Made by a program: the position numbers and the translations under genes. DNA of 64,000 nucleotides, taken from the sequence record MZ561532. One strand, written 5' to 3'. The notes beneath the pieces are model-generated. The model was not told where the DNA came from. It worked only from the letters and a program-made list of their open reading frames with translations, and did not search any database. Source of the DNA: Shigella phage PSD9. This document shows positions 1-64,000 of this stretch, piece by piece (positions within the stretch are counted from its first letter, which is position 1; every line of letters starts with the position of its first letter).

Positions 1-1
1 T

Positions 2-349
2 GCTGCTTTACACCTTTTAGAATTCAACGGACGATTAAAAGAAAAAGTAACTAAAGATGGATTCACATATAATTTAAATGACCTTTATATTTGCCAACGA
101 CTTGAATTCCAGTTCCAAGGTAAGACATTTAAATTTAAATCACACGAACCATTTCAAACATTTGGTCCTGTTGATAGTGTACTACAATCTCTTTATCTTG
201 GTGATGATGTACCAGATTTTCTGGATATGCCTGCCTTTGTTGCTACATGGGCCGACGATATAACTTCTACTGTAGCTATCCCTGGTCCTAATGGTCCTAT
301 CAAAGGATTGCTTAAAATCATGGATATCTTAAATGAAGAACGAATCTAA
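2..349 (+). CDS. baseplate hub protein, gp28-like, C-terminal part (5' end outside window)
   Basis: Frame open from window edge to TAA at 347-349; overlaps ATG of next gene; sits upstream of 29/48/54 as in T4. Identity by synteny only. Confidence 0.35.
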   Translation, partial: AALHLLEFNGRLKEKVTKDGFTYNLNDLYICQRLEFQFQGKTFKFKSHEPFQTFGPVDSVLQSLYLGDDVPDFLDMPAFVATWADDITSTVAIPGPNGPIKGLLKIMDILNEERI

Positions 350-2069
350 TCAGAATAGTTTTCGTCGCAATAAACTGATTGAAGAAATGGCTCCTCAGCG
401 TCGTGCTGAGGCGCTAGCCCAAACTCAGAACGACGAATTAGGAAATATATCAGATGTTTTATCCGATTCCCAGGCGGCGTCTGAATTGCTCTCTGAAGTT
501 GTTGAGACAAAGACTAACCAGATTATTAATTCTGTAGACCGAGTAGACAAAAGCGTCCAAGATGTTGTCGCTGGAACAGAATTAACGGCCGAAGCCATAT
601 CAGAACAAACCCAACAGTCTAAAGCTCTTTCGGATGCATTAAACGAAAAGATTAATAAGCTTTCTAATATGTTGGAGGCTAAATTTTCTGGTATTTCTAT
701 TCCACCGGAAGGGAGCTCATTAAAGGTTATTGAAGACTCTATTCCAGAAGAACCTAAGGCCGAAACTCCTAAAGTTCCTGCTGTTGTTGAAGATATTCTT
801 CCACCTGAAGATAATAAACCTGACGCCGAATTTATGCCTGAGCCTCCTAAAAATTCAGATGAAGGTAAAGAAGGTGATAAGACTTCTCTTTCCGAGAAAA
901 TCGAAGCCCTTACTAAAATAACTGAAAAGGGATTTAAAGCTTCTATAGGCGTCGCTGATAGAATTTCAGGCATGCTTTTTAAGTATACCATTACCGCTGC
1001 CGCTGAAGCTGCTAAACTCGCAGCAGGTTTAGTCCTTTTAATATTTGGTATAGATGCCATTCGCGTATACTTCCAATATTTCATGGACCAATTTGAGTCA
1101 GGGTGGAAAGAATTTAACGATAAGTTTAAAGAGTGGGGACCATTACTTGAAGGGCTAATGACATGGGCCAAGAATGCTGAAGCCATGTTTAGTGAAGGAA
1201 ACTGGTTAGGTCTGGCTGAAGCTATTATTCGTGGTATGGTTAATCTTACCAAAAATATGGCACAACTTTTAATGCTTGGTATTTCTAAGTTGATTTCTGC
1301 TATTTTAAGTAAAATACCTGGTATGGGTGATTTAGCTGAAAACGTAGAGGCTTCTGCTTTAATGTCATATCAGCAAAATACTGGAGCCACTTTGGACGAT
1401 GAAGACCAAACTAAAGTGGCCAAGTACCATGATAGACGTTCAGCCGAGGCTTTAGAAACAGCCGAGAAAATGAATAAGAAGTATAAGGATAAACCTGAGC
1501 TTATAAACCAGGCAGAGAAATACGGTAATCTTACTAAAGAACAAGCCGACCAATTACGCGCAGGTGGAATTGACACAAGCTTCCGTGACCTCCCTGAAGA
1601 AGAACGTTTAGAGTATTTCAAGAAACGTGATAAAGCTCAGGCTGATATTATTCGTTTGACACAAACCGCTGATAATATAATGAAGCCAGATTCTAAAGAT
1701 ATCGAAAATGCTAAAGCATTTAAAGCTGATATCGAGAAACAATTGGCCGACCCTATTATGGCTAAAGGTGGGGCACCGAAAGACCTTAATATCCAGCAAT
1801 TACTTGATAAGATGAATAAATCTTTAGAGAAATTTAATGAAGCTGAAAAGCCTAAACCTGCTTCTGTAGCGGAATCTCCTGAAAATACCCAGGTTAAAAA
1901 GGTTGATGAGCAAATGAGAGCAAAGGAAAATGCTAAATATAGTCAGCAAGCTCCAACTCAAATAAATCAGCAAACGAATATCAAGAAAACGAGTAAGACA
2001 AGCTATAATATGCCTCCACAGTCCTCTACTCCTGCTCCTGGTATGCGTCAAGCTACTAAAGTTAATTAG
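333..2069 (+). CDS. 29: baseplate hub / tail-length determinator gp29-like
   Basis: 578 aa (T4 gp29 about 590 aa); coiled-coil-rich with central hydrophobic segment; followed by 48- and 54-sized ORFs. Confidence 0.55.
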   Translation: MKNESNQNSFRRNKLIEEMAPQRRAEALAQTQNDELGNISDVLSDSQAASELLSEVVETKTNQIINSVDRVDKSVQDVVAGTELTAEAISEQTQQSKALSDALNEKINKLSNMLEAKFSGISIPPEGSSLKVIEDSIPEEPKAETPKVPAVVEDILPPEDNKPDAEFMPEPPKNSDEGKEGDKTSLSEKIEALTKITEKGFKASIGVADRISGMLFKYTITAAAEAAKLAAGLVLLIFGIDAIRVYFQYFMDQFESGWKEFNDKFKEWGPLLEGLMTWAKNAEAMFSEGNWLGLAEAIIRGMVNLTKNMAQLLMLGISKLISAILSKIPGMGDLAENVEASALMSYQQNTGATLDDEDQTKVAKYHDRRSAEALETAEKMNKKYKDKPELINQAEKYGNLTKEQADQLRAGGIDTSFRDLPEEERLEYFKKRDKAQADIIRLTQTADNIMKPDSKDIENAKAFKADIEKQLADPIMAKGGAPKDLNIQQLLDKMNKSLEKFNEAEKPKPASVAESPENTQVKKVDEQMRAKENAKYSQQAPTQINQQTNIKKTSKTSYNMPPQSSTPAPGMRQATKVN

Positions 2070-2077
2070 GATTAATA

Positions 2078-3166
2078 ATGAAAGTAAAAGAACTTGACTT
2101 TGATGTAGCCTCCTTGTTTAAAGGAGGTTCAAAGACCTCCGCAGGTCAATCTAAAACACCACCAATAAAAACCACGGTAACCGCTCAGTATCCAGCTGAG
2201 CGGGCTTCAGGTAATGATACCTCAACCGATATGGTATTAAACGACCTCTATAAAAATGGATTGCTTTTTACCGCATATAATTTTAGTTCTCGTGTATCTC
2301 CGGATTTGCGTAACGACCGTTCGAGTCAAATGACTAAAAAGTTCTCAAGTGCAGCCAGCAAATTAACAGGCAATAGTGGAACATATAGTGCTGTTAAAAA
2401 CTTATTTGGTGGAAATACTAAGGGCGTTAAATTTGATACCCAAGCCTTAGCTAATATCCTTTTACCTCGTTCTAAATCTGATGTGGATTCCGTATCACAC
2501 AAATTTAATGATGTTGGTGAGTCCTTAATTACTAAAGGCGGTGGTACTGCTACAGGTATTTTAAGTAACGTTGCTAGTACCGCGGTATTTGGTGCATTAG
2601 AATCTGTGACTAACGGCGTAATGGCTGATTCAGGCGAACAGATATACACTACAGCTCGTAGTATGTACGCCGGTCCGGATAACCGTACTAAGGTATTCAC
2701 TTGGGAAATGACTCCACGAAATGCCCAAGACCTTATCCAGATTATTAAAATATACGAAATCTTCAACTATTATTCTTACGGCGAAACGGGTAATTCGGCT
2801 TTCGCAGGTGAATTAAAAGAGAAGATTGATACTTGGTATCGTTCTACATTTAAAAAAGAAGCTATTGACAAGTTTGATGGTAAGCTATTAGGGGAAAGTA
2901 TTACAAGCTTCCTTTCTAATGTTATTGTGGTAAGTAACCCAACCATTTGGTATATCCGAAACTTTGGTGATAGCAGTTCATATGATGGTCGTGAAGATAT
3001 TTTTGGCCCATGCCAAATCCAGAGTATCCGTTTTGATAAAACTCCGGACGGCCATTTTAACGGATTGGCTATTGCTCCTAACTTACCATCTACGTTTAGT
3101 TTAGAAGTTACTTTCCGTGAAATTATTACTCTGAACCGTGGCTCACTTTATACGGAAGGATTCTAA
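2078..3166 (+). CDS. 48: baseplate tail-tube cap gp48-like
   Basis: 362 aa (T4 gp48 about 364 aa); synteny 29-48-54. Confidence 0.55.
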   Translation: MKVKELDFDVASLFKGGSKTSAGQSKTPPIKTTVTAQYPAERASGNDTSTDMVLNDLYKNGLLFTAYNFSSRVSPDLRNDRSSQMTKKFSSAASKLTGNSGTYSAVKNLFGGNTKGVKFDTQALANILLPRSKSDVDSVSHKFNDVGESLITKGGGTATGILSNVASTAVFGALESVTNGVMADSGEQIYTTARSMYAGPDNRTKVFTWEMTPRNAQDLIQIIKIYEIFNYYSYGETGNSAFAGELKEKIDTWYRSTFKKEAIDKFDGKLLGESITSFLSNVIVVSNPTIWYIRNFGDSSSYDGREDIFGPCQIQSIRFDKTPDGHFNGLAIAPNLPSTFSLEVTFREIITLNRGSLYTEGF

Positions 3167-4095
3167 TGTATACTTTACAAGAATTTCAGAATCAGGCAAT
3201 TAATATTGACCTACAAAGGAATAACCTGTTTAGTGTGGTATTTGCCACAGTTCCTTCTTCTAAATCTCAGACGCTCCTCGACCAGTTCGGTGGAGCTTTA
3301 TTTAACAATATCCCATTGAATAGCGATTTGTTTGGTATTACACAAGGAGAGTTGACCCAAGGTGTTACGACATTAGTGACAGCGGGCACTCAGAAGTTGA
3401 TTCGTAAGTCAGGCATAAGTAAATATTTGATTGGAGCTATGTCATCCAGGGTTGTGCAGAGCTTACTAGGAGAGTTTGAAGTAGGTACATATCTGATGGA
3501 TTTTTTCAATATGGCCTATCCTACGGCAGGTCTTTTAGTCCACGCCGTTAAAATCCCGGATAATACTTTGAACTATGAAATGGATTTGAACCACAACTCA
3601 CCTAACATCAAAATTACCGGAAGAGAATATTCTCCATTAGTATTAAGCTTCCGTATGGATTCTGAAGCTGCTAACTACCGTGCTTTTAATGATTGGGTCA
3701 ATAGTGTTCAAGACCCTATTACACAATTAAGAGCATTACCGGAGGATGTTGAAGCTGACATTCAAGTCAACCTTCATTCCCGTAATGGATTACCACATAC
3801 GGTAGTAATGCTTAATGGTTGCGTTCCAATGAGCGTATCTTCCCCGGAATTATCTTACGACGGTGATAACCAAATTGCTTCATTTGATGTTACATTTGCT
3901 TATAGAAGTGTACAGACTGGTGCAGTTGGCAAACAAGCTGCTTATGAATGGTTGGAAGATAAAGTCCTTAAAGGCGTGGCGGGTATAAGTGAGAGCAATT
4001 CCCTGAGTTCTTCAGTAGCTAAATTAAGCCGACTTTCAGGAGCTTCTAGTGGATTAACAGGATTGGTTAATAGTGGAATATCGAGGTTGTTATAA
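3166..4095 (+). CDS. 54: baseplate tail-tube initiator gp54-like
   Basis: 309 aa (T4 gp54 about 320 aa); ATG overlaps stop of previous gene; terminator hairpin follows. Confidence 0.55.
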   Translation: MYTLQEFQNQAINIDLQRNNLFSVVFATVPSSKSQTLLDQFGGALFNNIPLNSDLFGITQGELTQGVTTLVTAGTQKLIRKSGISKYLIGAMSSRVVQSLLGEFEVGTYLMDFFNMAYPTAGLLVHAVKIPDNTLNYEMDLNHNSPNIKITGREYSPLVLSFRMDSEAANYRAFNDWVNSVQDPITQLRALPEDVEADIQVNLHSRNGLPHTVVMLNGCVPMSVSSPELSYDGDNQIASFDVTFAYRSVQTGAVGKQAAYEWLEDKVLKGVAGISESNSLSSSVAKLSRLSGASSGLTGLVNSGISRLL

Positions 4096-4102
4096 CAAAA
4101 AA

Positions 4103-4120
4103 GGAGAGCATATGCTCTCC
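4103..4120. terminator. bidirectional intrinsic terminator (perfect 18-bp palindrome)
   Basis: GGAGAGCATATGCTCTCC flanked by A6 upstream and T-rich downstream; lies between convergent gene 54 (+) and the 4130-4420 ORF (-). Confidence 0.6.
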
Positions 4121-4129
4121 TTTAGGGGT

Positions 4130-4420
4130 TTATTTACGGAACGAAATGAAACCTGCTGTGGTCATTAGTGGTTGCTTTTTAACAAACACCGTAACCGAAA
4201 TAGGAGCTTCGGATTCGAGTTGTCCTGTCACTACACCGTTAAAAATGTTTTCGGTTTGTTCTGGATAAGAAAAATTCTCAACAGGTCGGATATCAAACTG
4301 TTTGTCTTCACCGAAAACTCGACGTAATTCATTACCCACTGCACTGTCAAACTCTTCAGAAGCAGGGATAACGTTTTCAACTACCAGTTCTTGACCATTA
4401 AAACGGAATGTAGATTTCAT
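4130..4420 (-). CDS. hypothetical protein
   Basis: 96-aa ORF, ATG preceded by GAGGAG; early promoter motif upstream. Confidence 0.45.
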   Translation of the reverse strand: MKSTFRFNGQELVVENVIPASEEFDSAVGNELRRVFGEDKQFDIRPVENFSYPEQTENIFNGVVTGQLESEAPISVTVFVKKQPLMTTAGFISFRK

Positions 4421-4448
4421 AATGTTCTCCTCATGTTTGTGTAAGGTA

Positions 4449-4478
4449 ATAGTACCACATCCTTGTGGTAATGTAAAC
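4449..4478 (-). promoter_or_regulatory. T4-type early promoter (GTTTAC-N18-TACTAT)
   Basis: -35 GTTTAC overlaps alt stop codon; -10 TACTAT; drives the 4130-4420 ORF. Confidence 0.45.
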
Positions 4479-6601
4479 TACATTTTGAATTTATTTGATA
4501 AAGAAGAGATATCCAAAGATGCAGCAAGGATTTCCATAGCCTCGTTACTTTCAGAAATGGATTCACTAACCAAGAACTGTTTAAAGCCGTCCATCAGGCG
4601 AACTTCACCAGTTTCCATCAAATGGTCACCATCGTAAACAGATTCACTGAGCTCTGAAGGAGGTGTTACGGTAGCTTCCATAAGGTATTTGTGAGATACT
4701 CTATCATTCATAGCAAAAGCCGCTACTTTATCAACCTTCAACAATAACCCACGCGGAAGGATAATTTCTGCTTCTTCGGCATATTCTGTAAGGTCACCAG
4801 GAGCGATAACTTTAACTGCTTCAGCACCTCGAATAACCATACCAATTTCAGCAATTCTATCTGCAGGACCTTCAGGTGCAATTGGATTACCAAACTCGTC
4901 TTCTTCCCATTCTACCTCTTCGTCATCGACTTCACCTACATCAGATGAACTACCACTAGCCAATTTAAACAACTCATCAGCGGAGGATAAAGAACCTTCA
5001 CCGCCAACAAAAACGGCTTGGTTGTCGAGGGCCATATAATTTTTACCAAATTCACCAAAGATGTTAGGTTTTAGTGAGGCTGACACAAAGTTCTTAAAGT
5101 AAAATGTTTTGTTATCGATATTATGGCGCAGAATTTTGTATGGCAAATCCTGACCACGATACAAAATAGTACCCTTAGGAAGTTTAATACCCTTAGTAAA
5201 TGCCGAGTCTAAATCCTTAATCAATTTAATAGCCGTTGTATTGTTTTCGGATTCAGGTTTACCTAAAAGGAATAAGTTCATAGGAGCATATTCAGCCGCG
5301 CAATATTCAATAATAGCATTGCTTTCGTCTTTGGTTAGGTCCTTAGGTTTAATGAGCTCGCCTGAATAAGCATATGCATCACTAATAGAATCGTTAACCA
5401 GTTTATAAACGGCTTCCATAGCGAAAGCAATTCTAGATGCTTTCTCTGAAGGGGAACCCTTAAAACGGGTACTCAGGTTATTAACAATTTTCTTAATAAT
5501 ATCCAGACTATTGGTTGTATTGATTTGCGAAAGGCCACTTAAAAGTCTATCGACTTCTGTATTAAAAAATGCCATATTATTAGAGTAAATTTCAAACCCT
5601 TGTTTATCTCTATTAGCATAATTTAGTTTAAATTTACTATCAGTCATTAAAGCGTGTGTGAGAGCAATAGTGTATCTAAAGTTGGCAAGGTCCTCGCTCT
5701 TAGATTTAAACTGAGAAGCCTGACGCATTTTAGTAATGGCACCTTTTTTAAAGTTCTGACTAATCTGTTCAATACCTTCGTTCTCAGGGCCTTCAGCCGT
5801 GTGAACCGGTACAGAAGCTTCAAACTCGTTATAAACCTGCAATTCTTTAGGGGACAAAGTTTCAGGCTCAGCAGTAGAATACTGCGCCGCCGCTGCCATA
5901 CGACGCGAAATCTTAGTACGAGTAATGACAGCCTTATCAGTACGTTTCTCTTCAACTTGTGCAATAGATGCCGCTACGGCTTCGACCTTACTTACAGCCT
6001 GGCCGGTTTTCTTAGAAACATACACTTCGCCAACTTTAGACTCAACTTTAGTATAAAGATCGGCATTAATTTCAGGCATACCCTTGATATCTTCAATATT
6101 AGCACCACGACGTACTAAAAGAACGTAGGTATGTTTTCCGCTGAATTGGAACATGTCGTCAACAACTTTAAACTTACCACCGGTACGAGCCATAGCCAAG
6201 CGAGCTAATACGCGCTGAACGGTAGGACCTTTACCTTTCATTTTCTTAGTAGGGAAACGGAACAAAACCGCGTCCATTTTAAGTTTGTTTATTTGTTCAT
6301 ATATGGTATCGAAAATGGTGTTCAGTGTACCGAGTGGATCGGTACCCAAACCACCCTTGAGTTCTGCCGGGGCGCCTTTAGCAGATAAACTCATTAGGAT
6401 GACATGGACGTACTTATCGCCTGGCTTAACCATTTTAATAGCATCGCCTTCAGACGCATAAGATACCATACGAGCAACCAGATTATCATTACCTGGTGCT
6501 TGGATAGAGAAAATCTGTGGAATACCGGAACCCGGTTTAAGATTTGTTACTGGATAGTTTTTAGCGGAATCACTATCAAAAACCTCATTTAAATTTTCCA
6601 T
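4478..6601 (-). CDS. alt: Alt-like ADP-ribosyltransferase, paralog 1 of 3
   Basis: 707 aa; C-terminal R-S-E motifs (ILYRGQ, FVSASL, EAEIILPRG); N-terminal ~230 aa near-identical to the two neighbours; start 3 nt after upstream stop. Confidence 0.7.
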   Translation of the reverse strand: MENLNEVFDSDSAKNYPVTNLKPGSGIPQIFSIQAPGNDNLVARMVSYASEGDAIKMVKPGDKYVHVILMSLSAKGAPAELKGGLGTDPLGTLNTIFDTIYEQINKLKMDAVLFRFPTKKMKGKGPTVQRVLARLAMARTGGKFKVVDDMFQFSGKHTYVLLVRRGANIEDIKGMPEINADLYTKVESKVGEVYVSKKTGQAVSKVEAVAASIAQVEEKRTDKAVITRTKISRRMAAAAQYSTAEPETLSPKELQVYNEFEASVPVHTAEGPENEGIEQISQNFKKGAITKMRQASQFKSKSEDLANFRYTIALTHALMTDSKFKLNYANRDKQGFEIYSNNMAFFNTEVDRLLSGLSQINTTNSLDIIKKIVNNLSTRFKGSPSEKASRIAFAMEAVYKLVNDSISDAYAYSGELIKPKDLTKDESNAIIEYCAAEYAPMNLFLLGKPESENNTTAIKLIKDLDSAFTKGIKLPKGTILYRGQDLPYKILRHNIDNKTFYFKNFVSASLKPNIFGEFGKNYMALDNQAVFVGGEGSLSSADELFKLASGSSSDVGEVDDEEVEWEEDEFGNPIAPEGPADRIAEIGMVIRGAEAVKVIAPGDLTEYAEEAEIILPRGLLLKVDKVAAFAMNDRVSHKYLMEATVTPPSELSESVYDGDHLMETGEVRLMDGFKQFLVSESISESNEAMEILAASLDISSLSNKFKM

Positions 6602-6604
6602 TAT

Positions 6605-8686
6605 TTACCCTTGGATGAATTTTTCTGGGATGTCATAGAGGTCTATGCATGAAGCCAAAAGAGGCAGTACATCAAACCGTGTAGATTTAACAAATGAATC
6701 AAAAGATACAGGGCTTTCGGAAGTATCGAAGTCATCTTGATATACGACCAACTCGCCGGTTTCCATTAGTACATCACCATCATATACCACAGATTCTTGA
6801 AGCTCATCTGTTGTCATAACTTCAGCTTGAATGAGTTTTGTATTACTAGATGTTGTTCCATCATTATTAGAAGCATCTGTTATTTTATTAACTTTGACCA
6901 TTAATCCACGCGGTAGAATAACTTCAGCTTCAGTTGCTATTCCGAGATTTCCTGGATATACGACATTAACTTTATGGGCCCCATCAATAGCCCATCCTAT
7001 TTGAACCTTAACGTAATCGGGATTTTCCTTATACGCTCTTATTTCATTAGGATTAATAGTTATTCCTTCTTCATTTTTATCAACTGTTAATTCGTTGCGA
7101 ACTTCCGGTTCTAAAAGACCAATACCAGCGTGCGTAACACCAAAACGTCCGAAAATTATAGGAGTTAAAGAAGTAGATACAAAATTTCTGAAATAGAACA
7201 CTTTATTTTTAACTAGTGCTTCGTATATAGGAGCAGTCATACTCTGTGCACGATAAACTGTGATGCCTTCTGGTATACGGTCGCCATTTTCAAAAGCGGA
7301 ATCCAAATTATTAACTGCAGATTCGATATCTTTTTCGCTCATAACCTCATAGTTCTGAGGATTATAACGTCCTAAAAGAAGATTATTTATGTCTGTATAT
7401 CCTGAACCACAATATTCTCTGATACCACGCTTTTGTGATGGAGTATATTTAGAACCTTCACGAGCAATAGTAATATCAACCATAATACCACCACCCACAC
7501 CAGCAAAACTATACACGCGTTTTTTAATGAACTTAGTCTTGGCTGCTTTCCACTTGGCCTCTGTCAATTCGTTCCAAAGGTCATCAGGTTGGCCTTTACG
7601 AGTTCTGTTATGGATAGCCAGCCACTCGCCTTTATATTCTTCGAAAATGGTATTAATAGCAGAGGCATATTTTTCTAGAGCTTTAACAGATGTCAAAGGT
7701 TCGTTTTTTATTGCTGTAAGAATTTTCTCTTTAATTTTCTCTTGGATTTCGCCAATACCGTGAAGTGGGAACATTTTATAATCGTAATGCAATTCTTCAG
7801 CAGTGCCTTCAGCCACTATATTAGCAACCTTATTTTTAGCCGCAGGAGAATTGTTATTAGTAACCATTTCCTGAGCCTCAGGGATTAATGGAACTGTTGC
7901 CGGTTTATTAAAATCCGCTGCAGTAGCTTCATATTTCTTAAACAATTCACTTTCATTACGATAAGATTCCAATGATTGGCTTGCTGCAATGGCGCGCCTA
8001 GAAATCTTAGTCTTGGTTATAACCATTTTATCAGTGCGACGTTCTTCAACCTTAGCAATACTACCGGCGATAGCAGTTTCTTTAGTAACCTGCACGCCTT
8101 CTTTTTTAGAAATATAAACTTCACCGACATCAGAATCTACCTTAGTATACAATTCAGCATTAATTCCAGGCATACCTTTGATATCTTCTATATCAGCTTG
8201 TTTACGAACTACCAGGATGTAAGTATGTTTACCGGTAAATTGGTACATAGCCGGAACTACTTTAAAACGTCCGCCTGTTTTCTGTGCTACCAAACGTTGG
8301 ATAATCCGTTGAACGATAGGGCCTTGACCTTTCATTTTCTTAGTAGGGAAACGGAACATCACGGCATCCATACGAAGCTTTTTAACCTGTTCGAATACTA
8401 CGTCGAAAACGGTATTAATAGCATCAATAGGAGTAGGGCCTAAGCCACCTTTAAGTTCTGCTGGAGTACCTTTAGCTGAAAGGCTCATAAGGATAACGTG
8501 GGCATATTTATCACCCATCTTAACCTGTTTAATAGCATCGCCTTCAGAAGCATAGGATACCATACGTGCTACTAACTGAGACTCCGCGTCTCCAATCTTC
8601 CAAATCTGAGGTACTTTAAGTTTTGGGTTCAAGTTCACAACAGGCAGTGTACCTTCGGACTCGAACACTTCATTTAATTGGGTCAT
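6605..8686 (-). CDS. alt: Alt-like ADP-ribosyltransferase, paralog 2 of 3
   Basis: 693 aa; motifs TVYRAQ, FVSTSL, EAEVILPRG; shared N-terminal region beginning MTQLNEVFE. Confidence 0.7.
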   Translation of the reverse strand: MTQLNEVFESEGTLPVVNLNPKLKVPQIWKIGDAESQLVARMVSYASEGDAIKQVKMGDKYAHVILMSLSAKGTPAELKGGLGPTPIDAINTVFDVVFEQVKKLRMDAVMFRFPTKKMKGQGPIVQRIIQRLVAQKTGGRFKVVPAMYQFTGKHTYILVVRKQADIEDIKGMPGINAELYTKVDSDVGEVYISKKEGVQVTKETAIAGSIAKVEERRTDKMVITKTKISRRAIAASQSLESYRNESELFKKYEATAADFNKPATVPLIPEAQEMVTNNNSPAAKNKVANIVAEGTAEELHYDYKMFPLHGIGEIQEKIKEKILTAIKNEPLTSVKALEKYASAINTIFEEYKGEWLAIHNRTRKGQPDDLWNELTEAKWKAAKTKFIKKRVYSFAGVGGGIMVDITIAREGSKYTPSQKRGIREYCGSGYTDINNLLLGRYNPQNYEVMSEKDIESAVNNLDSAFENGDRIPEGITVYRAQSMTAPIYEALVKNKVFYFRNFVSTSLTPIIFGRFGVTHAGIGLLEPEVRNELTVDKNEEGITINPNEIRAYKENPDYVKVQIGWAIDGAHKVNVVYPGNLGIATEAEVILPRGLMVKVNKITDASNNDGTTSSNTKLIQAEVMTTDELQESVVYDGDVLMETGELVVYQDDFDTSESPVSFDSFVKSTRFDVLPLLASCIDLYDIPEKFIQG

Positions 8687-8694
8687 AATCTATC

Positions 8695-10590
8695 CTATTT
8701 AAATAAATTTGCTAATTTTTCCATAGAATCTTCATACATAATTCTATCATAATTTCCAAACGAGAATCCGGTGCTATATGAATTTTCCTCTGTGATTTGC
8801 TCGGTAGCTACAACTTCACATTCCACTAAAACATATTTACCAATTGAACCCATAGGTCCCTTGGAAGCACCGTATACTTTATTAATCTTAAGCATAACCC
8901 CACGAGGAAGAATTACTTCGGTTTCTGTAGACCAATTAGCCAAGTCACCGGGCACAATAACCTTAATTTTATCAGCACCTTTAATAATTAACCCTAGCTT
9001 AATGGTATCTCTAGCACTTCCGGTCGCACTTTTAATGGTGTCTTCAAGATTACTATCTATATCGCTAGAAAGAGCTTCAGGGTCTAAGTTGGATTGAGCA
9101 TGACCCATTTCACCGAAAATATTAGGAGCCAATGAAGTTGATGCAAAAATAGGAAGATACATCACCTTATGTTTTATAGAATTCAAAGCCATTTCGGTAG
9201 GCATTATCTGAGAACGATACACTATGGTTCCTTTAGGAAGTTTTGTACCATTTTCAAATGTAGAATCCAACTCACCAATCATTTTTATCATTTCATCGGT
9301 GGTATCTGTTTTACCTAGCAAAAAGTTGTTTATATGGTTGTAGCCGCCACGAGTATACTTTTTGACTGCCTCTTCTTGAGGTTTGGATAAATTAGGATTA
9401 TCAGATATCTTAAACAATGGTTGGATAGATTTTGTATAAACTGCTACTAAGGATTTTATTACTTCCTTGATTTTAGATTCTCTAGCCCAAGTACCTTTAA
9501 CTGAATCATCTAAAAGGGCCGCAGCGACTAGTCTAAGAATGTCTACATGAGATTTACCTGATTTTAAAGCCTCTATGACACTATTAGATTTATCTAAAGA
9601 ATCTGATGCCTCTAAAGCAAACTTTATATCAGCAATTAGTTTAAGTTTGCGCTCGTCTACTTCAAATGATGGATTAACACCGTTAAAAATATAATCCAAA
9701 TATTCTGCCATTTCTTTAGAGGTGTCTTTTAATATTTTATTACTGGCTAAAGCTATTTGGCTTTCTTTAGAATCTTCAGAAGAATGAACGGAACTAGTAG
9801 CAGAATAATCTGCATAAGCTTTTTTGTGCTCTGCCGAAAATTTACTCAATCCTGTAGGCTCTGCTGTAGGATATAAAGCATTGATAGCAGCACGTTTAGA
9901 AACCTTTGTTTTGGTTATAACAGTTTTATCAGAACGTGATTTTTCTATTTCGTCTATGGACTTAGCTATAGCTTCTAGTTTGGTAACATCTTCGCCTGTT
10001 TTCTTTGAAACATACACGTCACCGACTTCAGATTCGACTTTAGTATACAATTCTAAATTAATATTAGGAATACCATTTATAGATTCTATATTTTTATTTT
10101 TACGATAGATAAAAACATACGAATGCTTACCGGTGAATTGATACAAGGCATCAAGAACTTTAAACTGTCCGCCTGCTCTAGAGGCTATTAATTTAGCCAA
10201 TACCCTCTGTATAGCTTTTTCCTGCCCTTTCATTTTCTTGGTAGGAAAACGGAACATAACAGCGTCCATACGAAGGGCCTTGACCTGTTCATAGACGATA
10301 TCAAATATAGAACGAATAGCGGAAATAGGATTGGTACCTAATCCACCTTTGAGTTCGGCAGGAGAACCTTTAGCCGATAGGCTCATTAAAACGACATGAA
10401 CATACTTGTCACCAGGCTTAACCTGACGAATTACATCGCCTTCGGAAGTATATGAAACCATGCGGGCAACAAGGTTCTCATTACCTTCAGCCTTTATATT
10501 CCAAATCTGTGGTACTTTAAGTTTAGGGTTTAAATTGACAGCTGATAAATCTATAGCGCCGTCAAATACCTCATTCAATTGTTCGGACAT
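8695..10590 (-). CDS. alt: Alt-like ADP-ribosyltransferase, paralog 3 of 3
   Basis: 631 aa; motifs IVYRSQ, FASTSL, ETEVILPRG; shared N-terminal region beginning MSEQLNEVFD; SD AGAGGAA. Confidence 0.7.
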   Translation of the reverse strand: MSEQLNEVFDGAIDLSAVNLNPKLKVPQIWNIKAEGNENLVARMVSYTSEGDVIRQVKPGDKYVHVVLMSLSAKGSPAELKGGLGTNPISAIRSIFDIVYEQVKALRMDAVMFRFPTKKMKGQEKAIQRVLAKLIASRAGGQFKVLDALYQFTGKHSYVFIYRKNKNIESINGIPNINLELYTKVESEVGDVYVSKKTGEDVTKLEAIAKSIDEIEKSRSDKTVITKTKVSKRAAINALYPTAEPTGLSKFSAEHKKAYADYSATSSVHSSEDSKESQIALASNKILKDTSKEMAEYLDYIFNGVNPSFEVDERKLKLIADIKFALEASDSLDKSNSVIEALKSGKSHVDILRLVAAALLDDSVKGTWARESKIKEVIKSLVAVYTKSIQPLFKISDNPNLSKPQEEAVKKYTRGGYNHINNFLLGKTDTTDEMIKMIGELDSTFENGTKLPKGTIVYRSQIMPTEMALNSIKHKVMYLPIFASTSLAPNIFGEMGHAQSNLDPEALSSDIDSNLEDTIKSATGSARDTIKLGLIIKGADKIKVIVPGDLANWSTETEVILPRGVMLKINKVYGASKGPMGSIGKYVLVECEVVATEQITEENSYSTGFSFGNYDRIMYEDSMEKLANLFK

Positions 10591-10612
10591 AATAATTCCT
10601 CTTTAATAACCT

Positions 10613-10620
10613 TATTTATG
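10613..10620 (-). promoter_or_regulatory. candidate late promoter (CATAAATA) upstream of the alt cluster
   Basis: CATAAATA on minus strand about 22 nt upstream of alt ATG, one mismatch to T4 late consensus TATAAATA. Confidence 0.3.
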
Positions 10621-10626
10621 CCAGAA

Positions 10627-10642
10627 AAGGCCCGAAGGCCTT
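10627..10642 (-). terminator. intrinsic terminator (GGCC-UUCG-GGCC + U-tract)
   Basis: Minus-strand RNA forms AAGGCC-UUCG-GGCCUU followed by UUUUCUGG; overlaps stop of the 10641-10823 ORF. Confidence 0.5.
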
Positions 10643-10823
10643 AAAGTGGTAGCAACGTACGGTATACTTCAAATTTAGGACCCTTTTCATAGCGGTCGAA
10701 ATTATCTTTAAAATCAGCGAATGCGATTTCATTTTCAAATTCAAGGACAATTTGGGACACTGCAGTGGAGACATCCCCACCTTCTTTATATCCAATAACC
10801 ACGGTTTCTAAATAAGCTTTCAT
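10641..10823 (-). CDS. hypothetical small protein
   Basis: 60 aa from internal ATG (MKAYLE...) 1 nt after ligase stop; the track's longer start overlaps ligase. Confidence 0.35.
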   Translation of the reverse strand: MKAYLETVVIGYKEGGDVSTAVSQIVLEFENEIAFADFKDNFDRYEKGPKFEVYRTLLPL

Positions 10824-10824
10824 A

Positions 10825-12348
10825 TTATAGTCCAGTTTGAGACCAATCACCAAATACATCTTCAAATGTATCAGCTTCTGTTTTATCGAAACGCCAACCT
10901 TTAATGATTGGAAGGAAAATACCTACAGTATCGGTACGTCCTTTAGAATGAACCCAACCATTACATTCACAGTCAGCAATACGTCCAATCAACTTACCTT
11001 CACGAGCTTGTTTCATAAGAAGTTCACGGTCTAAATCAGGACGGTCTTCCAATGGAATCAATACTTTTTTACCTGATTTATCTTTCTTATGGGTGGTATC
11101 TTTAAAGCCTGAACCACAGTCGCTTGTAATTCGACGACAACGTGATACCAACTCGACACCACCTAGCTTGTTAGGGTCCTTCGAGTGTTCATAATAACCC
11201 ACCACTTCTAAAGCAATATCGATTACTTCTTTGAACTTGATAAGATTCTTAGAACGACGGTTTTCCCAGTAGGAGTCCATGTTCTTAAGGATAATGCCTT
11301 CCAGACCTTGGTCGACATATTTCTTATAAACGACTTTAGCTTCTTCAAGATTATTAACCCACTGGTTTTCGATAGCTTCAACACGCGTTGTACCATGCAA
11401 TACGACATTATGAGCAACCATAAGTTCTAAGGCTGTAAAGCGTACATCGTACTTATCGCCTTTAATTTTACCTTCGGAATATACGACATCCAATGGGACA
11501 TAATCCCATGCCTGTAATACCATACCAGCGGCTTCAGTAGCCGAAATAGTTCCTTGAAGAGCTTTGTTAGCCAAGCCATTTGACGTAGAACGATCGGCGA
11601 CAGTTTGGAATTCCTTAGCCTTACTTAATTCAGGAAGTTCCTCGTCAAACATACTAAACAAATCATTAGATGCTTTAGGTTCTACCTTAGGAGTATGGTA
11701 AACTAATTCGCCATCAATCATAACGCCATTAGGATGGCGTTGTCGAGCTTCTTCGGTCATGGCCATTAATTCAGCCGCCAAAAGATTAAGCCCTTGATAT
11801 TCGTTACCACCACGAGTAAGGAATGTCACACCATCGTTACGAACTTCGGCAAAACAACGAGCACCATCAGCTTTTAATTGAGCAAACGCTGGCCATTTAA
11901 TATTTTTCTTAATCAAAGCTTCATCATAAGAACTCGCCAACATCTGCGGTTGTTCAGGGATTAAACCTTTCCAAACCTTGTTAGCAATAGAAATCGATGC
12001 ACCACATTCAAGGTCGCGCATCATTACACGACGTAATACCTCGGCATCCAGGGCCTTAGCATCAGCAATGATTTGAGCCAGTTCTTCAATAGCCGCATTA
12101 CCCGTAATCTTACGTGTGGCTAATGTGAATTCAGCGAAATCAAGAAGGTCTTCAAGAGTAATCATACCAAAGGATTGAGATGTAAATCCAGGTTCTGGCC
12201 ACTTTTTAATACCGTAGTTCAGACGACGGGTATAAGCCATACGATAAACACGTTTCAGAAGCTCATTGTTCTTTTCACGAGCAATAATGGCTTCTTTAGC
12301 TTTAGTAGAATCAATAGCAGCAATTTCGTTTAAAATATCTAAAATCAT
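10825..12348 (-). CDS. 30: ATP-dependent DNA ligase
   Basis: Adenylation motif KADGARC; strong end-to-end resemblance to T4 gp30; start set at MILDILNEIA (track start is 13 codons upstream). Confidence 0.9.
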   Translation of the reverse strand: MILDILNEIAAIDSTKAKEAIIAREKNNELLKRVYRMAYTRRLNYGIKKWPEPGFTSQSFGMITLEDLLDFAEFTLATRKITGNAAIEELAQIIADAKALDAEVLRRVMMRDLECGASISIANKVWKGLIPEQPQMLASSYDEALIKKNIKWPAFAQLKADGARCFAEVRNDGVTFLTRGGNEYQGLNLLAAELMAMTEEARQRHPNGVMIDGELVYHTPKVEPKASNDLFSMFDEELPELSKAKEFQTVADRSTSNGLANKALQGTISATEAAGMVLQAWDYVPLDVVYSEGKIKGDKYDVRFTALELMVAHNVVLHGTTRVEAIENQWVNNLEEAKVVYKKYVDQGLEGIILKNMDSYWENRRSKNLIKFKEVIDIALEVVGYYEHSKDPNKLGGVELVSRCRRITSDCGSGFKDTTHKKDKSGKKVLIPLEDRPDLDRELLMKQAREGKLIGRIADCECNGWVHSKGRTDTVGIFLPIIKGWRFDKTEADTFEDVFGDWSQTGL

Positions 12349-12358
12349 AATCACCTCA

Positions 12359-12637
12359 TTAGTCATGGATTCTATTATAAGCCACATCAGCCAAAAGCAA
12401 GTCTAATCGCTTATGATAAGAGAACACAAATCTCATTCGCCCATCAGATTTGAACTTGGACATAAAGTGGACATAAATGAATCCCTGTTCGACGCATTCG
12501 CGCCAAACAGGATGGTCTTTAGCCGGATTTACATCAAATGAGTAATCATGATTCACATGACGAATAAACTGGTTTACATGACCATAATCCATTGTAGTGG
12601 TAGGACCATAGTCTGAAATTGTATGAACTACAAACAT
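12359..12637 (-). CDS. hypothetical protein
   Basis: Start taken at internal ATG (MFVVHTI...) with GAGG SD, which avoids overlap with upstream gene. Confidence 0.4.
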   Translation of the reverse strand: MFVVHTISDYGPTTTMDYGHVNQFIRHVNHDYSFDVNPAKDHPVWRECVEQGFIYVHFMSKFKSDGRMRFVFSYHKRLDLLLADVAYNRIHD

Positions 12638-12638
12638 A

Positions 12639-13277
12639 TTAACCTCGAGCAATCCATTCAACTGCGGCATTATTACGAAGGGATTCGATTGCTGCGATAT
12701 CGTCCCATGAATTAACCTTTACGGCTAAATTAGGTTTAAAGTCACGTTCACCACGAGCTAACCAATAAACTTGGATATCCATGAGAACATTAGATGCAGC
12801 ATCACAGTGGTGAGCCAAATCATCAACATAAAACTTAATACGTTTACCGTACGTATTTTTAGCTCTTATGAAGAGGTCTTCTTTTGATTCTGAATGACCA
12901 CACATCAGAATCTCCTTGAATGCGCCAGGGAACAAAGCATTCAAATTGAATTGTCTATTCAGCAGTGCATCAATTGAGTCGCCTAGCGCAGTCACGGCTA
13001 CAAAATCGAAGTCTTTTTTGAGCTTGTTGATATGTTTTAATGCGTCCATGTAAGGAGACAGATAACGAATAAAATCTGACTGATTGTACTTCTCGATTAA
13101 ACGAGCGCCTAATTCATTATCACAATTAAACAGCTCACCAGGAGATAAGAAACGTTCGTCCTGAATCATATTCAAAATATGTTCTAAAGGCAAATTATAT
13201 TTCTGTGCGAAATAAGGCAAGCCGGACTGCCAACTTAAACATACTCCATCGATATCTGTTAAGATAACTGGTTTCAT
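12639..13277 (-). CDS. HAD-superfamily hydrolase-like protein
   Basis: N-terminal motif I LTDIDGV (DxDG) typical of HAD phosphatases; 212 aa. Confidence 0.5.
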   Translation of the reverse strand: MKPVILTDIDGVCLSWQSGLPYFAQKYNLPLEHILNMIQDERFLSPGELFNCDNELGARLIEKYNQSDFIRYLSPYMDALKHINKLKKDFDFVAVTALGDSIDALLNRQFNLNALFPGAFKEILMCGHSESKEDLFIRAKNTYGKRIKFYVDDLAHHCDAASNVLMDIQVYWLARGERDFKPNLAVKVNSWDDIAAIESLRNNAAVEWIARG

Positions 13278-13741
13278 AATAAATCTCTCAATTTGTTTAG
13301 GATGTCGATAAACTCTTTTTCAGTTAGTATTGTATCACATTCTGTAAGGTGGCTCGCCATCGAATGCTTTAAAACTTTGCCCTTTGTAGCTTGTAATGCG
13401 TCGCGGAATCCTTTGTTTTGGAGCGCTGCTTCAAAATAAGCATTTGTATACAACTCTTTCCATGATGCAGAGTATCTTGAAAAGGGAATTCCAAGCCAGA
13501 AAAGCGTCCCACGGTCCGCAGCTCTAGCATAAGCTCTTCCAGTTTGTTGTGCGGCCAGACCGGACATCCCAAATATACGTTTTTGTTGTTCATGATTTCT
13601 CACCTTACATCCTTGGAGGAATCCTTCGAGCCCTCCAAATTGGATACCATCCATAACGAAAGGCCATTTAGCAAAGTTACTTAATGCACACGATGGCCAT
13701 GGAAAATTGCTTCTTATTTCTAACTCAGACATCTTTGACAC
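13274..13741 (-). CDS. NADAR/YbiA-family (DUF1768-like) protein, tentative
   Basis: LSNFAKWPF...DG motif resembles the FSNFAAWP core of E. coli YbiA recalled from memory; 155 aa. Confidence 0.45.
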   Translation of the reverse strand: MSKMSELEIRSNFPWPSCALSNFAKWPFVMDGIQFGGLEGFLQGCKVRNHEQQKRIFGMSGLAAQQTGRAYARAADRGTLFWLGIPFSRYSASWKELYTNAYFEAALQNKGFRDALQATKGKVLKHSMASHLTECDTILTEKEFIDILNKLRDLL

Positions 13742-13937
13742 TTATAATTTCGACATCAGCCCAATGACCATAACCAGGTAGACGGTCTTCAATAGATAAT
13801 CCGCCATCAGATTTCAGCATTTTAATTGTTTTAGTATATGGTTCATCTTGCGGATGCACAGGAGATAAATCAGTTACACGATAAGTCACTTCGACCATTT
13901 CCGTACCTAATAATTTCTGAATCAATTTCTTAAACAT
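13725..13937 (-). CDS. hypothetical protein
   Basis: 70-aa ORF in the early-gene array between ligase and gene 31. Confidence 0.4.
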   Translation of the reverse strand: MFKKLIQKLLGTEMVEVTYRVTDLSPVHPQDEPYTKTIKMLKSDGGLSIEDRLPGYGHWADVEIISVKDV

Positions 13938-13938
13938 A

Positions 13939-14133
13939 TTATCCTCGCTTTAAACATTTGATTACAGACAGTTCACCGCCCATGCGAACGTCTTCAGTTC
14001 CATCGACCCATAGGACGGTGTAGGCTTCTTTAATAGTAACATTACCTAATTTAAAAGCAGGTAGAACCTTTGAAATCATTCCAGGAATACCTACGCCTTT
14101 TAACTGGACTGTTTGCGATAAAAATAGTTGCAT
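13939..14133 (-). CDS. hypothetical protein
   Basis: 64-aa ORF, tightly packed with neighbours. Confidence 0.4.
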   Translation of the reverse strand: MQLFLSQTVQLKGVGIPGMISKVLPAFKLGNVTIKEAYTVLWVDGTEDVRMGGELSVIKCLKRG

Positions 14134-14420
14134 TAGAACCTCATCTGAAAGCCGTGTGATTTAACATTACCACCATAGATGTCAGAGGTATTGACTTCAC
14201 GGGCGGCACTAGGGTCGATATTGATATCACGGTTGAGCTTAGTGATTGCTAAGGTATCACGACCATTAACAGTACGGAATTCTACAGGGCATACAACATC
14301 AGCATAGGCCTTAATAGATTCACGAGTAGGTTGTTTGTTGGCAGGAACGTCTTTACCTGCTTTAGAGAAAACAACTTCACAGAAATTTTTACGAGTATCG
14401 AAATAAGTGGTCATAAACAT
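14133..14420 (-). CDS. hypothetical protein
   Basis: Start set at internal ATG (MFMTTYF...) with GAGGAA SD; the track's first 11 codons are the intergenic hairpin. Confidence 0.4.
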   Translation of the reverse strand: MFMTTYFDTRKNFCEVVFSKAGKDVPANKQPTRESIKAYADVVCPVEFRTVNGRDTLAITKLNRDINIDPSAAREVNTSDIYGGNVKSHGFQMRF

Positions 14421-14435
14421 AATATTTTCCTCAAA

Positions 14436-14451
14436 GGAGGCCGAAGCCTCC
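14436..14451 (-). other. intercistronic RNA hairpin GGAGGC-UUCG-GCCUCC
   Basis: Perfect 6-bp stem with UUCG tetraloop immediately 5' of the SD; identical 16-nt sequence recurs at 51870-51885. Confidence 0.5.
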
Positions 14452-14461
14452 ATTTTTAAGA

Positions 14462-14827
14462 TTAGATATCGAATTCGTTCAGAACTACATCAAAGATTGC
14501 TTCCAGGTGTTCAGGTTTAGCTCGGTTGCTCAGGATGTGACGAATCCAGGTTTTAACCAGAAGCTTACGATTAACGCCGTTCCAGCAAGGATGAGTACCT
14601 AAATCACGTTGACGGAAATCATCATCTAAAGCTATTTTAAAAGAAGAACCTTCTTTAGTGATTGAAAGAGTGATACCATTTTCAAATCGCATATAAACAT
14701 AATCAGGAGAAACCCAATGGTCGATTTCGCAAACTGAACCGTTTTTATGCTCCCATAAACACATGTATTCGTTAGAACCAACCGCACCGATAGAAACATA
14801 TTTACGTTCGAAGTTGATGTAGTTCAT
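14462..14827 (-). CDS. hypothetical protein
   Basis: Start set at internal ATG (MNYINFE...) with AAGGA SD, downstream of promoter at 14877-14905. Confidence 0.4.
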   Translation of the reverse strand: MNYINFERKYVSIGAVGSNEYMCLWEHKNGSVCEIDHWVSPDYVYMRFENGITLSITKEGSSFKIALDDDFRQRDLGTHPCWNGVNRKLLVKTWIRHILSNRAKPEHLEAIFDVVLNEFDI

Positions 14828-14845
14828 TTTATTATCCTTTGGTTT

Positions 14846-14871
14846 AGTTTGTTTTCGTATTATTTGGTACA
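14846..14871 (-). repeat. 26-nt leader repeat, copy 1
   Basis: AGTTTGTTTTCGTATTATTTGGTACA identical to 15289-15314; similarity extends about 37 nt through the -10 region. Confidence 0.6.
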
Positions 14872-14876
14872 GGTCT

Positions 14877-14905
14877 ATAATAACACAACCTGTACCAAAG
14901 TAAAC
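14877..14905 (-). promoter_or_regulatory. T4-type early promoter (GTTTAC-N17-TATTAT)
   Basis: -35 GTTTAC, -10 TATTAT; 8-bp inverted repeat GGTACAGG/CCTGTACC brackets the -10. Confidence 0.45.
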
Positions 14906-14909
14906 TGTT

Positions 14910-15278
14910 TTATGCAACTTTAATCCAATTATCTAAATTTAATTCACCTTTGGCTTTCATTTTTTCAATCAACTCATCAGCAGTAGTGCGACCATTTTGA
15001 TACCATGTAACATCTTCAGAATAACCGGTTTCTTCATCTTCATAGGTCTTACAACGAATCTTACCGGTTATGATAGTTTTCAGTTCGTAGGTATCACCGG
15101 TAAAAAAGTTTGTTACCATAATTTTCCAAGAGAAGTCATCAGAAGGACCTTCCGGAGTCATGCAACCTACAAATTCAAATTGTTCTTTGTACAAGTGCCA
15201 TTGCATTTCTTTAGTTTCGATTGCTTTGTAACCGTCGTGGTCTTTACATTTGATATATGAGTTAAGATTGATTTTCAT
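14910..15278 (-). CDS. hypothetical protein
   Basis: 122-aa ORF with ATG start downstream of promoter and shared leader repeat. Confidence 0.45.
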   Translation of the reverse strand: MKINLNSYIKCKDHDGYKAIETKEMQWHLYKEQFEFVGCMTPEGPSDDFSWKIMVTNFFTGDTYELKTIITGKIRCKTYEDEETGYSEDVTWYQNGRTTADELIEKMKAKGELNLDNWIKVA

Positions 15279-15288
15279 TTTATTCTCC

Positions 15289-15314
15289 AGTTTGTTTTCG
15301 TATTATTTGGTACA
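15289..15314 (-). repeat. 26-nt leader repeat, copy 2
   Basis: Identical to 14846-14871. Confidence 0.6.
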
Positions 15315-15319
15315 TGTCT

Positions 15320-15348
15320 ATAGTATCATGCCTACCGGAGATGTACAC
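15320..15348 (-). promoter_or_regulatory. early promoter variant (GTGTAC-N17-TACTAT)
   Basis: -10 TACTAT with non-consensus -35 GTGTAC; upstream of the 14910-15278 ORF. Confidence 0.35.
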
Positions 15349-15377
15349 CATTTTTTTAAAGATTTAGAAACAAAAAT

Positions 15378-15395
15378 GGGACTCCGAAGAGTCCC
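15378..15395 (-). terminator. intrinsic terminator (GGGACUC-UUCG-GAGUCCC + U-tract)
   Basis: 7-bp stem, UUCG loop, followed by AUUUUUGUUU on minus RNA; 6 nt after stop of the 53-aa ORF. Confidence 0.55.
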
Positions 15396-15400
15396 ATAAC

Positions 15401-15562
15401 TTATGCCTGAGGCTTACCAAAGCAAGCAGCATCTGCACGCAATACTGCACGAGCACGAGCTTGAAGCTTATCAACTACCTGATTGATACGCTTGTTGGAC
15501 GCACGCTTGTAACCAGCGCGTTTAGAGGTACCGTCAACTACTTTAACTTCTTTCTTAGCCAT
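15401..15562 (-). CDS. small basic protein, 53 aa (not in ORF track)
   Basis: Hand translation MAKKEVKVVDGTSKRAGYKRASNKRINQVVDKLQARARAVLRADAACFGKPQA; ATG to TAA; terminator immediately downstream. Confidence 0.35.
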   Translation of the reverse strand: MAKKEVKVVDGTSKRAGYKRASNKRINQVVDKLQARARAVLRADAACFGKPQA

Positions 15563-15717
15563 TTTAAATCTCTTAAATTAGGATGCAGGACTTATTGGCG
15601 TTGCCTGCGCAAGCCCTCAAGGGGAACATAGGTTTCGGATATTTAACGACAGGATAACCATAAACCTCGTCATCATACCAACCACGACTTAGACAGATAA
15701 CCTTTTTCTGACGCGTG

Positions 15718-15746
15718 ATAGTACAAAATACATTCAAGAGGTACAC
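15718..15746 (-). promoter_or_regulatory. early promoter variant (GTGTAC-N17-TACTAT)
   Basis: Same variant -35 as 15320-15348; about 150-nt untranslated leader before the 53-aa ORF. Confidence 0.3.
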
Positions 15747-15824
15747 CGTAAAACTGTTGGGGTCTTAAAACTATAATGATTCGCAAATCATTAATCAAAC
15801 AGTTCGACGGCTCCTCGATTTAAC

Positions 15825-16073
15825 TTACTTCAGGGTAATAATAAAATGACGTACTGCTTTACGAGCTGCTGAAGCCAAAGGCTTAGCAAATTTCAGTTCA
15901 TCTTTAGCTTCCAGTTCAGCAGCCAGAGTAGCCTGAGCAGGATTCAGATGTTTGAAATAACGCAGGATTTCCAGTGCTTCGGCTTCAACATCAATAGATG
16001 CGCCGTAGTTTTCGTGACCGTTGTTCCAAGCGTTGCGTTGCAGTTCAAGAGCGTGATTCAATTGTTTGTTCAT
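15825..16073 (-). CDS. rIII: lysis-inhibition accessory protein rIII-like
   Basis: 82 aa, the size of T4 rIII; located between the gene 30 region and gene 31. Confidence 0.5.
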   Translation of the reverse strand: MNKQLNHALELQRNAWNNGHENYGASIDVEAEALEILRYFKHLNPAQATLAAELEAKDELKFAKPLASAARKAVRHFIITLK

Positions 16074-16211
16074 TTTAGTTTCTCAATTCGAGATAAAGAT
16101 TGGTGGACACGTTCTTCTGAATTTCACTTCCTTTCGGCAAGTCTCTCAGTTGTAGTCCACCGCTTAGGATTCTCCGGTTAACTAACTAGTCCGGCAGCCA
16201 ATCCATATTAT

Positions 16212-16219
16212 TATTTATA
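16212..16219 (-). promoter_or_regulatory. candidate late promoter TATAAATA upstream of rIII
   Basis: Exact TATAAATA on minus strand directly after gene 31 stop, about 135 nt upstream of rIII ATG. Confidence 0.35.
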
Positions 16220-16543
16220 TCACTTATAAAGGCAAGGAATAGCTTTATAGTGACAGGTAACGAATTTTTGTTTAATTTCTTTAGGTTGTTTAATACCCAA
16301 TGCAACCAAAGGATGAGGCACGTTAGCAATCTTACCAACAGGAAGTGGAGTCAAATCACCTACTTCACAAAAATCTTCAGGGACATCAGGTCCTACAGAA
16401 TAAATTTCACAAAGTTCAGGGATTTCACCTTGATGAAGTTTGCCAATAACGATACCAGATGCAGTAGTTTCTTCATCACCGGCTTGTTTTGGTTCGGAAA
16501 CGAGAATAACATATTCTCCGACCGCTTTAATAGGAAGTTCCAT
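16220..16543 (-). CDS. 31: co-chaperonin gp31 (GroES analogue)
   Basis: 107 aa; near-identical to T4 gp31 over its length ([12 protein letters not shown]...[15 protein letters not shown]). Confidence 0.8.
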
Positions 16544-16574
16544 ATTTAATCCATATTGTTTTGTTGATAGATTA

Positions 16575-16599
16575 ATAATAACACGCTATTCTTAAAGCA
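16575..16599 (-). promoter_or_regulatory. MotA-dependent middle promoter candidate (TGCTTTA-N12-TATTAT)
   Basis: MotA-box-like TGCTTTA 12 nt upstream of -10 TATTAT, upstream of gene 31. Confidence 0.4.
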
Positions 16600-16601
16600 T
16601 A

Positions 16602-16901
16602 TTACAGGACAAGCAGAGTTTCGGTCTGAAGACCGTTAATAGAAATCAGCTTATCGAAACGGAATGAGCGCCAATCATTAACCTTAGTATCAAATACTCT
16701 GATATAATTAACAGGTTCTTTATTGGCTTCTGGTCCAGGGGCCTGGACTTCTTTATATGGCAGCAGGTCTAAGTCGCGAGTACAAGTCATACGACGGGCG
16801 CTACCATCGGCTTTTTCAAACAGGACTTCGTGAAAACCAACAGACAAAATAGTCTTGACTTTTTCACGGAGACGAATAGTTTCTTGTTCGGTTAAAATCA
16901 T
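16602..16901 (-). CDS. hypothetical protein
   Basis: 99-aa ORF between 31 and cd. Confidence 0.4.
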   Translation of the reverse strand: MILTEQETIRLREKVKTILSVGFHEVLFEKADGSARRMTCTRDLDLLPYKEVQAPGPEANKEPVNYIRVFDTKVNDWRSFRFDKLISINGLQTETLLVL

Positions 16902-16903
16902 AA

Positions 16904-17137
16904 TTATTCCAGAATAGTTTTGATAGTGGTTGCATTACGCTCTTTTAGAGCTCTTAATAGGCTATGGCAATTATCAAGAATAGGCACCGTTTTATATTTC
17001 ATTTCAGCGCGAACCCACTCGGATTTATAGTACGATTTCCATCGAGAGAAAAAGTACTTTTTGTATTCTACTGAATAGGCTACTAAGCTTTCACCTTTTG
17101 AGTTCAGACCTGAAAACTTAACTAGACGAAATTTCAT
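16904..17137 (-). CDS. hypothetical protein
   Basis: 77-aa ORF; stop/start coupled to cd. Confidence 0.4.
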   Translation of the reverse strand: MKFRLVKFSGLNSKGESLVAYSVEYKKYFFSRWKSYYKSEWVRAEMKYKTVPILDNCHSLLRALKERNATTIKTILE

Positions 17138-17682
17138 TATTCACCACAATAGTTTTGAATTGATTCCCAGTTCAAAGAACGGAGACCTGTACGGTTATAC
17201 TGGATAACTTCGATGCCTGATTCACGGAGGATATCGTCCCACCCTTCAGGATTTCGGTCATAGAGCTCAGCATAAACCAATGTTTTAATTCCAGACTGCG
17301 CAATAGACTTAGCACAATCCGCGCAAGGAGATAACGTCACGTACATCGTAGCGCCATCAATAGAACTTCCGGTACGAGCTGCAAACAAAATAGCATTCAG
17401 TTCAGCATGGATTTCATTTTTGGATGACCATGCAGCGTGAGCCATACGGTGTTCTTTAAGAAGAACAGATTTATGCGACATCCGCGTCGGGTCGTACACG
17501 ACACGAGTCCAGTCCTGTTCCACTGCGTGGTCACAACAGTTCACACCACCGGACGGTGAACCGTTATACCCTGTAGAAATAATGCGGCCATTCTTTTCAA
17601 TAACCGCACCCACTTTCCATGAACAACATTTTGATTCCTGAGAAATCAGATAGGCAATCTGAAGATATGTACTTGCTTTCAT
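17137..17682 (-). CDS. cd: dCMP deaminase
   Basis: Cytidine/deoxycytidylate deaminase zinc motifs HAELNA and PCADC; 181 aa. Confidence 0.85.
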   Translation of the reverse strand: MKASTYLQIAYLISQESKCCSWKVGAVIEKNGRIISTGYNGSPSGGVNCCDHAVEQDWTRVVYDPTRMSHKSVLLKEHRMAHAAWSSKNEIHAELNAILFAARTGSSIDGATMYVTLSPCADCAKSIAQSGIKTLVYAELYDRNPEGWDDILRESGIEVIQYNRTGLRSLNWESIQNYCGE

Positions 17683-17912
17683 TCTATGAACACTCGCTGC
17701 GCTTCGACCAGACCATCAGAACCAAGTTTCAACTGGGTAATCTGGCCGCCATTTTTAGGATTAACGATAACCAATACCGCACGTGGTGATTCCTGAATTA
17801 CTCGCAGAGTTGCGTCAGGAAAACGTACAGAAACCTTATTAATCAGGGCCTGAGCAAATTCTTTAACTTTAACTTGGAACTGCTCTACAGTAATAGGTTG
17901 TTCGCTCAGCAT
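17679..17912 (-). CDS. hypothetical protein
   Basis: 77-aa ORF, ATGA-type overlap with neighbours. Confidence 0.4.
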   Translation of the reverse strand: MLSEQPITVEQFQVKVKEFAQALINKVSVRFPDATLRVIQESPRAVLVIVNPKNGGQITQLKLGSDGLVEAQRVFIE

Positions 17913-18466
17913 TAGATGGTCTCCAACTTAAGTTGTTTGGTAGTGGTAGCTTGGGTAACGTCGCCTTTAACAATATAACACACTTGTTGGAACGAGCTGG
18001 TCAAAAGCTCTTCGGCCTGACGATCGGCTTGTTCCTTTGTGTTATGGCGAGAATGAACTTCAATCTTACCATTTTTAACAATAAGCACTTTCCAATCGGC
18101 TGTAGCTTTTACTGGCTTAGGTTCCGGCTTTACAGCAATACTCGTAGTAGCCAGTGGACGTACTACTTCAATAAAGTATTCGAATTCATGGGCAAAGGCG
18201 CCTACTGAATTAAAAAGAACACTAGTTGCATCATCGGGATTACCTGTGATTTTGCTCAGGTCAACAAACATCAACTCATCGTATACACGAATTCGGCTTA
18301 CACGTGGCTTCCCGTTATGGTAATCAATTTCAACTTCAAACGGGTTCATACCTACATACTTGGCAAAAGCTGTATTGAGGCCATAAGCACCGTTATTAGT
18401 GAATTTGTTTTTAGTGTATTCACCAACGAACTTATAAAACTTACGCTCTTCAAAGAACTGGCTCAT
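17912..18466 (-). CDS. hypothetical protein
   Basis: Start set at internal ATG (MSQFFEE...) with GAGGAA SD, downstream of promoter 18497-18526; track start lies upstream of the promoter. Confidence 0.4.
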   Translation of the reverse strand: MSQFFEERKFYKFVGEYTKNKFTNNGAYGLNTAFAKYVGMNPFEVEIDYHNGKPRVSRIRVYDELMFVDLSKITGNPDDATSVLFNSVGAFAHEFEYFIEVVRPLATTSIAVKPEPKPVKATADWKVLIVKNGKIEVHSRHNTKEQADRQAEELLTSSFQQVCYIVKGDVTQATTTKQLKLETI

Positions 18467-18487
18467 TTCGATTTCCTCATTTGTTTC

Positions 18488-18515
18488 GGTAGGACTACTA
18501 TACCACAGTCCTACC
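18488..18515 (-). other. 9-bp inverted repeat (GGTAGGACT/AGTCCTACC) enclosing the -10 element
   Basis: Perfect 9-bp arms with 10-nt loop between stop of upstream ORF and SD of next gene. Confidence 0.5.
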
Positions 18516-18526
18516 ATAGTGTAAAC
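18497..18526 (-). promoter_or_regulatory. T4-type early promoter (GTTTAC-N18-TATAGT)
   Basis: -35 GTTTAC and -10 TATAGT; embedded in the inverted repeat. Confidence 0.4.
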
Positions 18527-18528
18527 AC

Positions 18529-18807
18529 TTAAATTGCTTCGACAACTACCGTTTGTTTCTGGAAGTCCATTTTGCATGAAATAGCCAAAATGTGGTTATC
18601 AATTTTAAATGGAACAATTGCAATTGCTGCACCAGGCGTGAGTTGAACAGTGATTGCATCAACCGCATCCGGGAACATGATTTCCAGAATAGCAGACAAA
18701 CGACCATGCACCTTTAGTTCAGTCGACGTGTCGACGGGTTCGTATAGGTAATCAGATACAATCTGACTAAAAACGGTTTTAACAATTTCAGAATAAGTAG
18801 GGAACAT
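18529..18807 (-). CDS. hypothetical protein
   Basis: 92-aa ORF. Confidence 0.4.
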   Translation of the reverse strand: MFPTYSEIVKTVFSQIVSDYLYEPVDTSTELKVHGRLSAILEIMFPDAVDAITVQLTPGAAIAIVPFKIDNHILAISCKMDFQKQTVVVEAI

Positions 18808-18814
18808 AATAACC

Positions 18815-19030
18815 TCAGTGTACTGTATGGACCTTCACGTTAACAATAAACCTGTCAACGACTTCAGTCAGAGGAACGAACTCAACATAGTACTCGCCTT
18901 TGTAACGTTCATTGAGGTCATTACGAAGGGCTGCTAGTGAGTTAATGAGGGCAGGAGACATATTCAGACCTACCAATTTCTGAAGCTCTTTATAAGCTTC
19001 TTCTTCAACTTCATGGTGTTTGTTATACAT
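18815..19030 (-). CDS. hypothetical protein
   Basis: Start set at internal ATG (MYNKHHE...), which overlaps stop of upstream ORF by 8 nt. Confidence 0.35.
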   Translation of the reverse strand: MYNKHHEVEEEAYKELQKLVGLNMSPALINSLAALRNDLNERYKGEYYVEFVPLTEVVDRFIVNVKVHTVH

Positions 19031-19219
19031 AATGTTCTTCCAAGAAGGCAAGGAGTTCAGGAGCGGATTTAAAAATACCACCATCGACCTTGTCTTCATC
19101 TTTATAGTCCATTACATCCAGGCCAATACGTCCATCAGTTAAAGGCCATACGCCAAAGAAAAAGCATTTACGTTTTTCAATTTCTTCGATTGTACGAAAA
19201 ATCTTTTCGATATTATTCA

Positions 19220-19220
<1 letters not shown>
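19023..19220 (-). CDS. hypothetical protein
   Basis: 65-aa ORF immediately downstream of pseT. Confidence 0.4.
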
Positions 19221-20420
<1,200 letters not shown>

Positions 20421-20424
<4 letters not shown>

Positions 20425-20903
20425 ACACCAAGTTCCTTATAAAGTTCTTCACGGCAAGTTTTAAGGGTTTTACCTGATTCGTAAGCAACACTTTCAGGAA
20501 CATCACCGAGGGTTACTGCGGATTGCATTTGTCCATGGCGTTTAGCCGCATATTCAAAACTTTTTACTAGCTCGCGAATACGTTCTTTTTCATTGTACTC
20601 TTCAATGAATTCAGGGTATTCCCAAACCGGGCGCATCATACGATACCACTGTTGGACGGTAATATAATTACTTCCATTCAAATTAATAATCTGCGAAGGC
20701 TCAATAGACCCTGGAGCATAAAAAGATACCTGTCTTACTACATCAATACCGTCTACCATAGCCCAAGCAAAATCGAAAGTTGCCTTCTTTTCAATTGGTG
20801 TACTTGCACAGGACCCTAATTTTAAGAGCTTTTGTAATACAGGAGATTTAACGCCTGAAATGTATTCAGGCTTAGCCACAAAACTGTTATCATGTAAAGT
20901 CAT
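20421..20903 (-). CDS. hypothetical protein
   Basis: Start set at internal ATG (MTLHDNSF...) with GAGGAA SD, downstream of promoter 20938-20967. Confidence 0.4.
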
Positions 20904-20937
20904 AATAATTTCCTCGATTTTTATAATCCGTAGGAGC

Positions 20938-20967
20938 ATTATACTCTGCTCCCATGAGTTTGTAAAC
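20938..20967 (-). promoter_or_regulatory. T4-type early promoter (GTTTAC-N18-TATAAT)
   Basis: Consensus -10 TATAAT flanked by inverted repeat GGAGCA/TGCTCC; -35 GTTTAC. Confidence 0.45.
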
Positions 20968-21074
20968 TACTTTCCGAAAAGACCGCCAATACATATACTA
21001 ATCAGAATTCCAAAACAAAAGCAGACAAAACCAAATCTAACAATATCCCATCCATCAGTACACGCTTCAATCAT
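20967..21074 (-). CDS. possible small hydrophobic peptide, 35 aa (not in ORF track)
   Basis: ATG overlaps o-spanin stop (ATGA); hand translation MIEACTDGWDIVRFGFVCFCFGILISICIGGLFGK; no independent support. Confidence 0.25.
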   Translation of the reverse strand: MIEACTDGWDIVRFGFVCFCFGILISICIGGLFGK

Positions 21075-21361
21075 TTGCACTTCTCCTCTTTTAGACCGGA
21101 ACGATAATAACATAACATAGATTTCTGGTCTTGTACATATCTTTTTACATCATTCAACCAAATACGATGTTCTTGGGAATCTTCAAATGGCATTCCAACC
21201 CAAGCTTTACCATCGATTACTTTAACCTGCCATTTAACATTATGTTCGGCGATAGGTTGTGGCCACGAAGGATGTAGTTGTTGCTTAGGCACTACAGGGA
21301 TGTCCTGGGCACATCCAACTAACAAGCCAATAGATAATACTACTACAGATAATTTAATCAT
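21071..21361 (-). CDS. o-spanin (outer-membrane lipoprotein)
   Basis: Signal peptide with lipobox LLVGC; 96 aa; ATGA-coupled to upstream i-spanin-like gene; T4 pseT.2 position. Confidence 0.55.
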   Translation of the reverse strand: MIKLSVVVLSIGLLVGCAQDIPVVPKQQLHPSWPQPIAEHNVKWQVKVIDGKAWVGMPFEDSQEHRIWLNDVKRYVQDQKSMLCYYRSGLKEEKCK

Positions 21362-21711
21362 TCTGTAATGCTCCTGAAGTCTTCTGTAAAGGAATCGAAG
21401 GACTTGTTGATTTGTTTTTCGACCAATCCTGGCTTACTTGCCACCACGTGCGCCTTCTTCGAATCTTTACGGAGCTTTTCATTTTCTACCTTAATTTTAT
21501 CCATTCGGGCATTCATTTCAGTAGTACGGAATTCAATATCAGAGTATTGACCACGAAGGTCCTCTACAGCTTCAGCGTTCTGTTTAGCTGTTTGCTGGGT
21601 TGTTTTCAGTTCTTCGGTAAGGGTATCAATACGGCTTGATTGATACGAAATAAAACCATAAGCACCTACTGCAATGGCTCCAGCTAAAAGGTAAATACTT
21701 AATTTAGACAT
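21358..21711 (-). CDS. i-spanin (N-terminal TM anchor plus coiled coil)
   Basis: N-terminal hydrophobic segment LLAGAIAVGAYGFI then charged helical region; 117 aa; T4 pseT.3 position. Confidence 0.55.
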   Translation of the reverse strand: MSKLSIYLLAGAIAVGAYGFISYQSSRIDTLTEELKTTQQTAKQNAEAVEDLRGQYSDIEFRTTEMNARMDKIKVENEKLRKDSKKAHVVASKPGLVEKQINKSFDSFTEDFRSITE

Positions 21712-22199
21712 TTGGTAATAATCTCGATGATGTCATCACGTGACAGGGAATTAATAAGAACCGTTTTAGGATTTTCACACTGAATTTTATACGTTTCAAA
21801 CATAAAACATAATTCTTCAGCAGTATGGTAAGGACTTGAAATGCCAAGGCGATTAAACTTGTCGCTTAATGGGTCGCAAATCAAATAGAACGTGATGCCT
21901 GAGATTTTAACATTAGGTTGGCTAATATTAATAAACACCTCGGCATCGTATTTGGAAAGGTTGTTTTGGAGAAACTCGACCATAGAGTTAACAGCTTGAG
22001 GCATTGCTTCACGCTTTTCTTCAGCGTAACGGGTAGAGTATTCTTTTTGCTTGATTTTCTTTTTAGCATTTTTAGCTAAAGTAACACGAAGATCGGTCAG
22101 GTAACCTACTGCACGAGAACCTTTAAAAACTTGGATGCCGTCAGTAGAGTCACCAAAAGCCTTAACAACCATTTCGTTAGTAATCATTTGCATATTCAT
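21699..22199 (-). CDS. hypothetical protein, Alc-like by position
   Basis: 166 aa (T4 Alc 167 aa) between spanins and rnlA; sequence not independently recognised. Confidence 0.35.
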   Translation of the reverse strand: MNMQMITNEMVVKAFGDSTDGIQVFKGSRAVGYLTDLRVTLAKNAKKKIKQKEYSTRYAEEKREAMPQAVNSMVEFLQNNLSKYDAEVFINISQPNVKISGITFYLICDPLSDKFNRLGISSPYHTAEELCFMFETYKIQCENPKTVLINSLSRDDIIEIITKCLN

Positions 22200-22229
22200 T
22201 TTGTTTTCTCCTCATTAGTTGGTAAGTCT

Positions 22230-22258
22230 ATACTAACACGTCATGAGGAGATGTAAAC
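22230..22258 (-). promoter_or_regulatory. T4-type early promoter (GTTTAC-N17-TAGTAT)
   Basis: -35 overlaps rnlA stop codon; GAGGAG SD before the downstream gene. Confidence 0.45.
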
Positions 22259-23406
22259 TACTCTACCACAATTTCTTTCAAATATTTTTCAGGGATTTGG
22301 GCCTTATGATTTTTCAAGAACACAGAGTTAATCTGGTCCATGACCGTATCATAATTAATACCGCCTACGTACGCCTGCATAAGAATAGAGAACAACCCTG
22401 GGAAGTCCTTAAGGATTAGCTGTCCAGTAACGGCATAGTCTTTACGGTCGCGACCTTTGAGTTGAGAGTAAGCTGCTTCTAACAAGGCTAATGATTGTTC
22501 TAGGTAATCTAAATGGATGCGTTCAAAGGCATCGATTTTCTCGATAGCAAAGGAATCTGTACTGAACAGACCACGAAGGTCATCAGTTCCACCAGCCACT
22601 ACAACTTCAAACAAACGTTCGTTGTTGTTAATGGAATCTTTGGTATGATGCAGTGCACTGTACCAGGCGGTTTTGAGTTTAAAGAACGTACCATCTTTCA
22701 GTACAAAGATGAAACCTTCAATGCCTTCTTGCTTACGGATGTTTTCTACGAAATCGCCCTCAGCGAGCTCATAGCTTTCAACCAAATGCTTACGCAGTGC
22801 GCCGTCCTTAAACAATTCCGCATACGGAATATATTCACCCGTTTCATTATTACGAACGTTCAACAGGATGAGGTTCGTTTCTTGGTAAGCCAGCACAATA
22901 CGGTTAGTAGGTGCAACATATTCAAGGTTGCAGGTATACCCGGCTTTGGTGATTTCTTCTAGACGTGCGGCAAAAGCCTCGTTCTCAGGTAGACGAAGGA
23001 AACGTAAAGAATCATGCACCATTGATGAATGGATAGAGCCTTTAGATTTAACAGAAAGATATTGTCGGTCCATGAATGTAGAAATCAGAGAACCGTCTTC
23101 CTTAGCCATTACGAGGTCAATATTTTCCGGCGACAAATCCAGACCGATGGTCATAGGGTTTTCGTCGAGGTTAAAGAACTTTTGCATAGGACGAGCAGCA
23201 ATACGTACTGGACCTTTCTCGTCCATTTCAAACATAATGCCTCGGCACTCTAGTGCGCCGTCTTCCAACCAATCACTGTATGATGCGTAGTTATAACTAA
23301 AGATGCGATAGTTGACTCCTAGAGCACTCTGAAAGTCTTTAAAGAAGAACTTAGATTTAGTCGAGTTTTTAACCAGGGCCATCAAGTTATCATATAATTC
23401 AATCAT
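22258..23406 (-). CDS. rnlA: RNA ligase 1
   Basis: Strong resemblance to T4 Rnl1 including the adenylation lysine in KEDGSL and RIFSYNYASYSDW; 382 aa. Confidence 0.85.
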   Translation of the reverse strand: MIELYDNLMALVKNSTKSKFFFKDFQSALGVNYRIFSYNYASYSDWLEDGALECRGIMFEMDEKGPVRIAARPMQKFFNLDENPMTIGLDLSPENIDLVMAKEDGSLISTFMDRQYLSVKSKGSIHSSMVHDSLRFLRLPENEAFAARLEEITKAGYTCNLEYVAPTNRIVLAYQETNLILLNVRNNETGEYIPYAELFKDGALRKHLVESYELAEGDFVENIRKQEGIEGFIFVLKDGTFFKLKTAWYSALHHTKDSINNNERLFEVVVAGGTDDLRGLFSTDSFAIEKIDAFERIHLDYLEQSLALLEAAYSQLKGRDRKDYAVTGQLILKDFPGLFSILMQAYVGGINYDTVMDQINSVFLKNHKAQIPEKYLKEIVVE

Positions 23407-23816
23407 TGCTTTATCCTATGTTGGGTATTCCAAGGTGGATTAAATTTCTTTATGAACATTGGCTCTTCAAGAGACATGGTCTCAACTGACATAGTTCCAA
23501 GTTCGTTAGTCATCGACAGATTAAAGCACTGCCGTGCATAGAACTCTACCTTTTTACCTGCCATTAATGCTTCATGAATCAGAATGGACTTGGTCGAATC
23601 TGACGTTTGGTCCTTACGATTAATAGCGGTTCGGTAGTAGTTGATGCGCTTACGAAGATTTTTAGTCTTCCCGATGTAGACTAGTATATCATCAACCGCT
23701 ATAGCATATATGACATTTTGTTTATTTGGTACTGTGAGTGGAGCAATGCTGGCGTCATCTTGGAGTTCTAGGGTGACGTACTTGATAAAGCTAAATTCGT
23801 CTGCGATTTCTTTCAT
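23403..23816 (-). CDS. denA: endonuclease II (GIY-YIG family)
   Basis: Start set at MKEIADEFSFIKY matching T4 DenA; GIY-YIG-like VYIGKT...RINYY; track N-terminal extension is the intergenic hairpin. Confidence 0.8.
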   Translation of the reverse strand: MKEIADEFSFIKYVTLELQDDASIAPLTVPNKQNVIYAIAVDDILVYIGKTKNLRKRINYYRTAINRKDQTSDSTKSILIHEALMAGKKVEFYARQCFNLSMTNELGTMSVETMSLEEPMFIKKFNPPWNTQHRIKQ

Positions 23817-23824
23817 AGCAATAA

Positions 23825-23838
23825 GGGGCCGAAGCCCC
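23825..23838 (-). terminator. intercistronic hairpin GGGGC-UUCG-GCCCC
   Basis: Between nrdB stop and denA start; short U-rich tail (UUAUU). Confidence 0.4.
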
Positions 23839-23843
23839 ATTCC

Positions 23844-25022
23844 TTAAAAATATTTCTTGTACGATGCCATTACTTTTTCATCGACATCGTTATCAATTTG
23901 TGCTACAAGGTAAGAACTGATTTCCACTTCCTGAGGAGCAGCCTGTACAGCATCAGAGTTCAGGTATTCGCGAATCCAAGGATAAGGATGGCGGGCAGGA
24001 GCATCGGTAATAGGACACGGTAAGCCACATTGCTTCATACGAGAAACTGTCAGGTAATCGACAAAAGCACCCATGTTCTGAGTATTTAATCCAGGGCAAG
24101 TACCATCTTTGAACAGGTGAGCTGCCCATTCTTTTTCTTGACGGTTAACTTCCATGAAAATATCAACTGCTTCTTGTTCACACTCTTGAGCAATTTTAAC
24201 CCATTCATCACCATCAGTACCAAGTTGAAGTTGACGAATAATGTACTGGGTACCCTTAAGGTGAAGCTGTTCATCACGTGCAATGAACTTCATAATCTTA
24301 GCATTACCTTCCATGATTTCCATGTTTTTATGGAAGTTAAAGGTGCATGCGAAAGATACATAAAAACGAATAGCTTCCAATGCGTTGATTACATGAAGGC
24401 AAAGGTAAAGGGATTTCATTAGCTCACGCTTCCAATACATCTCATGCTCAATAGCATCTTCAATATCGTCTTCGTCTGCATTAATTTCTTTTTGGTATTC
24501 GATATCAGCTTTAGCATTCTGCCAATAGCGAGTTTTCTCAATAACGTCGTCGTAATAACGACCAATAGATTCAGCACGTTTCATAATAGCGTCATCTAAC
24601 AGAATTTCATCAAATACCTTTGACGGGTCTGTATAGAGGTTACGCATGATATGGGTATATGAACGAGAGTGAATAGTCTCACTAAAGGTCCATGTAGCCA
24701 CCCATGTATCAAGGCTAGGGTCTGAAATCAAGGCTTGAAGTGCAGCAGAAGGAGCACGTCCTTGGATACTATCCAGAAGTGATTGATACTTCAGATTATT
24801 GGTAAAAATATTTTGCTGGAATTGTGGAAGCTTATTAAACTGGGCAGCATCCATCATCAAGTTAACTTCCTCTGGACGCCAGAAAAAACTCAACTGCTTC
24901 TCACAAAGCTCTTCGAATACTTTATGGCGTTGGATATCATAACGAGCAATACCCAATCCTGAACCAAAGAACATCGGTTCGACTAAAACATCAACTGGGG
25001 TGGTATTAAAAACTGTAGACAT
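23844..25022 (-). CDS. nrdB: ribonucleotide reductase small subunit
   Basis: Near-identical to T4 NrdB; start set at MSTVFNT; uninterrupted reading frame, so no intron. Confidence 0.9.
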   Translation of the reverse strand: MSTVFNTTPVDVLVEPMFFGSGLGIARYDIQRHKVFEELCEKQLSFFWRPEEVNLMMDAAQFNKLPQFQQNIFTNNLKYQSLLDSIQGRAPSAALQALISDPSLDTWVATWTFSETIHSRSYTHIMRNLYTDPSKVFDEILLDDAIMKRAESIGRYYDDVIEKTRYWQNAKADIEYQKEINADEDDIEDAIEHEMYWKRELMKSLYLCLHVINALEAIRFYVSFACTFNFHKNMEIMEGNAKIMKFIARDEQLHLKGTQYIIRQLQLGTDGDEWVKIAQECEQEAVDIFMEVNRQEKEWAAHLFKDGTCPGLNTQNMGAFVDYLTVSRMKQCGLPCPITDAPARHPYPWIREYLNSDAVQAAPQEVEISSYLVAQIDNDVDEKVMASYKKYF

Positions 25023-25075
25023 GTTATTCTCATTTGTTAGTGACTCATCCATGAGTCAATTATAATCAGATTTTA

Positions 25076-27331
25076 TTAAAGCTTACAAGCTGCACAATCG
25101 TCGGCTTTAGGAGTTTCGATTTCATAGTCATCAGTACCAGAGCCATCACGGGTATTATGATAGTAAAGGTTCTTACCACCGTAGTACCAGAAATACAGCA
25201 GGTCATCAAGCATTACCGACATCGGAACTTTTCCTTTTGGAAAAATCTGTGGGTCATAATATGTATTAGCTGATGCCGATTGACACACCCATTTCAACGC
25301 TATTGCCACTTGGGTAAGATAAGGTTTATTACCTTTCTTAGCGAGGCTCCAAGCGTAATCGTAGAGTCCTTGGTTATGTTCTACATTAGGAACTACCTGA
25401 CGGAAGTTACCTTCTTTAGATTCTTTAATACTTACCGGACCACGTGGAGGTTCGATACCGTTTGTAGAGTTGGAAACCTGGCTGCTTGATTCACACGGCA
25501 TAAGTGCTGATAATGTGCTATTACGGATGCCATGTTTAGCCAAGTCTTCCCGCAACGACGTCCAGTCACAAACATAGTTAGGGGCTGCGATTTGGTCAAT
25601 CTTTTTATTGTACCAGTCGATAGGTAATTCGCCTCGAGACCATTTAGTGTCTGAATAATACTCGCAATGTCCTTTTTCTTCGGCCAGCTTGATTGATGCT
25701 CGGATAAGTCCATATTGTAATCTCTCAAACAATTCATGAGTTAAATCGTTAGCGTCTTCATAAGAAGCAAAGTTGCTTGCTAACCAAGCGGCGTAGTTCG
25801 TAACACCAATACCCAGATTACGACGTTTCTTAGCCTTCAGAGCTTCAGGAACAGGATAATCTTGGTAGTCCAACAGGTTATCAAGTGCACGTACCTGGAC
25901 TTCAGCAAGTTCGTTGATTTTGTCTTGGTCCTGCCAATCGAAGTTATCCAGCACAAATGCGGACAACGTACACAATCCGATTTCAGCGTCTGGACTATTC
26001 ACATCAGTAGTCGGGATAGCAATTTCACAACACAAGTTACTCTGACGAATAGGAGCTTTCTCACGAATAAATGGTGTGAAGTTATTAGTGTTATCGACGA
26101 ACTGAGGATAAATTCGTGCAGTGCCTGAACGTTCAGTCATGAACAATTCAAAGAGGTCGCGTGCTTTAATACGTTTCTTACGAATACTAGGGTCTTTTTC
26201 AGCCGCTTCATACAATTCACGGAAACGGTCTTGGTCTTTGAAATAAGAATAATAAAGCTCACCACTCATTTCATGAGGACTAAACAGAGTAATGTAATCA
26301 TTCTTACCGAAACGTTCCATCATCAGGTCGTTCAACTGGATTCCATAGTCCATATGACGAATACGGTTCTCATCGACACCTTTGTTGTTTTTCAGAACGA
26401 GCAGATTTTCAACTTCCAAATGCCAAATAGGATAATAAGCAGTAGCAGCGCCGCCACGGATTCCACCTTGTGAACATGATTTAACAGCAGTCTGGAAATG
26501 TTTCCAGAATGGAATAACACCGGTATGTTTGACTTCACCCATGCCAATACGAGAACCTTCAGCACGAATCATACCAACGTTGATACCAATACCTGCACGT
26601 TTAGAAATGTATTCAATTATTGAGTTAGCAGTTTTGTTAATAGATTTCAGCGAGTCGCCTGCTTCAATAACCACACAAGAACTAAATTGACGGGTTGGTG
26701 TACGTGCTCCAGCCATAATAGGAGTCGGTAATGAAACCTGACGGGTACTTACAGCATCATAAAAACGAATAATATGTGCTAAACGATTACCCGGCTCGTC
26801 TTGGTGTAAGGCCATACCAATACACATGATAGCGAACTGAGGGGTTTCGTAGATTTTACCCGTAGTCTTATCTTTAACCAGATATTTCTCTTTAAGCTGC
26901 ATCGCACCAGCATAAGTCAATTCGAAATCGCGTTCATGCTTGATATGAGATTCTAAGAAAGTAATTTCTTCTGCAGAATATCGAGACAGCAATTCAGGGT
27001 CATATTTACCTTCGTTAACACAATAGGAAATATGGTCGATAAAACTACGTGGTTCGAACTGCCCATAAACTTCTTTACGCAGTGCAAACATCAATTCTTT
27101 TGCAGCAACATATTGGTAATCAGGCTCTTCAACCGAGATAAGGTTGGCTGCTACCTTAACAGTCAGATTTTGGATATCTTTGGTAGTCATACCGTCACGA
27201 AGATGGGATTTGATTTCTTCGTATAATTCATAGGGGTCGATTTGGGTTCCTTCACAGCCCCAAGTCAGAACTTTAATAATTTTTTGTGCGTCAAAATCTT
27301 GGGATACACCACTACTTTTTTGTACTTGCAT
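25076..27331 (-). CDS. nrdA: ribonucleotide reductase large subunit
   Basis: 751 aa class Ia RNR alpha with active-site NLCCE context and C-terminal CAACKL tail. Confidence 0.9.
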   Translation of the reverse strand: MQVQKSSGVSQDFDAQKIIKVLTWGCEGTQIDPYELYEEIKSHLRDGMTTKDIQNLTVKVAANLISVEEPDYQYVAAKELMFALRKEVYGQFEPRSFIDHISYCVNEGKYDPELLSRYSAEEITFLESHIKHERDFELTYAGAMQLKEKYLVKDKTTGKIYETPQFAIMCIGMALHQDEPGNRLAHIIRFYDAVSTRQVSLPTPIMAGARTPTRQFSSCVVIEAGDSLKSINKTANSIIEYISKRAGIGINVGMIRAEGSRIGMGEVKHTGVIPFWKHFQTAVKSCSQGGIRGGAATAYYPIWHLEVENLLVLKNNKGVDENRIRHMDYGIQLNDLMMERFGKNDYITLFSPHEMSGELYYSYFKDQDRFRELYEAAEKDPSIRKKRIKARDLFELFMTERSGTARIYPQFVDNTNNFTPFIREKAPIRQSNLCCEIAIPTTDVNSPDAEIGLCTLSAFVLDNFDWQDQDKINELAEVQVRALDNLLDYQDYPVPEALKAKKRRNLGIGVTNYAAWLASNFASYEDANDLTHELFERLQYGLIRASIKLAEEKGHCEYYSDTKWSRGELPIDWYNKKIDQIAAPNYVCDWTSLREDLAKHGIRNSTLSALMPCESSSQVSNSTNGIEPPRGPVSIKESKEGNFRQVVPNVEHNQGLYDYAWSLAKKGNKPYLTQVAIALKWVCQSASANTYYDPQIFPKGKVPMSVMLDDLLYFWYYGGKNLYYHNTRDGSGTDDYEIETPKADDCAACKL

Positions 27332-27349
27332 AATTTCCTCAATATGTTA

Positions 27350-27377
27350 GGTTCTATAATTATTCTATCATAGAACC
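27350..27377 (-). other. hairpin (8-bp stem GGUUCUAU/AUAGAACC) just 5' of the nrdA SD
   Basis: Inverted repeat with 12-nt loop, a few nt upstream of the nrdA ribosome-binding site. Confidence 0.4.
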
Positions 27378-27397
27378 TGTTAAGCATGGACTGATAT

Positions 27398-27691
27398 TTA
27401 TAGGTCTTCTAATGAGAACGTGTCTTTGAAAAGTTTGTTAACAACCAGGGCTATCACATCCCCATGACAGTCCTTAGGTTTACAGGTACACGCTATACGC
27501 ATACCTCTAAGGGTTTCAAGATGTTCTCTTTTAATTTCACCTGATTTTATTTTAGCAATAAAGTATTCTTTAAAGTTCTTGATGTTTTCCTCACGGGTTC
27601 CATCTTTAAATGGATTACCCCACATAGTTCCACGTTGGATATTGACATCAAAATCTTCTTTATACTTGTTAACAACTCTACAGACTCTCAT
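27398..27691 (-). CDS. hypothetical small protein with cysteine/histidine cluster
   Basis: 97 aa with WGNPF and CTCKPKDCHGD motifs suggesting a zinc site; no family assigned. Confidence 0.4.
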   Translation of the reverse strand: MRVCRVVNKYKEDFDVNIQRGTMWGNPFKDGTREENIKNFKEYFIAKIKSGEIKREHLETLRGMRIACTCKPKDCHGDVIALVVNKLFKDTFSLEDL

Positions 27692-27752
27692 TATAGCACC
27701 AAATTCAGCCCGACCATAATAACCAAAAACAGAGTACAGATTATTTGAATTT

Positions 27753-29441
<1,689 letters not shown>

Positions 29442-29466
29442 TTTATTCTCCTTAGTTGATAAGGCT

Positions 29467-29496
29467 ATAGTATCACTACCATAGCCTGGTGTAAAC
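29467..29496 (-). promoter_or_regulatory. T4-type early promoter (GTTTAC-N18-TACTAT)
   Basis: Conserved cassette; inverted repeat GGCTAT/ATAGCC brackets the -10. Confidence 0.45.
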
Positions 29497-29724
29497 TTAT
29501 TTTTGAATTAAGCCCATATAAAATTTAGCGTCTTCCGGGTGCATACCGTCACAATACTCGTCAGCCATAAAGCGGGTAAGGTCTTCAAGAGGACCTTGGA
29601 CTTCAATTTGCATACTACAGAATTGGGTATCTTTAATATGGGTCATAACTAAAGAAGGATAACGATTACGGATAACTTCGTAAGTGTATTCAAAATCAAC
29701 GATATCAATATTAACCTTAGCCAT
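29497..29724 (-). CDS. hypothetical protein
   Basis: Start set at internal ATG (MAKVNIDIV...) with GAGG SD. Confidence 0.4.
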
Positions 29725-29756
29725 TTTATTTTCCTCACTCATTAGTTGATAGGTCT

Positions 29757-29785
29757 ATAGTATCATGTTTAAAGGCATTGTAAAC
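29757..29785 (-). promoter_or_regulatory. T4-type early promoter (GTTTAC-N17-TACTAT)
   Basis: Conserved cassette GTTTAC...TACTATAGACCTATCAACTAATGAG. Confidence 0.5.
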
Positions 29786-29787
29786 AC

Positions 29788-30048
29788 TTATTTTTGAATT
29801 TTATCAAGCCATTTACCAAGCTTAATCATTTCTTTGGTAGCTTTTTCCATACTTCTAAATTTAACCAGTAAAGGTTGGGCATCAACACCCATAACTAAGG
29901 TGGTTACAAGACTATGTTCACCTACAAGCCATAATGAATAAGTTTGGATATCGAGCCCGTAATTTCGGTCTTTATGAACTCGTACACCCATCACTTCAAA
30001 TTTCTCACTGGCTTTTTCTACTGCATCCAGGAAATCATCTTTAGTCAT
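29788..30048 (-). CDS. hypothetical protein
   Basis: Start set at internal ATG (MTKDDFL...) 1 nt after upstream stop. Confidence 0.4.
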   Translation of the reverse strand: MTKDDFLDAVEKASEKFEVMGVRVHKDRNYGLDIQTYSLWLVGEHSLVTTLVMGVDAQPLLVKFRSMEKATKEMIKLGKWLDKIQK

Positions 30049-30049
30049 A

Positions 30050-30439
30050 TTAGGCCTTAAAAGTTTTTTGCAAAAGTTCAATGATTTGGTCAACGTTCTG
30101 TTCGGTGACAATGCAATGGATTTGAGTCACACCGGCCTTAGCAATAGGCTCATCGATTTCTTTATCTTCCACAACATATTCACGGAAGCAATAGAACTCG
30201 TCTTCATGCAACTCAAAATAATTTGGCACCAACCCAACTTCATTATAAATCTCGCCGTTAGCGCATTCGATTTCAGTCACAAATTTGTCGCCATCCATAG
30301 TCACCATATCCTTTACTTCAAACCAACCGCCGTTGTCTTGGATAAGGCCGACCATGCTTTTATTATTTTCATATTCGTCCATTTCAATAAAGTCTTTAAT
30401 GCATTCAGGACGAAGTTCATAAGTTTTACCGATTTCCAT
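30050..30439 (-). CDS. hypothetical protein
   Basis: 129-aa acidic ORF with GAGGAAA SD; first gene after promoter 30470-30498. Confidence 0.45.
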   Translation of the reverse strand: MEIGKTYELRPECIKDFIEMDEYENNKSMVGLIQDNGGWFEVKDMVTMDGDKFVTEIECANGEIYNEVGLVPNYFELHEDEFYCFREYVVEDKEIDEPIAKAGVTQIHCIVTEQNVDQIIELLQKTFKA

Positions 30440-30469
30440 TTTTATTTCCTCATGTAGTTGATAGGGTCT

Positions 30470-30498
30470 ATAGTATCATGTTTAAAGGCGTTGTAAAC
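30470..30498 (-). promoter_or_regulatory. T4-type early promoter (GTTTAC-N17-TACTAT)
   Basis: Conserved cassette immediately downstream of the gene 32 terminator. Confidence 0.5.
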
Positions 30499-30514
30499 CA
30501 TTAAATGCCAAAAA

Positions 30515-30534
30515 GGGAAGACCGAAGTCTTCCC
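30515..30534 (-). terminator. intrinsic terminator downstream of gene 32
   Basis: GGGAAGAC-UUCG-GUCUUCCC followed by UUUUUGG on minus RNA. Confidence 0.6.
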
Positions 30535-30550
30535 ATTATAAATCAATAAC

Positions 30551-31456
30551 TTATAGACCAGCTAACAGGTCGTCCAGACCATCGTCATCAGAAGGACTTA
30601 CTGACGGCTCAGGAGTAGTGGAACGAGTCGGTGTAGATGGTTTAGAATCATATGCATCAAGGTCTGCACTGAATGCGTCCAGGTCATCACCAATCTTATC
30701 AGCGGCTGCAGAAGCTTTAGCGGCAGCACCACCAAGAGCAGCTGTACCAACAACTTTCTTAAACTTGGCTTCGTTAGTTTCGAATGATTTGAAATCGAGC
30801 AGTTTAGAAAGGTCGTGCATTTCTTCCATCAATTTAGCTTGGTAAGCTTCATCATTGATGTTAGGAATTTCAGACTGACCCATGAATTTGGAATCGTCAT
30901 AGTTCTTGAAGTCGCCAACTTTCTTAGATTTCAGTACGAAGTTCGCACCATCAAACGGACATGTTACGTCAACCGGCACTTCACCAATATCGGTATCAAC
31001 TTCAACCATCTGGTTGATTTTATCCATAATTTTCTGACCGAAACGGAATTTAAACACTTTACCTTCGTTAGCAGGCACTGCACTATCCTTAATAACAAGG
31101 ATGTTAGCCCAGAAGGAAGTTTTACGTTTCATCAGTTTGTATTCGGCATTATTAGTATTAAAGGTATCATTCTGGTTCATGTATTTACATACAGGACATG
31201 AATCGAAATCACCGTGTGTAGACGTACAGTTTTCAATGTACCATTGACCATTTTTCTTAAAGCCGTGGTTAACGAGCTTAATGAATGGAGATGGATTTTC
31301 TTCGTTTTTCGAAGGTAGGAAACGAATTACCGCAGTACCGACGCCGTTGTCATCTTTCAATTTCCATTCAGCTTTATCATCGGAAGAGAAAGAAGAACCA
31401 CCTTTCATTGCAGACAGTTGAGCAGCCAGTTGGGAAGGGTCTTTACGTTTAAACAT
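30551..31456 (-). CDS. 32: single-stranded DNA-binding protein
   Basis: 301 aa as in T4 gp32; FKRK N-terminus, core zinc-site region, acidic C-terminal tail. Confidence 0.9.
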
Positions 31457-31515
31457 TTTATTTACCTTAGCAGATTTTAGCAGTTGTATTTTATTAACAG
31501 TTTTTAACAGATTGA
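31457..31515 (-). promoter_or_regulatory. gene 32 mRNA leader with repeated UAA-rich elements (candidate translational operator)
   Basis: AU-rich leader with repeats CUGUUAA/CUGCUAA/UAAAAU upstream of SD AAGGUAAAUAAA-AUG; analogous to the T4 gp32 autoregulatory site. Confidence 0.35.
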
Positions 31516-31521
31516 GTTAGT

Positions 31522-31546
31522 ATATTAACACAGTTGGTTTGAAGCA
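31522..31546 (-). promoter_or_regulatory. MotA-dependent middle promoter candidate (TGCTTCA-N12-TAATAT)
   Basis: MotA-box-like TGCTTCA abutting gene 59 stop, 12 nt from -10 TAATAT. Confidence 0.45.
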
Positions 31547-32200
31547 TTAAAACTTACAAGATTTGATAGTTTCAATGAACAATTTACGAGCTTCTAAATT
31601 ATCGATTATAAGAATTTTCTTATAAGCATTTAATTTAGTCGAATACTTAGACCACACTAAATCGTTGGTCTGTTCATCATGTTTATCAATTATATCCATA
31701 AATGAATCAAGCAAAATAAACGTTTCGAATGAAATAACATTCGATTGAAGGAGCTTAAAAATATAGCTCGAGTTAACTTTTTTATTATAATCAAAAATTT
31801 CAGAAAGCGCTTTAACTTCCACTTTCTTACTAAAATAATAAATGTTTTTGATATCATCCTCAAAAACTTGTTTTATTCTTTTAAGTCTACCGATATATTC
31901 TCGGTAAAAGACTAAGGCGTCAGCATCACTGATGTCGCCAATCCATGCGTCTTGGTTAGCCACCAAGTTACTCATGAATATAAGAGCAAGCTCTTTCAAA
32001 GTGTATTTATCACTCAATTTCTCAAAGAAATATTTGTCACGACGTTTTTGGTAAGCCGTATCAGAGATTCGCATGACCCAGTTGTATTTGATAACGTCGT
32101 ATTTGGCATTGAAGTGATGTTTGAGCATTAAGTATAGTGAATATACGCTCTTACCATTCACCATACGGTTATTGTTTGGTGGCATGCGAATCTTAATCAT
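31547..32200 (-). CDS. 59: helicase-loading protein gp59
   Basis: 217 aa; highly similar to T4 gp59 (GKSVY.LYLM...KYDVIKYNW...). Confidence 0.85.
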   Translation of the reverse strand: MIKIRMPPNNNRMVNGKSVYSLYLMLKHHFNAKYDVIKYNWVMRISDTAYQKRRDKYFFEKLSDKYTLKELALIFMSNLVANQDAWIGDISDADALVFYREYIGRLKRIKQVFEDDIKNIYYFSKKVEVKALSEIFDYNKKVNSSYIFKLLQSNVISFETFILLDSFMDIIDKHDEQTNDLVWSKYSTKLNAYKKILIIDNLEARKLFIETIKSCKF

Positions 32201-32499
32201 AACAAGAAATCCAGAGTATTAGTTTTTTGCGTTCGGGCCATTGAAGGTCGAAGCAAGTTATCATCAATGGCTTCGTTCATAATTTTATCAATAATTCCTG
32301 CAGGCAAATAACGAGCAAAGTTACCTTCAGGGATGCTATTCTCTTCCAACCATGCGGTAGCCGCTTCGAGGTAACTACAACCTTCAGCTTCAACAAAGGC
32401 CTCAATATCAAGGCCATTCTGTTGTTTGTTTACGAGCACATGGACAGGTTCGGAAGCGGTATTAACCGCTCCATCAAAATCATTCAAAGATTGTGTCAT
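32197..32499 (-). CDS. 33: late-transcription co-activator gp33-like
   Basis: 100-aa acidic protein between 59 and dsbA as in T4; ATGA coupling. Confidence 0.5.
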   Translation of the reverse strand: MTQSLNDFDGAVNTASEPVHVLVNKQQNGLDIEAFVEAEGCSYLEAATAWLEENSIPEGNFARYLPAGIIDKIMNEAIDDNLLRPSMARTQKTNTLDFLL

Positions 32500-32749
32500 A
32501 CAGTTCTACCACTTCAGTTTTTTCGTCTTCGAAACGTTCACGAGTGCCTTTATGGTACAGTGAGAACAGCTGGTTAAACATTTTACCGTCTACACCAAGT
32601 TCAGTCTTAGCACGGTCTTTGATATCTTTAATTTCGTCGCCATAAGCTTCCATTTTTAATTTAGTATCGGAAGCAGACTTAATCAGTTGTGCCAATGTGT
32701 TACCATGTTCTTCTTGATTGAATTCAACTTTCACTTTTTCTTTAGCCAT
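32480..32749 (-). CDS. dsbA: double-stranded DNA-binding protein DsbA-like
   Basis: Start set at ATG (MAKEKVKV...) with AGGTGA SD, giving 89 aa as in T4 DsbA. Confidence 0.55.
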   Translation of the reverse strand: MAKEKVKVEFNQEEHGNTLAQLIKSASDTKLKMEAYGDEIKDIKDRAKTELGVDGKMFNQLFSLYHKGTRERFEDEKTEVVELYDTIFE

Positions 32750-32759
32750 TATATTCACC

Positions 32760-33707
32760 TTAATAAAAATCAGCTACTGTAGCGGTTAGTTTAGACAAAC
32801 CAGATTTAACGAAATAAGGATAGACTTTAGATTTCGAAGGTTTGTTATACGTATTATATCTTTCAGTAATTAAAGCAACAATATCATCTGGAATAAAGTC
32901 CATATCAATTAAGATTTGGTTTTCACAGAAACGTTCATATTGTTCTTCAGTAAGAAGTGTTTTAATTATATCATGGTCGTAATAATTCAGAGCAATCGCT
33001 TCAAGTTCCTTGGCACGAGTGCTAGGAGTACGTTCGCCTTCAACCATCGTCAACCAGTAATCACCACGAACTTTAATACTCGCGACGTTATCCTTGCGGT
33101 CGCCTTTAACAACCTTAGTTACACAATCTAATAATGAATCGCCAGATTTTGTTTTGACGAATTTTTTCTGCATTGGAGACCATTGTTTTACCCCAGGGAA
33201 TTTATGGAGTTGAGTAAAGTCGCCATCCGAAGAACCAATCATAACTGGATGGCCTAAAGCCGTGAGGATTCGGGTTAAAACAGCAATATGGTCATCGGCC
33301 TCGACAGTATCGATATTCATAACAATATAAGGCATGTTTTGTTCCAGTTCATCAACAATAATATGCATTGCTGTGAATAAACCTTCCCAATCAAATAATG
33401 ATTCTTCACGAGCCTTAGCACGGTTTTTCTTATAATAAGGTGAATAGCGACGACGCCAATAACCTGATTTAGAGTTGTCAACACAAATAACCAGTTGGCT
33501 GTAACCTTGTTTTTTAAAGTCTTTAATATTTTTCTTAATTGAATTCAGCACGAGGTGCCGAAGCATTGCTGTAGTTACTTTAGGAAATCCAGCATTCTCA
33601 CCAAACTCTTGGAAAGCTGCAGCCATAATGATTTGGCTGAAATCTAGGAGTAAAAATCCATCTTTTTGTTGGTCTTCTTCGGGAAGTAAAAAATCTAAAT
33701 CGTTCAT
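32760..33707 (-). CDS. rnh: RNase H / 5'-3' flap exonuclease
   Basis: Strong similarity to T4 RNase H (DFSQI..., ICVDNSKSGYWRR, SSDGDFTQLHK); start set at MNDLDFLL downstream of promoter. Confidence 0.85.
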   Translation of the reverse strand: MNDLDFLLPEEDQQKDGFLLLDFSQIIMAAAFQEFGENAGFPKVTTAMLRHLVLNSIKKNIKDFKKQGYSQLVICVDNSKSGYWRRRYSPYYKKNRAKAREESLFDWEGLFTAMHIIVDELEQNMPYIVMNIDTVEADDHIAVLTRILTALGHPVMIGSSDGDFTQLHKFPGVKQWSPMQKKFVKTKSGDSLLDCVTKVVKGDRKDNVASIKVRGDYWLTMVEGERTPSTRAKELEAIALNYYDHDIIKTLLTEEQYERFCENQILIDMDFIPDDIVALITERYNTYNKPSKSKVYPYFVKSGLSKLTATVADFY

Positions 33708-33738
33708 ATGAACCTCTGTCCAATTAGTGTAGAGGTTC

Positions 33739-33767
33739 ATTATATCACGACCCTAGAAGAAGTAAAC
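33739..33767 (-). promoter_or_regulatory. T4-type early promoter (GTTTAC-N17-TATAAT) for rnh
   Basis: Consensus hexamers; -10 overlaps the track's upstream ATG, supporting the downstream start. Confidence 0.5.
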
Positions 33768-33774
33768 ACTTTGC

Positions 33775-33782
33775 TATAAATA
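33775..33782 (+). promoter_or_regulatory. late promoter TATAAATA for gene 34
   Basis: Exact TATAAATA 32 nt upstream of gene 34 ATG; divergent from the rnh promoter. Confidence 0.65.
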
Positions 33783-33814
33783 GTTCTATACCCTGAAAAC
33801 GAAAAGGAAATAAA

Positions 33815-36800
33815 ATGGCCGATATTTTAAAACCTGCCTTCCGTGCTACATCCGGACTCGATGCTGCAGGCGAGAAAGTTATCAATGTTGCCAAAGCCGA
33901 TTACAATGTATTAGACGACGGCGTCAACGTTGAATTCTTTATAGATGAGAACACCATCCAGGCGTACGACGAGACGCGCGGATATAAGAAAGGGTTTGCC
34001 GTAATCCATGACCAACGTATCTGGGTTGCTCAACGTGATATCGATGCTCCAGCAGGAACCTTTGTACCGGGTTATTGGACTGCAACTCGTACTGACCCTA
34101 AATGGATTACCGTAGCATCTCCTACACGCCAGCTGGCTTCCGGTGAATATATTGCTGTGGATTCTGCTGCTAGCTTTACTACATTTACCCTGCCTCCGAA
34201 CCCTACTGATGGTGATACCATCGTAATCAAGGATATTGGTGGCCGTGTAGGTTATAATGAAATTAAGCTCCAGTCTAGTTCTGCTCCAGGTGGTGGTAAT
34301 CAGAAAATTGTCCGTTTCGGTAACCAGTTCACTGAGACCTTAATTACGAAGCCTTTTTCCTATAATATGATTATCTTTGCCAACCGTTTATGGCATTTCT
34401 GGGAAGCAGCTAATGAAGAACGTGGTATTCGTGTAGAACCGAACACTGCCCAGTTCCAATCACAAGCGGGTGATAACGTTTTACGTCGTTATACTTCAGG
34501 TGCAGTAATTAAGTTTACTCTTCCTAAGTATGCGAACCAAGGTGATATTATTAAAACCGTTGATATCGATGGTTTAGGAAGTAAATTCCACTTAATCGTT
34601 GAAACATTTGATGCGTCATCTTCATTAGGTAAGCCTGGCCAGCATAGCATGGAATTCCGTACTTCAGGTGATGGATTCTTTGTTTATAACTCTACCGAAA
34701 AATTATGGTATGTTTGGGACGGCGACCGACAAACTCGTTTACGTGTAATTCGTGACGATGTTGAACTCTTGGCTAACGAAAGTGTTATTGTTTTTGGTCC
34801 TAATAACACGACACCCCAGACAATTAATATCACATTACCTACCGGTGTGGCCCAGGGTGATGTCGTTAAGATTGCTCTGAACTATCTCCGTAAAGCTCAG
34901 ACGGTAAATATTAAGGCTGCCGTAGGAGATAAGATTGCTTCATCCGTCCAGTTGCTTCAATTCCCTAAACGTTCAGAATATCCACCAGAAACCGAATGGG
35001 TATTGAATGACGTACTGACCTTTAATGGCAATATAAGTTATACTCCGGTTATTGAACTGAGTTATATCGAAGACACCACTACAGGTGGCAAATATTGGGT
35101 TGTTGCTCAGAACGTTCCTACTATAGAACGTGTGGATTCTAAAGATGATTTAACTCGTGCTCGTCTCGGTGTTATTGCCCTTGCGTCGCAGACTCAGGCA
35201 AACGTTGACCATGAAAATAACCCTGAGAAAGAACTTGCAATTACTCCACAGACTTTAGCTAATCGTGTAGCGACTGAATCTCGTCGTGGTATTGCTCGTA
35301 TTGCTACTACTGCTCAGGTGAACCAGGACACAACCTTCGCATTCCAGGACGATTTGATTATTTCTCCTAAGAAATTAAACGAACGTACTGCAACCGAAAC
35401 TCGCCGTGGTGTTGCTGAAATTGCTACGCAAGTTGAAACTAACACGGGTACAGATGATACTACAATCATCACTCCTAAGAAGCTACAAGCGCGCCAGGGT
35501 TCGGAAAGTCTTTCAGGTATTGTAACATATACCTCTACTGTAGGAACCGCTCCTGCGACTGCTAGGGACACCGTAGGTACTAACGTTTATAATAAGAACG
35601 TAGGCAATTTGGTTATTTCTCCTAAAGCTCTTGACCAGTATAAAGCTACCCAAGTTCAACAGGGTACGGTATATCTTTCTAACCAATCTGAAGTTAACGC
35701 AGGCCAATCGGCAAGTGGATTTGCCAACAGTGCTGTTTCTCCGGAAACATTACATGCTCGTGTGGCTCTTGATACTCGTACAGGGTTAATTGAAATTGCT
35801 ACGCAACAGGAAACTGATACTGGAACAGATTATACTCGTGCGGTAACACCTAAGACGTTAAATGATAGGAAAGCTACGGAAGGATTGACTGGTATTGCTA
35901 GAATTGCAACACAGGTAGAATTTGATGCAGGTACGTTAGATAATGTTATTTCAACTCCGTTGAAAATTAAAACAAGATTTAATGATACTGCTAGAACTTC
36001 TGTCTCAGCAGCCAGTGGTTTGGTTGAATCAGGAACCTTATGGAACCATTATACACTAGATATTAGAGAAGCAAATGAGACACAACGTGGTACTGCTCGC
36101 CTGGCAACCCAGACCGAAGTCAACGTTGGTACTGATGACAAAACCATCATCACTCCTTTGAAATTACACTCTAAAAAATCTACTGAAAGTTCTGAAGGTA
36201 TTATTCGTGTTGCAACCAATACCGAAACAACCGCAGGAACTTCTAAAGTTTTGGCTGTAAGCCCTTCTGGTTTAAAATATGTAGTACAGACCGAAACTAC
36301 TTGGGAAGCTACTGCACTTCGTCGTGGATTTGTTAAACTAACCGAAGGTGCTTTAACCCATTCAGGAAATAAAGTTACTGGTTCTGGTGTTAAATTTAAC
36401 TCAGGTACAGGCCTTTACGAGAACGATGATACTGTTCTGAATGCAGCGAACTATCCTAAAACAGGTTATGCTGTTTCATCTTACGAGATGAATAAAACTT
36501 TACAGAACTTTTTACCTATAAATGCTACGGCTGTGAACTCCGAGAAATTGGATGGCCTAGATTCACTTCAGTTCATTCGTAGAGACGTTGACCAAACGGT
36601 TAATGGTTCTTTAACGTTGACAAAACAATTGAACCTGGCAGCTCCTCTAGTGTCTTCTAGTACTGCTAATATTACCGGCAATACTATTTTAGGTTCTCTG
36701 GAAGTAACCGGAAATTCTACTTTTAAAAATGATGTATCTGTTAGCTCAGGTAAATCTATTAAATTTGTAGGCCCTCAGTCAGGCGCTGGTACTTGGAACT

Positions 36801-37864
36801 CTCAAGGTGATACTTTAGCTCCGATTTTTGCCGAGATAAATTCGACCCCAGATGCCAAGTTCCATCCTATTGTTAAACAACGTTTAGGGCAAGGTACGTT
36901 CTCTTTAGGCACTGTAAATGATGGAACTCGTGATTTTAAAATACATTATCTTCCATCGCCGGGTTCTTTAGAATCTTTCTACTGGACCTTTAATACGACT
37001 GGTGACTTTGCTGTTAATAGTGGTTCCATTAGTATTTCTAAGAATGCTAATATCACAGGTATAACCACTTCTAACGGTGTTTCTACAACTACATTAAATG
37101 CTTCTGCTCTGTCTTCATTACAAAACGTAACTACTTCAGGTACTATCGTTTCCACCGGACAGGTATCGGCAAATAATGGTTTGGTTGCTCAAAAATACGT
37201 CCGCTCTGTTGGTGTTAAACCTACATTAGCATCGCAGGCCCCTACTGCAGAAACAGTTGGCTTCTGGTCTGTCGATATCAATGATTCGGCTACATTTAAC
37301 CTATTCCCAGGTTATTGGACGATGAAAACTAAACGTCAGGTTAATATTGATACGGTCCAAACTAAACCTGCCGGTGTTTCTGATGAGATATGGAATGCTT
37401 CTGGTTGGTTGACGGAAACGGGTGCATTTAGTTCTCCGGCTATTCGTTATCGTAACGAAGACGGTAGTTTTGGTGACGAAGTTCTCAGTACGACGGGTCA
37501 GAAATTACGTGGTACTTGGTTTGATTATTCTGTTCGTGATAAGGAAGTTAAATATCCTGGTACGTTAACTCAGTTTGGTAATACATTGGATTCATGTTAT
37601 CAGGATTGGGTGTGCTATCCTACAGGACTGAATGGTGGTACTATTCGTTATACACGTACCTGGCAGAAAAATAAAAACGCATGGACTACGTTCTCTATGG
37701 TCTATACGGCAGATAACCCTCCTTCTGCGGAAGAGGTTGGTGCATTGCCTGCTGATAACGCCACAATGGGTAACATTACAATCCTTGATTGGTTACGTAT
37801 TGGTAACGTTCGTATTATTCCTGACCCGGTCACTAAATCCGTTAAGTTTGAGTGGATTGAATAA
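33815..37864 (+). CDS. 34: long tail fibre proximal subunit
   Basis: 1349 aa; extensive similarity to T4 gp34 including TETRRGVAEIATQ repeats and C-terminal ...NVRIIPDPVTKSVKFEWIE. Confidence 0.85.
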   Translation: MADILKPAFRATSGLDAAGEKVINVAKADYNVLDDGVNVEFFIDENTIQAYDETRGYKKGFAVIHDQRIWVAQRDIDAPAGTFVPGYWTATRTDPKWITVASPTRQLASGEYIAVDSAASFTTFTLPPNPTDGDTIVIKDIGGRVGYNEIKLQSSSAPGGGNQKIVRFGNQFTETLITKPFSYNMIIFANRLWHFWEAANEERGIRVEPNTAQFQSQAGDNVLRRYTSGAVIKFTLPKYANQGDIIKTVDIDGLGSKFHLIVETFDASSSLGKPGQHSMEFRTSGDGFFVYNSTEKLWYVWDGDRQTRLRVIRDDVELLANESVIVFGPNNTTPQTINITLPTGVAQGDVVKIALNYLRKAQTVNIKAAVGDKIASSVQLLQFPKRSEYPPETEWVLNDVLTFNGNISYTPVIELSYIEDTTTGGKYWVVAQNVPTIERVDSKDDLTRARLGVIALASQTQANVDHENNPEKELAITPQTLANRVATESRRGIARIATTAQVNQDTTFAFQDDLIISPKKLNERTATETRRGVAEIATQVETNTGTDDTTIITPKKLQARQGSESLSGIVTYTSTVGTAPATARDTVGTNVYNKNVGNLVISPKALDQYKATQVQQGTVYLSNQSEVNAGQSASGFANSAVSPETLHARVALDTRTGLIEIATQQETDTGTDYTRAVTPKTLNDRKATEGLTGIARIATQVEFDAGTLDNVISTPLKIKTRFNDTARTSVSAASGLVESGTLWNHYTLDIREANETQRGTARLATQTEVNVGTDDKTIITPLKLHSKKSTESSEGIIRVATNTETTAGTSKVLAVSPSGLKYVVQTETTWEATALRRGFVKLTEGALTHSGNKVTGSGVKFNSGTGLYENDDTVLNAANYPKTGYAVSSYEMNKTLQNFLPINATAVNSEKLDGLDSLQFIRRDVDQTVNGSLTLTKQLNLAAPLVSSSTANITGNTILGSLEVTGNSTFKNDVSVSSGKSIKFVGPQSGAGTWNSQGDTLAPIFAEINSTPDAKFHPIVKQRLGQGTFSLGTVNDGTRDFKIHYLPSPGSLESFYWTFNTTGDFAVNSGSISISKNANITGITTSNGVSTTTLNASALSSLQNVTTSGTIVSTGQVSANNGLVAQKYVRSVGVKPTLASQAPTAETVGFWSVDINDSATFNLFPGYWTMKTKRQVNIDTVQTKPAGVSDEIWNASGWLTETGAFSSPAIRYRNEDGSFGDEVLSTTGQKLRGTWFDYSVRDKEVKYPGTLTQFGNTLDSCYQDWVCYPTGLNGGTIRYTRTWQKNKNAWTTFSMVYTADNPPSAEEVGALPADNATMGNITILDWLRIGNVRIIPDPVTKSVKFEWIE

Positions 37865-37872
37865 GAGGTATT

Positions 37873-38994
37873 ATGGAAAGATTTATGGCAGAATTTGGAC
37901 AAGGATATGTCCAGGTTCCTACATTATCTGAAAACAATGCTGTAAGGTATAAACTTAGTATAGCGGGTAGTTGTACTAAGTCTACCACAAAAGCATATGT
38001 TAAATTTCAAGATGGGAACTTCGGTTCCCAGAATTTTCAAAATGGATTAAACCTTATAGAAATTGATGTTAGTGCTGAACCTAAAATAGTGGCTAACAAA
38101 ACTTATAGTTTTACAAAAGATTTTGATGTTATTTCTGAAGCTTTTATAACGTATATAAATTCTATACCGGCCAATAGAATAGTTTGTTTAGTATCTTCTG
38201 GTAGATTAAATGCTTCACAAAAACTTATTGATTGGTTCCGTGCAGCAGGAAGTACCGCATTCCCGACTAAATGGTTAATAGACCGGTTTGAGCCATCTTA
38301 TTCTGCATTTTATGTTTCAGGAAGGAATGCCATAGTAATGGAACATGTGCTTTATAATGATGGGGTATTGGTCGAAGATGTTTCTACCCCATTAGAAGTG
38401 GTATTTGATGATATCAGCGACGTTGGTGGTACAGGATATCCTGTCAGAATTGTTGAAGACGAAAGCACTTATCTAAGCAATGATGGAGATGAAATTAAGC
38501 GATTTCCTACCGAATCTCCTACCACCCCATTAACAGATTATAATATGAAACCAGGTGAATTCTTTTACCTTAAGTTTCAATTAATGCGCGACCAAGCTTT
38601 AAAAGACGTAGGGACTTCTCAGATGTCTGTTAGATTTTTTAATGCCTCAGGTGCTTTAACTGGGACAGTTAATATGGACGTTCCTTCCAACGTTCCTGCT
38701 GGCGCATGGATGACATTTGAACGGGTAGTAATGGTTCCTGAAGGTACTACAGACTTTACTCTTTATGCCAGAAAAACAGCTTCGGCTGGCCAAGGCGGAG
38801 TTCGAAATGTTATGTTCGGTGAGATATCTGAATCAGAACCTCAGCCAAAACCTGCTGAATTTGGTGTTAACGGTATTCGTATGAACTTTGGTACGGAAAC
38901 TAAAAATATGGGTACTACCATAGCCCAGCTATATGATAAAACAGGCACTAAACCTGGTCAGGTTTGGGTCGCTGAATTTAGAGAAAAATATTAA
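37873..38994 (+). CDS. 35: long tail fibre hinge protein
   Basis: 373 aa (T4 gp35 372 aa), between 34 and 36. Confidence 0.75.
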   Translation: MERFMAEFGQGYVQVPTLSENNAVRYKLSIAGSCTKSTTKAYVKFQDGNFGSQNFQNGLNLIEIDVSAEPKIVANKTYSFTKDFDVISEAFITYINSIPANRIVCLVSSGRLNASQKLIDWFRAAGSTAFPTKWLIDRFEPSYSAFYVSGRNAIVMEHVLYNDGVLVEDVSTPLEVVFDDISDVGGTGYPVRIVEDESTYLSNDGDEIKRFPTESPTTPLTDYNMKPGEFFYLKFQLMRDQALKDVGTSQMSVRFFNASGALTGTVNMDVPSNVPAGAWMTFERVVMVPEGTTDFTLYARKTASAGQGGVRNVMFGEISESEPQPKPAEFGVNGIRMNFGTETKNMGTTIAQLYDKTGTKPGQVWVAEFREKY

Positions 38995-39010
38995 GGAACC
39001 TTCGGGTTCC
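38995..39010 (+). terminator. intrinsic terminator after gene 35
   Basis: GGAACC-UUCG-GGUUCC followed by UUUUUCGUUUUC. Confidence 0.6.
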
Positions 39011-39028
39011 TTTTTCGTTTTCTACGGC

Positions 39029-39036
39029 CATAAATA
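39029..39036 (+). promoter_or_regulatory. candidate late promoter (CATAAATA) for genes 36-38
   Basis: CATAAATATATAAAA 34 nt upstream of gene 36 ATG; one mismatch to TATAAATA. Confidence 0.35.
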
Positions 39037-39069
39037 TATAAAAGGCTATAACTCCCAAAGGAAACTCAA

Positions 39070-39717
39070 ATGGCAGATTTAAAATTAGGTTCTACAGCAG
39101 GAGGTTCAGTATTATGGCACCAAGGTAATTTTCCCTTAACGCCTGTATCAAATGACCTTCTTTACAAAACATATAAAGTTTATACCGAATATAATAAACC
39201 GCAAGCCACTGATAACGACTTTGTTTCAAAAGCAAATGGTGGTAATTATAAGAATAACGTGTATTTTGAAAAAGGGCTGACCTTTAATGATACTAATGGA
39301 TACGGTATTAAATTAGGAACAAGAACTGGTGGAGCACCGTTCACGGCTTCTTTCCGTATTAAAGGCGCTTTTGGATATGAAACGGAAGATGGTACTCCGT
39401 TCATGATATTCAACCCAAGTACAGTAGTAGGTGCTAAACGCCTCACAGTAATGGGTGATTCATTATTCAGACAAGTATATGACGAATCAGGTCGTGTATT
39501 CAGTCCAGGCAACACCCCTACTAAAGCTCAAGTAGGATTATCGTTAGTAGATAACGCAAAACAGGTCCAAATAAATAATACTAACATGCAAACAATGACC
39601 GGAGTACTTGCTGCTCCTAACTTTATTTCGCTGAATCCGGCCTCTGACGCAGGACACGTTCCTCGTTTTGACCAGATTGTTATTAAAGATTCTATTCAAG
39701 ATTTTGGTTATTATTAA
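39070..39717 (+). CDS. 36: long tail fibre distal connector
   Basis: 215 aa (T4 gp36 about 221 aa), directly upstream of 37. Confidence 0.75.
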   Translation: MADLKLGSTAGGSVLWHQGNFPLTPVSNDLLYKTYKVYTEYNKPQATDNDFVSKANGGNYKNNVYFEKGLTFNDTNGYGIKLGTRTGGAPFTASFRIKGAFGYETEDGTPFMIFNPSTVVGAKRLTVMGDSLFRQVYDESGRVFSPGNTPTKAQVGLSLVDNAKQVQINNTNMQTMTGVLAAPNFISLNPASDAGHVPRFDQIVIKDSIQDFGYY

Positions 39718-39725
39718 GAGGCATT

Positions 39726-42700
39726 ATGGCTACTTTAAAGCAAATCCAATTTAAAAGAAGTAAAGTAGCCGGTGTACGTCCGACACCGGCCCAGTTGGCT
39801 GAAGGTGAACTGGCTATTAACTTAAAGGACCGATTACTTTTTACTAAAGACGATACTGGAGCGATTATCGACCTTGGCTTTGCTAAAGGTGGTAATATTG
39901 ACGGTAATGTTATTCATAACGGTAACTACAACCAGACTGGCGATTACACCCTAAATGGTACCTTTACCCAAACAGGTGATTTTAATTTAACCGGTATTGC
40001 TCGTGTAACTCGTGACATTATTGCCGCTGGCCAGATAATGACCGAAGGTGGCGAGCTTATTTCTAAGAGTGCATCGACGTCCCATTTGAGATTTTTTGAC
40101 GGCGCATCCCGCGAACGTGGCATTATCTTTTCGCCAAATAATGCTGGAGCGACCACTCAGGTAGTTAATATTCGCGTACAAGATTATGCGACAAGTGGCG
40201 AAAGCACTTATGCATTTTCAGGCAATGGACAATTTACTTCACCTGAAGTATCAGCATTGAAATCTATTTCGTCTCCACAAATTCTGACCGATAAAGTTAT
40301 TACAAACGGGAAGAAGACAGGCGATTATGATATCTATTCATTGGCAAATAATAATTCTAACACAGATAAAAATAATTTACGCGTTGTGCGTACTGATCCA
40401 GCGGCCGCAATGCTCCATGAAATTTGTGAAAATAACGGTATCAGTTGGTATTCCGGTTCAACCCCTACTGATTATATGATATCTTTTGCTTATTCCGGTG
40501 GTTTTCAAGCTGGACATTCGATTGCAGTAGGTATGGAATCAGGGCCTATGACCTATTCAACCTTAGGTAAAGGTTCTATTGTTTTAGGTGATAATGACAC
40601 TGGGCTAAAATGGCATCAGGATGGATATTATTTCAGCGTTAATAACGGCACAAGAACTTTCCTGTACGGCCCTGCAGAAACCACCAGTCTTAGAAAAATG
40701 GTTATGGGTTATTCTGTAAACGGTACCGATTTAACTACTCCTCCAACTGAAAACTATGCTTTGGCTACTGTTGTTACTTACCATGATAATAACGCATTTG
40801 GTGATGGTCAAACTCTTTTAGGTTATTACCAAGGTGGCAATTATCACCACTATTTCCGCGGTAAAGGTACTACAAACGTTAACACCGCTGGTGGTTTGTT
40901 AGTTACTCCTGGTAATATTGATGTTGTTGGTGGTTCTGTTAATATCGATGGTCGTAATAATGCTTCTACGCTGATGTTTAGAGGTAACACGACCGGAAGT
41001 AGTTCAGTTGATAATATGACTATCGCCGTTTGGGGTAATACCTTTACTAATGTTGATGGCGACCGTAAAAACGTAATGGAAATATCTGATGCCACTAGCT
41101 GGATTCAATATTATCAACGACTGTCTTCAGGTGCTATTCAAAGCCATTTAAATGGAACTTTGGGTGTAAACGAAAGTATAAATGTCGGCCAGGAAGTTAA
41201 CGTCTCCGGCACTATTGCTGGTAATGCGGTCAATGCTCTTAGAATTTGGAACGACGATTACGCCGCTATTTTCCGCCGTTCAGAAAACAGTCTTCATATT
41301 ATTCCTACCGCCTTTGGCGAAGGTAAAACTGGTGATATTGGTCCACTTCGCCCGTTTCGTATGGACCTTGATACAGGTAAAGTAAGTATTCCTAATATGG
41401 ATACTACTAATTTGACTATGAACCCAAATGGCTATATTAAATTTGCTGGTCATGGCTCAGGCGCTGGTGGTTATGATATTCAGTATGCACAAGCAGCTCC
41501 TGTTTTCCAGGAAATCGATGATGATGCTGTAAGTAAATATTATCCTATTGTTAAACAGAAGTTTTTAAACAGTAAAGCTGTTTGGTCTTTAGGTACTGAA
41601 ATTAATTCCGGGGATTTTGTTTTACACCATATGAAAGAAGATGGAACACAATCTCATCTCTCAAGATTTAATGCTGACGGTACAGTTAACTTCCCGGATA
41701 GCGTTAAAGTCGGTGGCGATAAAGCTACTATCGGCAAAGATGGTAACATCTGGTCTGATATCTGGAAAACGTTTACTTCTGCCGGTGACGTAACCAATCT
41801 TCTTGGTGCTGTCTATAGCCGGGTTTCTAAAGAAGGCGATACGTTGACAGGCCGCTTAACTCTTAAAACCAACTCAGACGCCGTTGTTATTGATTATCCA
41901 GCAGATGAAGCAGGTTATGTTAAGGGTAAAAAAGGTGGTGTTAATAACTGGTATGTTGGTAATGGCGGTGCTGATAATAACTTATCGTTTTATAGTTTCC
42001 AAACTAATTCAGGCGTTAATATTCATAATAGTGGAGAAATTGGTTTAGCTCCTCAAGGGTCGGATACTTTTTATTTTAATAGGGACCGACTTTATATAAA
42101 GGGTGCACAATGGACAGCTCATCAATCTGGTGCATGGGGTGACCAATGGGGTTTAGAAGCGCCTGTATTTGTGGATTTTGGCAATGTCAGTAATGACTGT
42201 TATTATCCAATTATCAAAGGAAGATCTGGTATTACTAACGAAGGATACATATCGGGTGTAGATTTTGGTATGCGACGCATTACTAATACCTGGGCACAAG
42301 GTATTATTCGTGTAGGTAACCAGGAAAATGGTCAAGACCCACAAGCTATATATGAATTCCACCATAATGGGGTTTTTTATGCTCCAAGCTTACTTAAGAG
42401 CGGCAGAGTATCGGCCGGTGGTGGTGACCCGGCATGGACTGGGCCATGTATTGTTATTGGTGATAATGATACTGGTTTAGTCCATGGCGGTGATGGTCGT
42501 ATTAACATGGTTGCCAATGGTGTGCATATTGCATCTTGGTCTGACTCTTACCATATCCATGAAGGTCTTTGGGATACCAATGGTGCTTTGTGGACTGAAC
42601 ACGGAAGAGCTATTATTTCTTTTGGCCATTTAGTCCAACAAAACGATAGCTATTCAACATTTGTTCGTGACGTTTATGTTCGTTCTGATATTCGTGTTAA

Positions 42701-43019
42701 AAAAGACCTTGTTAAATTTGAAAATGCTTCACAGACACTTTCAAAAATTAACGGTTACACTTATATGCAGAAACGTGGCCTGGATGAAGAAGGTAATCAG
42801 AAATGGGAACCTAATGCCGGTTTAATTGCTCAAGAAGTTCAAGCTATTTTACCGGAATTAGTTGAAGGTGACCCTGATGGTGAAGCTTTACTTCGTTTGA
42901 ACTATAACGGTGTAATTGGTTTAAATACGGCTGCAATCAATGAGCACACTGCAGAAATAGCAGAATTGAAATCAGAGATTGAAGAACTTAAAGCACTAAT
43001 TAAATCATTGTTAAAATAA
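39726..43019 (+). CDS. 37: long tail fibre distal subunit
   Basis: 1097 aa; N-terminus [13 protein letters not shown]..., repeated GDNDTGL motifs, coiled-coil C-terminal tail. Confidence 0.85.
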
Positions 43020-43024
43020 TAAGA

Positions 43025-43038
43025 GGGGCTTCGGCCCC
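43025..43038 (+). other. intercistronic hairpin GGGGC-UUCG-GCCCC between genes 37 and 38
   Basis: No U-tract; followed directly by GGAGG SD of gene 38. Confidence 0.45.
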
Positions 43039-43050
43039 TTGGAGGTTTAT

Positions 43051-43845
43051 ATGGCAGTAGTAGGACCATGGGTTGGAGGGTCTGCAGTAGCTAATACAGG
43101 ACAAAACTGGATGGGTGGCGCTGCCCAGCGATTGAGAATGGGTATTCCGTTTTGGATGAGTAATATGAACGGTCGGTCTGTTGAAGTAATTCATACTTTA
43201 GGTGGGGACCATAACTTTAATGGGCAATGGTTCCGCGACCGTTGCTTTGAAGCCGGTAGTGCGCCTATTGTGTTTAATCTTACAGGTACATTAGTATCTT
43301 ATACCCGTGATGTTCCATTGTTCTTTATGTATGGGGATACTCCAAACGAATATGTTCAATTGAATATTGGTGGTGGGGTTCATATATGGGGCCGAGGTGG
43401 TCAAGGTGGATGGACCCACTCGGGTGGCGATGGCAACGGCCAATGGGGTGGAACTTGTATTGTAAATGATATTGGCGGTCGTTTAAGAATTAATAATGGT
43501 GGGGTTATCTGTGGCGGTGGCGGTGGCGGTGGCGGCATTGCGTGGCGTCCTTACTCAGGTGCTAACTGGCAAGATATCGGTGGTGGTGGTGGACGTCCAT
43601 TTGGTCCTGATGGCGGTGGTAGATTCTCCGGTGGTGGTGCTTCTTATGAAAGCCCTGGCGGTGGATACGATTTGGATAGAGCCCACTCAGGACATGGCGG
43701 TGATGCTGGTGCCTCAGGCCAGAACGCATGGTCTTATGGTGGTAAAGTTCTTAAAGTTGGGGCTGGGGGCGGCGCAGGAGCTGCTGTTGCTGGAAGTTCT
43801 CCTACTTGGCATAATACAGGTGTTATCTACGGTTCCTGGCTATAG
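43051..43845 (+). CDS. 38: tail fibre adhesin gp38, T2-type with glycine-rich motifs
   Basis: 264 aa from ATG (track starts at upstream TTG); [16 protein letters not shown] and [12 protein letters not shown] tracts typical of T2/T6-type adhesins. Confidence 0.75.
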
Positions 43846-43856
43846 TGCATAAGCTC

Positions 43857-43864
43857 TATAAATA
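43857..43864 (+). promoter_or_regulatory. late promoter TATAAATA for holin t
   Basis: Exact TATAAATA 19 nt upstream of AAAGGAG SD and t ATG. Confidence 0.65.
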
Positions 43865-43882
43865 TCTTTAAAGGAGAAAAGT

Positions 43883-44536
43883 ATGGAACCAAAAGTAGGA
43901 TTTTCATTATCAGACCTACTTTTTGGACTTCTTGATAGAATTTTTAAAGATACTTCTTCCGGGAAAGTAGTTTTTTCCCGGGTCCTAGTCGTGATATTAT
44001 TGTTCTTTATGGCATTGGTTTGGTATAAAGGCGAGTATATTCTAAACTTTTATAAAGAGACTACTTATGCCTCTTATACTGAAATGATTAGACAAGACCA
44101 GGACAATAGATTTAAAATTGCGGCTATCGAGCAGCTCCGAATAGTGCATTCTTCTTCAGGCGCAGACTTCACAGCAATATATTCTTTTAGACCAACCAAC
44201 ATGAATTATTTTGTGGATATGGTGGCTTACGAGGGTAAATTACCGGAAACGGTAGACGCAAAAAACACGGGAGGGTTTCCAATTGACAAAACGTCAGTAG
44301 AATATATGGCGGGAGTTAACGGGAACTATTTTGAATCAAGTACCGAAACTGTATTCCTTCCTACAAAGAAGAAAACACAATTCACGTATATGTTTTCATG
44401 CCCGTTTTTTAATTTGGATAACGTCTACGCCGGCTCGATATCGTTGTACTGGTATGATATCAAACCGGATTTAGGATTTCCTAGACTTTCGTCTATGTGC
44501 GGTCAGGCTGGGAGGACATTAGGTCGAACACGTTAG
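43883..44536 (+). CDS. t: holin
   Basis: 217 aa; close match to T4 holin T (SDLLFGLLDR..., single TM, large periplasmic domain). Confidence 0.85.
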   Translation: MEPKVGFSLSDLLFGLLDRIFKDTSSGKVVFSRVLVVILLFFMALVWYKGEYILNFYKETTYASYTEMIRQDQDNRFKIAAIEQLRIVHSSSGADFTAIYSFRPTNMNYFVDMVAYEGKLPETVDAKNTGGFPIDKTSVEYMAGVNGNYFESSTETVFLPTKKKTQFTYMFSCPFFNLDNVYAGSISLYWYDIKPDLGFPRLSSMCGQAGRTLGRTR

Positions 44537-44808
44537 AAATTGGAGGTATACATCATTAAGTAACGGTGTATATCTTCATACCCTTCATTAAATTGCTCAA
44601 TAAGAGTGTCACGTTCATCTTCAGTTAATGACTTAAATAATTTGTTATAAGACAAACCGTTAAGTTCCTTTCCGTGTTCATTACGAATACCTAACTCATT
44701 CAAAAAGGCAATAAACTCATCACGACGTTGCATGATGTCTTCACAATCCGTTTTAATCAAAATGGAAACAATAGTAGCAATTTCGGAAACAATTTCAATT
44801 TTAGTCAT
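44533..44808 (-). CDS. asiA: anti-sigma70 factor AsiA
   Basis: 91 aa; strong similarity to T4 AsiA (...IAFLNELG...EQFNEGYEDIHRYLMMYT...). Confidence 0.8.
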   Translation of the reverse strand: MTKIEIVSEIATIVSILIKTDCEDIMQRRDEFIAFLNELGIRNEHGKELNGLSYNKLFKSLTEDERDTLIEQFNEGYEDIHRYLMMYTSNF

Positions 44809-44849
44809 AATATTCTCTTCAATTCAGTACGTCATTATCTGATAGGGCT

Positions 44850-44878
44850 ATACTAACATATCCTTAGGGATTGTAAAC
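44850..44878 (-). promoter_or_regulatory. T4-type early promoter (GTTTAC-N17-TAGTAT) for asiA
   Basis: Conserved hexamers upstream of asiA. Confidence 0.45.
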
Positions 44879-45022
44879 ATGTTTTTCGTTCTTTTTAACA
44901 TATTCCTGATACATCTCTTCTATTGGTTCCTGGAACTTAAAATCAGCTCCCAGGAATTCCTCAAAGCACTCCTGCTCACGTGTACGCATGCCTGTTACGG
45001 TATTCTCTAAGTTATGACTCAT
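44864..45022 (-). CDS. possible small acidic protein, 52 aa (not in ORF track)
   Basis: ATG preceded by AAGGGTAAAGG; hand translation MSHNLENTVTGMRTREQECFEEFLGADFKFQEPIEEMYQEYVKKNEKHVYNP. Confidence 0.3.
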   Translation of the reverse strand: MSHNLENTVTGMRTREQECFEEFLGADFKFQEPIEEMYQEYVKKNEKHVYNP

Positions 45023-45111
45023 AGCCTTTACCCTTATGTTTCTGTTTACGTTTAGACTCTTTAAGGTTTTTCTTTTTGTCCTTGTGGACCGAAGCCTTAT
45101 TGAAATCGTGC

Positions 45112-45393
45112 TTAGCTACCAGATTGTTCACGTAATTTCCTTAATTGATATTCAAGAGAGCTGATAATTTCTTTATTAGTTGCAATATACATATCACGTA
45201 GGAACGGCTTCAACCCTTCCATATTACCATGGATTGTCTTAGAACTAATATTCTTTATATATTCGTGGTCTAAGGCATCCCAAGCCGGTTGGTTGACATA
45301 AGTTCCCCAGTTGTCTTCCACCATGACATTAAGACGTTTAACATGATTAATATGGGCTTCGATTGCATCAATCTGGAGTTGTTTAAGATTCAT
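45112..45393 (-). CDS. arn: anti-restriction nuclease Arn-like
   Basis: 93 aa (T4 Arn 92 aa), between asiA and motA as in T4; sequence not independently verified. Confidence 0.45.
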   Translation of the reverse strand: MNLKQLQIDAIEAHINHVKRLNVMVEDNWGTYVNQPAWDALDHEYIKNISSKTIHGNMEGLKPFLRDMYIATNKEIISSLEYQLRKLREQSGS

Positions 45394-45881
45394 TAGTAAA
45401 GGTCCTCAGAGTAAAGTTCTTTTTCACTGCCACCACGTTCAATACGAACTTGATTAGCATAAGTCGCAATAATCATTGCTTCTTCGCGAGTCCAATAGTT
45501 TGAATATTGGTCAATAAATCCTTGGTCATCACCACAAACATGGTCTGATACAAGTTTATCACTTACCTGGTCGAGAACTTCAGCCATATCTTTAGAATAA
45601 TGACGAGCACCAGGAATAACCAGAGTCCCACCGTCTTTTAACTTAAAGCGGTTGGCAGCACACACAATCCTGCGCTGATATTTTTCATTGTTGTTCCAAT
45701 AGGCAATCTGCCAACATATTTCAGGAACCTCTTCTAAAACATCCTCTTCTGTATATTCGGTGTAATCACCATATGCCCGTAATTTAGCTGCTAGACTTTC
45801 AGGCGTCTCACGAGAAAGAGCTTTATCTAATAAAGCCATACGGTCTTTAAAGGATAATGCTTTACCTTTTAATAGATTCAT
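45393..45881 (-). CDS. hypothetical protein
   Basis: 162-aa ORF, stop/start coupled to arn. Confidence 0.45.
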
Positions 45882-46216
45882 TTGAAAATCACCTTATGGC
45901 CGTTATCTTTAGCAAATTCTTGAATTTTGGTGGCAGTTTCAATTAAATCACCTTTATAATAGGATGATAATTTAATATTAACTGTTTGGCCCTCGCCATA
46001 CGAAGTTATATTTACCTTTTCAATAAAAATAATCTCAAGAAATCGTAATAACTGCATACCAAATTCAAGATAAACGTTATCAATCTGGAGATCGAGTTGG
46101 TAAATTTTCTTAATACCGCTTACCAAAGCTACACGCTCGTCCCAATCATTACGTTGTTCTTCAATCAATTTAAGGGAATGACCTTCACCGTCCCAGTTAA
46201 GTTCCATCGGAATCAT
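45878..46216 (-). CDS. hypothetical protein
   Basis: Start set at ATG (MIPMELN...) with AAGGA SD and ATGA overlap. Confidence 0.4.
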
Positions 46217-46542
46217 TTGAACCATCCTTTAATACGCTGCCATAAAGATTTCTGTTGAGCTTTATTAACACCAATTGAACGGATAACCGGTTGTGATTCT
46301 TGGTATTCTTTGTAGTCCGCTTTATAGACTTCATAAGCCGCTGGGACAAAGGTGCTGATTGCCGCCATAAAGTTTTTGCGAATTCCCATAGAAGCTTCAG
46401 AACCACCACGGATGATTAAGTATTTACCTGCTTTAATCTTAACAATAGTGCCGAGATAAGCACCGTGGTACCAAATGTCCCAACCTTCTTGAGTAGGTTC
46501 TGCACAACGACGAAGTTCATTAACAATATTAAGCTTGTTCAT
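46213..46542 (-). CDS. hypothetical protein
   Basis: 109-aa basic ORF directly downstream of motA. Confidence 0.45.
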   Translation of the reverse strand: MNKLNIVNELRRCAEPTQEGWDIWYHGAYLGTIVKIKAGKYLIIRGGSEASMGIRKNFMAAISTFVPAAYEVYKADYKEYQESQPVIRSIGVNKAQQKSLWQRIKGWFK

Positions 46543-46560
46543 AATAATTTCCTCAGTCAG

Positions 46561-47193
46561 TTAAATTGCGTTGGTTACGGTTTTGATAACTTCAGATGAT
46601 ACGTTTTGGAAGTCGATATAAGTATTCTTACCACCAGTCTTAATCTTAACATCAAGATTCAAGGAAGTAAACACTTGTTTTTCTTTATCAGTCATATTAT
46701 AACCGAAGATGCGCATCATTCCGTCACGACGGACTTCAATTTGACGAATACCATTGGTACGTTTAGCGAATCGAACTTCAAGGTTGCTACGGTTTTCAGC
46801 AATTTCACGAATCTCGATACGGTCTTCTAATAAAGCTTTAACTTCATCAGCCAGTGTTACCATTTCAGGAGTAACACCACGTGAACTACGCGTTTTACGT
46901 TTTTCCAACATCTCTGGAGCATTTTCAGAAGCGAACAAGTCAGCAGCTTTTTGAACTAGGTCCATTGCTTCACCCGTAGCCACTAAACCATCACCGGATT
47001 TTTCGATGAATCCTTTCTTAATCAATACACCGATGTTAGAGTTAACTACCGCAGCACTAAATTGCTCACTCAGGGCTTCACGGACTTCGCCTGAAGTGAT
47101 GAAGTTATGCTTGATGATATGTACTAAGATCGAAGCAGTTTTTTCATTCAGGACGTCTTCAGAAGCTTTGATGATATAAGTAATTTTAGACAT
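46561..47193 (-). CDS. motA: middle-transcription activator MotA
   Basis: Start set at MSKITYIIKAS matching T4 MotA; 210 aa; track start is an upstream GTG. Confidence 0.85.
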   Translation of the reverse strand: MSKITYIIKASEDVLNEKTASILVHIIKHNFITSGEVREALSEQFSAAVVNSNIGVLIKKGFIEKSGDGLVATGEAMDLVQKAADLFASENAPEMLEKRKTRSSRGVTPEMVTLADEVKALLEDRIEIREIAENRSNLEVRFAKRTNGIRQIEVRRDGMMRIFGYNMTDKEKQVFTSLNLDVKIKTGGKNTYIDFQNVSSEVIKTVTNAI

Positions 47194-47231
47194 TTTGTAT
47201 CTCCATTTCACTCTGTTGTTTTGATAGGTCT

Positions 47232-47260
47232 ATAGTATCATGTTTAAAGCAGATGTAAAC
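47232..47260 (-). promoter_or_regulatory. T4-type early promoter (GTTTAC-N17-TACTAT) for motA
   Basis: Conserved cassette upstream of motA. Confidence 0.5.
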
Positions 47261-47284
47261 TCTTTTTGCACTAAACCCAAAAAA

Positions 47285-47300
47285 GGAACCCGAAGGTTCC
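47285..47300 (-). terminator. intrinsic terminator (GGAACC-UUCG-GGUUCC + U6)
   Basis: Follows stop of the 34-aa ORF; UUUUUUGGG on minus RNA. Confidence 0.55.
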
Positions 47301-47405
47301 TTACTTTTTAAAGTTGGCTGCTATTAAACCTATAGCTAAGCCTGTTGCCAGGCCTAGGATAACAGCAAAGATACAGAGTAACAAGAACTCGACTCCAAGG
47401 CTCAT
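47301..47405 (-). CDS. small membrane peptide, 34 aa (not in ORF track)
   Basis: ATG overlaps gene 52 stop (ATGA); hand translation MSLGVEFLLLCIFAVILGLATGLAIGLIAANFKK; terminator follows. Confidence 0.35.
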   Translation of the reverse strand: MSLGVEFLLLCIFAVILGLATGLAIGLIAANFKK

Positions 47406-48781
47406 AGAGCCTCCAAATCTTTAACATACTCAGTTACAACATCAGTGGTTTTCCAATATTGATGCTCTTCTTTCTTAGCCTTGGCTTCCAAAGCCAGTTT
47501 CTTGGCTTCATCAGAAGTGATATGGAAAATGTTCATGGCCACTAGTTTATCAGCGTATTCGCCATAGACTTTATTACTAGCCAATTCTTCGGTTAAAACC
47601 TTGCGAGTCTTACCTTGGATAACCACTACACCATCAATAACATCTTTGATGAATGTGGCTTTAGCTAATGCCAGTTTGAAAGCTTCTTCGGTTTCGATGA
47701 TTTTACCATCAATACGTTTCTGTACAAAGGTCTTACGGACCTCAACGAAATCACGAATCAGTTCAACTGCATCTTCGTAAACCTTAAGTTTACCTTTCTC
47801 ATTAATGACGGTCAGGTTTTGTGAACGACGTTCGATTAACCCGAAGTCCTTCATGATTTTTTCATGCTTCTTGTTTTCATCAGTAGGCAATTCGTATTCT
47901 TTACGAATCTTAACCTTGAAGCCAAAACCGTTCTCGTCACAGTCATCATCATATGTGATGTACCCTTTGTCTTCCAGAGGGTCTAATACCTTAGCCACAT
48001 ATGTTTCACGGTCATATTTGTATGGGATTTCCGTGATATGCATTTGGGTTCGAGATGTGAACTTATACGTTCCACGAATCTCATAACTACCAGGTTCAAT
48101 CTCAACAACTTCACCACGGAATTCAGGATAAGCCACTTTGGGTTTGGTTACTCGTTTTTCCTGAAGAACTTGCAGTACAGCTTTCTTAACAGAATCAAAA
48201 CTATGAGGAAGAATATTAGTTGCATAACCAGTTGCAATACCGGAAACGCCATTAAGAAGAACAGTAGGAATAATAGGCAGATAAAAAGCCGGTGGCTTAT
48301 GTTCAACATCCGCATGAACCGGAGCATATTCTGTGTCCTTATAAACTTTTGCAAAGTTACTTCCAATACGAGCAAAAATATAACGAGAGGCTGCAGCCTT
48401 TTGAACCAATCGAGAACCGAAGTTACCTTGACCGTCTAACAATGGATAGTTGTTGTTCCATGTGTTAGCCATCAAAGCCCCTGCTTCCTGAGCAGAACCT
48501 TCACCGTGGTGATATCCGAGGTCGGCTACACCACCAGCGATAGAAGCCAGTTTGTGGAATTTTTCTTTATTACCACGAGCCATATCAAGACAACGAGCCA
48601 CTACAAAACGTTGTACAGGTTTAAAGCCATCAATCATATTTGGAATGGCTCGGTTTTCGACAGTATACATTGCATAAGCCAATGCTTCGTTGTCGATAAT
48701 ACTTTTTAAGTCACGACGAGTAAAAGTATCATCGTAAACATCTAAAGCCTGTTTAAAAAGGGTATCAATTACATCAGCCAT
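47402..48781 (-). CDS. 52: DNA topoisomerase II medium subunit
   Basis: 459 aa GyrA-like breakage-reunion domain (...GYATNILPH...); T4 gp52 about 442 aa. Confidence 0.85.
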   Translation of the reverse strand: MADVIDTLFKQALDVYDDTFTRRDLKSIIDNEALAYAMYTVENRAIPNMIDGFKPVQRFVVARCLDMARGNKEKFHKLASIAGGVADLGYHHGEGSAQEAGALMANTWNNNYPLLDGQGNFGSRLVQKAAASRYIFARIGSNFAKVYKDTEYAPVHADVEHKPPAFYLPIIPTVLLNGVSGIATGYATNILPHSFDSVKKAVLQVLQEKRVTKPKVAYPEFRGEVVEIEPGSYEIRGTYKFTSRTQMHITEIPYKYDRETYVAKVLDPLEDKGYITYDDDCDENGFGFKVKIRKEYELPTDENKKHEKIMKDFGLIERRSQNLTVINEKGKLKVYEDAVELIRDFVEVRKTFVQKRIDGKIIETEEAFKLALAKATFIKDVIDGVVVIQGKTRKVLTEELASNKVYGEYADKLVAMNIFHITSDEAKKLALEAKAKKEEHQYWKTTDVVTEYVKDLEAL

Positions 48782-48785
48782 AATT

Positions 48786-48926
48786 TTACCATACTAGTGA
48801 ATGAATAGCCATAATAACATCGGAAATAAAAAGCACAACTTGGATAAGTCCGAACATTACTCCGTAATACAGCGCTACTAATAATGCAGCAAGGGCTAAA
48901 GAGTAGCCCAAGATTTTATTAATCAT
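48786..48926 (-). CDS. possible small membrane peptide, 46 aa
   Basis: Internal ATG (MINKILGYSLALAALLVALYYGVMF...) overlapping stop of upstream ORF; track start is TTG. Confidence 0.3.
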   Translation of the reverse strand: MINKILGYSLALAALLVALYYGVMFGLIQVVLFISDVIMAIHSLVW

Positions 48927-49080
48927 TTTTAATCGTCTTAAGTAAACCGACAAAAGTAGAAAGAACCCAACCAATAAGCAGAAAACTTAAGAATATCGGA
49001 CCAGGGGCCCACACACCTAAAAAGAAGCAAACTGAACAGACTATAGCCATAATAAGTTCAATAAAAACTAGGATAACCAT
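48919..49080 (-). CDS. small two-TM membrane protein, 53 aa (T4 ac position; not in ORF track)
   Basis: GAGGAAAAT SD then ATG; hand translation MVILVFIELIMAIVCSVCFFLGVWAPGPIFLSFLLIGWVLSTFVGLLKTIKND. Confidence 0.4.
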   Translation of the reverse strand: MVILVFIELIMAIVCSVCFFLGVWAPGPIFLSFLLIGWVLSTFVGLLKTIKND

Positions 49081-49090
49081 ATTTTCCTCA

Positions 49091-49168
49091 TTAGCGTCCG
49101 AAGACGCCTTTAGTTTTAAGATTGTTACTATAGAACTGCATCACATGCTCGTTATGGAAATTACTCAT
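49091..49168 (-). CDS. stp: Stp peptide (activator of the host Prr anticodon-nuclease system), 25 aa
   Basis: Hand translation [25 protein letters not shown], near-identical to T4 Stp as recalled; ATG overlaps ndd stop (TAATG). Confidence 0.75.
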
Positions 49169-49617
49169 TAGTAAGCCTGCAGGATGAATTTAAAGTTATC
49201 AGCCAACATACGGTTCATTTCTTCCAGTGTCTGGAGGTCGGAACTATGATTACGAGTGAAAGCCATTGCAATTTGACCCTTACCAAAACCTGTAGTCAGG
49301 GGTTTCATCTTAGAAGCCGGTACATAAAGAACTTCATACACAACACCGTTCACTGCCATAGTGCGAGCTGATTGAGAACGTTTCTTACGAATGTTAGCCA
49401 CGATACCGTCGAGCCCTTGGGCCGAACGTTGATTACCGACATAAAAACGAGCCGCTACGACACGAGAATCAGCGCCGCCTTTAACAAAGAAGTAGAAGCC
49501 TGGCTGAGCAGAGATTTCTTTAGAAGGTTTACCATTTTGGTATTCACCGTTCTTAACATAAGCAACAGTAGTAGCACCAGCAGACAGAACGTTACGGCGA
49601 GTCATATAAGTATTCAT
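49168..49617 (-). CDS. ndd: nucleoid disruption protein Ndd
   Basis: 149 aa; close match to T4 Ndd (...RFYVGNQRS...[13 protein letters not shown]...[12 protein letters not shown]). Confidence 0.8.
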
Positions 49618-49666
49618 ATCAATTTCCTCAGTAGATTAATGTTTTGTTATCCGGTCAACGAGAACC

Positions 49667-49695
49667 ATTATAACATGATTCTCGAGGTTGTAAAC
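49667..49695 (-). promoter_or_regulatory. T4-type early promoter (GTTTAC-N17-TATAAT) for ndd
   Basis: Consensus hexamers; GAGGAAATTG SD precedes ndd. Confidence 0.5.
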
Positions 49696-50039
49696 TATTT
49701 TTGTAGCTGTTCTAAAATAAATCCGCTGGTGTAAAGGCTTGCATTATACAGGCGGTCAAGAGACAACGAATCCAATCCATAAGCTTCGCGAATTGCATTG
49801 ATAACACTTTCATAACTTGTATAATAAACGTCACGATAATCGCGGTCCATAGTCATGCGGAACTTAATAAATTTGTAGAAACCAGTTTCAGGGTCCTGAT
49901 AGAATGCAAATTCTGCAGACGCTAAATTTTTAAGGTTAACAGCTTTTGAGTCACCCGAATAACTTAAATCAAATGTTTCTGACATGCTAATCTGTTTAAA
50001 GAACATAATGTTGCGATTACCAAAAAATAATTTAGACAT
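49695..50039 (-). CDS. hypothetical protein
   Basis: Start set at internal ATG (MSKLFFG...) with AAGGAA SD. Confidence 0.4.
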   Translation of the reverse strand: MSKLFFGNRNIMFFKQISMSETFDLSYSGDSKAVNLKNLASAEFAFYQDPETGFYKFIKFRMTMDRDYRDVYYTSYESVINAIREAYGLDSLSLDRLYNASLYTSGFILEQLQK

Positions 50040-50049
50040 AATATTTTCC

Positions 50050-50262
50050 TTATTCAGCGTCAACAGAAATAGCCATCAGTTCATCAACAGTAAGGCATTG
50101 CACACTAGGGCCTACACAAAAACGCTTAGTTGAATCATAAAGGTCTGTAGCATTAACAGGTTGTAATTCAGTCCCAACTTGCAAAGGAGAAATACGAATT
50201 AATTGTTGACCGTTATGTAATACAAAGCTCTCACCAACTGCAACATCTTTAAAAAGTTTCAT
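50050..50262 (-). CDS. hypothetical protein
   Basis: Start set at internal ATG (MKLFKDV...) with GAGGAA SD. Confidence 0.4.
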   Translation of the reverse strand: MKLFKDVAVGESFVLHNGQQLIRISPLQVGTELQPVNATDLYDSTKRFCVGPSVQCLTVDELMAISVDAE

Positions 50263-50272
50263 AATATTTTCC

Positions 50273-50383
50273 TCAGAAGTTAAAGAATACACGTACATGG
50301 TCAATCATAAAAACGATTGGGAAAATGCTCAATACCAAAAATAACACAAACATGTTCCAAATTGCTTTAAGTAAGTTTTTCAT
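50273..50383 (-). CDS. possible small membrane peptide, 36 aa (not in ORF track)
   Basis: GGAG SD then ATG; hand translation MKNLLKAIWNMFVLFLVLSIFPIVFMIDHVRVFFNF. Confidence 0.25.
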   Translation of the reverse strand: MKNLLKAIWNMFVLFLVLSIFPIVFMIDHVRVFFNF

Positions 50384-50409
50384 AATCATCTCCATTAGTT
50401 GATAGGTCT

Positions 50410-50438
50410 ATAATATCATGATTAATGGAGATGTATAC
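50410..50438 (-). promoter_or_regulatory. early promoter variant (GTATAC-N17-TATTAT)
   Basis: Conserved -10/leader cassette with -35 GTATAC. Confidence 0.35.
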
Positions 50439-50528
50439 TGATTTATGCCAATTTCCACAACAATAAACTAAAACATACGCAAATCACTGGGATACAGGCC
50501 ATCCAAATAAGGCACCACATTTTGCTAC

Positions 50529-50795
50529 TCAAAACACCACCTCTTTTATCTCAATTAATCCCCTGTGCAATGCAGTACGAAGGTCATAAAGAATATCTAT
50601 GCCGTCAACATTATCCAGTTTTCCATCAATAAGCTTTTCTAAATCTTCCTTGGATGCGATTAAGGGGCGGAGAAATTTACATTCAGAAAGAGATAACTCT
50701 GTAGTAACATCATCACCTTCACCTGATGCATCATACATAGCGGCAACAACCATACCTGTAACTTTGTGTTTAGCGTAATATAATTTGATATCCAT
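50529..50795 (-). CDS. hypothetical protein
   Basis: Start set at internal ATG (MDIKLYY...) with GAGGAG SD; track start is GTG inside the promoter. Confidence 0.4.
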   Translation of the reverse strand: MDIKLYYAKHKVTGMVVAAMYDASGEGDDVTTELSLSECKFLRPLIASKEDLEKLIDGKLDNVDGIDILYDLRTALHRGLIEIKEVVF

Positions 50796-50823
50796 TTTGT
50801 TCTCCTCATTAGTTGATAGGAAG

Positions 50824-50853
50824 ATAGTAACACCATCCATGGCGTATGTAAAC
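50824..50853 (-). promoter_or_regulatory. T4-type early promoter (GTTTAC-N18-TACTAT)
   Basis: Conserved hexamers upstream of the 50529-50795 ORF. Confidence 0.4.
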
Positions 50854-50868
50854 ACCTATTTTAAAAAA

Positions 50869-51426
50869 TTATAAGGCGAGATACCAGCCGTTGTAATTGC
50901 TCTTACGGACTAGCTTTGTGATGGCTTCTCTGTCACCAGAGAACTTAGGAGTGAACAGGACATCGCCTGCCTCATTTACCGAAGTGTCGAATATAATTAT
51001 ACAATCTGCAACTTTATGATTCAAGAGCGGGCCCAGGTTAATCCCTGTTCCATAAGGGAAGTCACCGGAGTATCCTGTAGTGCAGGAAATCCACTTAGAA
51101 TCCGACTGATGGGTCTTGACCTCTACGCGTAGTCCACAGTACATAGGATGAGCTAAAACATCCCATGCATAGGTATAAGGGTCGTCATGGTCTTCCAGAC
51201 CACTGTTAACATATCCTTTCAACCAATCAGCAACCATGTACTCGGCATACGTTGCAATGACACACCGAGTCAATACTTCTTTCTTATCTTGGGACGGGTC
51301 TTGGCTTAAGGAATACAATACGGTATCCTTAATCTTGACCTTCATTTCGCCTGTTAAATCAGATGTCTTCAGGGTAAATGTCGGCATCGCTGCCAATCGG
51401 AGTAGTCCCGGGTTCGTCTTCACCAT
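50869..51426 (-). CDS. hypothetical protein; positional candidate for endonuclease IV (denB)
   Basis: 185 aa from ATG with GAGG SD (T4 DenB 185 aa); adjacent to rIIB side as in T4; sequence not recognised; overlaps next ORF by 68 nt. Confidence 0.3.
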   Translation of the reverse strand: MVKTNPGLLRLAAMPTFTLKTSDLTGEMKVKIKDTVLYSLSQDPSQDKKEVLTRCVIATYAEYMVADWLKGYVNSGLEDHDDPYTYAWDVLAHPMYCGLRVEVKTHQSDSKWISCTTGYSGDFPYGTGINLGPLLNHKVADCIIIFDTSVNEAGDVLFTPKFSGDREAITKLVRKSNYNGWYLAL

Positions 51427-51658
51427 AAATGCCTCGAATATGAAGTTCACCGTAATAAATTCGGTCGTCGGGTTCTAAAGTATCAGAATCTGCTAAAGGA
51501 AATTCGCCTTCGACCACCTCATCGCATTCTAGAAAAGCGTAATGAACATCACCCGGGTGTTTAACGAGCTTAGCACAATAAACAGTACCTGCTTTATGGA
51601 ATCCACGCAAATTAGAAATCTTGATACCACGTTCACCGACATTCAGGTAATTAATCAT
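51359..51658 (-). CDS. hypothetical acidic protein
   Basis: Start set at ATG (MINYLNV...) 1 nt after upstream stop; track start is GTG. Confidence 0.35.
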   Translation of the reverse strand: MINYLNVGERGIKISNLRGFHKAGTVYCAKLVKHPGDVHYAFLECDEVVEGEFPLADSDTLEPDDRIYYGELHIRGIYGEDEPGTTPIGSDADIYPEDI

Positions 51659-51659
51659 T

Positions 51660-51857
51660 TTACTCACCGAAATAAGAAATACGAACCTCTAAACAATGAG
51701 CATAAGCGCCCATCGCATCCAGTTGTGCAATCAGTAACCCTTGTTGACGGATATCAAGAGTTTCAAAAACACCACCTTCAATAAAGGTTTCTAGTGCGTT
51801 AATTTTAAGAACCAACTGGTCGTATTCTTCAACTACACGTGCTTGGTAACCTAACAT
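51660..51857 (-). CDS. hypothetical protein
   Basis: 65-aa ORF with GAGGAA SD just after hairpin 51870-51885. Confidence 0.4.
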   Translation of the reverse strand: MLGYQARVVEEYDQLVLKINALETFIEGGVFETLDIRQQGLLIAQLDAMGAYAHCLEVRISYFGE

Positions 51858-51869
51858 AATTCCTCATTA

Positions 51870-51885
51870 GGAGGCCGAAGCCTCC
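51870..51885 (-). other. intercistronic RNA hairpin GGAGGC-UUCG-GCCUCC (second copy)
   Basis: Identical 16-nt sequence to 14436-14451; between rIIB stop and the SD of the next gene. Confidence 0.5.
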
Positions 51886-51894
51886 ATTATTGAT

Positions 51895-52863
51895 TTAGTA
51901 TTTGTATTCGTTTGCGAACTGTTCGGTGACGTCTTCTAGAACTTCATAATAACATACACGCATTTTAGCATCACCGTAATCGACCGGAATACTAACAACA
52001 TCACGTGGGTTAACTTTACATGAAACCACTTTACAGCTTGAGTTACCAAAATGACCGATATAACTACGAGAGCAAACGTGCAGACCACTTGAACAGGTTA
52101 CTTCATCATCGTCATTTACACGAGAACGAGGCATTTTAACCGGTTTGCCTGGTGAGTTATCAAACGTACCGGTACGGCAGTCGGTGTAATCGGAGTTAAC
52201 CACCTTCCACGTAATAAAGTGACCATCTTCAGTAATTTTGATGTCGTTTGCCACCAAGAAGTCGAACAAACGTTGTACAGCTTTTTCGCTTGGGTTTTCT
52301 AACAGGTTCTCAAGGAACGGCAGGTAGAATTCAAAGTCTTCACCATTTTCCATTGAAGTAATAATACGGTCAATCAATCCTGAACGCAATTCAATGCCTT
52401 GGTAAACCAGACGTCCACCTTCAATACGAACGTTACCTTTGACGAAGGCCTTAACGGCTTCTTTAATGGAAATCAGTTTAATCGCGTCATCGAAACGAGA
52501 TTCTTTAAGAGCCTGTACGATGGCATCAAAATGTTTGTTCTTATTAGTGGTGTTCCATACTGTACGACCTTCAGTGATGGATACGAATTTAGAACTCGCG
52601 TTCCAGATAATTTCAGGGCGAGAGCCGCCAATAGTAACTTCAACGGGAACTTCACGAGGCTCGTTAGGAACTGTTACTTTGATATTTCCGGTAATAACTA
52701 CCTGGGCCCGTCCAGCTCCTTTAGCATTTTTCAGGACTTTACGGATTGTATCAACTGATACACTGTACCAGTCAGCCAACTCATTCTGAGTATAATTACC
52801 AGAAATATATAACTTAACGATTTCAACTTGCTCAGCGGAGGTCAAACACTTAATATTGTACAT
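51895..52863 (-). CDS. rIIB: rapid-lysis protein rIIB
   Basis: 322 aa (T4 rIIB 312 aa) immediately downstream of the rIIA-like gene. Confidence 0.7.
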   Translation of the reverse strand: MYNIKCLTSAEQVEIVKLYISGNYTQNELADWYSVSVDTIRKVLKNAKGAGRAQVVITGNIKVTVPNEPREVPVEVTIGGSRPEIIWNASSKFVSITEGRTVWNTTNKNKHFDAIVQALKESRFDDAIKLISIKEAVKAFVKGNVRIEGGRLVYQGIELRSGLIDRIITSMENGEDFEFYLPFLENLLENPSEKAVQRLFDFLVANDIKITEDGHFITWKVVNSDYTDCRTGTFDNSPGKPVKMPRSRVNDDDEVTCSSGLHVCSRSYIGHFGNSSCKVVSCKVNPRDVVSIPVDYGDAKMRVCYYEVLEDVTEQFANEYKY

Positions 52864-52877
52864 AATATTTCCTTAGA

Positions 52878-55088
52878 TTAAGCCGCTTCCACGGCTTTCA
52901 TGAATTTAACAATTTGAGCTACAGAAGCCTCGGTAATGGATGTTCCACGACGATACATGTAGTCCGAAACTAAATGGTAATCAGATTCAAACTGTACAGT
53001 CATTTTATCATTGTTGCTTGAAGCATTATCAGTCAACTTAAAAAAAGTATTGTTACAAATTTTCTTGATAACGGAAAGCTTATCATCAGTGATATAACCA
53101 TGGAAATTCATATAACGGAATATATCATAGAAATTACTCAGACGAGTATATGCTTCAGTTACCGGCTTATCACTGAAATACTTGGTCATGAAATTAAGCT
53201 GAGGGAACTTAGCAATGATTTCAAGGTAATACCGAGCTCGAGTATTGCTACCAAGGTAGTCATCAACATCTACCGCGTCTAAGGCTTCAGCATAGGCTTC
53301 TAATGTAGCTTCCATCAAGCATTCGCACTGGCCTAACTTTTTAATCTTTTTGGCAATCTGAGGGCGAATGATATGGAATTCGGTAGCACCAATCAAATTA
53401 GCCATACGACACATGGTAGTGGTATTGATGTCAAAGATACCATAAGCTTCATCCATTCCCATGATATCAGAACGACTGCCAAACAGAACATAACCTGTAA
53501 TTTCTTCTGCTTCGGCAGCAGTCAAATACATGGTCTCTTGTTGCCAGCGCCCGTCTTTAATGAACCAACGATAAGCACTCGGTGTTTTAGGACGCGGTTC
53601 TGATGAACGGACAGTAACCGGAATCCATGGCTTAACAATTTTATTCAGTTCAGAGACTTTATAAAAATGAATTGTGTCACCTTTAAAAAGTTCTTTAACC
53701 TTTTCAAGTTGTTGCATTTGCAACATTGAATTTGGGTCGACAAAAATAAGGTCAGTTCCGTATTTAGGAATATTGTTCTCTTTAACAATTTTCTTAGCCG
53801 AAGCACTGTTGTCCATTGCCAGAGCCCAAAGACCTCGAACTAATGGCACACGACCTTTTTCATCATCATAAACAACATGGATTTCTTTCTTATTAATGCC
53901 TAATAAATTACTAAGTCCTGCTACCGAAGAAGTATTACCACTTGACTTAATTCGTTTCAAACGTGGGTCTGAAACGACTTCGTAAACCACACCTAAATTA
54001 ATAAGGTCGTTTTGAAGGGTATAACGCTGGTATAATTTCTCATATGTCAATTTTTCTGTAGTAAACAGGCTAGTTCCACCTTTTTTGGTAAGATAGTCAC
54101 GAGCACTGTAACCAAGGTTAGAAAGGTCACGATAAACATGGCGTGGATTATCAGATTCAACCCATTCCTGTGTATCGTTTTTAAAGACCACTGCATCCAG
54201 TGCTTCGATACGGGTTGCAATATTTTCCATCGTACGTTTATCAAGAGACAACACTTCACGAGAAGGAGCAATATCCAGTGAACCCATAGGGAACTTAATA
54301 TAAACTACATCATGGCGAGTACGCATCCACGTGCCTTTATTATAGGCGGAATCCAATGGATAAACAATACCACCATAAACTGCATAAAGTCCTGAACGTT
54401 CGAAGCTGCCATAATTTGTAGTGGTTACAGGATGGTAATCGTCAAATTCAGGGAAATAATCAACTTCAACACCGTCTACATCACCAAGACCAATGAAAGG
54501 CCGCATGATATAACGAACTTCAGTTTCAAACTTACGGAAATCTTCTTCATCAACAGGAACCGTGATTTCGATACCTGTTTTATCACCTGGCTGCATAGGT
54601 TCTACGAAAGTAGGTTTAATCTGCGGGCCATCACCATCCATATATGCTACATAACCGCGAACTTCGCCATTGTGCCATGAGGTAATATTAAACGTTTCGG
54701 TATAACTGAACGGAGATTTTGAACCAAGGCCAAAGCCGCCGATGAAATCGTTAGAAGCGGTTTTGGACGACGCGAAATAAGAGTTATACAAACCTGTTTC
54801 GTTTTCATCACCACGAATTTGGAAATCACTCATACCCGGCCCGAAGTCACGGCATACAAAGCGAGGGTCCAGTTTACCAGGAACCTGTACTTTCCAACGT
54901 TCTTTATTACCATTTAGAATATGGGCATCAATCATGTTAGTAATCAGTTCACGAACTACGGCACGTACTTTATTACTATAAAGGTCTGATGACAAAATTT
55001 TAAAGACCTTAGGCGATGCCTGAATAGTAAAGCCTGTGGACTTAGCACCATTACCAATGATTTGTTCTTTTTCGGTTTCAATAATCAT
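52878..55088 (-). CDS. rIIA: rapid-lysis protein rIIA (GHKL ATPase-like N-terminal domain)
   Basis: 736 aa (T4 rIIA 725 aa); N-terminal ATPase-like motifs ELITNMIDA, RDFGPGMS, GGFGLGSKSPF. Confidence 0.8.
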   Translation of the reverse strand: MIIETEKEQIIGNGAKSTGFTIQASPKVFKILSSDLYSNKVRAVVRELITNMIDAHILNGNKERWKVQVPGKLDPRFVCRDFGPGMSDFQIRGDENETGLYNSYFASSKTASNDFIGGFGLGSKSPFSYTETFNITSWHNGEVRGYVAYMDGDGPQIKPTFVEPMQPGDKTGIEITVPVDEEDFRKFETEVRYIMRPFIGLGDVDGVEVDYFPEFDDYHPVTTTNYGSFERSGLYAVYGGIVYPLDSAYNKGTWMRTRHDVVYIKFPMGSLDIAPSREVLSLDKRTMENIATRIEALDAVVFKNDTQEWVESDNPRHVYRDLSNLGYSARDYLTKKGGTSLFTTEKLTYEKLYQRYTLQNDLINLGVVYEVVSDPRLKRIKSSGNTSSVAGLSNLLGINKKEIHVVYDDEKGRVPLVRGLWALAMDNSASAKKIVKENNIPKYGTDLIFVDPNSMLQMQQLEKVKELFKGDTIHFYKVSELNKIVKPWIPVTVRSSEPRPKTPSAYRWFIKDGRWQQETMYLTAAEAEEITGYVLFGSRSDIMGMDEAYGIFDINTTTMCRMANLIGATEFHIIRPQIAKKIKKLGQCECLMEATLEAYAEALDAVDVDDYLGSNTRARYYLEIIAKFPQLNFMTKYFSDKPVTEAYTRLSNFYDIFRYMNFHGYITDDKLSVIKKICNNTFFKLTDNASSNNDKMTVQFESDYHLVSDYMYRRGTSITEASVAQIVKFMKAVEAA

Positions 55089-55095
55089 ATTTTTC

Positions 55096-55299
55096 TCAAT
55101 TCAGGTTACGTTTAAAAATGTCTGCCACTTCAAGGAGCTCGTCCTTAGTAGCGATGTCGTTGAGTATTTTATATCTGATTTCTTTAAAGCGTTCTTTAAA
55201 ATCCTCAGCCGCATTGATATCAAAAAATCGTTGGATTAACCGGAATTCTTTATGGACAGCTTTATCGAACAAATCAATATTCACTTTAAAGTTTGTCAT
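55096..55299 (-). CDS. hypothetical protein
   Basis: 67-aa ORF between rIIA and 39. Confidence 0.4.
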   Translation of the reverse strand: MTNFKVNIDLFDKAVHKEFRLIQRFFDINAAEDFKERFKEIRYKILNDIATKDELLEVADIFKRNLN

Positions 55300-55609
55300 T
55301 TTTAACTACCTCATGTTGAACATATTCTCTGGTAGAACCTAGTTCAGCCAGAATTCTTCTCATAGAACCCATTGTACTTTTGTGCTCTCTGTGGCGATAC
55401 ATTATCTCTAAAACCTTTTCCTGGACCACAGGAGAGAGCGCCTGGTTATCTTTAATCTTTAAGGCAATAGATTTTACAGCCTTAAGGTATTCAAGTCCCT
55501 TACCGCTTGTAGTCACTACTCCTTCATCTTTACAGTTACGAATGGCCGTTTCCATAAAGGATAAAGCTAGATTGTCAGTGTTCACTATACTGTTATCTTG
55601 CATAATCAT
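55286..55609 (-). CDS. hypothetical protein
   Basis: Start set at internal ATG (MIMQDNS...) with GAGGTGA SD. Confidence 0.4.
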   Translation of the reverse strand: MIMQDNSIVNTDNLALSFMETAIRNCKDEGVVTTSGKGLEYLKAVKSIALKIKDNQALSPVVQEKVLEIMYRHREHKSTMGSMRRILAELGSTREYVQHEVVKNDKL

Positions 55610-55664
55610 ATTCTCACCTCTAGATAATCCTATCATAACCACAGGTCTTTGTAAACCCCGAAAA

Positions 55665-55678
55665 GGGCCCGAAGGCCC
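55665..55678 (-). terminator. intrinsic terminator (GGGCC-UUCG-GGCCC + UUUU)
   Basis: Follows stop of the 53-aa ORF at 55687. Confidence 0.5.
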
Positions 55679-55686
55679 TTATTAGT

Positions 55687-55848
55687 TTAGTTACTTGAAT
55701 CGACCTTATAGACTTGTCCGCGGGTTTGGTAAACTTCGCCGTCCCATGTCTCGACTGTAATAGTCACGTATTCTGCAAACTGAGGTCTAGTATCAGTCCA
55801 GATATAACCGTATTCACCGGTGACGAGCGTAACCCAGTACTTTCTCAT
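55687..55848 (-). CDS. small protein, 53 aa (not in ORF track)
   Basis: AAGGAG SD then ATG; hand translation MRKYWVTLVTGEYGYIWTDTRPQFAEYVTITVETWDGEVYQTRGQVYKVDSSN; terminator follows. Confidence 0.35.
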   Translation of the reverse strand: MRKYWVTLVTGEYGYIWTDTRPQFAEYVTITVETWDGEVYQTRGQVYKVDSSN

Positions 55849-55892
55849 AAAGTCTCCTTTTGTATGGCACCAATTAGTACCATACGTATTTA

Positions 55893-57710
55893 TTACGACA
55901 TCCAGGCCTTACGGAGTTGTGGGTCATTACCAAGGAGCATTTCGAACTGTTCTTTCCAATCTTCAGGTAATTGAACCACATCAAATTTAGGGTCTTGAAT
56001 CATTCGACGGTATTCAGCTTTCTCAAGAGAACCTAGTCCTTTGATATACCGAATAGAATGTTTTGGTAGAGAGTCCTTAGCTTTGGTATAACTAGGAACA
56101 TCATAGAACCATTCTTGTTCTTTACCAACCTGGGCAATAATTACAGGTGTTTTACAGAAACGTACTCGGCCTTGTTCGAACAATTCAGGCCATTGGCTAA
56201 AGAAGGCTAGCAATGATGGATAAATCGAGCCAGTACCATCCACATCGGCATCAGTCATAATAGCAATATTACGATAGTTAGTTTTCTCTGCAGGTTCACC
56301 AATAACCAATCCAGTGATTGCACAGATATCAAATAGTTCTTTGTTCTTCATGATATCTGTTGCTGTCATTCCCCAGGTATTCATAACCTTACCACGTAAT
56401 GGGTAACCGCCTTGAAGGTCTTTATTACGGACTTCAATGAAAGGACCCATAGCGGAATCACCTTCGGTTAGGAACAGGGTTGTATCAGCATCTTTGCCGT
56501 ATAGGTTAGCTTTAATATGCTTATGGACCTTGGCTTTAGAAGCTTTCTTAGCGGCTTTAGTTTCGGCAGCCTTTTCAGCTGCCAATTTACGTGCTAAAGC
56601 AGCTTCAACGATAGGCATAATCAACCCATCAACTTTAAGAATGGCTTGAGCAATTTTCTTAGCATCAATTTGGATATGATTGCGAATCTCACCAAAAGGA
56701 GAGGTCAAACGTTCTTTAGTCTGTGAATCAAAACGCATGTTGCTCATATCACGAATGAACATCACCATCGTAAGGCATTCTTTAACACGAGCTTTAGTTA
56801 CTTCAATTCCACGGTATTTCTTTTTAATGCCTGGCAGAAGGTGTTCACAAATATCATCGAATACACATTCAACGTGGTGGCCACCATTCTTGGTGTGGAT
56901 ATTGTTTACATAAGTCAGTTGACGGAATCCATCCGGAGAAGGAGTAAATGCCATCGAAACATTATCGGTTTCTTGGATTACAAAGTCTTCACCAAATTGC
57001 TTAGCATACTTTTTAAAGTTGCCATCTACTTTTTTACCATTAAAAGTAAATTGAATATCAGGATAAACTACGGCCAGAGTTTGCAATCGGTCTAATGTAA
57101 TATCCAGATAAATTTGTGACAGGCTATTTTCTTCGAAATGATTAAAGTCTGGGGTGAATATAACCGAAGTACCCTTACCTTTAGATTTCTTAGTAGACCA
57201 ACCTTTGTTTTCCATTCCGTTTGAACAGTTAACAGTAATCTCATTCTCACCATCAGAGGTGATGCCTGTGAACAAAACAGAGAAGATATTAGTTAAACTA
57301 CTACCGACACCATTCATGCCGCCTGTCTTACGCTCAGCGTCATCTCCAAAGTTACCACCTGCCTTTGGAATAGTCCATGCAGCTACAGGACCTGGAATCT
57401 GTTCACCATTTTGGTCGGTGACCATTGCTTGTGGAATACCACGACCATTATCAGAAACTGAAACCTGGTTATTCTTAATTTGAACATCAATTTTATTTGC
57501 GAATTTAAAATTGGTACGAATAGCTTCATCGACAGAGTTATCAATGATTTCGTCAATTAATTTAACCAGTCCAGGAACATAGTTTACCTGTGTAAAATTG
57601 CCAAACAGGAATCGACCGTGAGCTTCATTAGCACTGGAGCCAATATACATCCCACTACGTTTTTTGATATGTTCAATGTCGGACAGTACTTTAATTTCAT
57701 TCTTAATCAT
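55893..57710 (-). CDS. 39: DNA topoisomerase II large subunit (GyrB-like ATPase plus Toprim), unsplit
   Basis: 605 aa with ATPase motifs (VDEAIRT, DNGRGIP, GGNFGDDAER) and Toprim IMTDADVDG in one frame; T4 splits this into genes 39 and 60. Confidence 0.85.
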   Translation of the reverse strand: MIKNEIKVLSDIEHIKKRSGMYIGSSANEAHGRFLFGNFTQVNYVPGLVKLIDEIIDNSVDEAIRTNFKFANKIDVQIKNNQVSVSDNGRGIPQAMVTDQNGEQIPGPVAAWTIPKAGGNFGDDAERKTGGMNGVGSSLTNIFSVLFTGITSDGENEITVNCSNGMENKGWSTKKSKGKGTSVIFTPDFNHFEENSLSQIYLDITLDRLQTLAVVYPDIQFTFNGKKVDGNFKKYAKQFGEDFVIQETDNVSMAFTPSPDGFRQLTYVNNIHTKNGGHHVECVFDDICEHLLPGIKKKYRGIEVTKARVKECLTMVMFIRDMSNMRFDSQTKERLTSPFGEIRNHIQIDAKKIAQAILKVDGLIMPIVEAALARKLAAEKAAETKAAKKASKAKVHKHIKANLYGKDADTTLFLTEGDSAMGPFIEVRNKDLQGGYPLRGKVMNTWGMTATDIMKNKELFDICAITGLVIGEPAEKTNYRNIAIMTDADVDGTGSIYPSLLAFFSQWPELFEQGRVRFCKTPVIIAQVGKEQEWFYDVPSYTKAKDSLPKHSIRYIKGLGSLEKAEYRRMIQDPKFDVVQLPEDWKEQFEMLLGNDPQLRKAWMS

Positions 57711-57734
57711 GTTATTTCCTCATGTAGTAGGAGA

Positions 57735-57759
57735 ATATTATCCCATTTCACTTAAAGCA
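57735..57759 (-). promoter_or_regulatory. MotA-dependent middle promoter candidate (TGCTTTA-N12-TAATAT) for gene 39
   Basis: MotA-box-like TGCTTTA 12 nt upstream of -10 TAATAT; same spacing as the gene 31 and 32 candidates. Confidence 0.4.
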
Positions 57760-57762
57760 TAA

Positions 57763-57778
57763 AAGGGCCGAAGCCCTT
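57763..57778 (-). terminator. intrinsic terminator (AAGGGC-UUCG-GCCCUU + U-rich)
   Basis: Overlaps stop of the lipoprotein gene; followed by UUUUAUGCUUU. Confidence 0.5.
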
Positions 57779-58037
57779 AATCAAATCGAATGGTCGACTT
57801 TTTAAAGAATAACCCAGAACAAACGGTTCCTTCAACCCTTTTACCCGTCGGACCGACAGCAATAAAGCCTGTACGTTGGAAATCATCTTCAGAGCAGCCA
57901 AATAGGTTGTATCCTGTGATTTGAATTTGTTCGTAGCCATTTGCATCCAATACACGGGTAGCATTATCGGCATCAGTACAACCAACCAACGAAACGGCTA
58001 GTACAAGAGCTGCAATAGAACGATTAATATATTTCAT
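57777..58037 (-). CDS. small predicted lipoprotein
   Basis: 86 aa; signal peptide with lipobox LVGC at residues 17-20; own terminator. Confidence 0.5.
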   Translation of the reverse strand: MKYINRSIAALVLAVSLVGCTDADNATRVLDANGYEQIQITGYNLFGCSEDDFQRTGFIAVGPTGKRVEGTVCSGLFFKKSTIRFD

Positions 58038-58043
58038 AATTTC

Positions 58044-58220
58044 TCACTTAGTCAGCAGGTCGTAAAAACCGCCATTAACATGTTTAGGAGCCGAGACTAA
58101 CCGAACAGCCAGCCGATGGCAATCAGGGCAAACATCATTATCTCTTTCAGAGATTTTCTTGATTTTTTCGTATTCTTTTGCACAGTCTTCAGATTGGCAT
58201 TTGTAATCATAAAGTGGCAT
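58044..58220 (-). CDS. zinc-ribbon protein, FmdB-like, 58 aa (not in ORF track)
   Basis: AAGGAA SD then ATG; hand translation MPLYDYKCQSEDCAKEYEKIKKISERDNDVCPDCHRLAVRLVSAPKHVNGGFYDLLTK with CxxxxC...CxxC. Confidence 0.45.
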   Translation of the reverse strand: MPLYDYKCQSEDCAKEYEKIKKISERDNDVCPDCHRLAVRLVSAPKHVNGGFYDLLTK

Positions 58221-58221
58221 A

Positions 58222-58617
58222 TTATTCCTTAAAGTGGGCTTTCAACATCTGGTAAACGGTCCAGGCTTCAGAATTATTAGAGATAGTGATTTTAGTCAAA
58301 GGGAAATCACTTGGTTCGGACGGTTCATCACTATCATCGTAGTCATAATCACGGTCTTCGTCGCACTCAACTTCAACCATTTCGGTAAAAAATTTCCTCT
58401 CACTAGCGTATATAACCATATCTTTATTATCGCCGTAAACCAGGTCGAAGTTGATTACACATCCATTTGAAATTTTAACCGGGGAAAAACCTTCACCTTC
58501 AATAATAACATCGGCTACAATATTATTGATATCTCTACGACGGAATTCAGCTTCTGCCGCATCATCTTTAAAATAATACCATTTACCTTTTTCAAATTCA
58601 AGTTCTTGATTAAGCAT
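58222..58617 (-). CDS. hypothetical acidic protein
   Basis: Start set at internal ATG (MLNQELE...) overlapping upstream stop. Confidence 0.35.
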   Translation of the reverse strand: MLNQELEFEKGKWYYFKDDAAEAEFRRRDINNIVADVIIEGEGFSPVKISNGCVINFDLVYGDNKDMVIYASERKFFTEMVEVECDEDRDYDYDDSDEPSEPSDFPLTKITISNNSEAWTVYQMLKAHFKE

Positions 58618-58828
58618 TATAAGTTTCCTTCCAGAAGTCGGTGCCTTCAGCAGTGATTTCACGGAACACCGCATAGATAGGGTTTTCATCACCTTGGTTT
58701 TCGTATACATAAACCGACGATAAATGAGAAAACGTATCAGAATGTTCCTTTTGAACCACGATTAAATCAGGGTTGAACAGAACATCTTCAAATTCTTCAC
58801 GAGTCGAGTTCACAGTAACTTTAGCCAT
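58610..58828 (-). CDS. hypothetical protein
   Basis: 72-aa ORF with GAGAGGAAAAT SD downstream of promoter 58859-58888. Confidence 0.4.
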   Translation of the reverse strand: MAKVTVNSTREEFEDVLFNPDLIVVQKEHSDTFSHLSSVYVYENQGDENPIYAVFREITAEGTDFWKETYNA

Positions 58829-58858
58829 TTTATTTTCCTCTCATTTGTTGATAGGGTA

Positions 58859-58888
58859 ATAGTATCACACTACTACCCTGTTGTATAC
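58859..58888 (-). promoter_or_regulatory. early promoter variant (GTATAC-N18-TACTAT)
   Basis: Conserved cassette; inverted repeat AGGGTA/TACCCT brackets the -10. Confidence 0.35.
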
Positions 58889-58900
58889 TGTTTTTAAACT

Positions 58901-59452
58901 TTATGCAAAATGAATATCAGCGTACTCAACAATAAAACTTTCAGGAACTACTTTAAAGGTGCCAAGGAACACGATGTTATACAGCTTACCACCTTCTTCA
59001 ACCCATTGGTCTGTGATGTAACCGGACATACTAGTGGTTTCATAAGTCGGACCGTACTTGCACTTGTATTCAAACGGTTTAGGTGAAACGAAAAAGACAC
59101 CTTTACCTAATTTCCATTTGAAATCAACACCAACATGAGATTGGTCAATAGTTTCAACGTCTTGAGCTACTACGCCACGGATATCATTGCTTTCACACAC
59201 ATACCCATCATGGGATTCAACTTCTTCAACTACAGGAGCGATGTATCCGGTAAATTCAGTCGATTCCAAGAATTTAGGATGCACATAGGCAAATTCGGTT
59301 TCGGTATGGCCATTTTTAGGAATGATACGCACTTTAACTTCTTTAATTCCACCTACTAAATTAGTACGAATACCTGCAACTTCAACAAAACGACCCGCGG
59401 CTTTTGAGCGAGATTCTTTGGATACACGAACAATTTCACCGATAGTAATCAT
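58901..59452 (-). CDS. hypothetical protein, paralog A
   Basis: 183 aa; C-terminal GYITDQWVEEGGKLYNIVFLGTFKVVPESFIV matches the neighbour's C-terminus. Confidence 0.45.
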   Translation of the reverse strand: MITIGEIVRVSKESRSKAAGRFVEVAGIRTNLVGGIKEVKVRIIPKNGHTETEFAYVHPKFLESTEFTGYIAPVVEEVESHDGYVCESNDIRGVVAQDVETIDQSHVGVDFKWKLGKGVFFVSPKPFEYKCKYGPTYETTSMSGYITDQWVEEGGKLYNIVFLGTFKVVPESFIVEYADIHFA

Positions 59453-59494
59453 AATTTTTCTCTCTTGGTTAAAGGTTTATTCTCCATGAGAGCC

Positions 59495-59523
59495 ATTATA
59501 ACATGGCCCTCGATAAAGTAAAC
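59495..59523 (-). promoter_or_regulatory. T4-type early promoter (GTTTAC-N17-TATAAT)
   Basis: Perfect consensus hexamers between the two paralogs. Confidence 0.5.
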
Positions 59524-59525
59524 TA

Positions 59526-60074
59526 TTAATTCAATACATTAACCACTGCACTACGAGGTACTACACTAAAATCACCAGCATGTACAACGTTCAACAGCTC
59601 AACCCCATCTTCAACCCATTGGTCTGTTACCCATCCACAGATAGGATTATCAAAAGGACGACGGATAGACACAGCACGAGTTAGAAGGTCGGTAGGGCCT
59701 TGTTCTTCAACTTCTTGGAACAGGATGAACTCTGCTTCATAAACCAGGGTTTGCTCAATTTTGTTATTGTCTAAACGACGGCCGTGGAGAATATAGGCTT
59801 TAGAGAACCACTCACTTTTGGCAAATTCTTCAACAATAAATTCGCCTTCGCCAAAAACATCAGTCAGGGTTTTATGGCCGGAAATCAAGGCCTTAGTTTT
59901 AATTTCAGGTTCAACCAGTTTGTAGGTTTTGCCGATTTCGATAGTCTGAGTAGTCATAGTAGGTTCCTTAATTTCCAGTGGTTTAACAGGGCATACATAA
60001 GTGCTTAAAACATCAAAATCAATCAGTTTAGCTGCAGGATTTGGTGTATATTCAGGGTTATAATTAAATTTCAT
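59526..60074 (-). CDS. hypothetical protein, paralog B
   Basis: 182 aa by ATGA-coupled start; paralog homology begins at internal MTTQTIEIG (codon 40, AAGGAA SD), so the start is uncertain. Confidence 0.4.
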   Translation of the reverse strand: MKFNYNPEYTPNPAAKLIDFDVLSTYVCPVKPLEIKEPTMTTQTIEIGKTYKLVEPEIKTKALISGHKTLTDVFGEGEFIVEEFAKSEWFSKAYILHGRRLDNNKIEQTLVYEAEFILFQEVEEQGPTDLLTRAVSIRRPFDNPICGWVTDQWVEDGVELLNVVHAGDFSVVPRSAVVNVLN

Positions 60075-60580
60075 AATTTTCTCATTTCAATAAAATCTAC
60101 GAGTTCGGCATAGGATTTGCGGAACATTAATTGTCGGCCACCGATGACAACCTCATCTTCTGGTATTTCGTAAACAGCAAGATAGAATCCTTTAGAAGAT
60201 AATTCTTCACGCTCTTCACGAGTGAACCAGCGCATCATATCATACTCGCTGGCAAAAGCAAAATGGTAAAGATTAACAAACCAACCTGGAATATAATCAT
60301 CACAGCCTTCATAATCAGGCTGGTCCCACTTAGTTCGAATGGTTTTATTAGAATTTTCCACCAACAACTTGTCTTGACCTGGTAGCGGAATATTTTTATT
60401 ATTGGTATGGTGGTGTCTAAAATTAGGTTTGTCGAAACCTACTTCTAATAACCAACCTTCGCTCCATTCATCAAACGAGCCTCTATACGGTGTTAATTGG
60501 CGGCACTGTTGGTGAGTGATTGCTATAACATCGCTGTTATCTAAGATACTGAACGATGACTCCACTCGATAAATTTTCAT
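60071..60580 (-). CDS. hypothetical protein
   Basis: Start set at internal ATG (MKIYRVE...) with GAGGAG SD, downstream of promoter 60608-60636. Confidence 0.4.
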   Translation of the reverse strand: MKIYRVESSFSILDNSDVIAITHQQCRQLTPYRGSFDEWSEGWLLEVGFDKPNFRHHHTNNKNIPLPGQDKLLVENSNKTIRTKWDQPDYEGCDDYIPGWFVNLYHFAFASEYDMMRWFTREEREELSSKGFYLAVYEIPEDEVVIGGRQLMFRKSYAELVDFIEMRKL

Positions 60581-60607
60581 TTTGTTCTCCTCATGTTGAT
60601 AGGGTAG

Positions 60608-60636
60608 ATAATAACATGTCATGAGGAGAAGTAAAC
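60608..60636 (-). promoter_or_regulatory. T4-type early promoter (GTTTAC-N17-TATTAT)
   Basis: Immediately downstream of dexA stop. Confidence 0.45.
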
Positions 60637-60640
60637 ACTT

Positions 60641-61315
60641 TTATCTATTTTTTATACTTAATGGGTCCGGATTCTCAGGGACATCTTCCAGGCCTAAGGC
60701 ATAACGTTGGGCATATTTCAGCATCAAGATATCCTTAGCACAGTCATGGATGGAGTCATGAGCAACAAAGCCATTCAATGTTCCGTTAGGCAGAGGACAC
60801 ATGCTCAATCCACGAGTTAGTGAATATGCTTCAATAGCTGTACGGATGTCACGTTGGTTCCAGAATTTAACCGGTTCTAATTTACTGGTATCGATTTCAT
60901 TCTCAGGAACCCCTTCAGAACGATAAGCATCACGAATAAGGTCGACTAAGATAGGAAAGTCAAAGGACATTCCACGACACCACATCTGGGATTTCCATTG
61001 GTCTACTTCGTTTTTACGGCAGTATTCCAGGAAATTACCGAGACCAATAGAAGTGGACACATCAATTTCAGATGGAGCCAGGTTTTTACGCGCTTCAGGC
61101 CCTTGCTCTTTCCACCACTGCAACGTGCTTTTAGAAAACAGTCGTTTATCACGTTGAGAAGCGAGGTCAAATTTAATACGAAGGCCTCGTTGAGTAAGCT
61201 CTTCAAACGTTTCTACAACCTCTGGATTAGGGTCGTAAGCAATTACGGCTAGGTCGATAACCGCTGCATTTTGAGTAGTGGCAAAGGTTTCAAAGTCAAT
61301 AATTATATCTTTCAT
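60641..61315 (-). CDS. dexA: exonuclease A (DnaQ-like 3'-5' exonuclease)
   Basis: 224 aa (T4 DexA 227 aa); N-terminal exo motif DFETFAT; upstream of dda as in T4. Confidence 0.75.
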   Translation of the reverse strand: MKDIIIDFETFATTQNAAVIDLAVIAYDPNPEVVETFEELTQRGLRIKFDLASQRDKRLFSKSTLQWWKEQGPEARKNLAPSEIDVSTSIGLGNFLEYCRKNEVDQWKSQMWCRGMSFDFPILVDLIRDAYRSEGVPENEIDTSKLEPVKFWNQRDIRTAIEAYSLTRGLSMCPLPNGTLNGFVAHDSIHDCAKDILMLKYAQRYALGLEDVPENPDPLSIKNR

Positions 61316-61551
61316 TTAACGTACCTCATAAGGTCTCGGATTTGACCGACGGTGTAGTCTTCAATATAAACTGAAGAGATATTGTCGTCCAATAGACGCT
61401 GTACAGCAATAAAATCACTCTCAATCTCTTTAAGAGAGTTCAGGACAGTATGGGCCTTTTGCCTAATGCTGATATTATTTTGGTTGACTTTAATAATATG
61501 TTCGGTTTCAAATTTCAACTTATAAAATTGGTCTTTAGTTACTTTAATCAT
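61312..61551 (-). CDS. hypothetical protein
   Basis: Start set at internal ATG (MIKVTKD...) with GAGGA SD, which avoids overlap with the dda 3' end. Confidence 0.4.
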   Translation of the reverse strand: MIKVTKDQFYKLKFETEHIIKVNQNNISIRQKAHTVLNSLKEIESDFIAVQRLLDDNISSVYIEDYTVGQIRDLMRYVK

Positions 61552-61558
61552 ATTTTCC

Positions 61559-62890
61559 TCAAACGTAGTAGGCGTCAGTACGAGCACGAGTAATACTAAC
61601 ATAAGCCAGCTGTGAAGCTAAATTCGCATCAGCCATATGCATGCATGGAGTATAGATGAAACTGTTTTGGACTGTAAGTCCTTGGGATTTATGAACAGTG
61701 CTCACAGGAAGAGCTCGAACCTTACTGAACATTCGCTTGGCTTTCCAGAAATCAGCCCACTTAGGTTTCTTACCACTACCACGCATGGCTTTGTATTCAG
61801 TAGCAACCTTAGCCAAGAAATAATGGAACTTCTCGACTGAAGCCTCGTCAATAACCTTTAAATGCTCTACGTAATACTCATCGTCTTCATCGATAGATTC
61901 TACTTGCAGGTCCCAGTAATTAATCATTTGTCGAGTGCCTACATCCTTGGCAGACAAGAACAATGAGGTGTGGTTCACATCCAGAATACGAACCATTTGT
62001 CCATTATTAAAAATGGTTTCAGAGAATTTCTTACCATCGTATTCAAGTTCCTTCATAAAAGGCTCTTGCATCACTAGGATTTCGCCCTTGATATAAGGTG
62101 CATCGGTTTCATAAAGCTTTTTACGAATAATGCTATTCAGCTTTTCAACCGATTTATTGGTATAAGCAAACATCCTATTCTCAAACAGGGCATCAGCATC
62201 TTTTACAATGGAAAAATAATTCATCATAAAATCTTTTAATGCTGTTTGGGATTTAAAACCATGGACACCATGTCCTTCGAATACACAATCTCTAAACCAC
62301 CCACCATTACGGATTTCAGTAGCCACCTCAATGATAGGAGCATTACTACGCATCACTTCAGTCAAATGTAATTGTTTGATTTTTGGATGTGTAAAGAATG
62401 GAGACAACTGAGGGCTACCATCACTTCCAGGTTCCACTGGCTGTAGCTGAGCTCTGTCGCCAATCCCTAATACAGTACACCATGGTGGCACGGAGGATTC
62501 AATAATCTTAAACAGCTTACCGTCAATCATCGAGCCTTCATCAACAACTAGCACATTACATTTACTCAAATCAGGAGCTTCGCGTTGTTCAAAGATGTCC
62601 TGGTCTTCGTATGTAGTAGGGTTAATTTTTAGAATTCTGTGGATTGTTGATGCTTCTTGACCTGCGAGTTTCGACAACACCTTTTTGGCCGCATGGGTGG
62701 GTGCAGTCAAAATAACTCCGAGTTCACCATTCTTGACTAGATGGTCAAGAATAAATTTGGTAAGGGTTGTTTTACCTGTACCGGCAGGACCGTTCAATGT
62801 AATCCATTCGCCCTTACGTCGTTTAATAGCTTCAATGATTTCTTTAAAAGCCGTCCTCTGGCCGATGTTCAAGTCTTCAAATGTAATCAT
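61559..62890 (-). CDS. dda: Dda DNA helicase (SF1B)
   Basis: 443 aa; Walker A GPAGTGKTT and close similarity to T4 Dda throughout. Confidence 0.85.
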   Translation of the reverse strand: MITFEDLNIGQRTAFKEIIEAIKRRKGEWITLNGPAGTGKTTLTKFILDHLVKNGELGVILTAPTHAAKKVLSKLAGQEASTIHRILKINPTTYEDQDIFEQREAPDLSKCNVLVVDEGSMIDGKLFKIIESSVPPWCTVLGIGDRAQLQPVEPGSDGSPQLSPFFTHPKIKQLHLTEVMRSNAPIIEVATEIRNGGWFRDCVFEGHGVHGFKSQTALKDFMMNYFSIVKDADALFENRMFAYTNKSVEKLNSIIRKKLYETDAPYIKGEILVMQEPFMKELEYDGKKFSETIFNNGQMVRILDVNHTSLFLSAKDVGTRQMINYWDLQVESIDEDDEYYVEHLKVIDEASVEKFHYFLAKVATEYKAMRGSGKKPKWADFWKAKRMFSKVRALPVSTVHKSQGLTVQNSFIYTPCMHMADANLASQLAYVSITRARTDAYYV

Positions 62891-63186
62891 GCCAATTTTA
62901 CTCGCTTAACATATAAAGTGTCTAAAACCAATTTAAGTTCTCGAGCCCGTTCTTCAGTAGGATATACGGTTTTTGTTTCCCTCTTATCAAACCACCATTT
63001 TCTAGGCGTGTACACTGTTTCAATGCGTCCCTTACTTAAATATTGTTTTGTAGTGTATGAATACCCAGCACATTCGAAATCAGCAGCGGCTTTTGTGGAA
63101 TATAAGGTCACCTTTCCTTCATATTCCAATGGAATTTCATACCCATCTTTGTCCTTGTGAACTAATACGTATGCATAGTACATCAC
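62887..63186 (-). CDS. hypothetical protein
   Basis: 99-aa ORF, ATGA-coupled to dda. Confidence 0.4.
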   Translation of the reverse strand: MMYYAYVLVHKDKDGYEIPLEYEGKVTLYSTKAAADFECAGYSYTTKQYLSKGRIETVYTPRKWWFDKRETKTVYPTEERARELKLVLDTLYVKRVKLA

Positions 63187-63187
63187 G

Positions 63188-63922
63188 TTAACCTCTAATC
63201 AGTGAAAAAATTGAAGCATTCAGTGGAAGACCTTTTTTCAACTTCATTTTGTCAATAAAAGAAAGGTGTTCTAAACGCTCCAGACCTTGAATAATTTTAT
63301 CATACATATCGTAACGCGTTTCTGCTTCAGACAATTTAAACTTGACACGCCAATCAGGCCCACCAATTAAAGATTTAAGACCCTTTTCCATAGTACCGAT
63401 TGAAGCGTTAGAACCATGGATACGGGCCTTAACCGCGATGACAGAAGGGGTGTTATCAGTGGCTCCTGATTTAATAAGGTCCTTAAGACGTTTTTCACGC
63501 TTTTTAAGACCTCTTTGGGTATCTTTAATATTTTTAACTATTTTACGAATTTTATAATAATTATCGGGAGTAACTTTAAAACTATTAGGCATTTTAGAAC
63601 CACCTGAAATACGGGTCGCCAAACGGGTCTGGGCCCGCTTCAATTCATCTAGAGACAAATCGGCACGTAAGCTATTGTACTTGACTTTAACTGGGATTAC
63701 ATTACCTTCGATATAACCAATATCATTGTTAAAACGTTCAAATGAAATCTTATCACTAACTGAATTCTCATCAAAGCGCTCGCCTGAATAAGCACACACT
63801 TTTTGTTCGAGAAGTCTACGAACATAATTACTAGACAGATTGAAGTCCTTACCACGTTTATAAGCAGAAGCTTTGGTATGTTTGCGGCGGTTGTAAACCT
63901 TTAATTCAAATTCAGGGGTCAT
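63188..63922 (-). CDS. hypothetical basic protein (T4 srd position)
   Basis: 244-aa lysine/arginine-rich ORF downstream of an early promoter; function not recognised. Confidence 0.4.
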   Translation of the reverse strand: MTPEFELKVYNRRKHTKASAYKRGKDFNLSSNYVRRLLEQKVCAYSGERFDENSVSDKISFERFNNDIGYIEGNVIPVKVKYNSLRADLSLDELKRAQTRLATRISGGSKMPNSFKVTPDNYYKIRKIVKNIKDTQRGLKKREKRLKDLIKSGATDNTPSVIAVKARIHGSNASIGTMEKGLKSLIGGPDWRVKFKLSEAETRYDMYDKIIQGLERLEHLSFIDKMKLKKGLPLNASIFSLIRG

Positions 63923-63962
63923 GATATTTTTCTCATCTTACGGACGATTAGCTGATAGGTCT

Positions 63963-63991
63963 ATAGTATCATGTTGCTCGGTAAAGTAAAC
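63963..63991 (-). promoter_or_regulatory. T4-type early promoter (GTTTAC-N17-TACTAT)
   Basis: Conserved cassette GTTTAC...TACTATAGACCTATCAGC at window end. Confidence 0.45.
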
Positions 63992-64000
63992 ACTTTTTTG

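Follow-up and report, generated by a model that had tools for sequence, protein, structure and literature searches.

The 64,000-nucleotide stretch of Shigella phage PSD9 DNA that was analysed (MZ561532, here called the window) contains a tandem array of three alt genes, whose products are probably three late-made, capsid-packaged, doubly trimmed and injected arginine-specific ADP-ribosyltransferases (ARTs) with different targets. The alt locus appears to evolve by the swapping of enzyme cores between conserved capsid-loading ends. By sequence, the source of the window is a WG01-like Dhakavirus (Straboviridae, Tevenvirinae), a T4-like coliphage; the DNAs of phages E33 and WG01 are 97-98% identical to it. 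The three contiguous minus-strand open reading frames (ORFs) have exactly the coordinates claimed in the sequence-only reading, and their flanking genes were also identified:

4478-6601, minus strand: alt copy 1, ORF of 707 aa, distal slot
6605-8686, minus strand: alt copy 2, ORF of 693 aa
8695-10590, minus strand: alt copy 3, ORF of 631 aa, promoter-proximal slot
10641..10865, minus strand: alt.1 homologue, upstream flank (PHROG 1976, E = 4e-31, residues 15-74 of the ORF)
4130..4420, minus strand: alt.-3 homologue, downstream flank, 96 aa (PHROG 1739, E = 3e-42)

The intergenic gaps within the array are 3 and 8 nt. It occupies the position of T4 alt, with ligase/alt.1 on one side and alt.-3/gp54 on the other, in synteny with T4 (ligase - alt.1 - alt - alt.-3 - gp54/gp48); the JS10 counterpart of the alt.1 homologue is annotated as alt.1. 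The sequence-only reading had named three copies as the norm in close relatives, with no divergence of targets, among the findings that would speak against it, and this is in part the case: an identical three-gene array is annotated in six relatives, WG01 (ORF199-201), E33, ABTNLS3, PSD2002, LQ5 and 04086, and the RefSeq label of the array genes in relatives is, three times over, 'Alt-like RNA polymerase ADP-ribosyltransferase'. Since it is already annotated in the closest relatives, the triple array as such is ordinary. Twelve further Dhakavirus records hold a different triple array.

Membership of all three products in the Alt family is supported by their matches to PF03496 (Pfam; E = 2.4e-17, 4.5e-36 and 6.5e-14 for copies 1, 2 and 3) and to PHROG 802, 'Alt-like RNA polymerase ADP-ribosyltransferase' (E = 1e-205 to 1e-263), values that exclude chance similarity. 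Of the R / S-T-S / E-x-E residues earlier ascribed to each copy, the R, S and E-x-E are present in all three, namely R482 and EAE 610-612 in copy 1, R479 and EAE 586-588 in copy 2, and R459 and ETE 556-558 in copy 3; S-T-S is found in copies 2 (504-506) and 3 (484-486), but copy 1 has S-A-S (507-509). Among 49 diverse homologues the R, the first S and both E of E-x-E are invariant, as is an LPRG motif, and the central residue of S-x-S varies. The ART domains are predicted to be of the C3/Vip2 type (R-S-E) with an arginine-specific E-x-E ARTT motif. Copy 3 is the most divergent copy, yet its predicted fold matches known ARTs: a Foldseek search of the PDB with its AF2 model (pLDDT 78) retrieved Vis, C3bot, CDTa, Vip2 and iota Ia (E = 6e-8 to 1e-5).

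Each protein would start with a 6-7-aa propeptide ending in L-N-E, followed by a lineage-specific N module of about 235 aa, a paralogue-specific helical middle domain, the ART domain and, last, an acidic C-propeptide after a second (L/I)-x-E site. The three main parts were delimited as follows:

5897..6601, minus strand: N module of copy 1, aa 1-235 (alignment)
7982..8686, minus strand: N module of copy 2, aa 1-235 (alignment)
9886..10590, minus strand: N module of copy 3, aa 1-235
5357..5896, minus strand: variable middle domain of copy 1, aa 236-415
7472..7981, minus strand: variable middle domain of copy 2, aa 236-405
9406..9885, minus strand: variable, all-helical middle domain of copy 3, aa 236-395
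4643..5356, minus strand: ART catalytic domain of copy 1, aa 416-653 (Pfam, motifs)
6794..7471, minus strand: ART catalytic domain of copy 2, aa 406-631 (Pfam, motifs)
8788..9405, minus strand: ART catalytic domain of copy 3, aa 396-601 (Pfam, motifs, fold search)
4856-4948, minus strand: acidic insert in the ART domain of copy 1, 31 aa, aa 552-582

The shared N-terminal module noticed earlier is real and is the part specific to the family; it is not near-identical, residues 1-235 being 63-67% identical in protein and 50-76% in DNA among the copies. The ART domain with the tail is 33-38% identical among the copies, and the middle region (about aa 236-415) 10-24%. The middle domain of copy 1 is 11-14% identical to those of the other copies and 47% to that of T2 slot 2; that of copy 2 shares 64% of its residues with T2 slot 1, 36% with JS98 slot 1 and 11-17% with the other copies. 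The middle domain of copy 3 is 14-17% identical to those of the other two and is helical in the AF2 model, with lower confidence over residues 300-350. The segments between STS and ExE span 74-105 aa and differ in sequence, as do the residues of ARTT turn 1 (EYAE, GIAT, NWST); the copies diverge most in this turn, which is involved in substrate recognition, and in the insert next to it. The acidic insert of copy 1 contains 13 D/E against 1 K/R, and the predicted mature pI is 5.96 for copy 1 and 8.8-8.9 for copies 2 and 3. Together with the separate clades described below, these differences in the ARTT loop, insert, middle domain and pI suggest divergent specificity, and different host targets for the three paralogues are plausible.

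Alignment identifies copy 2 as the orthologue of T4/T2 Alt, with a mosaic structure; its identity to T4 Alt is 47.6% along the whole protein and 61% in the ART domain and tail. Copies 1 and 3, whose middle domains are unrelated to that of T4 Alt, show 32-34% identity to it, and the N modules are only 42-46% identical to that of T4 Alt. Copy 1 is assigned as the orthologue of the second alt of T2 and of the T4 alt.-1/alt.-2 remnant; its ART domain clusters with the T2 slot-2 gene (98% bootstrap), and the junction between copies 2 and 1 is homologous to the T4 alt/remnant junction. The first 116 aa of the intact second alt of T2 match T4 alt.-1/alt.-2 at 96-97% identity, and the T4 remnant is followed by a 1.69-kb deletion relative to T2. 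The proposed expansion relative to T4 is thus not borne out: the single alt of T4 reflects loss by the ~1.7-kb deletion, and T2 has two intact copies. A full-length paralogue of the copy-1 type occurs in 475 of about 1,220 Alt-bearing phage records. Copy 3 belongs to the rare WG01/SP18-alta type ('C-type'): of 50,697 phage records, only 7 have its effector part at 99% identity or more, and SP18 alta (58-63%) comes next. Depending on the Dhakavirus clade, the third slot is occupied by a C-type (7 records) or a D-type gene (12 records). Each ART type forms a separate clade kept across genera, and copies 1 and 3 are recognised from these comparisons as old, separately conserved paralogue lineages.

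The alt locus has undergone modular recombination. N modules group by phage genus, whereas ART cores group by type across genera. In copy 2, a T2-like core lies between Dhakavirus-type ends: DNA identity is 87-96% to JS98 in its N module and tail and 84-94% to T2 in its ART core, and dS in the ART domain is 0.44 against T2 and 1.6 against JS98. Its C-propeptide tracks the phage lineage, since the DNA is 95-96% identical to JS98 and only 51-67% to T2. In comparison with JS10, JS98 and MX01, the N module of copy 2 matches those in slot 1 at 97-98% identity, and the N module of copy 1 matches those in the distal slot at 95-97%; copy 3 and its WG01 counterpart differ in the N module (dS 0.54) and are identical in the effector part. 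The array is under purifying selection (copies 1 and 2 and the copy 3 N module), dN/dS being 0.02-0.10 in every region of copies 1 and 2 and in the N module of copy 3, with 0.02-0.03 in the ART domain of copy 1.

Two candidate signals for transcription were found upstream of copy 3:

10613..10620, minus strand: late-promoter-like box CATAAATA, 22 nt upstream of the copy-3 ATG
10629..10640, minus strand: tetraloop hairpin GGCC-UUCG-GGCC and, after it, a T run; lies between the late box and alt.1

The box is one mismatch from the T4 late consensus and is placed as is TATAAATA upstream of T4 alt; (T/C)ATAAATA precedes the first alt in 15 of 17 related loci inspected, as well as in T4. No late-promoter box was found before copies 2 and 1, and CATAAATA is the only one for the array; exact TATAAATA matches number only four in the whole window, no more than expected by chance. 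T4 and 15 of the 17 loci carry the same or a very similar UUCG-loop hairpin in the equivalent place; it presumably serves as a terminator or stabiliser of early transcripts. The combination of hairpin and (T/C)ATAAATA box is thus shared by several genera. The alt.-3 homologue has an early-type promoter (TTTACA-17-TACTAT, 4477..4449) and a terminator (4123..4100), and is by these signals an early transcription unit separate from the array. The three alt genes are most likely expressed as one late operon.

T4 Alt is cut by gp21 at ITE-6 and LTE-619, both mapped experimentally and the latter by mass spectrometry (PMC5694885), and our mapping of these sites gives its published mature mass of 68.2 kDa; about 40 gpAlt copies are present per T4 head, trimmed N-terminally by gp21 (PMC9958956). 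The resemblance of L-N-E-V-F (residues 4-8 in copies 1 and 2, 5-9 in copy 3) to a protease site was confirmed, as L-N-E followed by V-F aligns with I-T-E(6) followed by L-F, the mapped gp21 site of T4 Alt (PMC5694885). At both positions aligned to the T4 Alt cleavage sites all three copies have (L/I)xE, which delimits these predicted propeptides:

6584-6601, minus strand: N-propeptide of copy 1, aa 1-6, ending in L-N-E
8669-8686, minus strand: N-propeptide of copy 2, aa 1-6, ending in L-N-E
10570-10590, minus strand: N-propeptide of copy 3, 7 aa, ending in L-N-E
4481..4642, minus strand: C-propeptide of copy 1, aa 654-707, after L-S-E653
6608..6793, minus strand: C-propeptide of copy 2, aa 632-693, after L-Q-E631
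8698..8787, minus strand: C-propeptide of copy 3, aa 602-631, after I-T-E601, which aligns with T4 LTE-619

The C-propeptide of copy 3 is half the length of the other two (pLDDT <50) and retains the terminal L-A-x-x-F motif. Predicted mature masses are 71.1, 69.5 and 65.2 kDa for copies 1, 2 and 3.

The expression timing, packaging, cleavage, injection, enzymatic activity and target divergence that we infer for the three copies would combine as follows. By homology with T4 gpAlt, the proteins would be synthesized late and incorporated into the prohead scaffolding core via their terminal regions, and a gp21 homologue would trim both ends. The mature proteins would stay in the DNA-filled head, be injected together with the DNA, and mono-ADP-ribosylate arginines in host proteins ahead of all phage gene expression. 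For copy 2 the most likely target is RNA polymerase alpha, and copies 1 and 3 most likely have different substrate sets.

The extra paralogues, especially copies 3 and 1, could instead mainly inactivate host defence or toxin proteins as soon as they are injected, an arms race diversifying the locus; this overlaps with injected ARTs of different targets and differs in placing the primary function outside transcription reprogramming. Such a role is possible but rather unlikely. Cassette turnover, as in the C-type or D-type third slot, is typical of conflict genes, effector cores are exchanged between genera, and T4 Alt is reported to modify the MazF toxin. The other internal head proteins of T-even phages are diverse, include the restriction-endonuclease inhibitor IPI and have only the targeting sequence in common (PMC3012670). 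However, none of the paralogues has a known or predicted defence target, and rapid positive selection on the enzymes themselves is hard to reconcile with the strong purifying selection seen within types. Less probable still is that the copies share the same substrates, chiefly Arg265 of RNA polymerase alpha, and provide more or buffered injected ART activity, their divergence being neutral drift outside the active site. All copies have the same catalytic residues with an arginine-type E-x-E, viable phages exist with one, two and three copies, and T4 Alt is non-essential, with broad, loosely defined targets (PMC2988021), so that the substrates of the paralogues could overlap heavily. Yet drift in a redundant copy would be expected to relax constraint or end in decay, as in T4 alt.-1/-2, whereas the ART types here persist as separate clades across genera, dN/dS is 0.02-0.1 in all regions, the middle domain included, and divergence is greatest at the substrate-recognition turn and adjacent insert.

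That one or more of the copies, e.g. copy 1 or 3, are pseudo-enzymes or remain unpackaged, acting as structural internal head proteins or decoys, seems very improbable. The S-A-S and acidic insert of copy 1 might be taken this way, but the central residue is not conserved in the family, the invariant residues are present, the copy-1 ART domain is under the strong constraint noted above, and the type is intact in 475 phage records; similarly, the C-propeptide of copy 3 is about 30 aa shorter with a tail of low pLDDT, but its ITE site and terminal motif are retained. A collapsed or expanded repeat in the assembly can practically be dismissed: tandem paralogues with a common 700-nt module are a classic hazard, but these modules are too divergent in DNA to confuse an assembler, and the identical arrangement occurs in at least six independently sequenced phages.

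The preferred reading, three injected ARTs with different targets, is closest to T4 gpAlt, an NAD+--arginine ADP-ribosyltransferase that is packaged in the head and, once injected, modifies host proteins. The locus, four-part architecture, catalytic residues, two (L/I)xE sites at aligned positions and upstream hairpin with late promoter are the same, but T4 has one alt and a decayed remnant instead of three intact genes. The six WG01-group arrays have the same genes in the same order at 97-100% identity, with allelic differences only. T2, JS10/JS98 (alta/altb), SP18 and VR5 have the same tandem arrangement, but with two genes; the counterpart of copy 2 in T2 and JS10 is slot 1, that of copy 1 is slot 2, and the copy 3 type corresponds to SP18 alta. 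These two-gene arrays and those of the MX01 clade differ between phages in the effector types present: in the triple array of MX01/QL01/AnYang a D-type (SP18-altb-like) gene lies between the two resident genes, whereas here a C-type gene lies upstream of both.

C3bot, Vis, Certhrax, Vip2, iota Ia, CDTa and BECa have the same catalytic fold and R / S-T-S / E-x-E logic; however, these C3-like and binary toxins are about 15-20% identical to the Alt copies, and Alt has no translocation component, being delivered by injection from the phage capsid. In T-even IPI, IPII and IPIII, diverse injected cargo that varies between related phages is joined to a conserved targeting end removed by the protease (PMC3012670, PMC9026906). 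Alt arrays similarly combine a conserved targeting end with varied cargo, but the conserved part of Alt is a 235-aa folded domain kept on the mature protein, propeptides are found at both termini instead of a single 10-aa CTS, and the cargo is always an ART: the 72 matches among 1.84 billion cluster representatives are overwhelmingly of Alt length (~600-712 aa), and of 10 atypical-length matches scanned against Pfam, five have PF03496 and two more have degenerate ART motifs by eye. Polymorphic toxins (Rhs/CDI and MuF-fused phage toxins) likewise pair a conserved delivery part with enzymatic cores that can be exchanged, occur as tandem paralogues and recombine where the modules meet. The Alt array differs from them in that it has no immunity genes, the exchanged part is internal with conserved sequence on both sides, and the cores all come from one enzyme family.

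The three adjoining minus-strand open reading frames (ORFs) of 707, 693 and 631 aa lie exactly at the coordinates that the sequence-only reading had stated, with gaps of 3 and 8 nt between neighbors. The array and the gene directly downstream of it are arranged as follows:

4100-4123, minus strand: intrinsic terminator of alt.-3
4130-4420, minus strand: alt.-3 homologue of 96 aa, the T4 length, directly downstream of the array
4449-4477, minus strand: early-type promoter of alt.-3, its own
4478-6601, minus strand: copy 1, 707 aa ORF, distal slot
6605-8686, minus strand: copy 2, 693 aa ORF, middle slot
8695-10590, minus strand: copy 3, 631 aa ORF, promoter-proximal slot

All three proteins matched PF03496 (ADP-ribosyltransferase exoenzyme; curated cut-off 23.4 bits) with 63.3, 124.5 and 52.2 bits for copies 1, 2 and 3 (E-values 2e-17, 4.5e-36 and 6.5e-14, respectively) and, over their full length, PHROG 802, "Alt-like RNA polymerase ADP-ribosyltransferase" (E <= 1e-205). 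The array is located between gene 30/alt.1 and alt.-3/gene 54, as is typical for the T4 Alt family, and is flanked by the genes of the T4 alt locus, namely the gp48/gp54 baseplate genes, alt.-3, alt.1 and DNA ligase. The 6.8-kb region is 98.1% identical to that of Escherichia phage vB_EcoM-E33, 97.5% to WG01 (Dhakavirus, Straboviridae), and 97.0-97.3% to ABTNLS3, PSD2002, and LQ5. In the RefSeq record of WG01 the same three genes (ORF199-201) already carry the Alt-like ADP-ribosyltransferase (ART) annotation; therefore, the finding is a correct recognition of an annotated feature, and the array is a real, already annotated member of a known family. An assembly artefact is excluded, as the N-terminal modules (N modules, aa 1-235) are 50-76% identical in DNA and the same array occurs in relatives. 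No further ART genes, ModA/ModB-like or other, were detected in the 64-kb window with the Alt-ART HMM; tRNA genes and Rfam families at the gathering threshold were likewise absent across window positions 1-64000.

The N-terminal part of about 230 aa had been described as near-identical in the three copies, which overstates the similarity: the measured identity is 63-67% for protein and 50-76% for DNA. The substantial difference of the central and C-terminal regions was borne out, with 10-24% identity between copies in the middle region and 33-38% in the ART domain and tail. With residues 1-235 of T4 Alt, the N modules of the three copies share 42-46% identity. Recent gene conversion between these modules was considered and rejected, given their DNA identity of 50-76% without high-identity tracts; homogenisation within the lineage would have acted on a longer time scale only. 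PF26846, listed in precomputed annotations for all 120 homologues (P0001-P0120) and the sole family on the 371-aa P0114, presumably describes this module. When 1.84 billion cluster representatives were searched with a profile built from the three N modules, only 72 proteins matched, the great majority of them as long as Alt (~600-712 aa). In a Pfam scan of ten hits with atypical lengths, five carry PF03496, two Pfam-negative ones have degenerate ART motifs by eye, and the remaining three gave spurious sub-threshold Pfam matches or none. Fusion of the N module to non-ART cargo is unsupported by this profile search. A Foldseek comparison of the copy 3 model (aa 1-235) with BFVD yielded matches with E = 1e-4 to 1e-8, TM 0.4-0.64 and 12-18% identity. 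The matched proteins are large and uncharacterised and come from other myoviruses, including Ackermannviridae-type phages (Dickeya RC-2014, Erwinia phiEa2809, Shigella MK-13), Vibrio phages, and Agrobacterium phage Atu_ph07. Annotations of some of them name zeta-toxin, deaminase or ParB domains (TM 0.4-0.5). As a lead, such model-based matches may point to an adaptor fold for head loading that is more widespread.

Across 49 diverse homologues that were aligned, the catalytic arginine, the first serine of S-x-S, and both glutamates of E-x-E followed by LPRG are invariant, and all of them are present in copies 1, 2 and 3 (R482, R479 and R459; S507, S504 and S484; E-x-E at 610-612, 586-588 and 556-558, respectively). 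The R / S-T-S / E-x-E triad ascribed to each copy by the sequence-only reading thus holds for the arginine, the first serine and E-x-E, but copy 1 has S-A-S, the alanine occupying the non-conserved middle position. Copies 1 and 2 were assigned to the ART fold by Pfam and alignment; structural superposition was applied to copy 3, the most divergent one. Its AlphaFold model (pLDDT 78, pTM 0.70) matched Vis, C3bot, Certhrax, CDTa, Vip2, and iota Ia in a Foldseek search of PDB (E = 6e-8 to 1e-5, target TM ~0.6). By sequence, no solved Alt structure was found in PDB, the best matches being BECa and CDTa at E ~1e-3.

Phage T4 provides the reference for processing. Its gpAlt is present in about 40 copies per head, and the prohead protease gp21 removes a small N-terminal peptide (PMC9958956). 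Cleavage was mapped by mass spectrometry to ITE-6 and, unexpectedly, to LTE-619 (PMC5694885); the latter cut takes off a C-terminal propeptide of 63 aa, and a protein of 68.2 kDa remains (PMC5694885). Applied to the T4 sequence, the two sites give a computed mass of 68.2 kDa, as published. The L-N-E-V-F found near the start of all three copies had been taken for a prohead-protease site, and this reading is supported, as a sequence motif, by its homology to the mapped T4 site ITE-6, with which it aligns; the N-terminal motif is kept in most homologues retrieved. A second, C-terminal gp21-type site, missed by the sequence-only reading, is present in all three copies. The sites aligned with those of T4 are as follows:

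Predicted gp21 cleavage sites and C-terminal propeptides of the three copies
Copy 1: LNE-6 and LSE-653; C-propeptide of 54 aa
Copy 2: LNE-6 and LQE-631; C-propeptide of 62 aa
Copy 3: LNE-7 and ITE-601; C-propeptide of 30 aa

The predicted C-propeptides are acidic, and the predicted mature masses are 71.1, 69.5 and 65.2 kDa for copies 1, 2 and 3, respectively. In an RB69-like phage with a single Alt, mass spectrometry showed that this protein is packaged (PMC6563131). The role of the Alt N module and the two propeptides in capsid loading is still described as mysterious in reviews of the T4 head (PMC9958956).

A late-promoter-like box, CATAAATA, with one mismatch to the consensus, is located 22 nt before the ATG of copy 3, and its position matches that of the canonical T4 late promoter TATAAATA. 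Directly upstream of it (10629-10640, minus strand) there is a GGCC-UUCG-GGCC tetraloop hairpin with a T run, which probably ends or stabilises early transcripts from ligase/alt.1. Of the 17 related loci inspected, 15 have the UUCG hairpin, in the same form or as a close variant, together with (T/C)ATAAATA ahead of their first alt gene, and so does T4; the box is conserved across genera. Neither a late-type box nor a separate promoter was detected before copy 2 or copy 1; the sole near-match in the vicinity overlaps the stop codon of copy 3, 9 nt from the next ATG. This layout suggests that the three alt genes form a single late operon. The mechanically called flanking ORFs (10641-10865 and 10825-12387, minus strand), which overlap by 41 nt, overstate both genes: the alt.1 family match begins at residue 15 of a TTG-initiated 74-aa ORF, and the ligase ORF has 520 aa here versus 507 aa annotated in WG01. 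For alt.-3, on the other side of the array, T4 mutants with a C-terminal extension of the protein are known to escape the CmdTAC defence by blocking CmdA degradation (PMC11618068).

Each copy could be placed relative to the genes of other T-even phages. Copy 2 is the orthologue of T4/T2 Alt: its overall identity to T4 Alt is 47.6%, and its ART core shares 85% with that of T2 slot 1 (slots following the gene order in the array). The counterparts of copy 1 are T2 slot 2 and the T4 alt remnant: its ART domain groups with T2 slot 2 (98% bootstrap), and the junction between copies 2 and 1 is homologous to the junction between T4 alt and its remnant. Copy 3 represents a third type, which is rare. 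Among 50,697 phage records, only 7 match its effector part (aa 236-631) at 99% identity or more; "alta" genes of SP18-like Gapriverviruses follow at 58-63% (6 records), and beyond these two groups the matches cover the ART core only, at <40%. JS10, JS98 and IME08 have copy 2- and copy 1-type genes only. A second Dhakavirus clade (12 records, including MX01, QL01, AnYang, C6, and KIT01) also possesses three alt genes, the additional one being of a type other than copy 3, encoding 681 aa, and inserted between the two resident genes (5507-7552 in the MX01 locus, L004; 6506-8551 in the QL01 locus, L005). The N module of this third paralogue is 91-92% identical to that of the neighboring copy 1-type gene, and its effector part is 77% identical to SP18 altb, with which its ART domain groups (100% bootstrap). 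As copy 3 is closest to SP18 alta, and the extra MX01 gene to SP18 altb, both kinds of extra Dhakavirus copy have their nearest relatives in Gaprivervirus.

The sequence-only reading had presented the array as an expanded set relative to T4. That framing misleads, since it is T4 that has lost a second copy by deletion. The T4 GenBank record describes alt.-1/alt.-2, directly after alt, as an old duplication of the alt start. These ORFs are 96-97% identical in aa sequence to residues 1-116 of the intact second alt of T2 and represent the 5' 350 nt of such a gene with a frameshift (positions 22056-22441 of the T4 locus, L001, vs. 4305-6362 of the T2 locus, L030); T4 DNA rejoins T2 DNA 1.69 kb further on, a clean deletion relative to T2. 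Hence the T4 remnant is a deletion and frameshift of a T2-type second alt. Full-length copy 1-type paralogues were found in 475 of about 1,220 Alt-bearing phage records, and in an evenly spaced sample of 60 records the N module matched at one place in 29, at two in 29, and at three in 2. Alt paralogues were noted in RB49, 44RR, and T4 (Nolan, 2006; PMC1524935); apart from that paper and the T4 GenBank note, no study devoted to multi-copy alt arrays was found in the literature searched.

The N modules cluster by phage lineage, while the ART cores cluster by type across genera, and the two trees conflict, with bootstrap values of 98-100%. A clade with 100% support unites the N modules of both T2 slots and T4; the three Dhakavirus types are 62-67% identical to each other and 42-47% identical to the Tequatrovirus ones. 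In the ART tree, copy 2 groups with T2 slot 1 (100%), copy 1 with T2 slot 2 (98%), copy 3 with SP18 alta (100%), MX01 slot 2 with SP18 altb (100%), and T4 with VR5 slot 1 (100%). Moreover, copy 2 is a mosaic at the DNA level, as mapped by sliding windows of 150 nt. Compared with JS98 slot 1, identity is 87-96% over nt 0-650, 37-74% in between, and 95-96% in the last ~200 nt. The comparison with T2 slot 1 gives 84-94% for nt 1200-1850 but lower values toward both ends (N module 42-62%, tail 51-67%). Synonymous divergence follows the same pattern: dS of the ART domain is 0.44 vs. T2 and 1.6 vs. JS98, whereas against JS98 it is 0.43 for the N module and 0.22 for the C-propeptide, both of which are saturated vs. 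T2. The distal switch coincides, within the 150-nt window resolution, with the predicted C-terminal cleavage site. Thus, trees, mosaic and dS identify the mature effector core as the unit moving between genera. The N module and C-propeptide stay with the phage lineage, which would fit contacts of both ends with the phage's own prohead core. Relative to WG01, a recent recombination event confined to the N module of copy 3 is indicated, as the effector part is 99-100% identical in DNA and the N module (window 9886-10590 vs. 8787-9491 of the WG01 locus, L002) 80-92% (dS 0.54). No description of effector-core interchange between lineage-specific ends was found in the literature searched, and this makes a modestly interesting addition.

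The best-supported reading of the sequence is that the three proteins would be produced late, enter the prohead, be cut at both termini and be delivered by injection, to act as arginine-specific mono-ARTs. Copy 2 probably modifies RNA polymerase, the classical role of Alt (PMC2988021), and copies 1 and 3 probably act on other or additional substrates. Residues of the first turn of the ARTT loop differ among the copies (EYAE, GIAT, and NWST); the STS-to-ExE spacing varies from 74 to 105 aa, with sequences unrelated between copies; and the helical middle domains are unrelated to each other. Copy 1 has an acidic insert of 31 aa (aa 552-582; window 4856-4948, minus strand; 13 D/E vs. 1 K/R) between the S-x-S strand and the ARTT loop, and because of it the predicted mature protein is acidic, with pI 5.96 vs. 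8.8-8.9 for copies 2 and 3; T4 Alt is basic too. These differences fit distinct specificities, without demonstrating them.

Several rival explanations have to be weighed against the reading of three active enzymes with different targets. The copies could be redundant, doing the same work on the same substrates. Some could be pseudo-enzymes, a possibility to be read alongside the complete set of catalytic residues in each copy and the dN/dS between Dhakavirus alleles, which is 0.02-0.10 in every region of copies 1 and 2 and 0.06 in the N module of copy 3. Finally, the extra copies could be specialised in counter-defence.

Beyond the best-supported reading of late-made, injected mono-ARTs, we tentatively propose, while considering it somewhat less probable than its negation, that the T-even alt locus is a recombining array of injected effectors. 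Lineage-specific N modules and C-propeptides would serve in it as "capsid-loading handles" for interchangeable middle and ART cores that move between Tequatrovirus, Dhakavirus, and Gaprivervirus; the three copies would be non-redundant, with their own host targets, and at least one would be aimed beyond RNA polymerase, e.g., at a defence or toxin protein. A weaker extension is that the N-module fold could be a general head-loading adaptor, in other myoviruses with non-ART cargo too.

Alt is the textbook case of a phage enzyme that travels in the capsid and acts on the host ahead of all phage gene expression. What is known of it comes mostly from T4, a degenerate case minus its second copy. Arrays with two or three conserved, strongly constrained paralogues, as they occur in nature, offer a comparative system both for substrate choice in R-S-E ARTs and for the roles of the N module and the two propeptides in capsid loading, and the swapping of cores between conserved ends points to naturally occurring design rules by which foreign cargo might be put into T4-type capsids. 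Classification is unaffected, and the alt genes themselves are already annotated in public genomes.

Among known systems, the predicted structure of copy 3 has the C3/Vip2-like R-S-E fold. The binary-toxin components Vip2/Ia/CDTa, with two tandem ART folds, differ in their degenerate-ART N-terminal adaptor domain, which the Alt copies lack. Polymorphic toxin-like loci carry a cognate immunity gene per cassette, while in the alt array such genes are absent, no small coding-strand ORFs being found in the 3- and 8-nt gaps between the alt genes; yet the array resembles these loci in its conserved delivery module, exchangeable effector cores, and recombination at the boundaries.

Follow-up and report, generated by a model that had tools for sequence, protein, structure and literature searches.

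According to the papers that cite it (PMC11825919, PMC11543638), the bioinformatic study of de Souza and Aravind (2012) defined the NADAR superfamily and classed gene 30.3 of phage T4 as a phage NADAR. Schuller et al. (2023) reported that NADARs undo the ADP-ribosylation that DarT1 places on N2 of guanine. They also described the last strand of these proteins, where the Glu of the YbiA type is replaced by Asp in the DarT-associated group and by His in the phage NADARs. In 2024, purified T4 gp30.3 was found to remove guanosine-ADPr, and not thymidine-ADPr, from DNA; T4 gp30.3 did not rescue uninfected cells from DarT1 toxicity (PMC11125620). In 2026, a study that likewise describes removal of G-ADPr and not T-ADPr by the T4 protein in vitro reported that the enzyme leaves cytidine-ADPr, that the phage NADAR consists of the core domain only, and that G-ADPr in RNA is also cleaved by NADARs (PMC12945103). 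The "T4 gp30.3" construct of the 2024 Toxins paper is listed as residues 1–208, and the T4 gene encodes 152 aa.

In 2025, Johannesman et al. renamed gene 30.3 adfN (PMC11825919). Purified T4 AdfN strips ADP-ribose from DarT1-modified DNA, and deletion of adfN makes phage T4-GT7 sensitive to DarTG1 (PMC11825919). Among T-even phages, full-length adfN alleles correlate with DarTG1 resistance. RB69, in which a frameshift in adfN deletes the last 15 residues, is sensitive to DarTG1 and is rescued by ectopic AdfN(T4) (PMC11825919). Protection against DarTG1 during infection was shown for the T4 and T2 alleles only. T4 AdfN helps non-T-even phages weakly, and its full activity requires a T-even factor (PMC11825919). 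The failure to rescue uninfected cells, together with the weak help to non-T-even phages, means that the described mechanism is incomplete and implies a further phage factor. The feature considered here is already known: the family dates from 2012, its biochemistry from 2024, and the anti-DarTG1 role of AdfN from 2025.

We analysed a window of 64,000 nucleotides from Shigella phage PSD9 (MZ561532). The earlier note had pointed to a 155-aa ORF with a motif of the LSNFAKWPF...DG type. This ORF, for which the note gave no strand, was confirmed on the minus strand as a maximal frame of 155 codons that begins with GTG (13274..13741). The motif as found is ALSNFAKWPFVMDG and occupies residues 16–29 in the numbering from ATG. 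The start codon had to be corrected. A length of 152 aa and the N-terminus MSELEIR are common to T4 gp30.3 and the closest homologs in the databases, which favours the ATG at 13732, three codons 3' of the GTG. Thus, the product is likely to be a protein of 152 aa. It matches PF08010 (Phage_30_3, "Bacteriophage protein GP30.3") over profile positions 2–138 of 138 with E=3.6e-64 and 215.2 bits, the gathering cut-off being 36 bits. Since the match is this strong and a gp30.3 homolog occurs in 1510 phage records, nearly all of them labelled "hypothetical protein", we judge the ORF to be a genuine gene and not a chance frame. The stop codon of the upstream 30.4-like ORF shares bases with the adfN ATG (ATGTCTGA), and the adfN stop overlaps the ATG of 30.2 as ATGA. 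With overlaps at both ends, adfN lies in a tightly packed run of small genes, probably translationally coupled; for adfN and 30.2, the ATGA overlap makes such coupling probable. The coordinates of the features are collected in the table.

Table. Features of the adfN region in the window (positions are those of the whole stretch)
Feature	Position	Strand	Basis or remark
adfN, ortholog of gene 30.3; predicted phage-type NADAR DNA ADP-ribosylglycohydrolase, 152 aa	13274..13732	-	maximal GTG ORF reaches 13741
Codons 36-43 (EGFLQGCK), predicted catalytic Glu36 and Lys43	13604..13627	-	invariance, YbiA alignment, T4 mutants
Codon 123, His123, phage-NADAR signature in the last strand	13364..13366	-	invariant; end of predicted strand 120-122
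Last 15 codons (138-152), predicted C-terminal helix	13277..13321	-	segment lost in the inactive RB69 allele
Gene 30.2 ortholog, HAD-like	12639..13277	-	74% identity to T4 gp30.2; phrog_420; weak NT5C/HAD matches
Gene 30.4 ortholog, 70 aa	13725..13937	-	phrog_2042 E=3.6e-34; tblastn to T4 30.4 46% identity
Three tandem Alt-like ORFs, 707, 693 and 631 aa	4478..6601, 6605..8686, 8695..10590	-	all PF03496 ADP-ribosyltransferase

The T4 annotation places a second frame, 30.3', inside gene 30.3. This frame is open in both phages. In the window, it is a 74-aa ATG ORF at 13369..13593 (-), in the +1 frame inside adfN, and it shares 61% amino acid identity with its T4 counterpart. An equally long open frame was obtained in 9–23% of synonymous-codon shuffles. 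The third-position divergence was 28/75 inside the overlap and 27/78 outside, that is, no lower inside. Neither the shuffle test nor the codon-position test gave a sign of selection, and 30.3' was rejected as a second gene.

The protein in the window is 86% identical to T4 gp30.3 across 152/152 aa. The alignment is gap-free, and none of the 22 substitutions falls in an invariant column. With its counterpart in the Dhakavirus-type phage WG01, the window protein shares 100% identity, and with those of many other phages 91–95%. At the DNA level, the 2.2 kb around adfN are 97–99% identical to the Dhakavirus-type T4-like coliphages IME540, WG01, QL01, and Bp7. The gene order alt-30-30.1-30.2-30.3-30.4 is the same as in the annotated T4 genome, with a DUF3045 protein as the counterpart of T4 30.1 and the DNA ligase (gene 30) further downstream. 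From this agreement of sequence and order, we identify the gene as adfN, the ortholog of gene 30.3, in a T4-like coliphage of the Dhakavirus type. The gene can be annotated as adfN; about 1500 phage records still call it hypothetical. Among PHROGs, the protein matches phrog_652, of unknown function. The profile of phrog_652 has 296 positions, and the window protein aligns to 126–272; some members of the gp30.3 family are about 201 aa long. The alignment offset and the longer members imply that some of the family are extended at the N-terminus.

A strong terminator-like hairpin at 15376..15397 (-), with a 9-bp stem, 5 GC pairs, a GAAG-type tetraloop, and a T-run, lies just after a 53-aa ORF (15401..15562). 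The hairpin is a possible boundary between transcripts, upstream of the run of genes 30.8-30.1. A scan for sigma-70-like promoters gave 9 sites against 13.6 expected from shuffles. Since this is no excess, no transcription unit was defined. The mechanical ORF of the DNA ligase (10825..12387, -) encodes 520 aa, and a start MILDILNEI appears 13 codons in. This resembles MILKILNEI, which we take to be the N-terminus of the T4 ligase. The true ligase start may therefore lie near 12348, and in that case the apparent overlap with 30.1 would disappear.

Assignment to the NADAR superfamily, which the earlier note had made from the motif, required more than a profile search. The Pfam family of the protein is PF08010 and not PF08719 (NADAR, formerly DUF1768). 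For the window protein itself, PF08719 gave no match at E<=1. The search against the Pfam NADAR profile suggested in that note was thus negative for the protein but positive for its relatives, 11 of 54 of which match PF08719 directly (best E=1.5e-7). The sole NCBIfam match was TIGR02464 (riboflavin biosynthesis intermediates N-glycosidase), at E=0.098 and 12.9 bits in the motif region against a cut-off of 73.7 bits. At permissive thresholds, the sole match among PDB sequences was YbiA (2b3w), again in the motif region; the E value was 1.2 for the single sequence and 0.021 for a profile of the 55-sequence family. Because the protein stays below the thresholds of PF08719, YbiA, and TIGR02464, the superfamily call is based on the structure and the bridging relatives. 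The AlphaFold2 model, built from 54 homologs with the T4 sequence left out, had a mean pLDDT of 95.1 and a pTM of 0.88. The top three Foldseek matches in the PDB were YbiA 2b3w, the Phytophthora NADAR with ADP-ribose (8bau), and the Geobacter NADAR (8bat). Only YbiA reached E<=0.001, and the fourth match was at E=6.6. The model thus has a NADAR fold, and this decides the question of membership. The comparison with YbiA proposed earlier came out as expected, and the sub-threshold matches on the motif, the bridging relatives, and the modelled fold together uphold the original family call. This case shows that a family call made from a motif without tools can be right.

As YbiA gives the best single-sequence match together with TIGR02464 and also heads the Foldseek list, we considered whether the gene encodes a housekeeping N-glycosidase of the YbiA type. 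Such an enzyme would act on riboflavin-pathway intermediates in metabolic damage control and not in DNA de-ADP-ribosylation. Both sequence matches, however, are far under their thresholds, and the last-strand Glu that defines YbiA is replaced by the invariant His123. In addition, the T4 ortholog has DNA G-ADPr hydrolase and anti-DarTG1 activity, and control of riboflavin overflow is of no obvious use to a lytic phage. We regard this explanation as extremely unlikely.

Next to the fold, the key residues speak for an active enzyme. Among 55 homologs, L17-S18-N19-F20, E36, G37, F38, Q40, K43, and H123 are invariant. The E-x(3)-Q-x(2)-K segment, whose Glu and Lys contact ADP-ribose in NADARs, is conserved as E36, Q40, and K43. 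In the YbiA segment SEHYFQAQK, the Glu and the Lys are the residues aligned to E36 and K43. In T4 AdfN, the substitutions E36A and K43A lower the activity (PMC11825919). The last-strand residue is His in gp30.3-type NADARs versus Glu or Asp elsewhere (PMC11125620, PMC11543638), and H123 of the window protein fits this description of phage NADARs. In the AlphaFold2 model, residues 138–151 form a predicted helix with a pLDDT of 94–98, and in the alignment the C-terminus is the same as in T4. Truncation of T4 AdfN at the RB69 point lowers its activity (PMC11825919).

The RB69 frameshift shows that a non-functional natural allele exists (PMC11825919), and the databases hold several truncated or split homologs, for example entries of 89–126 aa. 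It could be supposed, then, that the allele in the window is inactive or decaying like that of RB69 and is retained by synteny only. The gene itself argues against this. It is full-length and gap-free against T4, it keeps E36, K43, H123, and the C-terminal helix, and its product shares 100% identity with that of WG01 and 91–95% with those of many other phages. The T4 and window genes differ at 88 nucleotides, and 55 of these are third codon positions. Such an excess at third positions is expected under purifying selection. Decay of this allele is hardly credible.

Since E36, K43, H123, and the intact C-terminal helix are all present, we conclude that, very probably, the gene is a functional adfN whose product removes ADP-ribose by hydrolysis from guanine in the phage DNA and so neutralises defence of the DarTG1 type. 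The present analysis established that the gene is an ortholog of intact length, that its product has the NADAR fold, and that the catalytic residues are conserved; for the chemistry and the phenotype, we rely on published work on the T4 ortholog. We infer that the activity of T4 AdfN can be transferred to this allele, which is 86% identical and keeps all key residues. In the proposed mechanism, the DarT1 toxin of a host DarTG1 system would put replication-blocking ADP-ribose marks on the phage DNA. During infection, the minimal, core-only NADAR enzyme would cut the N-glycosidic bond that links ADP-ribose to the N2 amino group of guanine. By removal of the DarT1 marks, the phage would in effect have an "orphan antitoxin" of its own. 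In nature, the enzyme could have substrates beyond the products of DarT1, as NADARs also cleave G-ADPr in RNA (PMC12945103). The earlier note had cited a link of family members with ADP-ribose processing, including reversal of DNA ADP-ribosylation, and experiments on the T4 ortholog have demonstrated this reversal (PMC11125620, PMC11825919). The role that it proposed in counter-defence against DarT has likewise been demonstrated for the T4 ortholog, during T-even infection and not by expression in uninfected cells (PMC11825919). An intact allele predicts that the phage resists E. coli carrying DarTG1, which is relevant to the prediction of host range in phage therapy.

We also assessed the argument that adfN is linked to the ADP-ribosyltransferase genes of the same block. 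The triplet itself is real, with three ORFs that match PF03496. T4 has one alt gene and the short remnants alt.-1 and alt.-2, versus three full-length paralogs here. One could suggest that AdfN protects the phage from its own Alt paralogs or regulates their action by removing the ADP-ribose that they place on phage or host nucleic acid or protein. The three paralogs lie 2.7–9 kb off on the same strand, and the alt/30.x neighbourhood is also present in Acinetobacter phage KARL-1 and Aeromonas phage phiAS5. However, the DNA ligase, 30.1, and 30.2 stand between the triplet and adfN, and the proximity corresponds to the conserved gene order of T4 and the Straboviridae. No alt gene is found near the relocated NADAR gene in Vibrio phi-ST2, Klebsiella TU02, Rhizobium RL38J1, and Brevundimonas Gurke. 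Alt is a protein-modifying enzyme, and the DarTG1 phenotype by itself accounts for selection on the gene. The published NADAR substrates are nucleobase-linked ADP-ribose (PMC11125620, PMC12945103), and the one demonstrated is guanine-ADP-ribose in DNA modified by the host toxin DarT1, not the protein targets of Alt. Of the earlier argument, the triplet stands and the functional tie is unsupported, because the order is that of T4 and is lost elsewhere. A role in handling the products of Alt therefore seems very unlikely, and protection against DarTG1 remains the preferred reading.

For the T-even factor needed for full AdfN activity, the HAD-like gp30.2 is a candidate. The gp30.2 ortholog has an N-terminal TDIDGV motif and weak matches to NT5C and 5'(3')-deoxyribonucleotidase, and the KARL-1 ortholog matches PF00702 at 6e-4. 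In the window, it is 212 aa long versus 278 aa in T4, being 66 aa shorter and devoid of the T4 C-terminal tail. In favour of this candidate, its start codon overlaps the adfN stop in the window, and its gene immediately follows the NADAR gene in the window phage, T4, and KARL-1 and is two genes off in phiAS5; in a Klebsiella Jiaodavirus, the 30.2/NADAR pair is split. In Vibrio phi-ST2, a different HAD enzyme, a 5'(3')-deoxyribonucleotidase of the NT5C type (E=3e-12; L008, 4458..4958), overlaps the stop of the relocated NADAR gene. A HAD-type gene thus recurs beside the NADAR gene in several Straboviridae, the NT5C gene of phi-ST2 being unrelated to gp30.2. In the non-Straboviridae phages, jumbo-phage contigs, and Bacteroides chromosome examined, gp30.2 is absent from beside the NADAR gene. 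The numbers of records are close (1447 for gp30.2 and 1510 for gp30.3) with similar distributions, and this comparison is confounded by shared ancestry. The adjacency of 30.2 and 30.3 may be conserved synteny alone. The adjacency is not universal and the downstream gene in the jumbo-phage contigs is unrelated, and gp30.2 was rejected as an obligate partner. That gp30.2 is the T-even factor we consider very improbable.

Relatives of the gene occur outside the T4-like phages. Jumbo-phage-like metagenome contigs of up to 308 kb (L003, L004, and L005) carry a gp30.3-type NADAR in a setting of many small genes that lack annotation; NUDIX hydrolase genes and Thg1-like genes lie 3–5 kb away. The 254-aa gene just downstream of the NADAR gene in these contigs matches no PHROG and does not resemble gp30.2. 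A PF08010 NADAR also occurs alone in a Bacteroides sp. MAG, on a 995-kb contig (L002, 6001..6444) that is apparently bacterial chromosome. The gene for methionyl-tRNA synthetase lies downstream of it, and a 125-aa phrog_2072 protein is encoded before it. This copy could be a stand-alone bacterial gene or a prophage remnant.

Compared with DarG1, for example the Geobacter lovleyi NADAR (8bat), the window protein has neither a partner toxin gene nor the N-terminal extension. Beside adfN, there is no gene for a DarT1 toxin, the neighbours being 30.4 and 30.2, and the PADLOC models of defence systems gave no match. The alt genes encode exoenzyme-type ARTs of PF03496, not DarT. In the last strand, DarG1 has Asp, whereas the window protein has His, and the T4 ortholog cannot replace DarG1 in uninfected cells. 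E. coli YbiA differs in carrying Glu at the place of His123, and its sequence match to the window protein is sub-threshold. YbiA belongs to a chromosomal housekeeping gene or SOS-operon gene and not to phage counter-defence. AdfN(Bas32) and AdfN(Bas60), from T5-like and Vequintavirinae phages, are likewise orphan NADARs; they act against DarTG1, with specificity for guanine-ADPr (PMC11825919). They belong to other NADAR clades, were acquired independently, and work without the T-even co-factor (PMC11825919). T4 AdfN is the closest system. The differences are the 22 substitutions, the shorter 30.2 neighbour, and the host phage, which is Dhakavirus-type with WG01, QL01, and Bp7 as relatives, a genus absent from the published test panel. 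Common to both are the slot between 30.2 and 30.4, E36 and K43, His123, the C-terminal helix, and the core-only fold.

Follow-up and report, generated by a model that had tools for sequence, protein, structure and literature searches.

CUUCGG hairpins are described as extraordinarily stable and as frequent in the intercistronic regions of bacteriophage T4 in later accounts of the work of Tuerk et al. (1988 PNAS 85:1364, as reported in PMC4371310 and PMC8948821), the second of which adds, citing the same study, that they are common in phage intergenic regions, especially those of T4, and that their functions vary. PeSL cassettes are repeated intergenic stem-loops of T4-like early regions whose copies at distant loci can be near-identical (PMC2839356, PMC4122927) and which include a sigma-70-type early promoter (Arbiol et al. 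2010; Comeau et al. 2014). The split-SD hairpins of T4 genes 38 and 25, the only two genes named for this mechanism in the reviews consulted, are small stable hairpins of the translation initiation region that lie between the SD and the AUG (PMC3014915). The intrinsic terminators of T-even phages may also take the form of a GC-rich UUCG stem-loop just after a stop codon. REP elements, such as that between malE and malF, are stable, non-terminating intercistronic hairpins for which a block to 3'-5' exonucleases and unequal operon expression have been proposed; they are imperfect palindromes of greater length and constitute a bacterial repeat family.

The window analysed here, a stretch of 64,000 nucleotides from Shigella phage PSD9 (sequence record MZ561532), is judged from its sequence to be that of a T-even phage of the genus Dhakavirus, close to Bp7 and PSD2002. 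In sequence comparisons, the surroundings of the first site described below (site 1) are 99% identical to PSD2002 and those of the second (site 2) are 99% identical to Bp7 and IME540. Gene names were transferred from annotated relatives, and the genes lie on the minus strand except in two late-gene blocks (78-4095 and 33815-44536). Exactly two copies of GGAGGCTTCGGCCTCC are present, at 14436-14451 and 51870-51885 of the minus (sense) strand, in agreement with an earlier note that had reported one perfect 16-nt hairpin at these two positions; no match was found in 100 dinucleotide-preserving shuffles, even with two mismatches permitted. Because the flanking genes are on the minus strand, the RNA reads GGAGGC-UUCG-GCCUCC, i.e. 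a UUCG tetraloop with a C-G closing pair on six perfect Watson-Crick pairs. The predicted free energy of this hairpin is -10.8 kcal/mol, and the folding check suggested in the earlier note gave a predicted probability of formation above 0.99 for both copies in a 156-nt context. The two junctions are laid out as follows.

Positions 14462 to 14464, minus strand: stop codon of gene 30.7, followed by a 10-nt spacer and then the site 1 hairpin.
Positions 14436 to 14451, minus strand: site 1 hairpin, GGAGGC-UUCG-GCCUCC, at the 30.7/30.6 junction (exact match, folding, orthologous hairpins).
Positions 14418 to 14432, minus strand: translation start of gene 30.6, with the SD GAGGAA at 14432-14427 and the AUG at 14420-14418.
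Positions 51895 to 51897, minus strand: stop codon of rIIB, followed by a 9-nt spacer and then the site 2 hairpin.
Positions 51870 to 51885, minus strand: site 2 hairpin, same sequence as site 1, at the rIIB/denB.1 junction (exact match, folding, orthologues).
Positions 51855 to 51865, minus strand: translation start of denB.1, with the SD GAGGAA at 51865-51860 and the AUG at 51857-51855.

The hairpin is separated from the GAGGAA SD by UUU at site 1 and by UAAU at site 2, and both SDs stand at the normal 4-8 nt from the AUG. A U-tract is absent 3' of the stem at both sites, where the tails read UUUG and UAAU, respectively. These layouts confirm the claim that both hairpins lie between a stop codon and a GAGGAA SD and are not followed by a U-tract. 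An Rfam scan of the entire window at the gathering threshold returned no matches.

As far as the cited accounts describe them, the T4 C(UUCG)G hairpins share with our sites the UUCG tetraloop, the C-G closing pair and the short GC stem, the strong over-representation of CUUCGG in T-even intergenic mRNA, and an intercistronic, sense-strand position in a T-even genome, which both sites have. The unusual thermodynamic stability of the T4 class, which shows as a stop of reverse transcriptase, is a predicted property at sites 1 and 2. T4 itself has hairpins at both junctions, 30.7/30.6 and rIIB/denB.1, in slightly degenerate form: the former has a UUCA loop, and the latter has a bulged stem and overlaps the rIIB stop. 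The stem GGAGGC is specific to Dhakavirus, but nothing essential differs, and the finding is a rediscovery of a feature known from T4 since 1988, to which the earlier note had not linked it. We are confident that sites 1 and 2 are conserved, RNA-level intercistronic hairpins of the CUUCGG class. Unlike PeSL cassettes, sites 1 and 2 contain no early promoter; unlike the split-SD hairpins, they lie upstream of a normally spaced SD; and unlike the intrinsic terminators, they lack a U-tract, run straight into an SD and have no restart promoter. In contrast to the REP elements, the structure here is a minimal 16-nt tetraloop hairpin whose stabilising effect is only putative. A stem of 6 bp is also far too short for a target of RNase III.

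Scanning the window for UUCG-capped stems and for all stable hairpins places the two sites within a larger family. CTTCGG is the top over-represented hexamer in the 3.6 kb of sense intergenic sequence (13 copies observed vs 0.29 expected), where its reverse complement CCGAAG has no copies; in coding sequence the reverse complement is the commoner of the two (21 copies, against 12 of CTTCGG). All but one of the 13 intergenic copies cap stems of at least 5 bp, and the window holds 12 C(UUCG)G hairpins in sense intergenic sequence. Every one of the 12 presents its UUCG loop in the sense of the flanking genes, in minus- and plus-strand gene blocks alike, and since hairpin orientation tracks the local gene strand in both, the object under selection is the RNA. 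In seven members of the set the stem is preceded by A-rich sequence and trailed by a U-run, and these look like terminators; an early promoter, GTTTAC...GATACTATAG, lies no more than about 40 nt downstream of four of them (15376, 30515, 47283 and 55663). The other five (14436, 51870, 49093, 43023 on the plus strand, and 23825) have neither U-run nor promoter and adjoin a translation start. Besides sites 1 and 2, the hairpin scan gave the following members of the family, the first three of which have no U-run.

Positions 49093 to 49108, minus strand: GGCGUC-UUCG-GACGCU, downstream of ndd and before a 52.1-like gene, followed by AAU-GAGGAA-AAU-AUG.
Positions 43023 to 43040, plus strand: GAGGGGC-UUCG-GCCCCUU, between late genes 37 and 38, followed directly by the SD GGAGG and the AUG at 43051.
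Positions 23825 to 23838, minus strand: GGGGC-UUCG-GCCCC, between nrdB and denA.
Positions 10627 to 10642, minus strand: U-tract hairpin AAGGCC-UUCG-GGCCUU-UUCU, terminator-like.
Positions 15376 to 15397, minus strand: U-tract hairpin after gene 30.9, then an early promoter.
Positions 30515 to 30534, minus strand: U-tract hairpin after gene 32, then an early promoter.
Positions 38993 to 39012, plus strand: U-tract hairpin after gene 35.
Positions 47283 to 47302, minus strand: U-tract hairpin after gene 52, then an early promoter.
Positions 55663 to 55680, minus strand: U-tract hairpin, then an early promoter.
Positions 57763 to 57778, minus strand: U-tract hairpin with a stem overlapped by the stop codon of the gene upstream (57777-58037); the topoisomerase gene (55893-57710) lies downstream.

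The hairpin at 49093-49108 is the closest analogue of sites 1 and 2 and belongs to the same sub-class; it had been overlooked in the earlier note, which also omitted the seven U-tract hairpins. A 25-codon ORF (49093-49169, minus strand) begins at an AUG overlapping the ndd stop, crosses this hairpin and ends in a UAA directly after it; its Bp7 counterpart has one synonymous and one non-synonymous difference, and the ORF may be due to chance. The split-SD layout is found among the CUUCGG hairpins of the window only at the nrdB/denA junction (23814-23846, minus strand), where the SD AAGGAA (23845-23840) overlaps the nrdB stop and precedes the 14-nt hairpin, which is followed after 8 nt by the AUG (23816-23814). 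The same layout is seen in T4 (UGGGCC-GCAA-GGCCCA) and in Klebsiella phage JD18 (AGGGGC-UUCG-GCCCCU). In phage fPS-90, the junction orthologous to 15376-15397 is annotated with a terminator and an early promoter. The hairpins at 38993-39012 (plus strand) and 47283-47302 (minus strand) are identical 20-mers, AAGGAACC-UUCG-GGUUCCUU, each with a U-run; they stand on opposite DNA strands and are both in the sense orientation. A 7-bp CUUCGG hairpin, UGGGAAC-UUCG-GUUCCCA, also lies in the sense orientation within the coding sequence of gene 35 (38013-38030, plus strand).

Similar stems had been proposed at 23825, 43025, 18488 and 27350; the first two are true CUUCGG hairpins, whereas the last two have AU-rich stems of 12 bp topped by hexaloops and extend across the -10 region of a promoter. 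The palindrome at 18487-18516 covers the spacer and -10 of an early promoter, and that at 27349-27378 (minus strand, 12 bp) covers the -10 of a probable middle promoter with a MotA box, ATGCTTAA, just upstream. A late-promoter motif, TATAAATA, lies a few bases further upstream of this MotA box ahead of nrdA, such that a single 66-nt spacer accommodates a hairpin and promoters of three types. Five further promoter-embedded palindromes were found in the window. Inverted repeats of 8-12 bp at 18487-18516, 20931-20954, 29462-29487, 49659-49684, 58853-58879 and 59488-59511 (all on the minus strand; the shortest are those at 20931, 8 bp, and 59488, 9 bp) are each preceded by GTTTAC(A) and carry the -10 (TATAAT or GATACTAT) in the loop or 3' arm. 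These six are early promoters within palindromes, like the PeSL sub-type with a stem-loop over the -10; a hairpin in this position would require read-through RNA or single-stranded DNA in order to form. The elements of the window which fit the PeSL description are the promoter-followed hairpins at 15376, 30515, 47283 and 55663 and the -10-spanning palindromes at 18487, 29462, 49659, 58853 and 59488. A perfect palindrome at 4100-4123, AAAGGAGAGC-AUAU-GCUCUCCUUU, lies between the convergent genes gp54 (plus strand) and alt.-3 (minus strand), has U-runs on both strands and looks like a bidirectional terminator.

At the site 1 junction, the hairpins vary across T-even genera as follows.

Dhakavirus: GGAGGC-UUCG-GCCUCC.
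Gaprivervirus: GGGGC-GAAA-GCCCC.
Tequatrovirus: GGGGC-UUCG/UUUG-GCCCC.
T4: GGGGC-UUCA-GCCCC.
RB69: GGGAGC-UUCG-GCUUCC.

No hairpin is present at this junction in distant relatives whose genes abut. RNAalifold on a plain MAFFT alignment of site 1 predicts the hairpin with compensatory changes at three of its six pairs. The extracted stems have double changes at three of five pairs, with a score attained by 0-1 of 500 shuffles, and by 1 of 500 at site 1; their frames were picked with a hairpin finder, so that pairing percentages are partly circular and it is the variety of stems that carries information. At site 2, a stable hairpin is found no more than 70 nt after the rIIB stop in 32 of 36 T4-like contigs, regardless of the next gene, with stems that include GGGGC, AAGGGC, GGGGAC, AAGGGCC and GAGGAGCC and loops that are mostly UUCG and in some cases UCCG, UUUG or UCAG. 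The extracted stems were used here because the MAFFT alignment of the intergenic region misplaced gaps within the stem; RNAalifold on that alignment recovered only three invariant pairs. In the four contigs without the hairpin, the start of the next gene overlaps the rIIB stop, and three of them (IMG/VR contigs L213, L214 and L216) carry a denB.1-like gene whose AUG forms a UAAUG overlap, which is an alternative, directly coupled architecture of the rIIB/denB.1 pair. Among relatives, anything from 0 to 6 U follows the rIIB hairpin, and some orthologues are therefore probably real terminators. IMG/VR searches with gp30.6 and DenB.1 protein alignments both returned the same 14 genomes and added none. 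The covariance analysis called for in the earlier note thus finds hairpins kept at the same junctions across T-even genera with compensatory changes in their stems; these substitutions, together with loops kept in stable classes, indicate that selection acts on the RNA. The structural conservation whose lack would have counted against the earlier note is thus present.

In one Tequatrovirus-like genome (L008, IMGVR_UViG_2974742932, 380-620), genes 30.8 and 30.7 are missing, and the 30.9 terminator and early promoter now directly precede the 30.6 hairpin. The 5' arm of this hairpin is short of one G, which creates an A.C mismatch and suggests a deletion that ended at the stem. Two further structural ideas were considered and rejected. 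The 5' arm GGAGG and 3' arm CCUCC might act as SD decoy and anti-SD, but the stems of relatives at the same junctions (GGGGC, AAGGGC, GGGAGC) do not conserve an SD-like sequence. The minimum free energy structure of site 1 contains an extension helix that would sequester the SD; as a conserved element it was rejected by eye, the flanks of relatives being without that pairing.

We propose that hairpins of the sub-class without a U-tract to which sites 1 and 2 belong, and which is placed inside polycistronic early or middle transcripts a few nucleotides past a stop codon and 2-9 nt before the next SD, serve as structural punctuation in the message. The hairpin would fold as soon as it is transcribed, and RNA polymerase would mostly read through it. 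RNase E or G might then cut the AU-rich start region or the downstream cistron to leave the hairpin at a new 3' end, where it would block the host 3'-5' exonucleases PNPase, RNase II and RNase R, and the upstream cistron (30.7 or rIIB) would thereby outlive the downstream one. In T4, 3'-5' exonucleases enter at the new 3' ends that RNase E generates (PMC3014915). As a side effect, the GGAG in the 5' arm would be hidden from a T4-type RegB nuclease: the GGAG is base-paired in the stem and followed by GCUUCGG, whereas RegB requires a single-stranded GGAG in an A-rich context (GGAGRAYARAA), and GGAG motifs within UUCG stem-loops of T4 resist the enzyme (PMC1702504). The presence of the hairpins, their sense-strand bias, their covarying conservation and the absence of terminator and promoter features are observed; read-through and the exonuclease barrier are steps that we infer. 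A literature search found no T4 Term-seq data. We put the barrier role of sites 1 and 2 forward tentatively, rating it somewhat short of an even chance. The hairpin begins no more than about 10 nt from the stop codon, and overlaps it at T4 site 2, so that terminating ribosomes would melt it repeatedly; the L008 genome retains it in the 30.6 leader despite the loss of 30.7 and 30.8, which fits a role for the downstream gene better; and the variable U-run at rIIB, with its probable terminators among the orthologues, also speaks against a barrier.

An alternative is that sites 1 and 2 are weak intrinsic terminators or attenuators at which a fraction of RNA polymerases stops, such that the downstream cistron is transcribed less than the upstream one. 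Both hairpins share their design with the seven U-tract hairpins of the window, and site 1 is followed by UUU; RB69 and several T4-like phages have GGGGAC-UUCG-GUCCCC and then UUUUUU after rIIB, close relatives range from 3 to 6 U there as if on a tunable continuum, and the orthologous nrdB/denA hairpin is annotated as a terminator in fPS-90. However, intrinsic termination by the E. coli polymerase needs a run of U (PMC2988021), of which the tails at site 2 (UAAUGAGG) and site 1 (UUUG) both fall short. A simple terminator scanner calls neither site on the sense strand, and in fPS-90 the annotated terminators that flank these junctions follow 30.9 and denB.1, with none at 30.7/30.6 or rIIB/denB.1. 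No downstream promoter (GTTTAC/-10 pair) was seen around either site, so the downstream genes would depend on read-through. On sequence grounds, then, sites 1 and 2 do not fit the intrinsic-terminator pattern, which argues against efficient intrinsic termination, and we regard attenuation as unlikely. Terminators of antisense (plus-strand) transcription are a far more improbable proposal, indeed one to which we give hardly any weight: the sense sequence upstream of each hairpin is A-rich and the scanner does call both sites on the plus strand (GGAGGCCGAAGCCTCC, then ATTTTTAAGA or ATTATTGATT), but the stable UUCG loop is in the sense at 12 of 12 hairpins, the antisense loop CGAA is no special tetraloop, the A-richness is plain intergenic composition (34% A), and the antisense tail of site 2 is a poor U-tract. 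The hairpin could instead serve the downstream translation start, as 5'-proximal protection of the processed downstream mRNA from RNase E, as an insulator of the SD against long-range pairing or as a block to ribosomes sliding from the upstream cistron that uncouples the cistrons. Its end always lies 2-9 nt before the SD, and L008 keeps it with 30.6 after the 30.7/30.8 deletion, in the 5' leader just after the early promoter; T4 genes 38 and 25 have proven structure-assisted starts (PMC3014915), and the nrdB/denA hairpin has their split-SD layout, conserved in T4 and JD18. Against this, the rIIB hairpin is kept regardless of the next gene, and phages with a denB.1 start overlapping the rIIB stop lack it, which shows that it is dispensable for denB.1 expression; the hairpin-SD spacing is not fixed, and folding does not predict a consistently accessible SD, that of site 1 being partly paired in the predicted ensemble. 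We consider such a role about as doubtful as attenuation. The earlier suggestion of processing, stability or translational-coupling elements rather than terminators is upheld as regards RNA structures with a non-terminator pattern; coupling is the least favoured of its three options because each downstream gene has its own normally spaced SD and because relatives with genuine coupling of rIIB to denB.1 lack the hairpin.

The identity of the two copies might also be read as a product of DNA-level copying, in which the hairpins are short linker repeats that recombination, through PeSL-like shuffling or gene conversion, has copied or made uniform, any function being secondary. There are two identical pairs at distant loci, GGAGGC... 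(14436/51870) and AAGGAACC... (38993 plus strand/47283 minus strand), a Dhakavirus-specific A-U pair is present at both of our sites, the deletion in L008 ends right next to the hairpin's 5' arm, and recombination inside PeSL stem-loops is documented in RB49 and phi1 (PMC2839356). The shared stretch is, however, only about 20 nt long and contains no promoter, and the strict sense orientation of UUCG together with the compensatory changes points to selection on RNA. Chance identity among constrained stems is also plausible: the proper background is the 12 constrained CUUCGG hairpins, not random sequence, and against it two identical 6-bp stems are unremarkable. For CUUCGG hairpins of unrelated phages, the probability of a shared 6-bp stem was about 0.04 per pair in a small sample, so that one or two identical pairs are expected among the 66 pairs in the window. 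More than 120 unrelated viral contigs in IMG/VR, with GC contents of 30-69%, contain the 16-mer GGAGGCTTCGGCCTCC, followed by a U-tract in about half of them and by an SD in some; the 16-mer is thus a generic, convergent solution. In RB69 the stems differ between the two loci. Taken together, the convergence, the chance estimate and RB69 make gene conversion a possible but unneeded explanation of the identity, and we hold DNA-level copying to be quite improbable. Concerted evolution of stems across the genome was rejected, since the other hairpins of the window differ in stem and the RB69 loci differ from one another. The broader proposal, that the SD-abutting hairpins without a U-tract (14436, 51870, 49093 and 43023) form a functional class apart from terminators, held at fixed junctions in at least four T-even genera, setting the lifetimes or translation of neighbouring cistrons and with identical copies arising by gene conversion, also seems to us unlikely as a whole. 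Membership of the CUUCGG class combined with a barrier role is, as a compromise between our views of its two parts, evenly balanced as an account of the whole.

The hairpin also bears on where genes are thought to begin. The ORF at 14133-14453 starts at an AUG (14453-14451) whose G is the first base of the hairpin and which is not conserved among relatives. The start of 30.6 is annotated in this long form in the Bp7 RefSeq entry and in a short form, from the downstream AUG, in VR7 and T4; the remark that the hairpin falsely appears as N-terminal coding sequence in the ORF track was therefore correct. In the Bp7 RefSeq entry (NC_019500, 17705-18025 and 8831-9268), 30.6 and denA both begin at an AUG fused to the hairpin, with extensions of 11 and 8 codons, respectively, through the stem-loop; these correspond to 14133-14453 and 23403-23840 in the window. 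T4 and VR7 use the downstream, SD-bearing start in both genes.

The practical value of these observations lies in annotation, in that CUUCGG hairpins lead to wrong gene-start calls and non-terminating ones can be mistaken for terminators in prediction. The set of junctions offers clean targets for mutational tests, the same junction being available across genera with varying stems, U-runs and downstream genes. The comparative picture opens no new question, and bears on the role of the non-terminating intercistronic hairpins of T4.

Follow-up and report, generated by a model that had tools for sequence, protein, structure and literature searches.

Gene 38 of Shigella phage PSD9: a mosaic gene that very probably encodes a T2/S16-type receptor-recognizing adhesin

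The gene that follows the long tail fibre gene 37 in the DNA analysed here (64,000 nucleotides of Shigella phage PSD9, sequence record MZ561532, hereafter the window) raises the question of which kind of gp38 it encodes, a receptor-recognizing adhesin of the T2/S16 type or a tail-fibre assembly chaperone of the T4 type, and of how the glycine-rich part of its product has evolved. The original prediction, made from the letters alone, had opted for an adhesin of about 264 aa with several poly-Gly motifs, had placed receptor specificity in the segments between these motifs, and had considered that the longest tract, a run of GGT/GGC repeats, could be prone to recombination or slippage.

Gene neighbourhood and family assignment

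Gene 38 begins with an ATG at 43051 and reaches the final nucleotide of its stop codon at 43845, giving a product of exactly 264 aa, as had been estimated. This product is 100% identical, across 264 aa, to the PSD9 database entry named "receptor-recognizing protein", and a literature search on phage PSD9 found no publication. The features in and next to the gene are as follows.

39726..43019, plus strand: gene 37, long tail fibre distal subunit of 1097 aa, the trimeric partner capped by gp38 (PHROG 1699, E = 0)
42687..43016, plus strand: C-terminal intramolecular chaperone domain of gp37, Peptidase_S74 (PF13884, aa 987-1046, 9.4e-12)
43024..43039, plus strand: intergenic GC-rich hairpin (gene 37 to gene 38), core GGGGC-UUCG-GCCCC, loop UUCG (from sequence and folding)
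43041..43045, plus strand: Shine-Dalgarno GGAGG of gene 38, 5 nt before the ATG (sequence reading)
43051..43845, plus strand: gene 38, 264 codons and a stop, for the receptor-recognizing adhesin of T2/S16 type (ORF, profiles, homology and model)
43883..44536, plus strand: holin gene t, the downstream neighbour, outside the adhesin (PF11031 Phage_holin_T, 3.6e-66)

The gene order is 35-36-37-38-t, the order 37-38-t-asiA is common to relatives and T4, and the holin gene t as canonical downstream neighbour fixes the identity of the locus. Directly upstream lies a gene with an S16-like tip: the stop of gp37 is at 43019, ahead of the gp38 start, and its C-terminal 190 aa match 6F45_A (S16 gp37, from the gp37-gp38 tip complex) with 7.8e-43. 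On the basis of the S74 family, gp37 is predicted to cleave itself after Ser987, which would release 110 aa, and the motif at this point, RS/DIRVKK, aligns with SS/DRRIKK of S16. The intergenic hairpin (-15.1 kcal/mol, z = -1.9) stands immediately 5' of the ribosome-binding site of gp38. A promoter and terminator scan around gene 38 gave nothing beyond shuffle expectation except this hairpin (minus-strand reading), and neither tRNA genes nor Rfam families were found in the window.

Profile searches consistently assign the product to the adhesin family. PF05268 (GP38) matches over profile positions 1-218 of 218 with 2.4e-63 and 214.3 bits, PF21721 (Gp38_N) with 1.6e-20 and 73.3 bits (cut-off 25 in each case), and PHROG 2056, described as 'tail fiber protein; host specificity', with 6e-101. 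Among solved structures, phmmer retrieved 9V85 (PP01 gp38) at 4e-69 and, end to end, 6F45_D (S16 gp38) at 1.5e-49. Structural modelling against a known adhesin, which had been suggested as a check, gave an AlphaFold2 model (pLDDT 86.9, pTM 0.80) for which Foldseek returned only these two PDB entries at E < 1, namely 9V85 (E 7e-27, TM 0.85 on target, rmsd 2.7 A) and 6F45_D (E 8e-24, TM 0.78/0.83). The predicted model contains all three expected domains, that is, an N-terminal helical attachment domain, a beta-helix and a polyglycine-II sandwich.

The opposite reading, in which gp38 is a T4-type tail-fibre assembly chaperone absent from the virion, draws on the gene name, on the place after gene 37 and before t, and on the records of several relatives, which are annotated as 'distal long tail fiber assembly catalyst', but is almost certainly wrong. 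In the direct comparison that the original prediction had named as its possible refutation, the non-virion T4 gp38 (NP_049864) is an unrelated sequence of 183 aa rather than 264 aa and without glycine motifs, its best BLASTP match gave E = 3.2 over 27 residues (no similarity), it has no Pfam match at E <= 0.01 and hence neither PF05268 nor PF21721 in common with the protein here, and both the sequence and the fold of the latter fit the solved adhesins.

No evidence contradicting the adhesin assignment was found. With a probability of roughly 93%, the product of gene 38 is a T2/S16-type gp38 adhesin of the already catalogued kind, a monomer capping the long tail fibre of a Dhakavirus-like T-even phage, and on this point the original prediction holds. 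By analogy with S16 and T2, gp38 would be positioned at the fibre tip; a monomeric gp38 at the tip, needed for adsorption, has been described for LHE83 (PMC10987938), S16 (PMC6851490) and PP01.

Domain map and glycine motifs

The product can be divided into the following segments, in which the receptor loops were placed by sequence alignment to PP01 gp38 and the PP01 loop definitions, not by model coordinates.

43051..43170, plus strand: N-terminal attachment domain (aa 1-40, with Trp7, Trp20 and Trp35), which by homology would dock on the gp37 trimer tip (PF21721)
43171..43386, plus strand: beta-helix domain, first part (aa 41-112; AlphaFold strands with pLDDT 83-96, aligning with 9V85 and 6F45)
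43387..43779, plus strand: glycine-rich specificity region (aa 113-243, 39% Gly), motifs alternating with hypervariable loops, polyglycine-II sandwich (117 homologues; model; PMC6851490, PMC12892980)
43513..43536, plus strand: Gly8 tract (aa 155-162), aligned equivalent of S16 polyglycine-II helix 3 (151-GGGGGGGG-158)
43543..43575, plus strand: receptor loop B equivalent (aa 165-175), W165 and Y168 lineage-specific, R166 retained (alignment to PP01)
43612..43626, plus strand: receptor loop C equivalent (aa 188-192, GGGRF), R191 and F192 lineage-specific, D187 adjoining (alignment to PP01)
43669..43683, plus strand: receptor loop D equivalent (aa 207-211, DLDRA), L208, D209 and R210 lineage-specific (alignment to PP01)
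43729..43749, plus strand: receptor loop E equivalent (aa 227-233, WSYGGKV), Y229 lineage-specific (alignment to PP01)
43780..43842, plus strand: C-terminal strands (aa 244-264), back to the beta-helix domain (model strands 246-260; conserved AAG.AV.GS.PTW...G.IYG)

The three tryptophans of the attachment domain align with W7, W20 and W36 of S16, whose role in docking to the gp37 trimer is known from that phage (PMC6851490), and among relatives the N-terminal type of gp38 co-varies with the C-terminal type of gp37. Glycine makes up 71 of the 264 residues (27%) and reaches 39% in aa 113-243, against 7.2% in a set of 19 further long ORFs from the window. The several poly-Gly motifs that had been announced are present: the tract GGGGGGGG occupies aa 155-162 (nt 43513-43536), and a second glycine-rich motif of 14 residues covers aa 177-190. 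The longest tract does consist of GGT/GGC repeats, reading GGC GGT GGC GGT GGC GGT GGC GGC. Since Gly runs of at least five are confined to gp38 in all six frames of the 64-kb window, its glycine motifs are not due to chance.

A conservation profile over 117 homologues bears out the expectation that variable segments lie between the glycine motifs. Across 69 sequences no variation occurs at G114, R115, G116, G117, G156-G160, G180, G181, P183, G185 and G203, and conservation is low in the blocks 121-131, 163-176, 186-201, 206-215 and 221-236.

Homology to the characterized systems suggests how these parts may work together. The gp37 subunits would trimerise with the aid of their own C-terminal S74 chaperone domain, which would then be cut off after Ser987, exposing the gp37 tip, and the N-terminal helical domain of gp38, with its three tryptophans, would plug onto this tip. 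The remainder of gp38 would form a small beta-helix, two excursions of which would build a three-layer polyglycine-II sandwich from the glycine-rich motifs, with Gly8 as the central helix, a position that would fix the length of the tract. The hypervariable loops at the distal end would touch the outer-membrane protein of the host.

Mosaic history, loop substitutions and receptor

Sliding identity and a site-by-site table revealed one further feature.

43500..43772, plus strand: recombinant patch, of WG01/MX01 type inside and of E33/PSD2002/LHE83 type on both flanks

The left junction of the patch falls inside 43500-43604, an interval that spans the Gly8 and Gly5 tracts, and the right junction inside 43762-43772 (11 nt), in the last glycine motif. 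Gene 38 is a mosaic with crossovers in conserved glycine-motif DNA, and the mosaic partners among its Dhakavirus relatives differ along the gene. The junctions agree with published recombination at conserved motifs (PMC3157838) and with an engineered gp38 swap with its crossover 'from HVS2 onwards' (bioRxiv 10.64898/2026.04.02.716166).

Within the patch, ten residues are specific to this lineage: W165, Y168, D187, R191, F192, L208, D209, R210, S222 and Y229, where the consensus of the clade has Y165, H168, G187, G191, Y192, Y208, G209, N210, A/N222 and D229. The codons unique to this allele comprise 10 non-synonymous and 1 synonymous, compared with 26 and 135 in the relatives pooled, which are not mutually independent (Fisher p = 5e-7), and eight of the ten non-synonymous ones lie in loops B-E (binomial p = 3e-6). 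Likewise, 15 unique nucleotides are found in 43544-43735 against a single one in the remainder of 42951-45200. The substituted loop positions are near-invariant among 40 cluster representatives of the OmpA clade, the clade residues being held by 35-40 of the 40. None of the clade-typical loop sequences IAYRPHS, GPGGGGGYS, Y-x-Y-G-N-A-H-S-G and AW-x-D-GG occurs here, the last reading AWSYGG. A loop cassette would have been exchanged via crossovers in the glycine motifs, followed by about ten amino-acid changes concentrated in loops B-E, and the simplest account of this concentration of post-exchange changes is selection towards an altered receptor or a receptor variant.

As for the receptor itself, clade membership points, on balance, to OmpA. 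The closest characterized relatives, FL08 (85% identity) and AV119 (83%), are OmpA-dependent, and their OmpA-contact residues R165 and D217 (PMC12032242) are kept here as R166 and D218; by clustering with these two phages and keeping the contact residues, gp38 groups with the type-1 OmpA-recognising Gp38 clade. In addition, experiments show the Dhakavirus LHE83 to depend on OmpA, although its adsorption to an ompA deletion strain is still ~50% (PMC10987938). This residual adsorption weakens the OmpA call, as do the near-invariance within the clade of the loop positions changed here and the fact that a single loop substitution can move a gp38 from one porin to another: one HVS3 change produced a switch from OmpF to OmpW in RB51/RB68 (bioRxiv 10.64898/2026.04.02.716166).

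A tentative alternative is that the changes in loops B-E have retargeted the adhesin off E. coli-type OmpA, to another outer-membrane protein or to a divergent OmpA such as that of Shigella. Besides the eight loop changes among the ten and the RB51/RB68 precedent, this reading can draw on the position of W165 and Y168 on either side of the OmpA-contacting Arg and on the origin of the identical deposited protein from a phage named for Shigella. It is opposed by an identity to OmpA binders that is still 83-93%, by the retention of R166 and D218, and by the tolerance of type-1 OmpA adhesins for many OmpA loop variants (PMC12032242), and no host or receptor data for PSD9 were found in the literature. 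Taken as a whole, gp38 might then be a natural host-range variant soon after an adaptive burst, one that imported a WG01-type cassette, acquired some ten substitutions and was thereby retuned to a divergent OmpA (e.g., of Shigella) or to another porin, a scenario that we regard with some doubt.

Selection on point mutations is not the only conceivable source of the unique loop residues, which might also derive from a gp38 allele not yet sampled and have entered through recombination. The junctions at glycine motifs demonstrate the mosaic nature of the gene, databases are incomplete, and three of the changes (Y to W, Y to L and N to R) require two nucleotide substitutions each. Such an origin is nevertheless improbable, because the sequence between the changed codons matches the WG01 type at nearly every synonymous site, with a single unique synonymous change beside the ten non-synonymous ones, and Gly codons here differ freely from lineage to lineage, so that DNA from a foreign donor would be expected to stand out at synonymous sites; it would also take several separate micro-patches, each covering 1-3 codons. 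A target of a diversity-generating retroelement was also considered and rejected, as the 13 non-synonymous nucleotide changes span G, C, A and T alike with no adenine bias; with regard to a possible template for such an element, no direct repeats other than the hexamer tract described below were found within 42900-44000.

If the recombination half of the claim about the GGT/GGC run is upheld by the junctions in glycine-motif DNA, the slippage half finds no support, as the length of Gly8 stays constant in close relatives while the codons vary. Tandem Repeats Finder reports (GTGGCG)x4.2 at 43511-43535 (25 nt, 100% matches), the sole tandem repeat within 42900-44000, and a perfect repeat of this kind could mark a slippage-prone contingency tract whose length or frame variants switch host range. 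Perfect alternation of two codons recurs in relatives, also with other pairs such as GGT/GGA in O157 typing phage 7 and GGC/GGA in DK-13, and in 29 genes codon i equals codon i+2 in 90 cases where 64.5 are expected (P = 0.0002), which could mean homogenisation of hexamer units; the alternation is equally explained, however, by avoidance of same-codon runs where only two Gly codons are common. The block from residue 154 to I163 holds eight residues in all 40 cluster representatives (clade of at least 70%), and the shorter Gly runs seen in five of the 40 are in-register substitutions, e.g., GGGGGGGA. All I-C-prefixed genes, 12 retrieved by BLAST together with the IMG/VR pattern hits, have exactly eight codons with many synonymous differences. 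The S16 sandwich has this tract as its central, fully hydrogen-bonded helix (PMC6851490), so that indels should be lethal to the fold. A slippage-driven switch is therefore very unlikely, and a slipped-strand contingency locus was rejected, close relatives showing substitutions and synonymous changes only and no repeat-number polymorphism.

The scope of this comparison varies with the data set. No variation in Gly-tract length was found among 117 homologues and 29 genes, the register being checkable only in the clade of at least 70%, as the loop after the tract varies in length in more distant homologues. The unbiased evidence on tract length consists of the protein set and the BLAST-retrieved loci (12 genes), whereas the I-C-Gly8 pattern demands at least eight Gly codons, and loci found with it cannot by themselves show that shorter tracts are absent. 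A scan with this pattern yielded 98 stretches, mostly from unrelated glycine-rich genes, and about 12 further gp38 genes after HMM filtering; the IMG/VR search for related loci gave six loci only, the glycine patterns being degenerate. Hits from tblastn end at about aa 146-176 owing to the low-complexity filter, and their identities mostly reflect the N-terminal half. As a side reading, the two-codon alternation in Gly8 may have been selected in the DNA itself, be it because runs of one codon are disfavoured or because hexamers are homogenised.

Relation to known adhesins and significance

The window is Dhakavirus-like. It has a genus-level backbone in common with the Dhakavirus phages PSD2002, vB_EcoM-E33, LQ5, LHE83 and WG01 (~95% over 20 kb), together with the glycine motifs and the gene order; PSD2002 gp38 has 93% amino-acid identity to the protein here, and vB_EcoM-E33 gene 38 has 95% nucleotide identity over nt 80-795. 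None of the five carries any of the ten lineage-specific residues, and LQ5 and LHE83 differ further in having another N-terminal attachment type and another gp37 tip. The type-1 OmpA-binding Gp38 proteins of FL08 and AV119 (Lutz et al. 2025, PMC12032242) have the same loop lengths but differ at the lineage-specific loop residues, and as these phages belong to another genus, Tequatrovirus, horizontal exchange of the adhesin is implied.

Among the solved structures, the receptor-binding domain of PP01 gp38 (9V85; Terasaki et al. 2026, PMC12892980) has 61-62% identity in the aligned domain and the same beta-helix, polyglycine-II sandwich and loops A-E as the model, whereas it binds OmpC and its loops A-E differ in sequence and by indels of 1-2 residues. 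Salmonella phage S16 (6F45; Dunne et al. 2018, PMC6851490) aligns over the full length of gp38 at ~45% identity, and the three tryptophans, the Gly8 helix and the gp37 tip with its S74 chaperone domain are common to both; host and receptor loops are different, and gp37 is longer here (1097 aa).

The family, fold, mechanism and exact sequence of gene 38 are thus already on record, with nothing new in kind. The new detail concerns this allele, namely its 10 non-synonymous against 1 synonymous lineage-specific codon changes, eight of them in loops B-E. Being the main determinant of the outer-membrane protein used by a T-even phage, gp38 adhesins are a prime target for host-range prediction and engineering. 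Gene 38 offers a natural example of two published ideas, that glycine-motif DNA provides crossover points for loop cassettes and that receptor choice can be shifted by a handful of changes in the loops. Should the ten loop changes alter specificity, comparison with E33 and WG01 would give a small, defined set of candidate residues for switching between OmpA variants or porins.

Identity and fold of the gene 38 product

Gene 38 of phage PSD9 runs from an ATG at 43051, preceded by GGAGG at 43041-43045, to a stop codon ending at 43845. It encodes 264 aa, of which 71 (27%) are glycine, in exact agreement with the original prediction of a reading frame of about 264 aa with poly-Gly motifs. Glycine accounts for 39% of aa 113-243; the figure for 19 further long ORFs in the window is 7.2%. 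Outside gp38, none of the reading frames across the 64 kb contains a Gly run of five residues or more.

Gene 38, its glycine motifs and neighbouring genes (window positions)
37873-38994: gp35, upstream of gene 38
39070-39717: gp36, upstream of gene 38
39726-43019: gp37 (1097 aa), directly upstream of gene 38
42684-43016: gp37 C-terminus (aa 987-1097), including the Peptidase_S74 domain (aa 987-1046), an intramolecular chaperone
43051-43845 (+): gene 38
43513-43536 (+): Gly8 tract GGGGGGGG, gp38 aa 155-162
gp38 aa 177-190: second glycine-rich motif, 14 residues
43883-44536: holin t, downstream of gene 38

The protein matches Pfam GP38 (PF05268; 2.4e-63, entire profile covered), Gp38_N (PF21721; 1.6e-20) and PHROG 2056, 'tail fiber protein; host specificity' (6e-101). 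Among solved structures, it matches the receptor-binding domain of PP01 gp38 (9V85; 4e-69) and the gp38 chain of the S16 gp37-gp38 tip complex (6F45_D; 1.5e-49, residues 1 to 264 aligned). An AlphaFold2 model built with 69 homologues as input is confident (mean pLDDT 86.9, pTM 0.80) except in loop A and residues 1-12, which are weak. When this model was compared with the PDB by Foldseek, 9V85 (E 7e-27, rmsd 2.7 A, TM 0.85 on target) and 6F45_D (E 8e-24, TM 0.78/0.83) stood alone, the next match having E = 1.9. The gene product is thus an adhesin-type gp38, a classic representative of a thoroughly studied family, as had been proposed. Homology to the T4-type assembly chaperone, against which the proposal was to be checked, is absent: T4 gp38 (NC_000866, 159649-160200, 183 aa) shows no similarity to the query (best E-value 3.2), ruling out a chaperone identity, and has no Pfam match at E <= 0.01.

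The exact sequence has already been deposited with a correct annotation, 'receptor-recognizing protein [Shigella phage PSD9]' (100% identical); the next nearest protein is that of PSD2002 (93%), and a literature search found no paper mentioning PSD9. Relatives of gp38 occur in 858 phage records. Over positions 30000-50000 the DNA shares about 95% identity with Dhakavirus genomes, among them WG01, E33, QL01 and Bp7. In the records of E33 (L008), JS98 (L018), T6 and wV7, adhesin-type gp38 is labelled 'distal long tail fiber assembly catalyst'; this describes what T4 gp38, an unrelated protein, does, and the label is an annotation carry-over.

In characterized gp38 proteins, the glycine-rich motifs form polyglycine-II helices stacked into a three-layer sandwich, and the receptor is contacted by hypervariable loops at the distal end (PMC6851490; PMC12892980; PMC3157838). 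The Gly8 run of S16 (151-158) constitutes helix 3, which is central and fully hydrogen-bonded (PMC6851490). By homology and this literature, the query motifs would build the same sandwich and its distal loops would contact the receptor. Across 117 homologues, G114-G117, G156-G160, G180-G185 and G203 are invariant or nearly so, and variable blocks separate the conserved motifs, matching the sandwich plan. The variable segments expected between glycine motifs are therefore seen, and by analogy they may set specificity.

Predicted partnership with gp37 and putative expression signals

Over its final 190 aa, gp37 matches the gp37 chain of the S16 complex 6F45 (7.8e-43), and the motif RS|DIRVKK aligns with SS|DRRIKK of S16; by analogy with the S74 family, self-cleavage after Ser987 is predicted to release 110 aa. 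Trp7, Trp20 and Trp35 of gp38 align with the three tryptophans by which S16 gp38 docks onto the gp37 trimer (PMC6851490). Relatives carry one of two versions of the gp38 N-terminal domain (43051-43170), 'GPWVG...' or 'GIPGWIG...', and either version is paired with its own type of gp37 C-terminus (42500-43019; compared with loci L009, L012, L014, L016 and L018), as expected of an attachment interface. Identity of gp37 to each relative shifts by blocks, so that gp37 is mosaic too. About 28 nucleotide positions in gp37 aa ~630-941 (41613-42546) set the window apart from seven relatives, clustering at 41613-41879 and 42371-42546, and some may be alignment artefacts of divergent stretches. Further upstream, gp35 has a marginal Pfam match to ILEI (PF15711; aa 57-130, 28.3 bits against a cut-off of 27).

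The octamer TATAAATA at 43857-43864, which lies 19 nt before holin t begins, is the T4 late-promoter consensus; the absence of such a motif between genes 37 and 38 suggests that gene 38 is co-transcribed with 37. A GC-rich hairpin with a UUCG tetraloop (43024-43039) follows the gp37 stop, precedes the ribosome-binding site of gp38 and has a terminator-like score when read on the minus strand; the stretch holding it (42991-43050) is 98% identical in PSD2002, E33, DK-13 and WG01. Neither tRNA genes nor Rfam families above the gathering threshold were found in window positions 1-64000.

Constant glycine tract and recombination junctions

The Gly8 codons, GGC GGT GGC GGT GGC GGT GGC GGC, form a perfect (GTGGCG)x4.2 repeat, the sole tandem repeat detected by Tandem Repeats Finder in 42900-44000. 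The original prediction held that this DNA could be prone to recombination or slippage. The block from residue 154 to I163 contains 8 residues in all 40 cluster representatives of the clade with at least 70% identity, and the shorter Gly runs in five of them reflect in-register substitutions (e.g., GGGGGGGA); in distant homologues the following loop varies in length, so substitutions and indels are not separable there. Every retrieved gene with the I-C prefix has eight codons despite many synonymous-site differences; the IMG/VR subset was retrieved by a pattern needing at least eight Gly codons and cannot exclude shorter tracts, the unbiased samples being 12 BLAST-retrieved genes and the protein set. 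No sign of slippage in evolution was found among the 40 representatives and BLAST-retrieved genes, and the tract keeps a fixed length, in keeping with what the central helix would demand.

Across 29 non-independent genes, adjacent identical Gly8 codons are depleted (57 vs 75 expected, P = 0.007), while identity at i and i+2 is enriched (90 vs 64.5 expected, P = 0.0002). Two-codon alternation exceeds codon-usage expectation in the Gly8 tract at 43513-43536 and in its counterparts at loci L003, L010, L012, L013, L017, L079 and L087, with pairs differing by allele (GGC/GGT in the query, GGT/GGA in O157 typing phage 7, GGC/GGA in DK-13). The pattern could arise if runs of a single codon are avoided, or if hexamers are homogenised while length is constrained.

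Recombination, by contrast with slippage, is supported. Up to 43499 and from 43773 onwards, gene 38 is of the E33/PSD2002/LHE83/LQ5 type, with dozens of differences from the WG01 type, whereas ~43512-43767 is of the WG01/MX01 type and has dozens of mismatches to PSD2002, LHE83 and LQ5. The right junction falls at 43762-43772 (GCT GGG GGC GGC), in the last glycine motif, and the left one inside 43500-43604, which holds the Gly8 and Gly5 tracts. These junctions agree with published recombinational exchange between conserved motifs (Tetart et al. 1998, as relayed in PMC3157838) and with an engineered gp38 swap with its crossover 'from HVS2 onwards' (bioRxiv 10.64898/2026.04.02.716166). The 'slippery' idea is to be replaced by one in which glycine-motif DNA supplies crossover points and Gly8 length is fixed.

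Loop substitutions and the receptor

Ten query codons specify residues absent from 11 close genes (W165, Y168, D187, R191, F192, L208, D209, R210, S222 and Y229), alongside a single unique synonymous codon. Each relative has the opposite ratio (pooled, 26 non-synonymous vs 135 synonymous; Fisher p = 5e-7). All positions but 222 (N 28, A 11) are near-invariant: 35-40 of the 40 clade representatives share one residue at each (in order, Y, H, G, G, Y, Y, G, N and D). When the query is aligned with PP01 gp38, whose loops are defined crystallographically, eight of the ten map to receptor loops B-E (binomial p = 3e-6). DGR-like mutagenesis is ruled out, as the unique changes lack adenine bias. Of the nucleotide sites unique to the query, 15 fall in 43544-43735 (aa 165-229) vs one in the rest of 42951-45200. 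That synonymous hitch-hikers are lacking argues for point mutation under selection and against import from an unsampled allele.

The nearest characterized adhesins, FL08 (85% identity) and AV119 (83%), are experimentally OmpA-dependent 'type 1' Gp38 proteins whose predicted OmpA-contact residues, R165 and D217 (PMC12032242), are kept in the query as R166 and D218. OmpA likewise serves as receptor for Dhakavirus LHE83 (PMC10987938), whose adhesin shares 91% nucleotide identity over nt 121-795. On these grounds OmpA is the best guess for the query receptor. One loop substitution has sufficed to switch a gp38 from OmpF to OmpW (bioRxiv 10.64898/2026.04.02.716166), so the query's loop changes could, by analogy, have retuned the receptor or even changed it, and for this reason OmpA is given only slightly better than even odds (about 0.55). 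The burst of loop substitutions goes beyond the original prediction and is the sole feature worth a follow-up experiment.
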